From assembly GCA_963700285.1 (NCBI GenBank), contig CAVOXA010000002.1, positions 1 through 25,744 on the forward strand: a stretch of DNA of 25,744 nucleotides. The letters are read 5' to 3'. Below the pieces are notes generated by a model that saw only the letters and a program-made list of their open reading frames with translations, ran no database searches and had not been told where the DNA came from. This document shows, in pieces, positions 1 through 25,744 of this stretch. A program made the translations under genes and the position numbers. This DNA comes from an uncultured Chloroflexia bacterium (GTDB lineage: Bacteria; Chloroflexota; Anaerolineae; JAAYZQ01). The stretch's first letter is position 1; each line of letters opens with the position of its first letter.

Positions 1-287
1 CAGGAATCGCGGCTCAGCCTCATCGCCTGTTCGTATGCTGGCATCGCGCCCGGCATATCACCGGCGGCGACACATGCATAACCATAAGTGTGGTGCACAT
101 CAGGCACGCTGGGATGGGACAAGCGTGCTGGCTCCAGGAACTCGATGGCTTCCTGAGCGCGTCCGCGCTCTATCAGCATCTCAGCCTGCTCAAGAATCCT
201 TTGCACTGACAACGATGGCTGGCGTGGCCGTCGTGATCGCGAGGTGGGTCGCGGTTTGCGCTGTTTCCTGCTCTTTTGCTTGCTCAA
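1..287 (-). CDS. Tetratricopeptide-repeat-like protein, 5' part (runs off the window)
   Basis: TTG start at 287 after GGAGGG. Open frame to the window edge reads MSKQKSRKQRKPR...ILEQAEMLIERGRAQEAIEFLE...HHTYGYACVAAGDMPGAMPAYEQAMRLS, a TPR-like helix pattern. Not in the ORF track because there is no stop in the window. Confidence 0.65.
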   Translation of the reverse strand, partial: MSKQKSRKQRKPRPTSRSRRPRQPSLSVQRILEQAEMLIERGRAQEAIEFLEPARLSHPSVPDVHHTYGYACVAAGDMPGAMPAYEQAMRLSRDS

Positions 288-478
288 GGTTTCCCTCCAA
301 GCCTTTCTGGGGCATCGCTGTCTCTTGGGCGCCAGCCACCCTAGCCCGGAACCGCGATAACCGCGGTAAATGCGGCGACTTGCTACCCCTTCGATTTTAG
401 GAGGCAGTGTTGCCTCATGGGCACTTGCTGACAGGAGGCAAACATATGCCCCATATCCCGGTAGAACCGCGAACTGCA

Positions 479-497
479 CCACTGCCAGAGGCAGTGG
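479..497. repeat. Small perfect hairpin, IS200/IS605-end or REP-like
   Basis: CCACTGCC-AGA-GGCAGTGG, 8 bp stem in an intergenic region. Confidence 0.4.
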
Positions 498-519
498 GTT
501 CAACGCTCACTAAAAACAG

Positions 520-682
520 CTAGTAGTTCTTCAGGGTGAAAATGCCGTACTTGTCATTGCGAGCGTGGCGCAGCAATCCCCACGGAATCGTGAGAAACCG
601 ATAGATTAGCGCAAATGGGGATTTCTTCGTCACTTCGCTCCTCGCAATGACACCTATCACAACCATGTTGGACAGGTACTAG
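520..682. mobile_element. MITE-like element bounded by CTAG with imperfect terminal inverted repeats
   Basis: Left end CTAGTAGTTCTTCA; reverse complement of right end CTAGTACCTGTCCA (10/14). CTAGTA ends as in the IS701 at 7779-9287. Confidence 0.45.
552..652. repeat. REP-like palindromic element (GTCATTGCGAG type)
   Basis: Perfect 12 bp inverted repeat TGTCATTGCGAG (552-563) / CTCGCAATGACA (641-652), with inner AATCCCCA/TGGGGATT arms. Confidence 0.8.
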
Positions 683-698
683 GTTCAGCAGTTCAAAT

Positions 699-1611
699 TC
701 AGCTAGAAATGTGTTTTATATATCCGTCCAGCATGTGCCAGGGTTTGAAGCCACAGGCTTGGTAGAGCCCTCGGGCAGCTTCGTTATGCCCAAAATGAGC
801 AACCGTTGCGAATTCCATCCCGGCGGCCGCCATCTGCTGCATACCGTACAGAATTATCGCCCGCCCAAAACCACGGCGTCTATGATCCTTGTGCGTGCCA
901 ACCGGTTCGAACAGTCCGGTGCGGTTCAGATGATCATACCAGATGACGGTGAAGGCCGCGAAGGTACCATCCGGAGCTTGGATGACCAACTCCCGTTCGG
1001 GCGCATAGCCCGGGGACTCCATGACTTGCCGGTACAACTCAGGGGTCCAGCCCACCCCGAAGGAGGCGTTATGCACCTCAGCCAGGGCGGCAGCATCTTC
1101 AATACCGTTAGCCGACCGGAACGAGTAACCATCCGGGAGAGCAGGCACATCAATGGAATTTATTTCGGTGCGGTTCAATACATAGGGTAATTCATTGTCT
1201 GACTTCCCAGCCCAATGCCGCGAGAAGTTCAACTCGAGCTGTGTCACCCCGAAATGCATCCGCGTAGATGCAGTCACCAGCAATATCATACCGCCGCATT
1301 AGTTCTACAGTGCGTTCATCGGCATATTCCAGAACTTCTCGTTCGAAATCATCACCCCGCAGATCTGGGCGCACCTGGGCATCATAACTCTTATGACGGG
1401 GTCCCACCAGCAGCCACGCGGCCACCCCTTGATCATCCTCCCAAATCGTCATGAGTTCAGCGGGATCATAATATTTGTTGCCATTATAAATGTGATGGGG
1501 GATGTCTCCGGGATGGAGATATCCGCAGTGATCGGTCGCGGCGATCGCCGCGGCATTAAAATCTTGGAGCAGTGTAAGATCGGCTTCTCCGGTATAAGTG
1601 CGTCTTATCAT
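699..1611 (-). pseudogene. GNAT family N-acetyltransferase, split by one frameshift near 1205 (real or sequencing error)
   Basis: ORF 1192..1611 (…LAALGWE) continues in another frame as DNELPYVLNR…FEPVGTHKDHRRRGFG…NEAARGLYQACGF (acetyl-CoA binding motifs). Confidence 0.8.
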
Positions 1612-1638
1612 ACTGCTTGATCCTTCACAGATTTTTCG

Positions 1639-1711
1639 TGATTACGCCGCGCATCAGCGACAAACCAAAGGCGTTGCCTTTGGTTTGTCCGGCTGCATGC
1701 GCTTGTTATGT
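1639..1711 (-). other. Integron attC site (73 bp)
   Basis: Minus strand ACATAAC (contains the TAA stop of the upstream gene)-AAGC-GCATGCAGCCGGAC…GTCGCTGATGC-GCGGC-GTAATCA. Extra-helical bases are in the left arm; perfect 14 bp inner stem 1659-1672/1676-1689; R' is GTA rather than GTT. Confidence 0.85.
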
Positions 1712-2260
1712 GGCTCCTTCTGCACGCCAATATCCAGGATAAACAGTCGCAAAACCATCTGAGCGAATTTCAAGAATACTGGTAAATTTACTCCCAGGTG
1801 ATTGGTAACGATATTGAGTGCCAGTCAGTCGGGTGTAGATTTGTTCCGAGGGAACCAAGGACAAGCTTGGAAACTGGAGCCAGGCTACTTTTATTTTTGC
1901 AGATTCCCCTTCATCCAGTGAAAGCCTTCTGATGGGAAGCAGATTGGTTGACGGACTGAAACCCAGGTCGATATCGATACAACCCTCAGTTCCGGGGTGT
2001 TCTGTTCCATTGATACACCAGGTACCCTCAGATACCTCAATCTCGTAGCTACATTGGCTAATTCCAATGTGGCCAAATACTTTCACGGATTGTGTAAGCC
2101 AATATTCATCGCAATAGATGGTATAGCCGAAACCACAATTCTGGTGCTCATCTTGGAATACCGCGAAACCAGATAGCCTCCACCCACTGGTGATCTTTTC
2201 TAGCAGCGCGCTTTCACAGCCAGGAACATCCAGGCGGCGCCATAGAATTGCTGTCTTCAT
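1706..2260 (-). CDS. Putative glycolipid-binding domain protein
   Basis: ILWRRLDVPGCE, GCIDIDLGFSPSTNLLPIRRL, EQIYTRL…YRYQS, DGFATVYPGYW are typical of this family. ATG at 2260 after GAGAGG; lower GC than its neighbours. Confidence 0.85.
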   Translation of the reverse strand: MKTAILWRRLDVPGCESALLEKITSGWRLSGFAVFQDEHQNCGFGYTIYCDEYWLTQSVKVFGHIGISQCSYEIEVSEGTWCINGTEHPGTEGCIDIDLGFSPSTNLLPIRRLSLDEGESAKIKVAWLQFPSLSLVPSEQIYTRLTGTQYRYQSPGSKFTSILEIRSDGFATVYPGYWRAEGAT

Positions 2261-2293
2261 CTGCAATTCCTCTCAGAATAGCTCTGAGTGCCA

Positions 2294-2332
2294 CTACTCC
2301 CCAATAATCTTGACCAACACCCGTTTCCGTCG
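2294..2332 (-). pseudogene. yjbQ: yjbQ C-terminal remnant (12 codons + stop), copy 3
   Basis: Encodes [12 protein letters not shown], matching the ends of the copies at 5246 and 7250. Downstream CTCAGAGCTAT is shared with the 7250 copy. Confidence 0.85.
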
Positions 2333-2394
2333 CTAGCATCCAGGATTACAAAGGCGCCAAGCCAACCCTGCTCAAACTGACGGATATAGATCGG

Positions 2395-3810
2395 CTATCG
2401 CAGATGCCGCATGGCAGCTCGGGCTGCATGGGTCCCGCACATGCCGTGCACCCCGCCCCCAGGCGGTGTGGAAGACGAGCAGAGATAGAGACCCCGGACG
2501 GGCGTAGTGTAGGGATTCACGCGGACGACAGGCCGGGTGAAGAACTGGCGCAGATCCTGTACTCCTGCGTTGATGTCGCCGCCGACATAGTTGGGATTGT
2601 ACGCCTCCATCTGGCTGGCGTCCATGGTGCTCAGGGCCAGGATCCGGTCCCGAAAGCCGGGAGCAAAGCGTTCGATCTGCGCCTCCACGCGACCGGTCAT
2701 GTCCTCCGTCGAGCTGTGGGGGACGTGACAGTATGCCCAGGCCGTATGCTTGCCTTCTGGCGCGCGGGTAGCATCAAAAAGGCTCTGCTGGGCCAGGATG
2801 ACGTAGGGTCGTTCCGGGTGCTCCCCCTGCCAGACGGCGGCCTCGCTCTCGGTTATCTCCTCCAGGGTGCCGCCCAGGTGCACGGTGCCGGCCCGCAAGC
2901 ACTCCTCTGCCCGCCACGGAATCGGTCCGTCCAGGGCATAGTCGAGCTTGAACACTCCGGGCCCGTAGCGAAAGCGCAACAGGGCATCCCGGTACCCCGC
3001 CGGCAGACGGTCGCCCGAGATCCCGACTAGCGCGCGCGGCGAGGTGTCAAAGAGAGTCGCCCGAGCCTGGGGCAGGTCGTGGGTGGAGTGCACTGGACTG
3101 CCGGTGTGGAATTCCCCGCCCAGCGATTCCAGATGGGCGCCAAGGGCGTCGGCGATCCGCTGCGAGCCGCCGCGCGCTATCGGCCAGCCGATGGCATGTG
3201 ACAGCATGCCGAGGATCAGGCCAATCGCCGCCGTGGCGGGCGACGTCAGGGGGAGCATGGCATGGGCAGCCATGCCCGCAAACACGGCTCGGGCACGCTC
3301 GCCGCGAAAGACCGCTCGTGCCAGGGTGGCGGCAGGCAAAAGCGCGGTCAGCCCAAAACGGGCCATCAGCAGGGCATGCGATGGGAAGCGAAGCGGGCCG
3401 AGGACGTCGTCCAAAAGCCCCTGCCAGCCGTCGACCAGCGGCTCCATGAGCCGCCGGTAGGCGCCTGCATCCGGGCCGAGATTGGCCGCGGTCTGCTCGA
3501 CGGTGCCTTCGACCATCACGGCGGTGCCGTCGTCCAGGGGATGCGCCAGCGAGGCAGGAGGGTAGACCCACTCCAGACCGTGCTGCGCGAGGGGTAGGTC
3601 CCGAAAGAAGGGCGAGGCTACGCCCAGCGGATGGAGGGCCGAGCAGACGTCGTGCATGAAGCCCGGAATGGTCAGTTGGGCCGTGCGGGTGCCCCCGCCG
3701 ATGGTGGGCTTGGCCTCCAGGACGAGGACCGACTTGCCGCCCCGAGCCAGCGTGATGCCAGCAGCCAGGCCATTGGGGCCGGAGCCCACTATCACGGCGT
3801 CGTAGGTCAT
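2395..3810 (-). CDS. NAD(P)/FAD-dependent oxidoreductase, phytoene dehydrogenase-like family
   Basis: MTYDAVIVGSGPNGL Rossmann motif, HDVCSALHP, C-terminal LYLCSSSTPPGGGVHGMCG. ATG overlaps the upstream stop (ATGA). Confidence 0.9.
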   Translation of the reverse strand: MTYDAVIVGSGPNGLAAGITLARGGKSVLVLEAKPTIGGGTRTAQLTIPGFMHDVCSALHPLGVASPFFRDLPLAQHGLEWVYPPASLAHPLDDGTAVMVEGTVEQTAANLGPDAGAYRRLMEPLVDGWQGLLDDVLGPLRFPSHALLMARFGLTALLPAATLARAVFRGERARAVFAGMAAHAMLPLTSPATAAIGLILGMLSHAIGWPIARGGSQRIADALGAHLESLGGEFHTGSPVHSTHDLPQARATLFDTSPRALVGISGDRLPAGYRDALLRFRYGPGVFKLDYALDGPIPWRAEECLRAGTVHLGGTLEEITESEAAVWQGEHPERPYVILAQQSLFDATRAPEGKHTAWAYCHVPHSSTEDMTGRVEAQIERFAPGFRDRILALSTMDASQMEAYNPNYVGGDINAGVQDLRQFFTRPVVRVNPYTTPVRGLYLCSSSTPPGGGVHGMCGTHAARAAMRHLR

Positions 3811-4544
3811 CGTGCGAACAGGCCGCGGACCCAGCGGATGGGCAGGTACAATGTGGTACGCATCGCGGCGTTGTACCAGAGGTTGGTTGCCCTGGCCCAA
3901 TGTATCGTCGGATCCAGTAGGACTGCGTCCTGGTACATCGCCTCGCCCTCGGCGCCAAAGTGGGCGGCCAAGTTGGTCAGCGTGCCTTGCCAGAACTGGT
4001 CTTCCGCCTCAACGGCGAATCCAAGCCGCTGCCCCAGTTCGTACAGCGGATCGCCGGAGCGCAGCATCGCCTGGACCTGCGCCACGGTGACGCCGTCCTC
4101 CTCGTAGGCGCTGAAGGTGATCATGCCGCCGAACATGTGGCCTTCCACGCTCAGGAAACAGAACGACTCCTCGTCGGCATAGGCCACAAAGATGCCGGTG
4201 GCAATGGTCGTGCCCATCGGGCCCGCGAGATTCAGCACGCCAACGTCGCCGAGCTCGATCGGCCTGTCTGCGCCGTAGAAGGTGCTGCCCGGAGGCCAGA
4301 AGCCGGCGAATCGCTCTTTCCATACCCGACAAACCTGAGCGGGGGTCGCCGCTGAGCCAGTCAGGCCGATCTGGTAGGTCCTCAGCCACAGCGGGCCAAA
4401 GCCCTTCATCGGGCCCATAGGGCGCCTGCCCTGAACGTTCAGGTTGATCGCCTCTTTGGGCAGGTCCGGTACACTCAGCCGCTCAACCGGTGTGGCCCAC
4501 TGTCCCTGCGGTCCCGTCTTGAGCTCTGTCTGTTTTTCAGTCAT
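3807..4544 (-). CDS. Conserved hypothetical protein (possibly DUF1990-like), coupled to the STAS gene and the oxidoreductase
   Basis: ATG at 4544 after AAGGAGG; long ORF with motif EGHMFGGMITFS; stop overlaps the next start. Confidence 0.7.
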   Translation of the reverse strand: MTEKQTELKTGPQGQWATPVERLSVPDLPKEAINLNVQGRRPMGPMKGFGPLWLRTYQIGLTGSAATPAQVCRVWKERFAGFWPPGSTFYGADRPIELGDVGVLNLAGPMGTTIATGIFVAYADEESFCFLSVEGHMFGGMITFSAYEEDGVTVAQVQAMLRSGDPLYELGQRLGFAVEAEDQFWQGTLTNLAAHFGAEGEAMYQDAVLLDPTIHWARATNLWYNAAMRTTLYLPIRWVRGLFAR

Positions 4545-4604
4545 GCGCGCCTCCTTGATGGTCACAATGCCGCGGGTCGCGGTGAATGGTGCAGAACCCT
4601 GGCA

Positions 4605-4955
4605 TCACAGGCTCTGCAACGCCTCGGCCTCGCCGGCGTAGACCTCCAACGCCTCATCAAGATAGGTCACCAGGAAGGCCTGCTGCAACGGGACGCCAAG
4701 TCCGCACGCCACCAGGCGCTGCTTCTGGTGTTGGGCACGCGCCAGCAGCGCGATCAACAGCCCAAGGCCAGAGCTGTCCATAGCCTCCACTTCACCAAAG
4801 TTGAGGATGACGGTCTCCGCACCGCCGCTGCTGGCTTCCTGGTACGCAGCCGTCAGCGGCTCTTCGGCAGTGCGGGTGATGGGACCCCGGAGATCGAGGA
4901 TGCGAACCCGGTCGGCCGGTTCGCGGACTGCTACTTCGAGCTTGGCTTGTACCAT
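4605..4955 (-). CDS. STAS domain protein / anti-sigma factor antagonist
   Basis: VILNFGEVEAMDSSGLGLL phosphoacceptor motif; 116 aa; AGGAGG RBS. Confidence 0.9.
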   Translation of the reverse strand: MVQAKLEVAVREPADRVRILDLRGPITRTAEEPLTAAYQEASSGGAETVILNFGEVEAMDSSGLGLLIALLARAQHQKQRLVACGLGVPLQQAFLVTYLDEALEVYAGEAEALQSL

Positions 4956-5245
4956 GCTGGACCCTCCTGTTCAGTTGGCGGACACGGTGTGCCGAGAGAA
5001 TGGCTCCCCGGTGCTCGATCGCGCTGCCAGTGTGTCGGGGCTTGTTGTACGGGATGATCTCATTGTAATCAGTTTTATGAAAAACGCAGCTCCATAAGGA
5101 TGCTTGCGTGTACTTTGTCCAAATCTGTCCTGCGGGTCTCAATCCGGGATCTGAGCCTGTGATGCCCACATGGCTCGCAGCCGGGACAGGTCACCGGCTC
5201 CCTCCGTCGGTCCACCCAAGGCTGAAGCCCATGTTCAGCAGCGAC

Positions 5246-5569
5246 TTATTCACCTATGATCTTGACCAATGCTCGCTTCCGCCGCCGCCCGTCAAACTCG
5301 CCGTAGAAGATGCGCTCCCAGGTGCCAAAGTCGAGGCGGCCGTTGGTCACCGCCACCACCACCTCACGGCCCATCACCTGCCGCTTCAGGTGCGCTTCTG
5401 CATTGTCCTCGCCGGTGCGGTTGTGCCAGTACTGCTCTATCGGCGCGTGTGGTACCAGCTCCTCGAGTCACACCTCGTAATCGTGGTGCAGGCCGCTCTC
5501 GTCATCGTTGATGAACACACTCGAAGTAATGTGCATCGCCGATACAAGGGTCAATACCCTCTTTATCAT
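5246..5569 (-). pseudogene. yjbQ: 5'-truncated yjbQ (UPF0047) with internal TGA, copy 2
   Basis: [37 protein letters not shown]…[17 protein letters not shown]…[18 protein letters not shown]. Trp codon replaced by TGA at 5468-5470. Confidence 0.9.
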
Positions 5570-5691
5570 ATACCACTCTCATGCCCCTGACGGCAGAGGC
5601 CCTGGCGGCCATAGGCCGCGCTCTGAACAACCACAACCGAACCCAACTTCTACGGCTGAAAATGAATCCTGCTGGGGCTCTGCTCGCCGAT
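5570..5691. repeat. Non-coding direct repeat A, upstream of truncated yjbQ
   Basis: Aligns with 7574-7696 (offset 2004 bp), about 85% identity by eye, one indel. Confidence 0.9.
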
Positions 5692-5854
5692 ATTGTACTG
5701 GCAAAGCGAGCAGACAGCATAGTGCAATGACATGGAGTTACCAGAAAGAGTCGTCTTCGCGTTCACGCACAACCCGCAGACGGTACTCGCCGATCATAGT
5801 CGGACGCTTGCTTGCCATCTCTTTTGCCTCAATTACGGACGCATGTTGCCGGGC

Positions 5855-5912
5855 ACCTAACGGGCAGCATAACCCGAGCGCGGAGGGCATCGGCTTCATG
5901 CCGTTGTTGGCC
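5855..5912 (-). other. Integron attC site (58 bp)
   Basis: Minus strand GGCCAAC-AACG-GCATGAAGCCGATGC…GCTCGGGTTATGC-TGCCC-GTTAGGT. Starts 3 nt after the stop of the C45 gene; R' fits GTTRRRY. Confidence 0.9.
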
Positions 5913-5915
5913 GTG

Positions 5916-6965
5916 CTAGGTACACGAATCTGTCCATGGCCACTCAAGTTTTTGCCAGTTTCCCCTGCTTGCTGCTGGATATCCTCCGAATGTGTACCAG
6001 ATTTCGCCGGTACTCGGACATGCCACGTTTGAATATACGGTAATGAGCCGTCCATCGCGTCTTTCAATCGCGTCATCAGCAAGGATCTGAATTAGATCAG
6101 TAGGCAGGTTGGAAGGAGTCTGCGAAGCGGATAATGACTTTACAAGATTCTCCATTTGCGCAAAACGGCTCAAGGTGCCTAGCGGCTCTTTGTCGGCATC
6201 ACTCAAGGTCAGGTCTTCACAGGCGCAAAAATGATTCGTCCCAACGATCCAGCCATTGGACGGCTGCCTTCGATAATGCTTGGAACACATACACTCGAAA
6301 AGCGCGAACTCGTTATCTTTTCCGTCCACAGCAAACAACAACATGCCGCCATCCCTATCTGTTCTGTTGAGAAGCGCTTCGACGTCGCTGATCGTGTGAC
6401 AGAGTTCCAGCGCTTCAGTCAGAAACACATAGGCAGGGACGTGCGGCCTTCCTGGCCTTGGCTCGTCCCAAACAGGTAGAAAATTGTAGTGTAACCACAG
6501 CCTTTCCTTGTTGATGCCGGTTGGGGCAAATACATCACACTCCATACTGAAACAAATTGTTGGAATCCGCCCCTCAACTTCCCGGATTGTCGCATAGCCC
6601 CATAGCTCGGGCACATAGGAGTCGTTATTCCGAGCAATCCAGGCGCACTTGTCAAACAAGGCTACTGCGCCGCTACAGTATATTGACTCGCATTCCTCGA
6701 TATAGGACCACTCGGCAAGCCTCTGCAACGGGAGATTCGCCCCTTTCGCCATGCCTTCCAATTCATCCTGAAACCGTTTCGGCAGACGGCGCAACCATGG
6801 CAGAGCACCTTGATGCAGTTTGATCATGTCGCTGGCGTATTCTCGACCGGCAAGATAGTGGTTGATGGTCTGTTCGAGTTTTGCGCCGAGTGTACGTCCA
6901 GCGGCAAAGCCTATTTCGTATGGATTACCTTTGAAATAGTGGATCCGATCGAGATAATTGTTCAT
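5916..6965 (-). CDS. Peptidase C45 family (Ntn-hydrolase, acyl-CoA:6-APA acyltransferase-like)
   Basis: GNPYEIGFAAG, ELEGMAKGA, putative nucleophile Cys in IYCSG, ARNND, TGIN, VGTNHF. Confidence 0.8.
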   Translation of the reverse strand: MNNYLDRIHYFKGNPYEIGFAAGRTLGAKLEQTINHYLAGREYASDMIKLHQGALPWLRRLPKRFQDELEGMAKGANLPLQRLAEWSYIEECESIYCSGAVALFDKCAWIARNNDSYVPELWGYATIREVEGRIPTICFSMECDVFAPTGINKERLWLHYNFLPVWDEPRPGRPHVPAYVFLTEALELCHTISDVEALLNRTDRDGGMLLFAVDGKDNEFALFECMCSKHYRRQPSNGWIVGTNHFCACEDLTLSDADKEPLGTLSRFAQMENLVKSLSASQTPSNLPTDLIQILADDAIERRDGRLITVYSNVACPSTGEIWYTFGGYPAASRGNWQKLEWPWTDSCT

Positions 6966-7011
6966 CGAAGATAATTGTTTACCGTATCAGGAGTCTTTCC
7001 AACCTCTAACC

Positions 7012-7040
7012 ATTGTACTCCTATTTGGGGTTTCAGGCAA
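7012..7040 (-). promoter_or_regulatory. Sigma70-type promoter
   Basis: TTGCCT-N17-TACAAT on the minus strand, directly followed by GTTAGAG and GTTGGAA, about 45 nt before the C45 start codon. Confidence 0.65.
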
Positions 7041-7134
7041 GCGGTCGATTGGGGAGTTGCGCCTCTCGCGGCGCTGATAGAGACAAGGCTGCTAGCCCAC
7101 CTACATGGGGCCGCCCGGCTCGAGACCACGATTC

Positions 7135-7175
7135 AGGCCGGGGCTGAGAATCAAACTCTCAGCCCCGGCCTTTTT
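7135..7175 (+). terminator. Rho-independent terminator-like hairpin
   Basis: Perfect 15 bp stem AGGCCGGGGCTGAGA / TCTCAGCCCCGGCCT with a 7 nt loop, followed by a T run on the plus strand. Confidence 0.7.
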
Positions 7176-7249
7176 GTCGTACAGACCCTCTCCCTGTTGT
7201 GACACACCAGAGCCATAGGCGATTACGCTCATGATAGCTCTGAGCACCC

Positions 7250-7573
7250 CTACTCCCCGATGAGCTTGACCAGCACCCGCTTCCGCCGCCGCCCGTCGAA
7301 CTCCCCGTAAAAGATCTGCTCCCACGTACCAAAGTCTAACCGCCCATTGGTCACCGCAACCACGACCTCGCGCCCCATCACTTGCCGCTTCAGGTGCGCG
7401 TCGGCATTGTCCTCGCCGGTGCGGTTGTGCTGGTACTGGCTGACCGGCGCGTGCGGCGCGAGCCCCTCCAGCCACTTTTCGTAATCGGCGTGGAGGCCGC
7501 GCTCGTCGTCGTTGATAAAGACCGACGCCGTGATATGCATCGCATTCACCAGGGTCAGTCCCCTCTTTATCAC
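7250..7573 (-). pseudogene. yjbQ: 5'-truncated yjbQ (UPF0047, secondary thiamine-phosphate synthase family), copy 1
   Basis: [63 protein letters not shown]. Only 107 aa, so the usual N-terminal ~30 residues are missing; otherwise open. Confidence 0.9.
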
Positions 7574-7696
7574 ATACCGCTCTCACGCCCCTGACGGCAG
7601 AGGCCATTGGGGCGATAGGCCGCGCCCTGAGTAACCACAGCTGAACCCAACGTCTACGGTTGAGAATGAATCGTGCTGCGGCTTTTGCTCGTCGGT
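7574..7696. repeat. Non-coding direct repeat B, upstream of truncated yjbQ; lies mostly within a possible atypical 141 bp attC (7589-7729)
   Basis: Homologous to 5570-5691. On the minus strand GCCTGAC (contains the DUF1801 stop) pairs with GTCAGGG, and GCCCATT pairs with AATGGC with one extra base. Confidence 0.8.
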
Positions 7697-7778
7697 GCGG
7701 TAAACTCGGGAATGGGCACTTTGTCAGGCGTATCCGACTTCTCTCATCCGCTCCCGCACGATTCTCTCAACCAGTTCC

Positions 7779-9287
7779 CTAGTACTACAACCGCAGTTTT
7801 GCCGGCATGCTGGCATCCGGCTTCAAGACGGAGCCGCCAGGCGGTAGCTTGACGGCGAGAATGGCTCTGGCGGGCCTGCCAGCGCTTGGCCCGTCGATAC
7901 AGCGACCATGCCAGTCGCAGCTCACGCGAACGATAGGGCAAGGGTAGCGCCACTTCCAGCAAGCGGCGCACTTCCGGAACCGTCAGCTCGGCCAGGAAGG
8001 GCTCAGGCCCCCTTTTTTCTCCGTGGCTTTGTAGCGGACGGAGGCGAGCCAGGCGTGAGCCATCATCGAGAGTGTAATATGACGATGCCAACTGTGCCAA
8101 TAGCGTACCTCATACTCGTCCAGGCCCGTTTCACCCTTGGCCTCTTCGATACATTGCTCGACCGTGTAGCGGGTCGAGGCCACTTGCGCCAGCTTCAGAA
8201 GCGGCGTGTCAACCGGCGCGTTCGACAAGTAGTAGGCGATATCGGTCGGATCACTGATCGAACGGCGAGCAATCAGCCAGCCATCCGGTCCCGGCAGCCC
8301 GTCACGGCTTTCAACGATCCGCTGGCAAGCCCAGTCGTACGTAATCAAGCCCTTCTCGCCTTCAGCTACGACCAGTCTCTGCCAGCACCTCTCGGACCAA
8401 CCAGCCACGACTTGCTTCACGGTCGTCGCAGATGGTGCACCTTCAGCCAGGCGCACTTTGGTGCGAGGTCGGCCCTGCCCCTGGAGCTCAGGTTCAACTA
8501 CCTGCGGGCGTTCAGTCCATATAGGCGTGATCGTCCGAACGGCCAGGACGTACCAACGCTCATAGCGGGTAATCAAGTCTCGCAGTTTGGTCGAGGCGCC
8601 GTAGACTTCATCACCGGCAACCCAACGCATCGGCACTCCCGCCTGCCAGGCATGCTCCAACATCGCCATGGCCTGCTCGGGCTTGGTCTGAAAGGCCACG
8701 TCCTCAGGCACCTTGGCTCGCTTCCGCCGCTCGGAGTCATTGCACCACTCTTCAGGCATGTACAGGCGGCGATCCAGGAACATGTGCCCTTTCGTCGTCG
8801 CATAGCTGAGAAAAGTGCCGATCTGACAGTTCTCGACCTTGCCCGCGGTGCCCGAGTATTGCCGTTTGACACCCACCGAGTGCTTGCCCCGTTTGATAAA
8901 GCCGCTTTCGTCCACAACCCCGATGGCATCTTCTTCGCCGAAAACATCGACCGCGAATTCCAGCAGGCGATCCCGCGCGGCGTCCGCACTCCACTGCGCT
9001 TGGTACAGCAAGCGTTGTGTGGCATCCGGGGTGCGATCCCCGATCACTTCGGCCACTTGCCAGCTATTCTTGCGCGGCACCGCCGCCATCAACCCTCGCA
9101 GGTACTTGGTGGCTTGTGCTCGCGGCTCTTTGCGACGAAAAACGGAGGCAAAACGGCTGCAGAACTGCAAGAAATCTGCGGCCCATTCATTCAGTTCTTC
9201 GGCGGTCATATCAGCCCTCCAGCGGTTTGGTGTTGCCACCATTATCTGCCAGAAGGGCTATTTTGTAAAATGCGGTAGTAGTACTAG
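7779..9287 (-). mobile_element. IS701 family insertion sequence
   Basis: CTAG at both ends (7779-7782, 9284-9287); inverted ends TACTACAACCGCAGTTTT and TACTACTACCGCATTTT; ~1.5 kb; transposase inside. Confidence 0.95.
7983..9242 (-). CDS. IS701 family DDE transposase
   Basis: RKNSWQVAE, VVDESGFIKRGKHSVGVKRQYSGTAGKVENCQ, VAGDEVYG, RYTVEQCIEEAKGETGLDEYEVRYW. The LTVPEVRRLL tail lies in the -1 frame after A6G5 at 8008-8018. Confidence 0.95.
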   Translation of the reverse strand: MVATPNRWRADMTAEELNEWAADFLQFCSRFASVFRRKEPRAQATKYLRGLMAAVPRKNSWQVAEVIGDRTPDATQRLLYQAQWSADAARDRLLEFAVDVFGEEDAIGVVDESGFIKRGKHSVGVKRQYSGTAGKVENCQIGTFLSYATTKGHMFLDRRLYMPEEWCNDSERRKRAKVPEDVAFQTKPEQAMAMLEHAWQAGVPMRWVAGDEVYGASTKLRDLITRYERWYVLAVRTITPIWTERPQVVEPELQGQGRPRTKVRLAEGAPSATTVKQVVAGWSERCWQRLVVAEGEKGLITYDWACQRIVESRDGLPGPDGWLIARRSISDPTDIAYYLSNAPVDTPLLKLAQVASTRYTVEQCIEEAKGETGLDEYEVRYWHSWHRHITLSMMAHAWLASVRYKATEKKGGLSPSWPS

Positions 9288-9752
9288 GCAAAGGCTTTTC
9301 AGGAGTGAAGTGAATGGTCGCACCAGAGACCTTCACACCCTTTAGCTCTTCGGCCATAGCTTTCATGAGTGACGGGCTCATGCTATGCAAGGCGCAGTGA
9401 TTCTTCTGCGCAGACATGCCAACGAGATCTTTACCCAGCCGGAAGATCGGAATCTTGTAGCTAACCCGCTCGGTACATTCTGGCGCTGTTTCTCTTATGA
9501 TGTTTCGTACCCGTTCCAGACTTGATCGGATGTCAGACGGCAGAGCGGCAAGATAGGCATCGATCTCCTCTGACGCATGGCGTGATGGTTTTGATTTACT
9601 CACAGAAATACGCCCTTTCTGGCGCTACAATCAACAGCGCCACCTGCAGGATCCTGAATGCCTTGCAGTACCACGCTTATCCCCCGGTACAGCCGGGTTA
9701 GCCAGAAATGGACTTAACCTGCAATGGCTTTGACACCAACGCCTGGCTCTGC

Positions 9753-10328
9753 TTAGCGAACACCGCCCGGTACGGCAAAATCGACTTCCTCGACCGATGC
9801 TGTGCCGTTTTTGCGGCCCGGGTAGCTTAGCCAGGTCATCGCAATGTTGAGTTCACGGATGATATCTGCCGCTTCAATCCTGATGTCGTTCTCAAGTTCT
9901 ATCGTCTCAGTGGTATGGGCATCTTGAATGAGGGTGAGATCGTAGCCTCGATCCAGCGCACCATACGCCGTTGCTCGAACGCACCAGTTCGTGGCAGCGC
10001 CAACCAACACGATGTGCGTAGTGCCAAGCCGTGCTAGCGTCTCCTCTAATGACGTTTGCTCGAACGAGGAGTTGAAATGCTTGTCGAGCCGCATTTCGCC
10101 TTCTGCGGGCGACAGTTGAGGTACTAGCTGCCATTCAGGGCTGCCATCGATCAGTTCGTCGTCCGAATGCTGTACCCATATGACCGGTACATCCTGGCCC
10201 CGGGCTTTCTCGACAGCGATGCCGATGTTCTTGATGATGCGTTGAGCAGCCCACACATCTTGCATGACTCCGACCTGCACATCCACAACCAAGAGAACCG
10301 TCTTGTTGCCTTCTCGAATCGTTGCCAA
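9753..10328 (-). CDS. Isochorismatase family cysteine hydrolase
   Basis: Catalytic triad motifs LLVVDVQ, DKHFNSSF, GAATNWCV; TTG start after GGAGG. Confidence 0.9.
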   Translation of the reverse strand: MATIREGNKTVLLVVDVQVGVMQDVWAAQRIIKNIGIAVEKARGQDVPVIWVQHSDDELIDGSPEWQLVPQLSPAEGEMRLDKHFNSSFEQTSLEETLARLGTTHIVLVGAATNWCVRATAYGALDRGYDLTLIQDAHTTETIELENDIRIEAADIIRELNIAMTWLSYPGRKNGTASVEEVDFAVPGGVR

Positions 10329-10399
10329 GTTTGCCACCTCCAGTTGATGCTCTGTTTTGTGCTCTGTTTGTGCCAGGAAAAGGATCGCATCCTCTTGCG

Positions 10400-10466
10400 G
10401 CCCAACGGTGCCGTTCGGACGGCAGCGAACGAAGCGAAGCTGGTCGGCTGCAACCGCGTGCTAGCT
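10400..10466 (-). other. Degenerate attC site (67 bp)
   Basis: Minus strand AGCTAGC-ACGCG-GTTGCAGCCGACCAGCTTCGCTTCGTTCGCTGCCGTCCGAACGGCACC-GTTGGGC. R' is perfect; R'' has AGC for AAC; right arm partly decayed. Confidence 0.7.
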
Positions 10467-10537
10467 GCGTTGCGGCGTTCGGCAAGACTGCCTTGGATGC
10501 AAAGTGACCCGCCCGGCCTGGCATCCGCTTGGCCAGG

Positions 10538-11065
10538 CTACTGCTGAGCCTGGGATGCCCAGCTTGCAGGTTTTCCCACCCGCTGTCCCAGGAACATGAG
10601 CAGTTGTGCAGCGTGTTCCTGCACATGACGCAGATTGTACAGCTGAAGCTCGGCGAAGGGCAGTTCTCCCCAGCCAAAGCGGCACATCCGATAGGCTTGT
10701 TCGTTGGACAAAGCGCCAATAGTCTCCTGGCACTTGCGGCGGCAGGTTTCCAAGTAGCGGAGCAGTTCTTCGCGTGTATAGGTCCGCGGCAGAATCTCGC
10801 CCGGCTCCATCTCAACCAGGTCGAATGGCGCAGGCGGAGCAAAGCCCTCTTCCGCCCCGGTTAGGTATAGGTCTAGCCAGAATAGTGTATGGTAGCCCAG
10901 ATACCAGAACGCCGAAAAGCCAGCTGCCACCCACTGGTCCGGCTGATCTGTCCATAGCCGTTCTTCCCAGAGTTCATCCGGGCAGTCGCGCAGAGCGTCG
11001 CCCAGCATGTCGATTGCCGCTCCAAACTGGCGCCATAACATCTCATTGTTAATGATAGCCATCAT
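10538..11065 (-). CDS. DinB family protein
   Basis: QFGAAIDMLGDALRDCPDELW, FWYLGYHTLFWLDLYL, YNLRHVQEHAAQL (His triad). Confidence 0.9.
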   Translation of the reverse strand: MMAIINNEMLWRQFGAAIDMLGDALRDCPDELWEERLWTDQPDQWVAAGFSAFWYLGYHTLFWLDLYLTGAEEGFAPPAPFDLVEMEPGEILPRTYTREELLRYLETCRRKCQETIGALSNEQAYRMCRFGWGELPFAELQLYNLRHVQEHAAQLLMFLGQRVGKPASWASQAQQ

Positions 11066-11141
11066 CCCGTCCCTCAGATTCTTCCAGGTCGATTTCGTTC
11101 ATCCCAATTGGATGGGCACGCTGTTCAATTCGAAACAGTGC

Positions 11142-11216
11142 GCCTCACACCATGCTCAGCTGTGTTTAGGAGCGGCGAAGCCCTGAGCTAACATCGGCTG
11201 CAGCAACCCGCTAGTT
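11142..11216 (-). other. Degenerate attC site (75 bp)
   Basis: Minus strand AACTAGC (contains the TAG stop of the SRPBCC gene)-GGGT-TGCTGCAGCCGATG…CACAGCTGAGCA-TGGT-GTGAGGC. TGCT[G]CAGC pairs with GCTGAGCA with one extra base; both core triplets are mutated. Confidence 0.65.
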
Positions 11217-11624
11217 GCCCGTCGCTTCTACATGTTTCTTAAAGTTGTCCAAAATACTCTGCCAACCTTGCTTCTGCTGCTCAGCAGAAAGTTGATCTTC
11301 AGCTTGGAAAGTCTCGACGACCCGGATTCCCTGTTCAGTTTCAAAAAAGACGATACTCACCTTTCGATCATCATCCAGGGCATATTCGATGCTCTTACAC
11401 TCATTGATAGAGGTAAACTCTCCCTCAAAGTCAAATCCCATGGATCCATCCTTTGCCTCCATACGATAGCTGAATCTTCCGCCAACTGAGAAATCGATTC
11501 TGGCATCCGGGCAACTCCAATCGTCTGATGCAAAGTTCCACTTTTTGATATCATCTGGCGTTATCCATGCTGTCCAAACCTTTTCTATTGGTGCATTGAC
11601 TGTTGTTTCTATCGAGATCTCCAT
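11211..11624 (-). CDS. SRPBCC (AHSA1-like) family protein
   Basis: APIEKVWTAWITPDDIKKWNFASDDW, YRMEAKDGSMGFDF, QKQGWQSILDNFKKHVE; low GC. Confidence 0.9.
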   Translation of the reverse strand: MEISIETTVNAPIEKVWTAWITPDDIKKWNFASDDWSCPDARIDFSVGGRFSYRMEAKDGSMGFDFEGEFTSINECKSIEYALDDDRKVSIVFFETEQGIRVVETFQAEDQLSAEQQKQGWQSILDNFKKHVEATGN

Positions 11625-11676
11625 GCTTACCCCTCTCTTAGGATTTGTTTAGGCAACATCGCGTGCTCATCCTGCA

Positions 11677-11801
11677 CTAGCCAGGATTCTCTTCTTCTCG
11701 ATTAGCGCCAGCATAGACCCTTTGCAGCTCAGCAAGATCGAATTTCTTCATCTTGAGAAACGCTTGGGTAGCTTGGGACAGCCTCTCAGGGTCTTCATCC
11801 C
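11677..11801 (-). pseudogene. C-terminal remnant of a VOC/PhnB-like (3-demethylubiquinone methyltransferase family) gene
   Basis: Reads DEDPERLSQATQAFLKMKKFDLAELQRVYAGANREEENPG*; no start; cut at the MITE edge. Confidence 0.7.
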
Positions 11802-11919
11802 TGTGCTGGCCGAAAACGCACATCCGTTCCAAGGCCCGACGTTTAGGATGAGTAGCCCTCTTGGGTTATTCGGGCTGACTGGCTGATCCCAGCACGGATA
11901 GCATTTTTCGGCCAGGACA
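11802..11919. mobile_element. 118 bp MITE-like element with TGT…ACA ends
   Basis: 26 nt terminal inverted repeats TGTGCTGGCCGAAAACGCACATCCGT and TGTCCTGGCCGAAAAATGCTATCCGT (20/26). Confidence 0.65.
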
Positions 11920-11939
11920 CGGGCGTTACGACGGAACCC

Positions 11940-12203
11940 TCAGACGGGCTGGCGTTCCGATAGGTAGCCCTCCATGTCGTCGATGAACGCTTACGTGGCC
12001 AATTCGATGCGGGAGGTTAGAGCCACCTGGTCATCGAGGTCGAAACCCGAGGCCACGTCATACTCCACAATCGAGTCAATCCCCTTCGCCGGCGCGACCA
12101 CGCGGTACTCGGGCCACTGGCTGTCCTTAAACAGCGCCCAGTACTGCCGCAGGACTTTGCGGTTGCGTCCGGACAGCCAGACCTCGAATCTGGCTCCTTT
12201 CTC
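11940..12203 (-). pseudogene. 5'-truncated conserved hypothetical gene (resembles DUF7000 family) with internal stop
   Basis: RFEVWLSGRNRKVLRQYWALFKDSQW…KGIDSIVEY…TSRIELAT*AFIDDMEGYLSERQPV*; TAA at 11991-11993; no start codon. Confidence 0.6.
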
Positions 12204-12310
12204 CTAAGCGCAACCCCCGCTGTAGGGTTCTACCATCCTTTGATCAAAGGATGTGTCGAGCCGCACCCAGGCGGCGGCACGAGCCAGGGTCTAGGCCAGC
12301 ATCAACCTGC

Positions 12311-13143
12311 TCAACCCTCAAAAGTATCCGGATGTGGTCCCACGCGCTTTCCCTCGTCCAGCGCGTCCAGCGTATTCATGTCCGCCTTGGAGAGCTCAAA
12401 GTCAAAGATCTGGGTGTTCTCGGCGAGGCGGTTGGCGTGGACTGATTTGGGAATCGTGACCACTTGGTGTTGCAGATCCCATCGAAGCACAATCTGGGCT
12501 GGGGTCTTTTGGTGTGTATCGGCCAGTTTCTGAACAGCCGGTTCGGACAGAATCTGCCCCACCATCAAGGGACTCCAGGCCTGCACCTGAATCTTGTGGT
12601 CCTGGCAATATGCCAGCAGATCGGGTTGGACCAGACACGGATGGAACTCGATCTGATTCACGGTGGGGACCGTTTGGGTGTTGGGCAAGAGGTCGTCCAG
12701 GTGATGGACCAGGTAGTTGCTGACGCCGATCGCCTTGGCGCGGCCGCTGTGGTAGATCTCCTCCATCACCTGCCACGTCTCTTGGCTGCGGCCTACCACG
12801 GGCCAATGGACCAGGTACAGATCCACGTAATCGGTGCCCAGGCGCTCCAGGCTTTCTTCAAGTGCCGCCAGCACTCGCCTCTCTCGCTGGGCATCATTCC
12901 ACACCTTGGTCGTCAAGAAGATGTCCTCGCGCGGGACACCGCTCTCCCGCATCGCTTCGCCGACGCCGCGCTCATTCCCGTATGCGCTCGCCGTATCAAT
13001 GCTGCGATAGCCGATCTCCAAGGCATTCCTGACGGCCTGTTCCACCTCCTGACCGTCGCTGACCCTATGAACGCCGAGTCCCAACCAGGGCATCTCCAGC
13101 CCGTTGTTCAGCCGGGCGCAGTCCTTCACATGCTGGTGATCAT
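12311..13143 (-). CDS. Aldo/keto reductase, apparent frameshift after codon 5
   Basis: LNNGLEMPWLGLG, GYRSIDTASAYGNE, TKVW, YVDLYLVHWP, IGVSN, IPKS. ATG at 13143 (MITSM) is out of frame with KDCARLNNG. Confidence 0.9.
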
Positions 13144-13146
13144 GTG

Positions 13147-13659
13147 TTAGTCTCCTGTCCCAAGCTTGCCCGCCAACCCCTCTGCCCAGGCGCGGATGGC
13201 CTCCCAATCCCGTATGTCGGTGGCTGGCTCCGCACCGGCCAAGATGCTGAGGGGGAAGCCCAGCTTTTCCGGGGCGTACTTTCCGCCCATGATCTCGATG
13301 GCCACCGGCTTGAACCAGGGATACTTGACCAGAGTCTTGTCGAGCTGCTCCCGCGCGCCCCGCCACTCCTCTTCATCATGGGGCTCGTGGGTGGGGCCCA
13401 GGGCGAATACAGCCGCCGGCAGTGCCTCCAAGGCCTTGCGGTGCCGCGACAGGAACTTGCGCGCGTCCTTGTGCCAGCTGAACATATAGAGCGCCGCCCC
13501 CATCACGACGCCGCTGTAGCCGTCGAGGGAGCGCACGTCCCGAAGTGGCTGAAGGTCCACAGCCAGCCCGCTCTCGCCCAATGTCTGCGCGATGGCCTCG
13601 GCCACCTCTTTCGTTGAGCCATAACGTGTCGCGTATGCGACCAGGGTTTTTGCTGGCAT
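13147..13659 (-). CDS. Flavodoxin-domain protein (HemG-like)
   Basis: LVAYATRYGSTKEVAEAIA FMN loop; C-terminal DIRDWEAIRAWA. Confidence 0.9.
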   Translation of the reverse strand: MPAKTLVAYATRYGSTKEVAEAIAQTLGESGLAVDLQPLRDVRSLDGYSGVVMGAALYMFSWHKDARKFLSRHRKALEALPAAVFALGPTHEPHDEEEWRGAREQLDKTLVKYPWFKPVAIEIMGGKYAPEKLGFPLSILAGAEPATDIRDWEAIRAWAEGLAGKLGTGD

Positions 13660-13980
13660 GATGATTCTGCTCCTCTCTCTTTCTCCCGTGTGTGGTCCTG
13701 GCAGTTCCGCATCCTATCGCTGAGCAGAACTTGCGCTGCAGCGACAGACCCACAGGCCAGTTCGCTGCTGCCTGCGGAGCCATACCGGGCATCGGCCACC
13801 ATTGTACCATGGAACTATGGAAATGTCTTCTCTAGGGAGGAAGGGTGAGGGGAAGAACTCGCTGCCATCCACCACTGCTTGAAGGAACGGGGCTGCATTG
13901 GCAGCAGTTTGCCGGTGTATCGTGTTATGCATGGCCTGGAACCCCGAACACCGGATGCGGCGGTAACGTGCAATATCGGC

Positions 13981-14108
13981 AGCTAACGGTTGGCTTCACC
14001 CGCCAGGCGGCTTTGCAGTGTGCCGCTCTGGCCAGAACCACTCACAATGACGAGACCAATATCCAAATCGAGCCGCGATAGCCTGGTCGGGTGCAAGCAG
14101 TGTTAGCC
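13981..14108 (-). other. Integron attC site (128 bp)
   Basis: Minus strand GGCTAAC-ACT-GCTTGCACCCGACCAGGC…GCCTGGCGGGTGAAGC-CAACC-GTTAGCT. Two extra-helical bases in the left arm; 32 nt after the YdeI stop. Confidence 0.92.
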
Positions 14109-14140
14109 CGCCCTCTTCTACCTTCCTTGAACCCCTCTCA

Positions 14141-14701
14141 TCAATAGTAATCCTCTATCCCTCGTCCGAACTGCTTGTCCTGTCCCGTCATCTTGATCAA
14201 GTGTGCTAACCGCTTTTCGTACTCTCCAGGTCTATTCCGCGCCACATCTATGTATGCAATCCGAATCCGCTGATATGACCCTGAGTATCTCTGAAAGTTT
14301 TTCCACGCCTGTTCATTTTCTTGGAGGGCTGCCACAATGTCAGCCGGATACTCGAAATCTTCCAACCCTATCTCATCCAAGCCTGCCAGCACCTCTGGCA
14401 TCACCTTTCCTTGCTCGATCAGTTTCTTCAGCCTCTCCTTGTTCGTCTGCGAGTACCCACTCCCCGTTTTTCGCGGTGTGTAGCGTTGGGCGTATCGATC
14501 TTGGTCCAACTTCTTAACAATACTATCAATCCACCCAAAACAGAGCGCTTCTTCTACAGCATCATTGTACGGGACACTGGGTTTCCCTGTTTTCTTCAGG
14601 TAGCTCACTAGCCAGATTTCACTCGCGCTCTTGCAATGCTTTTCCAGCCAATCTCGCCACTCGTCTCGATTGGTGACATACAGCGTCTCAGTTACATCCA
14701 C
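14141..14701 (-). CDS. YdeI/OmpD-associated family protein
   Basis: RDEWRDWLEKH, YNDAVEEALCFGWIDS, QRYTPRK, YSQTNKER; GTG start at 14701 after GGAG. Confidence 0.9.
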   Translation of the reverse strand: MDVTETLYVTNRDEWRDWLEKHCKSASEIWLVSYLKKTGKPSVPYNDAVEEALCFGWIDSIVKKLDQDRYAQRYTPRKTGSGYSQTNKERLKKLIEQGKVMPEVLAGLDEIGLEDFEYPADIVAALQENEQAWKNFQRYSGSYQRIRIAYIDVARNRPGEYEKRLAHLIKMTGQDKQFGRGIEDYY

Positions 14702-14726
14702 AGCAGATCTCCAATAACCTGCCGGC

Positions 14727-14921
14727 GCGAATAACCTTGGGCAGCGACGAAGCATAGTGCGGGAACACGAATCCCACGGTGTTCCCACTGGCTGTCATCG
14801 ACTCTCTTCCGACAAAGCTCATGATGGGGATGAGCCGGGCCCCTGGCAGACGCTTCTGCAGTTCTTGGGCCACATGCAGAGAATTGCCGGTTCCCGAAAA
14901 GTAATCGATCTCTGTGCTCAC
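14727..14921 (-). pseudogene. N-terminal fragment of an EFR1-type flavodoxin-fold/ferredoxin gene
   Basis: STEIDYFSGTGNSLHVAQEL…VGFVFPHYASSLPKVIR; similarity stops after ~65 codons. Confidence 0.8.
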
Positions 14922-14979
14922 CAGGTCTACCCCCTTGCGGCACTCTTGCTCGCGGTGTGACCGCGCTTTCCGCTTCAGT

Positions 14980-15795
14980 TCACCCGACCATGGCCTCTGA
15001 TCCATCGGTCGAGGTCTTTTTGGCCAGCTTGAACAGGTGTACGGAGGCCAGGATCCACCATACGAACCACAGAAGGCCGTTGATGGGCATGAGGGCTCCA
15101 GCAACAGCTGGGGCTAGCAACCGGCTGCCAAAGTTGGCCAGGGCGGCGACAAATCCGGCTATGCCCACATAGCCCATGGCTTTGCTGAGAGCCACTGACT
15201 TGCCAAAGGGCTGGCTGCGCAGGATGACGATAGAGATGATCAGGCCCGCCACAGCCATCAACAGGAAGCCCAGGGTCTGCGGCGTCGCCGAACTGACCTG
15301 TGAGAGGGCTTCTCCCGCTGCCAGGTAGACGGTCTTTTGCGCCTCCGTGGTTGCAGCGGCGTGCATATCGCTGAGCGACAGCAGGGAGAGATGGAGCACC
15401 CGGGGCACGATGAAGACGGCGACCCCGAGCAGGGCGATGTAGAGGGCGATGAGCATCCAGGAGCGGCGAACCCGCCGGAGAGCCACATAGAGGGCCAGGA
15501 ACATGCTGCCCAGGAGCGCGAACGAAAGGATGTCGAGCGCGTTGAGGTACCAGAGGCCCAATAGCTTGCTGCGCTGAACGAGTGCATACCAGCCTTCGAT
15601 GGTGGTTGGATACGGCTCCCCAAGAAAGAGGATGCTGAACTCGAACAGGTAGAATAGGAGGGCGATCAGGGGCGCCACGGCCCCGACATAGTAGAGAGTC
15701 CTCCACCTAGCGTGATCGGTTTGGTGATTCAGTGTAACACCTCCGGGGCACTTTGTGCTATCAGAATCCAAACTCCGATTGGCAGGTTGTGACAT
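14980..15795 (-). CDS. Multi-pass membrane protein, DUF4386-like
   Basis: WRTLYYVGAVA, FLALYVALRR, LSLSDMHAAATTEAQK…LAAGEAL; about 6 hydrophobic segments. Confidence 0.7.
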   Translation of the reverse strand: MSQPANRSLDSDSTKCPGGVTLNHQTDHARWRTLYYVGAVAPLIALLFYLFEFSILFLGEPYPTTIEGWYALVQRSKLLGLWYLNALDILSFALLGSMFLALYVALRRVRRSWMLIALYIALLGVAVFIVPRVLHLSLLSLSDMHAAATTEAQKTVYLAAGEALSQVSSATPQTLGFLLMAVAGLIISIVILRSQPFGKSVALSKAMGYVGIAGFVAALANFGSRLLAPAVAGALMPINGLLWFVWWILASVHLFKLAKKTSTDGSEAMVG

Positions 15796-16539
15796 CTAGG
15801 TCCCCGCGTTCCACGAGCCGGCCCACCCGAGCCGGATGAGCCTGCGGGCAATCAAGATGTACCATATCAGGTAGCCCACGACAGACAGCATCGAGATCCA
15901 GACGCCTACCTCGGGCACATAGAGGCCAAAGACGATGATGTTGGTCACGATCCCCACATAGGCCGTTGCCCTGCTGAACGTCGTGCTGCGTAGCATGAGA
16001 AAGGAGCTGATCAGCAGGGAAGCAGAGCCGAGGATGTAATGCGCATGGTAGGCCATCCCATGAAAGTGGGTCAGCATCGCCTGTCCATTGGCTTGGTAGA
16101 TGGCCCTCTCGGCGTCTGTGGCCGCGGCTGCGTACTGGTCACTGAGTGCAAACATCTCGGGGATGGGTCTGGCTGGGACCAGGCAGACCAACGCCAAGAG
16201 TCCCAGCGTCAGGGCGACCAGCGCCCAACCCTCATCGACCTCCTTGAGCGTGACATAGAGGACAAGGAAGAAGGGAATGGCAAAAACGTTGCTGAATAGA
16301 TACATAAAGTCGAGACCCATCAACCCGGCGAGCCAATCCTGCTGAATCACGGCCAGGATGTTGTCGGGCCACAGGGGCCAGACGAAGAATGCGGCGATGG
16401 ACAAGGGGATGACCAAGACCGAGATGACAGCGGCCACCGCGCCAATTCTGTAGAGCGAGCGCCAGCGGATATCCTCAGGTTGATTGTTGGCCGCGCGGTC
16501 CAATCTTGAGTGAGACACGCTCTCCTCCTCGTTGCGCAT
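15796..16539 (-). CDS. Multi-pass membrane protein, DUF4386-like (paralogue of the adjacent gene)
   Basis: WRSLYRIGAVA, FLVLYVTLKE, LSDQYAAAATDAER, FSRATAYVGI. Confidence 0.7.
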   Translation of the reverse strand: MRNEEESVSHSRLDRAANNQPEDIRWRSLYRIGAVAAVISVLVIPLSIAAFFVWPLWPDNILAVIQQDWLAGLMGLDFMYLFSNVFAIPFFLVLYVTLKEVDEGWALVALTLGLLALVCLVPARPIPEMFALSDQYAAAATDAERAIYQANGQAMLTHFHGMAYHAHYILGSASLLISSFLMLRSTTFSRATAYVGIVTNIIVFGLYVPEVGVWISMLSVVGYLIWYILIARRLIRLGWAGSWNAGT

Positions 16540-16568
16540 GAGGTGACCCCTGTGAGAGTGCCGTCCAG

Positions 16569-17018
16569 CTAGCCTTGGTTCTCAGCCAACCCTTGGGCCC
16601 AAGCGGCCGCGCGCTCGACCTCACCGTCTTTCAGCGGGCCTTCCCCACCGGTGACGTAGAAGCCTTCGGCTGAACCGGCCGAGGTCCCGCCCTTTGCCTT
16701 CAGTGCCTTTGCGATCTTGGGGGCAGCCGTGCCAAAGAGTGTGATCAGTCGGTTTGTCATTCGGGTATCAAAGCCGGCTACCTTGACCCCCTCCAGAGCC
16801 TGGGCCTGGATCTGTTCTAGAAACTCTTGCATGTCCGGCGACGGCTTGGCTCCGTGGGTCGGGGCGCCGATGATGAGCAGATCATAGGCCCCCAGTCCGG
16901 ACGCCGTCACATCACCTACATGCATCACTGCAACTTCCCCGGGAATCGCATCACCAATGCTTTGGGCGATAGTCTTTGTGTTCCCATAGAGCGAGTCGTA
17001 GACAACCAGCGTTTTCAT
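16569..17018 (-). CDS. Flavodoxin family protein
   Basis: MKTLVVYDSLYGNTKTIA, IIGAPTHG, AGFDTR, GPLKDGEVERAAAWA; own GGAGG RBS. Confidence 0.9.
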   Translation of the reverse strand: MKTLVVYDSLYGNTKTIAQSIGDAIPGEVAVMHVGDVTASGLGAYDLLIIGAPTHGAKPSPDMQEFLEQIQAQALEGVKVAGFDTRMTNRLITLFGTAAPKIAKALKAKGGTSAGSAEGFYVTGGEGPLKDGEVERAAAWAQGLAENQG

Positions 17019-17101
17019 GGTTCCTCCCCACTTGCTCGAGTATACACCATCCCTGTCCATCGTTCCTGACAACAATCTGTCGTTGTGTGGATAGCCCACC
17101 C

Positions 17102-17604
17102 TCACCCGCCACCATACAGAAACAGCGGCACGACCACCAGGAAAAAGTCGGCCTTCTGCAGGGTGTGCATCACCAAACCCGGCGTATTGTTCCTGAGACG
17201 GCACACTACATAGGACAACCCCAGGCACAGCGGCAACAGGCTGAGCAGATCCCACCACTTGAAGGCATGGAACCCGGTCCACATCAGTCCATGGACGAGC
17301 CAGGTCCGTTTGCCAAAGGTCAATTCCTGGCGGGGCAGGATGTAGCCGCGCCACCAGAGCTCCTCCCCGGCTATGTTGAAAAAGAGGACCGCCAATGAGG
17401 TAAGGACGAACCCCCAATTCCCCTGCAAGCCACCAACCGCCTGGTCGTACATAGCTCCAGTTGTCGCAGTTCGTGGATCGAGAAACGCCGGTAGGTTCTG
17501 CGGCACGGGCATGATGCCCGCCGCGATGAGCCAGGCTGAGAGCTGCTGCAGCAAGAACCAGACGGCGAGCTGCAAGACCCAGACGCCGAGCGTCCAGAGC
17601 CAGA
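17102..17604 (-). pseudogene. CPBP (CAAX protease/Abi) family intramembrane metalloprotease, 5'-truncated
   Basis: GEELWWRGYILPRQE, HGLMWTGFH, GLVMHTL motifs; frame begins abruptly at the ATPase junction. Confidence 0.8.
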
Positions 17605-19151
17605 GGGCGATAGGCCACGCCCAGCACCCGCAGCGCGTTGGAGGACAGGGCCTCGTTCGTGCTCAGGATGTCACCACGCCGCTCCCCGGTCAGAGGGCGC
17701 TCCGTGCCGTCCTCGATGACCTTGTGGCACAATTCCAGCAGCAGGTCGGGCGCGCCCTTGACGTAGGCCACGTACCCGCCGTGGCGCGGGTCGGGGTGGA
17801 TGGTCGTCATCCGCTTGCGCGTGGAGTCGAAGGGGATCTCCTGCCGGCGGGGATAGGCCTGCGCCAGCTCCTCTTGCCACAGGCCGGCCTTGGCCGCGGC
17901 CACGACCAGCGCCCCCTCAGTGGGGTCGCCCACCAGAAACCAGCCCTCTTCTTGGCCGTTCTCGAGGTGCGCGTCGCTGCACAGCGCCGCCGCCCGCAGC
18001 AGCAGGCGCGAGCCGGGATACCCGGCCAGGTCCACCTGCCGCCCATCGTCGTGGAACCCGCCCTGGGGCATGTAGCCTTCGCCTTGGATGGCCAACAGTG
18101 TACGGTCCACGTACAGTTGCACAGCGGTCATCTCGTTCTTGGTCAGCGTGCCGGTCTTGTCGGAACAGATGGCCGTCGCCGAGCCCAGCGTCTCGACGGC
18201 AGGCAGCTTGCGGATGAGGGCGTGTCGCTGGAGCATGCGCTGCAGGCCCAGGGCCAGGCAGATGGTGACCACCGCCGGCAGCCCCTCGGGCACGGCGGCG
18301 ATGGCCAGGCTGACGGCCACCATGAACATCTCCAGCACGTCCCGCCCCTGCAGCCAGCCGGCCAGGAAGACGACGGCGCAGATGGCCAGCGCGCCCCAGC
18401 CCAGCCAGCGGCCCAACTGGTCGAGCTTGACCTGCAGGGGCGTCGGCTCCTCGTCGTAGGACTGGATCATTTCGGCGATGCGGCCGATCTCGGTGTTCAT
18501 CCCTGTGCCGGTGACCAGGCCTCGCCCGCGCCCGTAGGTGATGAGGGTGCTCATGTAGGCGCAATTGCGCCGGTCGCCCAGCGGTGCATCGGTAGGCAGT
18601 GTGCTGTCCGCACGCTTTTGCACCGGCACCGACTCGCCAGTCAGCGACGCCTCGTCGATGCGTAGATTGACGCTCTCAACCAGGCGCAGGTCGGCGGGCA
18701 CATAGTTGCCCGTCTCCAGCAGCACCAGGTCGCCGGGCACCAGGTCCCGGGCCGGGATGGTGGCCTGGTGGCCATCGCGAATGACCCGGGCCTCGGGCGC
18801 AGCCAGTTTTTTCAGCGCCGCCAGCGCCTGTTCCGCCTTGCTCTCCTGCACCACGCCGATGACGGCGTTGAGGATGACGATGGCCAGGATGGCGACGCCG
18901 TCCAGCCACTCGCCCAGGAAGAATGAGATCAGCGCCGCGACGATGAGAATGATCACCAGGAACTGGCGGAACTGGTCCAGCAGCAGTTGCCAGAAGGCCG
19001 GCCCTTCCCGCTCGATCAGCTCGTTGGGACCCAATCGCCTCTGTCGAGCGACCACCTCGGCGGGCGCGAGGCCACGCTCCAGATCCGTACCCAGAGTCTT
19101 TGCTGTCTCCTCCGCTGGGAGGGAATGCCACGTTCCCTGTATCTGATCCAT
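17605..19151 (-). pseudogene. Cation-transporting P-type ATPase (type IIA-like), 3'-truncated
   Basis: DEASLTGES, VPEGLP, ICSDKTGTLT, GDPTEGAL, KGAPD, LRVLGVAYR present. DPPR, TGD, GDGVND and the C-terminal helices are absent. Confidence 0.9.
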
Positions 19152-19183
19152 GCTGTCTACCCGTTGCCCTCGCTCGAAGGAAC

Positions 19184-19444
19184 CTACCCAAAAACACGCC
19201 GGGCGGCAGCCTCGTCGACGCGGCACTCCCCCTGGATCAGCAGATCCAGGGGGTTGACGCTGGCGCCATCGACCAGAATGCCCGGTGAAGCCCGCATTTG
19301 GTGCTGTTCGGCCAGGGCGCGTCCCTCCGCCGATTCCAGTTCGATGTGCGTGAAGGGAATGCCGTATGATTCCAGGTATTCGATCATTTTCCGGCTGCGC
19401 CGGCAGTTCTTCGCCGGCAGAACGACGATACGCGCTTGGCTCAC
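19184..19444 (-). CDS. Small glutaredoxin-like protein
   Basis: CRRS (CxxS) motif, YLESYGIPF, ASPGILVDG; start overlaps the upstream stop. Confidence 0.65.
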   Translation of the reverse strand: MSQARIVVLPAKNCRRSRKMIEYLESYGIPFTHIELESAEGRALAEQHQMRASPGILVDGASVNPLDLLIQGECRVDEAAARRVFG

Positions 19445-19839
19445 TGGCGTTGCTTCTCCTTCAGAGGGGTACCTGCCTCTTGGATTCGCCGCTCGATATC
19501 CTGTTTGATGCGATCCTTGTCGGCTGCATCATAAGAGAGGACCGGCGCCTTCTTGACACCATAGTCCTGTACCATCTCTACCCGAGTATCTGGCTGCCTC
19601 CCGCTATGCGTCTCCAGGATCCTGGTGCAGCACATGACCGGGCAGCCTTCGACTATTACCAACAACCGGGCAGCTTTGACCTTGTCCAGCCCGGTCGCCT
19701 GATCGATGGCCACTGCCGGCAGGCATACCAGCGCATGGTCACCATTCTCCCGCGCCAACTCGGTGGCCACAGCCCCCGCCAACTGACCCGTATTGGATGC
19801 TCCATAACAGGTGGCAATTACCACTTCTGGCTGAGACAT
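19441..19839 (-). CDS. DGC-domain putative zinc-binding protein
   Basis: TCYGASNTGQLA, VCLPAV, IVEGCPVMCC. Confidence 0.8.
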   Translation of the reverse strand: MSQPEVVIATCYGASNTGQLAGAVATELARENGDHALVCLPAVAIDQATGLDKVKAARLLVIVEGCPVMCCTRILETHSGRQPDTRVEMVQDYGVKKAPVLSYDAADKDRIKQDIERRIQEAGTPLKEKQRQ

Positions 19840-19993
19840 GACTGTATCTTCTCCGCGACACGCTTCTCATCTGCCCCCATGTGCAAGTGGGATCTGGGCA
19901 GACAGAAATAGGGCCGTCCAGGTCACGTAGCTTGCCGGACGGCCTCTGTTGTTGGCTCACAATCCTGCACGTCAGGGCAAGGGCCGTCCAGCC

Positions 19994-20261
19994 CTATTCC
20001 ATGCCTGCCTCGCGCAGAGCGCCGACCAGGCTGTCCTTGCTGGGCGCCAGGCCCACGAACTTGACCAGGTCGCCTACGACCAGGGCCGGGGCATTGGTGA
20101 TGGCATACTCGTCCCACTCCGGGTCGCCGGGGCCGGTGTGGAAGACGATCTCTACCTGGTCGCCGAACTCGGCTCTCGATCTCTTTCAACAATCGCTTGA
20201 CGGCCACGCCGCCGGAGCAGGGCGGTATCGACACAAAGGCTTCAATCCTTACTTTAGACAT
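19994..20261 (-). CDS. Small thioredoxin-fold protein, one frameshift near 20175
   Basis: MSKVRIEAFVSIPPCSGG…LLKEIE / EFGDQVEIVF…EYAITNAPALVVGDLVKFVGLAPSKDSLVGALREAGME*. Confidence 0.65.
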
Positions 20262-20518
20262 AGCCCACCTTCCCGCAGCGCGTTGTTGAGGGTCGCCTCG
20301 CTGGGGCACATGCCCTCGATGCGGATGGAGCCGTTGACCACGGCCGCCGGCACGCAAAAGAGCTTGTACGCCTCGAACTTGTCCATGGCCTCCTGCCCCT
20401 GCAGAACGGTCATCTCCAGCTCGCCCGGATACTTGGCCGCGACCCGCTCTGCCAGCTCGATGATGGCGACGCAGCCCGGGCAGGGCGGATCGCCGCTAAA
20501 GATCTCCAACTTGACCAT
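20249..20518 (-). CDS. Small thioredoxin-fold protein
   Basis: MVKLEIFSGDPPCPGC…VPAAVVNG; AGGAGG RBS. Confidence 0.8.
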   Translation of the reverse strand: MVKLEIFSGDPPCPGCVAIIELAERVAAKYPGELEMTVLQGQEAMDKFEAYKLFCVPAAVVNGSIRIEGMCPSEATLNNALREGGLCLK

Positions 20519-20520
20519 GT

Positions 20521-20789
20521 TTAGCCTCCTCTCAAGTTTGAGTGCTTTTTCGATGATGGGAACGAGTTTGGGCGCCGGCATGACCTTGCCGGTGGCGACC
20601 ACCTCCTCGCCGACGACGACCGACCGGCGTGACCATCAGCCCGTACTGCTGGGCCTCGGGTCCCAGGGCGTCGAGATGGACGACCTCGACCTGGCCAGGG
20701 AACTTTTCGGCTGCCTTGCGCGCCTCCCGCTCCGCCCGTTTGCAGTTGGCGCAGGGCGGCGTGGTGCCGAACACCTTGATCTGCAGCAT
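20521..20789 (-). CDS. Small thioredoxin-fold protein, frameshift near 20620
   Basis: MLQIKVFGTTPPCANCKR…YGLMVTP / VVVGEEVVATGKVMP; 3' end uncertain. Confidence 0.7.
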
Positions 20790-20813
20790 GTCTCACCTCC
20801 TTCTCTTCCGGAT

Positions 20814-21068
20814 CTATTCCTCACTTGCCGACAAGGCGGTGGCGATGAGCGACGTGGTCTCGGCCTTGGTGGGCACCCGCCCATAGGAGACCACCTGCCC
20901 GTCGATCACCAGCCCCGGCGTGGCCGGGATGTTGTAGGACAGGATGTCCATCATGTCGGTCACCTTGGTGACCGTGGCCTCAACACCCATCTCGTCCAGC
21001 GCCTGACGCGTGACCTTTTCCAATCGTTTGCAGTTGGGGCACCCAGTGCCCAGAATCTTGACTTCCAT
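20814..21068 (-). CDS. Small redox-active disulfide protein (MTH895/TM0996-like thioredoxin family)
   Basis: MEVKILGTGCPNCKRLE, TPGLVIDGQVVSYGRVP. Confidence 0.9.
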   Translation of the reverse strand: MEVKILGTGCPNCKRLEKVTRQALDEMGVEATVTKVTDMMDILSYNIPATPGLVIDGQVVSYGRVPTKAETTSLIATALSASEE

Positions 21069-21139
21069 TGTAGACTACCTCCTCTTGTTTGGATTATCTG
21101 TTCCAAAGCGGGAGCCGGTGATTCGGCGCCCGGCCCTTT

Positions 21140-22630
21140 CTACAGCTGTTGCGTCTCGGCCTGTATCTCGGTGCGGTCAGAACGGCGGCGAATCAACCAC
21201 AGGCTCACCACCAGTAGGCCCAAGAAGACTGCCAGACCCAGCAAGGATCAGCCAGAGCGCTCGCGCCATCCACCCACGCGCCGTAGAGCAGGCCGGCCAG
21301 TCGTAGCTAAATACCGTCACCAGCCCCACGTAAACCCAGGTCTTCTCGTTGCCGATGATCTTGGCCGTGATCAGGATGCTCTGGATGCTCAAGCTCCGGA
21401 TCGGCCATCAGGTAGGCCAGCAGTGGACCGCGATGCATGCCCAGTTCCAGGAACATGTTGGCGATGGGCACCTCGACCAGGGTCGGAAAGTACATGAACA
21501 CGCCAAACAGCACCCCGACCAGGTTGGCCAGTATCGTGTTCTTGCCCGCCAGGGTCTCGATCAGGCCAGGCGGGATAATCACCCGCACCATGCCGGCGAT
21601 GAACACGCCGACGATGAGCAGGGGAAAGATCTGCTTGACAAAGCGCCACGTCTCCCACAGCCACTCCTGCACCTCGTACTCGTCGAGCCACTTCCAGGCC
21701 ACCAGCGCCTACAGCGCCGATGATGAGCACCTCGCCGATAAAGCGGCCGGTGATGCCGATGACCAGTCCGTTGGGTGTGGGGGTGACCTGCAGCGCTGCC
21801 ACCAGCAGGGTCAGGGCGATGAGGCCCAGTGCCACCCAAGACCAGGCGTTGAAACCCTCGTCGATGTTGTTCAGCCCGAACCAGGCGGTAATGCCGATCA
21901 GGACCAGCAGGACAATGAGCAGCACTCCCTGCACCGAGACCCCCTCCTGCCCCTGGCTGGCATCGTAGGGCACCAGCCAGTCCAGGGTCGCCTGCCAGCT
22001 GCGCCGTGTCGCCCAGCGGCAGGGTGATCTGGGCATAGGTATCCTTGAGCAGCGGGATCGCCAGCGTGCCGACGATCAGCCCCGCCAAGCAGTAGCAGCA
22101 AAAAGACCACAGACGCCCGCTTGATGCTGGCACTGGCCGCAAAGGCCCCGCCGCCGGTACTGGCTTCGTTGTGAGCCTGATCGTCGCGGCGGTAGATGAA
22201 GGCCATGATCAGGCCGATGCCGATGCCAAATACCACTGAGAGGATGATGCGAGCCATGGCGATGTCCATGCCAATGGCCACGCCGGTGTAGCTCACGGCC
22301 AGGATGTTGATGGCCGGTCCGACGAACAGAAAGGTGATGGCCGGCCCCAGCCCGGCGCCCTGGGCGATAGATGCTGGCAAAGAGGGGCAGGATGGTGCAG
22401 GAGCAGACGGCCAGCACAAAGCCACCGGCAGCGGCCATGGGATAGGAGACCCACGGGGAAGCATCCCGTCCCAGGTAGCGGGTGATGGCCTCCTTGGGGA
22501 TCAGGGCGGTCATGGCGCCGGCGATGAAAAAGGCCGGCACCAGGCACAGTAGGACGTGAGCTGCCAGGTAGGAAGCCAGGCTGCTCATGCCCGACTGCAA
22601 CATGGTGACGATCCATTCGACGATAGGCAT
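21140..22630 (-). CDS. Permease of the ArsP/DUF318 family, broken by several frameshifts
   Basis: Consecutive fragments in different frames: HVLLCLVPAFFIAG, LAVCSCTILPLFA, GAGLGPAITFLFVGPAIN, MYFPTLVEVPIA, GPLLAYLMADPEL. Confidence 0.85.
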
Positions 22631-22665
22631 TTCGACCTCCGTTGGTACTGTATGCGTGCCTTTGC

Positions 22666-22685
22666 ATATTCAGAGAATTGAATAT
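22666..22685. promoter_or_regulatory. Operator-like palindrome upstream of the permease
   Basis: ATATTC-N8-GAATAT; a second copy lies at 23095-23114. Confidence 0.65.
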
Positions 22686-22706
22686 ATATGACGAAAATAA
22701 AAAGAA

Positions 22707-23078
22707 TTACCCGTCGCCCTGACAGCGTGGGCACGGGCAGTTCGCCAGCGCCTCTTCAGGAACCGGCGCGAAGACAAGGCTGTCGCCCTCAAGGTCCTTG
22801 ACCACCGCCCTCCCTTGATCCAGCAGAGTGGCCAGGTGGTCGTCGGCCAGACGATAGTAGATCAAGGTACCATCCCGGCGGTCGGTGACCAAACCGGCTT
22901 CACGAAGGGTGGCGAGCTGCTGCGAGACGTAGGGCTGCCGCTGGCCCAGGATCTCGGTCAGGTGGCAGACACAGGCCTCCTGGCGGGCCAGGATGTCCAG
23001 GATGCGCAGCCGTACCGGGTGCGAGAGCGCCCGGAAGAGTTGAGCCTGCGACTTGAAACCGTTTGTGGCTCTTGCCAT
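22707..23078 (-). CDS. ArsR/SmtB family transcriptional repressor
   Basis: FRALSHPVRLRIL, EACVCHL, QPYVSQQLATLREAGLV, C-terminal CPCPRC. Confidence 0.92.
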   Translation of the reverse strand: MARATNGFKSQAQLFRALSHPVRLRILDILARQEACVCHLTEILGQRQPYVSQQLATLREAGLVTDRRDGTLIYYRLADDHLATLLDQGRAVVKDLEGDSLVFAPVPEEALANCPCPRCQGDG

Positions 23079-23094
23079 CTATGCCCTCCTCTGA

Positions 23095-23143
23095 ATATTC
23101 CAACAACCGAATGTATTCTACATCCAAAGTTGTGACTTGTCAA
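23095..23143 (-). promoter_or_regulatory. Sigma70 promoter with adjacent operator
   Basis: TTGACA (23138-23143)-N17-TAGAAT (23115-23120), followed immediately by ATATTC-N8-GAATGT (23095-23114). Confidence 0.8.
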
Positions 23144-23186
23144 GTCCGGAAAGCACAATGTACATGGGATACGGACTTGCCAACTG

Positions 23187-23621
23187 CTAGCCGGTGGCAG
23201 CCAGTTCCGCCAGCCACCCTTTGATGCGCTCATCGATCTGGTCCCGCACCTCACGAAACTTGGCCAGAATCTCCTCCTCGGAGCCGACAAAGGCGGCCGG
23301 ATCCTCGAACCCCCAGTGCAGTCGCTGGCCCATGCCGGGAAAGACGCTGGGGCACTTTTCGTCGGCGTCGCCACAAACCGTGATCAAGTAGCCAAAGTGC
23401 ACCTGGCCCATGTACTCGGACAGCGGTTTGGAGCGGTGCCCGTCGAGGGGGATACCGACCTCTTCCATGACCCGGATGGTGTAGGGGTTGATACCCTTGG
23501 GCTCCAGGCCGGCGCTGTAGACCTCAAAGCGGTCACCAGCGTACCGGCGGAGGAAGGCCTCCGCCATTTGGCTTCGGGCCGAGTTGCCTGTACACAGAAA
23601 CAAAACCTTCGTCTTTCGCAT
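23187..23621 (-). CDS. arsC: Arsenate reductase, LMW-PTP (thioredoxin-coupled) family
   Basis: [16 protein letters not shown]-loop, [12 protein letters not shown] resolving cysteines, HWGFEDP. Confidence 0.93.
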
Positions 23622-23668
23622 GCGTGCCTCCTTGAATTCTGTCTATTACACTCTTTCACTGTTTGCTT

Positions 23669-24835
23669 TCAGTCTATTCCTTCTCTCAGCAGATTCTGTG
23701 TGGGCGGACAAGCCTCTGCCCCTGCTTCCACCACCTCAGCCGGAGCTGTGCTCAGCTCGCGACCGAAGTACCGTCTCTGGAAGAAAAAGGCCACACTCAC
23801 CAGGCCGATCATGACCGGCACTTCGACCAGCGGGCCGATCACCGCCGCAAAGGCCTGTCCGGAGTTGATACCAAAGACAGCCACAGCCACAGCGATGGCC
23901 AGCTCAAAGTTGTTGCTGGCCGCCGTGAAGGCGATGGTCGTCGTCTTGGAGTAGTCAGCGCCGGTCCGGCGGCCCATCCAGAAGCTGACCAGGAACATCA
24001 GCACAAAGTAGATCAGCAACGGGATGGCAATGCGCACCACGTCCAGCGGGATCTGGACGATCAGGTCGCCCTTCAGGCTGAACATGACGACGATGGTGAA
24101 CAGCAGGGCAATCAGCGTCAGCGGGCTGAGGCGGGGGATGAAGCGCGTTTCGTACCACTCCCGACCCTTGACCCGCAGCAGGACGAGGCGGGTGGCGAAA
24201 CCGGCGGCCATGGGGATGCCCAGGTAGATAAGAACACTCTTGGCGATCTCGCCGATGCCGATCTGCGACCTCGCTGCCCTGCAGGCCAAACAGGGGCGGC
24301 AGGACGCTGATAAAGAACCAGGCGTAGACGCTATAGAAGAGCACCTGGAAGACGCTGTTAAAGGCCACCAGCCCAGCGGCGTACTCCCGGTCGCCTTTGG
24401 CCAGATCGTTCCAGACGATGACCATGGCGATGCAGCGGGCCAGGCCGATCATAATCAGCCCGATCATATACTCTGGGTAGTTGCGCAGGAAAACAACGGC
24501 CAAGACAAACATCAGCACCGGGCCGATCACCCAGTTCTGAATCAGGGACAGACCCAAAACTTCGAATGTTGCGGAAGGCCTTACCCAATTCCTCGTATCG
24601 CACCTTGGCAAAGGGCGGGTACATCATCAGGATCAGGCCGATGGCGATGGGCACGTTGGTTGTGTCCACCTGGAACTGGTTGATAAAGCCCTCGACGCCA
24701 GGCACAAAGTAGCCCAGGCCCACGCCGATGCGCCATGGCCAGAAAGATCCACAGAGTCAAGTACCGGTCTAGCAGTGAGAGCCGCTTGGCTACACTGCCG
24801 CTTCGGCTTCTATTGGTGCCTACACGATCTGACAT
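23669..24835 (-). CDS. acr3: ACR3 family arsenite efflux transporter, broken by frameshifts
   Basis: [70 protein letters not shown], found in successive frames. Confidence 0.93.
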
Positions 24836-24860
24836 TGGATTCCACCTCCCCACTCACAAT

Positions 24861-24883
24861 ATAATTCAATGTCAATTGAAGTA
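24861..24883. promoter_or_regulatory. Operator-like palindrome upstream of acr3
   Basis: ATAATTCAATGTCAATTGAAGTA (TTCAA-N6-TTGAA); a second copy lies at 25306-25328. Confidence 0.7.
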
Positions 24884-24898
24884 ACAGGGCAAAAAAAC

Positions 24899-25291
24899 CT
24901 ACTGCTTACGTACCAGAACAGGATCCACAACCACGACTGTCGCCTGGGGCCCACACATTTTCCGCCGTGGCTTGATCCGACGTGGATCGAAGAATACTCC
25001 AAAGCAACGGTTTAGTTCGTCGAGGGCCTCACGATTCAGAGAGTAGTAGACCCACCGGGCGTCGTCCGTATCGCGTTCCACGTCGACCAAGCCTGCCTCG
25101 CGCAGGACCCGCAAGTGGTGGGAGATGAGGTTGGGTGCCATGTCCAGCGCGTCACCCAACTCGCAGTTACATTGGACGCCCTCCATGAGCATGTGCAGGA
25201 TGCGCAGGCGTTTGGGTTCGGCCAGCACTTTGAGCTGGTCGGCAAGGGCCAGCAGATCTGTAGGCGGCTGGTCGATGCCATTGATCGCCAA
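24899..25291 (-). CDS. arsR: ArsR/SmtB family transcriptional repressor
   Basis: LKVLAEPKRLRIL, VQCNCEL, ISHHLRVLREAGLV, RWVYYSL; first gene before acr3-arsC; TTG start after GGAGGG. Confidence 0.88.
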   Translation of the reverse strand: MAINGIDQPPTDLLALADQLKVLAEPKRLRILHMLMEGVQCNCELGDALDMAPNLISHHLRVLREAGLVDVERDTDDARWVYYSLNREALDELNRCFGVFFDPRRIKPRRKMCGPQATVVVVDPVLVRKQ

Positions 25292-25305
25292 GAATCCCTC
25301 CTCTG

Positions 25306-25352
25306 ATAGTTCAATCGTGGTTGAAGTATACCACGGTCTGTGGAGAAGTCAA
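25306..25352 (-). promoter_or_regulatory. Sigma70 promoter overlapped by an operator
   Basis: TTGACT-N16-TATACT with extended -10 TG; ATAGTTCAATCGTGGTTGAAGTA (25306-25328) overlaps the -10. Confidence 0.75.
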
Positions 25353-25744
25353 ATCCCGCGACCTTAGAGGCAACATGGACGCGGTGCTCAAATCAAGGGT
25401 ATCATCTACCGAGGCGGCGACCTGGTGATTCACGACTGCTTCGCAGCCCGCCATATTGCCAAGCTGTCTGGCTGGCAGATATGTTGGCAGGCAGGCAACT
25501 CCGGTGAACTGGAGTTCAGCATAGATGCTTTTTGCACTAATCGCCGGAAGTTGGGTTGCCGGTCAAACTGGCACGGCCCATCAAATAGATCAAGATGTAG
25601 AGCGGCTCTGACTTCAAAGAGGGCAAGACTCACTCTCTGAGCGGGGTCTATCTGATGACAAGATCGGCGATTCAGATACGGTGGTCCTGACCAAGGAAGC
25701 GAAGCCGGAATCGTGGTCGGAGAAATATTGTCAAGGGTCAGTCC

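Follow-up and report, generated by a model that had tools for sequence, protein, structure and literature searches.

Genes accrete recurrently at yjbQ in an uncultured Anaerolineae bacterium. The window, meaning the whole stretch of DNA that was analysed (25,744 nt, the entire 25.7-kb contig C2 of this genome), carries an array of variable modules, between which lies a spacer of about 115 bases, termed the arm, fused to the last three quarters of yjbQ. The junction is fixed, the units are co-oriented, the cargo varies, the yjbQ copies decay and the arrangement has spread across genera; in one other genome, a native yjbQ 5ʹ end is joined to a decayed 3ʹ copy. The best explanation, to which we give about an even chance, is that integrase-less cassettes would be accreted one by one through conservative site-specific recombination, catalyzed in trans at a CCTGG core in codons 38-39.

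Anatomy of the array

The window contains the following features (minus sign, reverse strand).
699-2266 (-): flank past the array, with a glycolipid-binding-family gene (1706-2266) and a GNAT gene (Pfam)
2270-2332 (-): yjbQ end fragment C, about 12 final codons and the stop (2294-2332, 39 nt) plus a small post-stop hairpin (2270-2290)
2395-4955 (-): three-gene cargo (Pfam, twin match), encoding STAS (4605-4955), a 252-aa unknown protein (3807-4565) and an FAD/NAD oxidoreductase (2395-3900)
5246-5569 (-): yjbQ 3ʹ copy B, 324 nt, 79-81% identical to copy A
5570-5749 (-): arm B, longer than arm A; about 180 nt common to other loci
5916-6965 (-): single-gene cargo, peptidase C45/acyl-CoA:6-APA acyltransferase-like, 349 aa (Pfam AAT, E 5e-6)
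7135-7249 (-): yjbQ 3ʹ trailer of copy A, with a small hairpin (7227-7245) and a hairpin with a 15-bp stem (7135-7171)
7250-7573 (-): yjbQ 3ʹ copy A, 324 nt, codons 34-139, open 107-codon frame
7574-7715 (-): arm A, non-coding; about 142 nt common to arms elsewhere
7780-9285 (-): IS701-like insertion sequence with inverted ends of about 22 nt
9286-25429 (-): large cargo module upstream of arm A (Pfam, ORFs)
25430-25744 (-): decayed fourth yjbQ 3ʹ remnant, reading GLTLDN... (ORF list)

A repeat search of the window returned a single family of direct repeats, with members at 5247-5546 and 7251-7550 that are 79% identical and spaced 2004 nt apart. The coordinates that a preliminary description had given for the yjbQ 3ʹ ends (7250-7573, 5246-5569 and 2294-2332) were all correct, as was its statement that the window holds no yjbQ 5ʹ end: on this contig, a UPF0047 scan of the whole genome found only two partial matches and no 5ʹ end. 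The 107-aa ORF of copy A matches UPF0047 positions 15-116 of 117 (Pfam, E 3e-32), and the DNA of this copy is 95% identical to the corresponding 3ʹ segment of intact yjbQ on contig C15; the 5ʹ parts are unrelated. The candidate crossover core of copy A, CCTGG, lies at 7549-7553. Copy B has the variant core CCTTG (5545-5549) and is broken by an in-frame TGA in place of TGG (5468-5470). The two copies differ at 35 synonymous versus 17 non-synonymous codons (67 of 324 nt; dN/dS 0.14), which confirms the earlier codon count; because of its TGA, copy B is no intact allele.

The fourth remnant is truncated and aligns with arm-linked remnants in C15 (at 38.4 kb) and in metagenome loci L054, L075 and L046. 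Since the contig stops at 25744, at or 2-3 nt past the arm junction, the arm of this fourth unit lies off the contig. The trailer travels with its yjbQ copy, the same trailer being found behind yjbQ copies of other loci.

Cargo ranges from single genes to a large module. The module at 9286-25429 includes ArsR, a split ACR3 (SBF), LMWPc/ArsC, a second ArsR-like regulator and a split ArsP, together with a P-type ATPase-flavodoxin fusion, two DUF4386 proteins, YdeI/OmdA, flavodoxin, an aldo-keto reductase, AHSA1/SRPBCC, DinB_2, isochorismatase and DUF1801; Pfam and ORF inspection of this module revealed no recombinase. The C45 cargo gene has a promoter-like site at 7040-7012 whose scan score does not exceed that of shuffles. 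C15 and metagenome locus L063 also have the three-gene module, and an Abhydrolase_5 cargo stands behind the intact gene in C15 and behind an arm-linked copy in L082. The IS701-like element, whose transposase occupies 7983-9242 (DDE_5, E 5e-56, Pfam), is a later arrival in the cargo just upstream of arm A; metagenome contigs of two runs omit 7779-9285 and 7778-9288. Further copies of this element are present on contig C10.

Part of C15 matches the window contig as a 97-98% twin; C15 bears a similar array with other cargo and an intact yjbQ at its head. Between the two contigs, the flanks are 97-98% identical, the modules are unlike and a 9.1-kb block is extra, a turnover of cargo that favors site-specific recombination. 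In C15, this block sits within the post-stop hairpin of the equivalent of fragment C. The GNAT gene of the flank is split in the window (699-1611) and forms one 303-aa ORF in C15.

The arm and the codon-34 junction

The segments upstream of copies A and B share 85% identity across 133 nt, so the common non-coding segment noted earlier is genuine. Arm A terminates in the invariant motif GAGAGCGGTATGTGATAAAGAGGG (7561-7584), which in arm B lies at 5557-5580; arm B also has a promoter-like ATGCTG-N17-TACAAT (5720-5692) and a hairpin, CTGCTCGC/GCGAGCAG (5713-5680). All 70 units located via the last 11 nt of the arm run on, in translation, into yjbQ codons 34-44. By tblastn, a yjbQ match beginning at aa 40 or earlier follows 41 of the 59 arms that have room for one, and the other 18 are decayed or offset. 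Every unit seen thus has the same yjbQ codon next to its arm. Its orientation is the same throughout, and all eight multi-arm loci are co-oriented.

Arms differ pairwise by 0.19, compared with 0.395 for third codon positions of yjbQ; across 56 arms, agreement reaches at least 80% in most columns from -88 to -1. The distal end is ragged, with 78-244 nt shared, and every arm retains at least about 65-95 proximal nt. To judge from these alignments, the arm is under constraint. The preliminary description had placed an attC in the 2004-bp unit; nothing attC-like was found in that unit, and the arm shows neither the dyad symmetry nor the fold of an attC.

Distribution and decay

Outside the genome under study, 6 of 22 family genomes, from five genera, have the arm, which is also present on 6 species-genome contigs and at 48 metagenome loci; the array pattern is seen again in dozens of sediment metagenome contigs. 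Cargo varies among these 54 outside loci and between near-identical haplotypes, with dozens of different cargos between the same two boundaries. Together with the fixed codon of the 70 translated units, this supports the original proposal that yjbQ is a recurrent site of variable-module build-up. Three loci (C15, L034 and L077) combine an arm with an intact gene, and in each of them intact yjbQ lies upstream, co-oriented, at the head of the array. In three of four metagenome runs, contig depth summed over arm and yjbQ 3ʹ bins is 15-200 times that of the flanks; in X1, the ratio is below this range.

Of 50 complete units, just 11 have an open 107-codon frame, with 85-92% identity to the intact protein, which indicates that the copies are displaced relics and encode no short protein; the mostly synonymous divergence of copies A and B belongs with this picture. 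The frame is broken in the other 39 units, including four of the five arm-linked copies in the genome under study, and several copies have lesions in common. The preliminary description had named four observations that would count against it, namely an arm occurring apart from yjbQ, a conserved full-length protein of 107 aa, an invariant cargo order across strains and long reads that show misassembly of strains; none of the four was found.

Breakpoints

A switch at the proposed core is seen in contig G007:C212, where a pristine native yjbQ 5ʹ end (codons 1-38, with its own ribosome-binding site) is joined to a decayed 3ʹ allele. This allele has a deletion of about 66 nt common to arm-linked copies (L063, L069, L056, L051 and L039) and shares a 24-nt insertion with L069. 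The switch point falls inside CCTGG (codons 38-39), and to its left the arm and the native 5ʹ end have no homology usable by homologous recombination. Partner swapping is also seen between the C15 unit at 49.4 kb and L067, which have the right side but not the arm in common, with the switch between -25 and +3; the pair screen for breaks is by construction sensitive only to -26 to +20. An unbiased breakpoint screen comprised few pairs. Two switches inside the arm, at about -62 (C2 versus C15) and about -58 (C15 versus L038), argue against exchange at the core only. Moreover, non-site-specific events do occur at yjbQ, as is evident from a one-off AbrB/PIN toxin-antitoxin insertion in G052 that has a 141-nt yjbQ duplication, a junction at codon 93 and no arm. 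Neither a circle nor an empty site was seen in metagenome contigs or in the thin raw reads.

Search for a recombinase

The preliminary description had called for locating an intact yjbQ and any recombinase next to it; the gene was found, the enzyme was not. The scan covered about 330 ORFs, each at least about 100 aa long, from the window, from C15 and from 65 loci outside; none matched Phage_integrase, Resolvase or Recombinase, and none was a TnpB, IscB or IS110-type gene. The genome under study, a metagenome-assembled genome (MAG) that is 89% complete with 6.5% contamination, has tyrosine recombinases on other contigs only and no serine recombinase. One accessory-looking tyrosine recombinase has close orthologues (72-94%) confined to arm-free genomes, with at most 32% in arm-bearing ones. 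The only tested tyrosine recombinase common to arm-bearing genomes is conserved and Xer-like (57-67% identity, 19 of 22 family genomes).

Alternative explanations

The main rival to site-specific recombination is homologous or illegitimate recombination with no dedicated recombinase, a possible but less probable account. A single founding junction of arm and codon 34, likely produced when foreign DNA with an anchor in yjbQ underwent homology-facilitated illegitimate recombination, would have been followed by homologous recombination or gene conversion over repeats of about 440 bp, acting within genomes and after DNA uptake to swap, duplicate and delete cargo. The two intra-arm breakpoints, the ragged distal ends and the arrays without a nearby recombinase all fit this account; the armless G052 insertion is its expected signature, and the lesions shared by copies and the mosaic joints present in metagenome contigs are compatible with gene conversion. 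However, it does not account for the G007 switch within CCTGG, and it requires a fresh illegitimate join for each cargo, yet dozens share two boundaries. Also against it are an arm rate about half that of third codon positions, the cross-genus conservation of most of the proximal 88 nt and the retention of the proximal segment in all arms. Assembly artefact, by which strain variants would have been stitched together in a contaminated MAG, is extremely improbable. The contamination, the close likeness of the window contig to part of C15, its termination within a repeat and the several frameshift-split window genes would suit it, but copies A and B differ too much to be collapsed variants, and arrays of two to three units recur within one contig in separate assemblies (8 loci) as well as in six other family genomes.

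Two further readings assign the arm a different role. It is unlikely that the arm functions as an RNA, either a transcribed leader or one of guide type, or serves a housekeeping recombinase of the host, for instance one of Xer type, and that mobility is RNA-guided or hijacks Xer. Such a role is suggested by a promoter-like TTGCTG-N17-TACAAT directed at the junction (-164 to -136 of the full arm), by the shared Xer-like recombinase and by the lack of a dedicated enzyme in cis; against it, Rfam gave no match within the window (E up to 1), RNAalifold on 56 arms gave -9 kcal/mol with 0 compensatory pairs, TnpB, IscB and IS110-type genes are absent among the scanned ORFs, and no convincing dif-like 11-6-11 site was recognized by eye against the consensus. 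Very unlikely is a real gene made up of the arm and the 107-codon ORF, that is, a short YjbQ paralogue with promoter, leader and ATG, amplified among accessory genes. An in-frame ATG/GTG (M-I-K-R-G-L-T-L...) with GAGAG 6 nt upstream is conserved at the arm end, and the 11 open units are consistent with such a gene, but most complete units are broken, Pfam positions 1-14 and about 33 N-terminal residues are missing from the ORF, and copy A resembles the intact gene in its 3ʹ part only.

Relation to known systems

The preliminary description knew of no system of this form, but related ones are known. As PMC5704250 describes, integrase-less cis-mobilizable elements (CIMEs; ICESt1-type at fda) undergo three-step tandem accretion at a gene 3ʹ end, where displaced target ends remain. 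In that account, CIMEs resemble the yjbQ arrays in their tandem pile-up and the displaced ends left behind. They differ in that here the repeat consists of 324 nt of coding sequence plus a one-sided arm of 95-245 nt, and many modules comprise just one gene and measure 1.3-2 kb. Here, too, yjbQ serves as the target, at codons 34-39, in Anaerolineae hosts, and 65 loci yielded no related parent element with an integrase. Likewise, the ssrA genomic islands (ssrA-GIs) of Dehalococcoides, as described in PMC3146451, are arranged in tandem behind a single gene. Each terminates in a direct repeat of the 3ʹ end of that gene (20 bp of the tmRNA gene), and just upstream of the repeat is a conserved 15-bp motif without a match in the gene; some islands lack integration genes and are proposed to be cis-mobilizable, and 16 carry a serine recombinase module (DsiB). 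They share with the yjbQ arrays the phylum, tandem modules and, on that description, a conserved flanking motif absent from the target gene. Unlike ssrA-GIs, the yjbQ arrays have no serine recombinase in the genome under study or beside any array.

Integron arrays, including integrase-less ones, are rows of small, mostly single-gene modules whose repeated recombination element is homogeneous per lineage. The yjbQ arrays similarly contain rows of small accessory-enzyme modules (GNAT, DinB, SRPBCC, alpha/beta hydrolases and toxin-antitoxin), but no intI was found, the arm lacks an attC-like dyad or fold, cargo may be multi-gene and antisense, as in L034, and each module includes a 324-nt piece of the target gene. 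In Xer-dependent integrative elements and pdif modules, recombinase-less modules gather at a site of the host recombinase. The parallel is that the only tyrosine recombinases found common to arm-bearing genomes are Xer-like; here, by contrast, the site is part of a gene that encodes a protein, and inspection by eye recognized no dif-like site. Homology-facilitated illegitimate recombination and minimal mobile elements involve partial duplication of an anchor gene by foreign DNA and exchange of cargo via flanking homology. The partial yjbQ duplication beside the G052 insertion is of this kind, but such one-off or purely homologous events leave unexplained the conserved arm, the single cross-genus junction and the G007 switch in CCTGG.

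Proposed mechanism of accretion

In the favored model of site-specific cassette accretion, the free module would be a circle comprising a yjbQ 3ʹ copy with its trailer, the cargo and the arm, and the recombinase would be encoded away from the array. The arm-core-3ʹ site of the circle would recombine with the core of chromosomal yjbQ, an exchange that would re-form an intact gene from the host 5ʹ end and the incoming 3ʹ copy. The older 3ʹ part would move downstream, behind the incoming arm, and then decay. Excision between two cores could remove modules and may leave the native 5ʹ end fused to an older, already decayed copy, and repeated rounds of insertion would build the array.

yjbQ 3ʹ copies and the modules between them

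The window has the anatomy of a tandem accretion at one gene, yjbQ. Two long yjbQ 3ʹ copies, A and B, are preceded by the same noncoding arm (85% identity over 133 nt), and together with a short third piece and a decayed fourth unit (a unit being an arm with its yjbQ 3ʹ copy) they separate modules of cargo.

Features of the window
7250–7573, minus: yjbQ 3ʹ copy A, 324 nt
5246–5569, minus: yjbQ 3ʹ copy B, 324 nt, 79–81% identical to copy A and 2004 nt from it
2294–2332, minus: third yjbQ piece (fragment C), last ~12 codons and stop
25430–25744, minus: fourth unit, decayed; the contig ends 2–3 nt beyond its arm junction
5916–6965: cargo gene, C45/AAT-like, between units
2395–4955: cargo STAS gene, unknown gene and FAD-oxidoreductase gene, between units
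At least 16 kb upstream of arm A: cargo of arsenic-resistance and small accessory genes (Pfam)
7780–9285: IS701-like element interrupting the cargo upstream of arm A

In Pfam scans, copy A matches the UPF0047/YjbQ family (PF01894) with 111.6 bits over profile positions 15–116 of 117, and copy B with 99 bits from position 14–15 to 116, both well over the gathering cut-off of 27. Positions 1–14, part of the N-terminal ~33 residues of the full-length domain, are absent in both window copies, while the intact yjbQ of contig C15 spans positions 1–117. Copy A is an open frame of 107 codons. The preliminary description took the two copies for pieces of different functional alleles; its codon comparison is borne out (35 synonymous versus 17 non-synonymous codons, dN/dS 0.14), and an in-frame TGA at 5468–5470, which it overlooked, interrupts copy B and removes that copy from the functional alleles. 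The final element in common ahead of the cargo is a small hairpin behind the yjbQ stop (GCGCTCAGAGCTATCTTGAGCG), and some units, copy A among them, also have a ~110-nt trailer with a strong hairpin. Promoter and terminator counts over 5200–7800 were no higher than in shuffled sequence. The IS701-like element is missing from the corresponding contigs of two metagenome runs.

Several window genes are split or garbled (21898–22630, 23669–24611, 699–1611 and 16569–19226) and are either pseudogenes or assembly indel errors. ArsP and ACR3 (SBF) are each divided into two ORFs, as is a GNAT gene whose frame is undivided (303 aa) in the C15 twin, and a P-type ATPase continues into a flavodoxin domain via a low-complexity middle. 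Within the arsenic cluster, a 41-nt repeat (family D2) occurs three times at a spacing of ~285 nt (20430–21041), amid consecutive small CPGC/thioredoxin-like minus-strand ORFs that look like tandem small redox-protein paralogues. A 3.2-kb stretch (19993–23158) is 78.6% identical to C1:557622–560793, where part of the arsenic cluster occurs again in diverged form in the same genome.

The intact gene and its array on C15

The genome is a 7.05-Mb MAG of 22 contigs, one of which, C2, makes up the window in full; it is 89% complete and 6.5% contaminated, with three full-length yjbQ homologues. The intact gene whose location had been proposed as a check heads an array on C15, a twin of the window contig (C2). 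This 139-aa yjbQ has 95% DNA identity to copy A from codon 34 onward and is unrelated to the arm upstream of that codon. Five arm copies are present in the genome, two in the window and three on C15, where all three lie downstream of the intact yjbQ and are co-oriented with it. The C15 order is intact yjbQ, an Abhydrolase_5 gene, an arm with a badly decayed copy, a beta-lactamase-family gene, an arm with copy Bʹ, the STAS module, fragment Cʹ, a 9.1-kb block and a glycolipid-binding gene. C2 1–2261 corresponds to C15 33075–35333 and C2 2274–5719 to C15 44446–47892, both at 97–98% identity; the 9.1-kb block, which carries an IS3-like element and one more arm, is positioned within the small hairpin after fragment C. 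Near-identical flanks of C2 and C15 thus enclose different modules, whether the two are strain variants or a true duplication.

Distribution of the arm and its cargo

Within the family, six of 22 other genomes, representing five genera, carry the arm in up to seven copies. It was not found in G001, a genome of the same genus, or in any of 39 genomes from other families of the class. An exact 21-base arm pattern was also searched against 185,579 species genomes and against metagenomes. Among the species genomes it occurs on six contigs: five come from MAGs of Anaerolineae or Anaerolineales, the sixth from a MAG with the label Sedimentisphaerales (Planctomycetota). Metagenomes gave 49 matches at 48 loci. 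The Sedimentisphaerales contig (JARRQQ010000244.1) holds an arm-linked open yjbQ copy and reflects either a binning error or transfer beyond Anaerolineae.

At 54 outside loci, 63 arm hits extend to the junction, 4 of them within 70 nt of a contig end. A tblastn match to yjbQ begins at residue 40 or earlier directly after the arm in 41 of 59, the other 18 being decayed or offset, and translations place yjbQ codons 34–44, (M/V/T/A)-I-K-R-x-L-T-L-V/D-N-A, after the arm in 70 of 70 units. In every unit seen the arm abuts yjbQ at the same codon, with variable cargo, a point that the preliminary description had proposed to check. Arms are co-oriented in all eight multi-arm loci, with spacings down to 1.3–1.9 kb (L044, L051 and L069), and at two loci (L034 and L077) an intact yjbQ lies 3.5–4.2 kb upstream of the arm-linked copy.

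Cargo enzymes include alpha/beta hydrolases, beta-lactamase-family proteins, SDR, zinc ADH, methyltransferases, PPK2 and M19 dipeptidase; further cargo comprises APH- and CPT-type phosphotransferases, DUF4386, GNAT, FUR, PIN, LuxR/MalT regulators and ABC transporters. Cargo is sometimes multi-gene and antisense, as in L034, with five genes on the opposite strand. In four estuary or sediment runs, summed contig depth in the arm and yjbQ 3ʹ bins stands well above the flanks (in run X2, 755–1656 versus 8–49 in adjacent bins), the excess being smaller in run X1. This excess is the mark of a many-variant repeat family in those communities and not a measure of copy number. Most outside contigs are short and break at the repeat.

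Decay of the copies and constraint on the arm

The fate of the copies was followed in 50 distinct units, each with its 95-nt arm complete and at least the next 311 nt present. The 107-codon frame is open in only 11 of them, and several lesions in the yjbQ copies are common to loci with different cargo, which indicates that a short YjbQ protein is not maintained; the 107-aa form, once considered as a potential conserved full-length protein, is not one. The 11 open units differ pairwise by 0.19 in the arm and by 0.09, 0.05 and 0.395 at yjbQ codon positions 1, 2 and 3, so the arm evolves about half as fast as largely silent sites. Across 56 arms, most columns from −88 to −1 (counted back from the junction) agree at 80% or more, and the end is an invariant GAGAGTGGTATATGATAAAGAGGG. 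The full arm, ~210–245 nt long, includes a small hairpin and, at −164 to −136, a promoter-like TTGCTG-N17-TACAAT. Distally it is ragged, 78 to 244 nt being common between loci.

Within the yjbQ copy of L080, at about 860–900, lies a ~25-nt palindromic insertion of the CCTGTCCC...GGGACAGG type. It recurs in L033, L053, L068, L078, L081 and L028 at the same codon (after GEDN/GED) with different cargo, and is either a common lesion or a tiny hairpin that inserts preferentially at this site.

Other identities for the arm were considered and rejected. As a known or structured RNA it has no Rfam match and no covariation: the covariance models of Rfam 15 matched nowhere in the window at E ≤ 1, and RNAalifold found no arm-spanning hairpin in 5 or in 56 arms, the latter folding at −9 kcal/mol with no compensatory pairs. 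As coding sequence, it contains stops in every frame and no conserved ORF; 3-nt periodicity is weak (pN/pS 0.60 in plus frame 0 and 0.49 in minus frame 0, 15 arms), and a 49-aa ORF at 5581–5730 (plus) is open in arm B alone. It is not a diverged yjbQ 5ʹ end, since tblastn extensions over the arm show no real similarity and homology in DNA alignments starts only at about GGG.CTG..CCTGG. An insertion sequence or MITE is likewise rejected: the window contains no inverted-repeat partner of the arm, and all five occurrences in the genome adjoin yjbQ sequence.

Search for an enzyme

The preliminary description had proposed looking for a recombinase beside yjbQ, and none turned up near the arrays: ~330 ORFs of at least ~100 aa, taken from the window, from C15 and from 65 other loci, include no integrase, resolvase or transposase next to an array. 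The sole mobile-element genes at arrays belong to the IS701-like element, the IS3-like element of C15 and a group II intron reverse transcriptase/maturase (L074, 1–1413), which lies directly downstream of an arm-linked yjbQ copy. The genome has seven tyrosine-recombinase matches (PF00589), none on C2 or C15, and serine recombinases (PF00239) gave no match in the genome or near the arrays. Two of its tyrosine recombinases, the C7 and C10 types, were compared across 22 family genomes. The C7 type has 72–94% orthologues in seven genomes, all arm-free, and 43–44% matches in three more, with best matches of at most 32% in arm-bearing genomes; the C10 type is a conserved Xer-like gene found in 19 of the 22. 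Both were rejected as arm-linked recombinases, the former because its close orthologues are confined to arm-free genomes and the latter because it is near-universal. The arm-free G001 has six C7-type matches versus two in the genome studied here. No integrase-bearing ICE or IME sharing the att site was seen in the 65 loci, whose contigs are mostly short, or in the 89%-complete genome.

Mechanism and alternatives

Site-specific recombination in trans is the likeliest mechanism, with about an even chance of being right. An incoming unit, made of a yjbQ 3ʹ copy with trailer, cargo and arm, would rebuild the gene, and the old 3ʹ part would end up displaced behind the incoming arm. The most telling junction is G007:C212, a contig of another genome in which the native start of yjbQ, still pristine (ribosome-binding site, codons 1–38), is joined to a decayed 3ʹ allele. 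That allele has the ~66-nt deletion of the arm-linked copies L063, L069, L056, L051 and L039 and a 24-nt insertion in common with L069, and the switch falls inside the proposed core CCTGG (codons 38–39), +7 to +11 after the arm. Such a product would be left behind if the first and second cores of an array recombined and excised what lies between them. The main rival, homologous plus illegitimate recombination among the repeats, is less probable. At G007:C212 there is nothing to pair to the left of CCTGG, which leaves homologous recombination without a substrate there. It gains from G052, a genome of another family, where a one-off insertion at yjbQ placed a toxin–antitoxin pair (AbrB-type antitoxin and PIN toxin; L122, G052:C181, 7868–9316) between the intact gene and a 141-nt duplication of its end from codon 93 (codons 93–139), with no arm; this insertion is independent, in the same gene at a different junction. 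An RNA-guided or Xer-hijacking mechanism ranks well below that rival and is improbable, and a functional short YjbQ paralogue, given the few frames kept open, is more improbable still. That the arrays are an assembly artefact is the least credible of all. In G009:C157 (L121), a diverged partial yjbQ (10387–10578; aa 28–91, 56% identity) has no detectable arm, and an intact yjbQ (91% identity) lies 1.4 kb upstream.

Other breakpoints bear on where exchange by site-specific recombination would occur. The C15 unit at 49.4 kb and L067 have a decayed copy and the downstream gene in common and differ in the arm, with a switch between −25 and +3; the same C15 unit and L038 have cargo and distal arm in common and differ in the copy. 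The C15/L038 switch at about −58 and that between the C2 and C15 twins at about −62 both lie within the arm and count against a single fixed exchange point. The targeted screen for breakpoint pairs is biased, its thresholds allowing detection of breaks near the junction only, and an unbiased census yielded eight high-identity pairs, four with a break, too few to use. No circle or excision joints occur in 24 reads in total from two raw-read runs at depth below 1.3. Metagenome contig joints going back ~2000 or skipping ~2020 were seen and rejected as circles or deletions, as they stem from many related repeat variants at 90% likeness. A comparison across families for stronger homogenisation of the yjbQ 3ʹ part than of the 5ʹ part gave no difference in ratio (close group, 0.76 versus 0.86; distant group, 0.66 versus 0.78). 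An empty site is undefinable in G001, which is without this yjbQ type (best 33% identity) and also without a close amidohydrolase and glycolipid-binding gene.

Relation to known systems

Integrons are defined by an intI tyrosine recombinase beside the array, an attC hairpin and promoterless, co-oriented single-ORF cassettes. PF00589 is absent from C2, C15 and the ~330 array ORFs; the attC earlier assigned to the 2004-bp unit finds no support, RNAalifold giving no arm-spanning hairpin on 5 or 56 arms; and the cargo includes the antisense genes of L034 and the module of at least 16 kb upstream of arm A. Inspection by eye showed no convincing dif-like 28-bp site of the kind that bounds Xer-dependent elements (IMEX, pdif modules).

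Closer parallels are CIMEs and tandem accretion, as described in excerpts of PMC5704250, and the tandem ssrA islands of Dehalococcoides, which according to excerpts of PMC3146451 have a conserved motif beside each repeat and in some cases no integration genes. As in CIMEs, each module boundary here consists of an arm and yjbQ codons 34–139, co-oriented, and Pfam scans found the modules free of integration or transfer genes. The large serine recombinase of the ssrA islands (DsiB) has no counterpart by PF00239 in the genome or near the arrays. The claim that no such system had been described was overstated: the concept is known from what these two sources contain. Literature searches gave no description of a yjbQ-anchored cassette system. 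Unlike CIMEs and ssrA islands, the present arrays target yjbQ codons 34–39, replace a 324-nt gene part, carry a long one-sided arm conserved across genera and hold many modules of integron-like size and content, with no linked recombinase found.

Implications

The arrays may tentatively represent an undescribed cassette platform. Its integrase-free modules, each with a ~95-nt recombination arm and a replacement for the 3ʹ three-quarters of yjbQ, would be inserted at a 5-bp core within the gene by a host-encoded or other recombinase. Sediment and estuarine Anaerolineae would then share, across the community, a pool of exchangeable cassettes, most of them carrying a single gene. If so, the platform would be a functional analogue of the integron on a coding gene, and a third design of accessory-gene stacking beside integrons and decayed conjugative-element accretion; it would also account for metagenome assemblies breaking at these loci. 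Arm, core and intact yjbQ site are known in enough detail to design a two-plasmid recombination assay, and arm plus core provide a sequence tag for amplifying cassette pools directly from environmental DNA. The cargo seen in these arrays includes hydrolases, beta-lactamase-family proteins, phosphotransferases, methyltransferases, arsenic genes and toxin–antitoxin genes. Should the modules be truly mobile, an abundant uncultured sediment lineage would possess a compact system of gene capture and exchange that needs no linked integrase and, by bringing a spare 3ʹ part, leaves its target gene intact.
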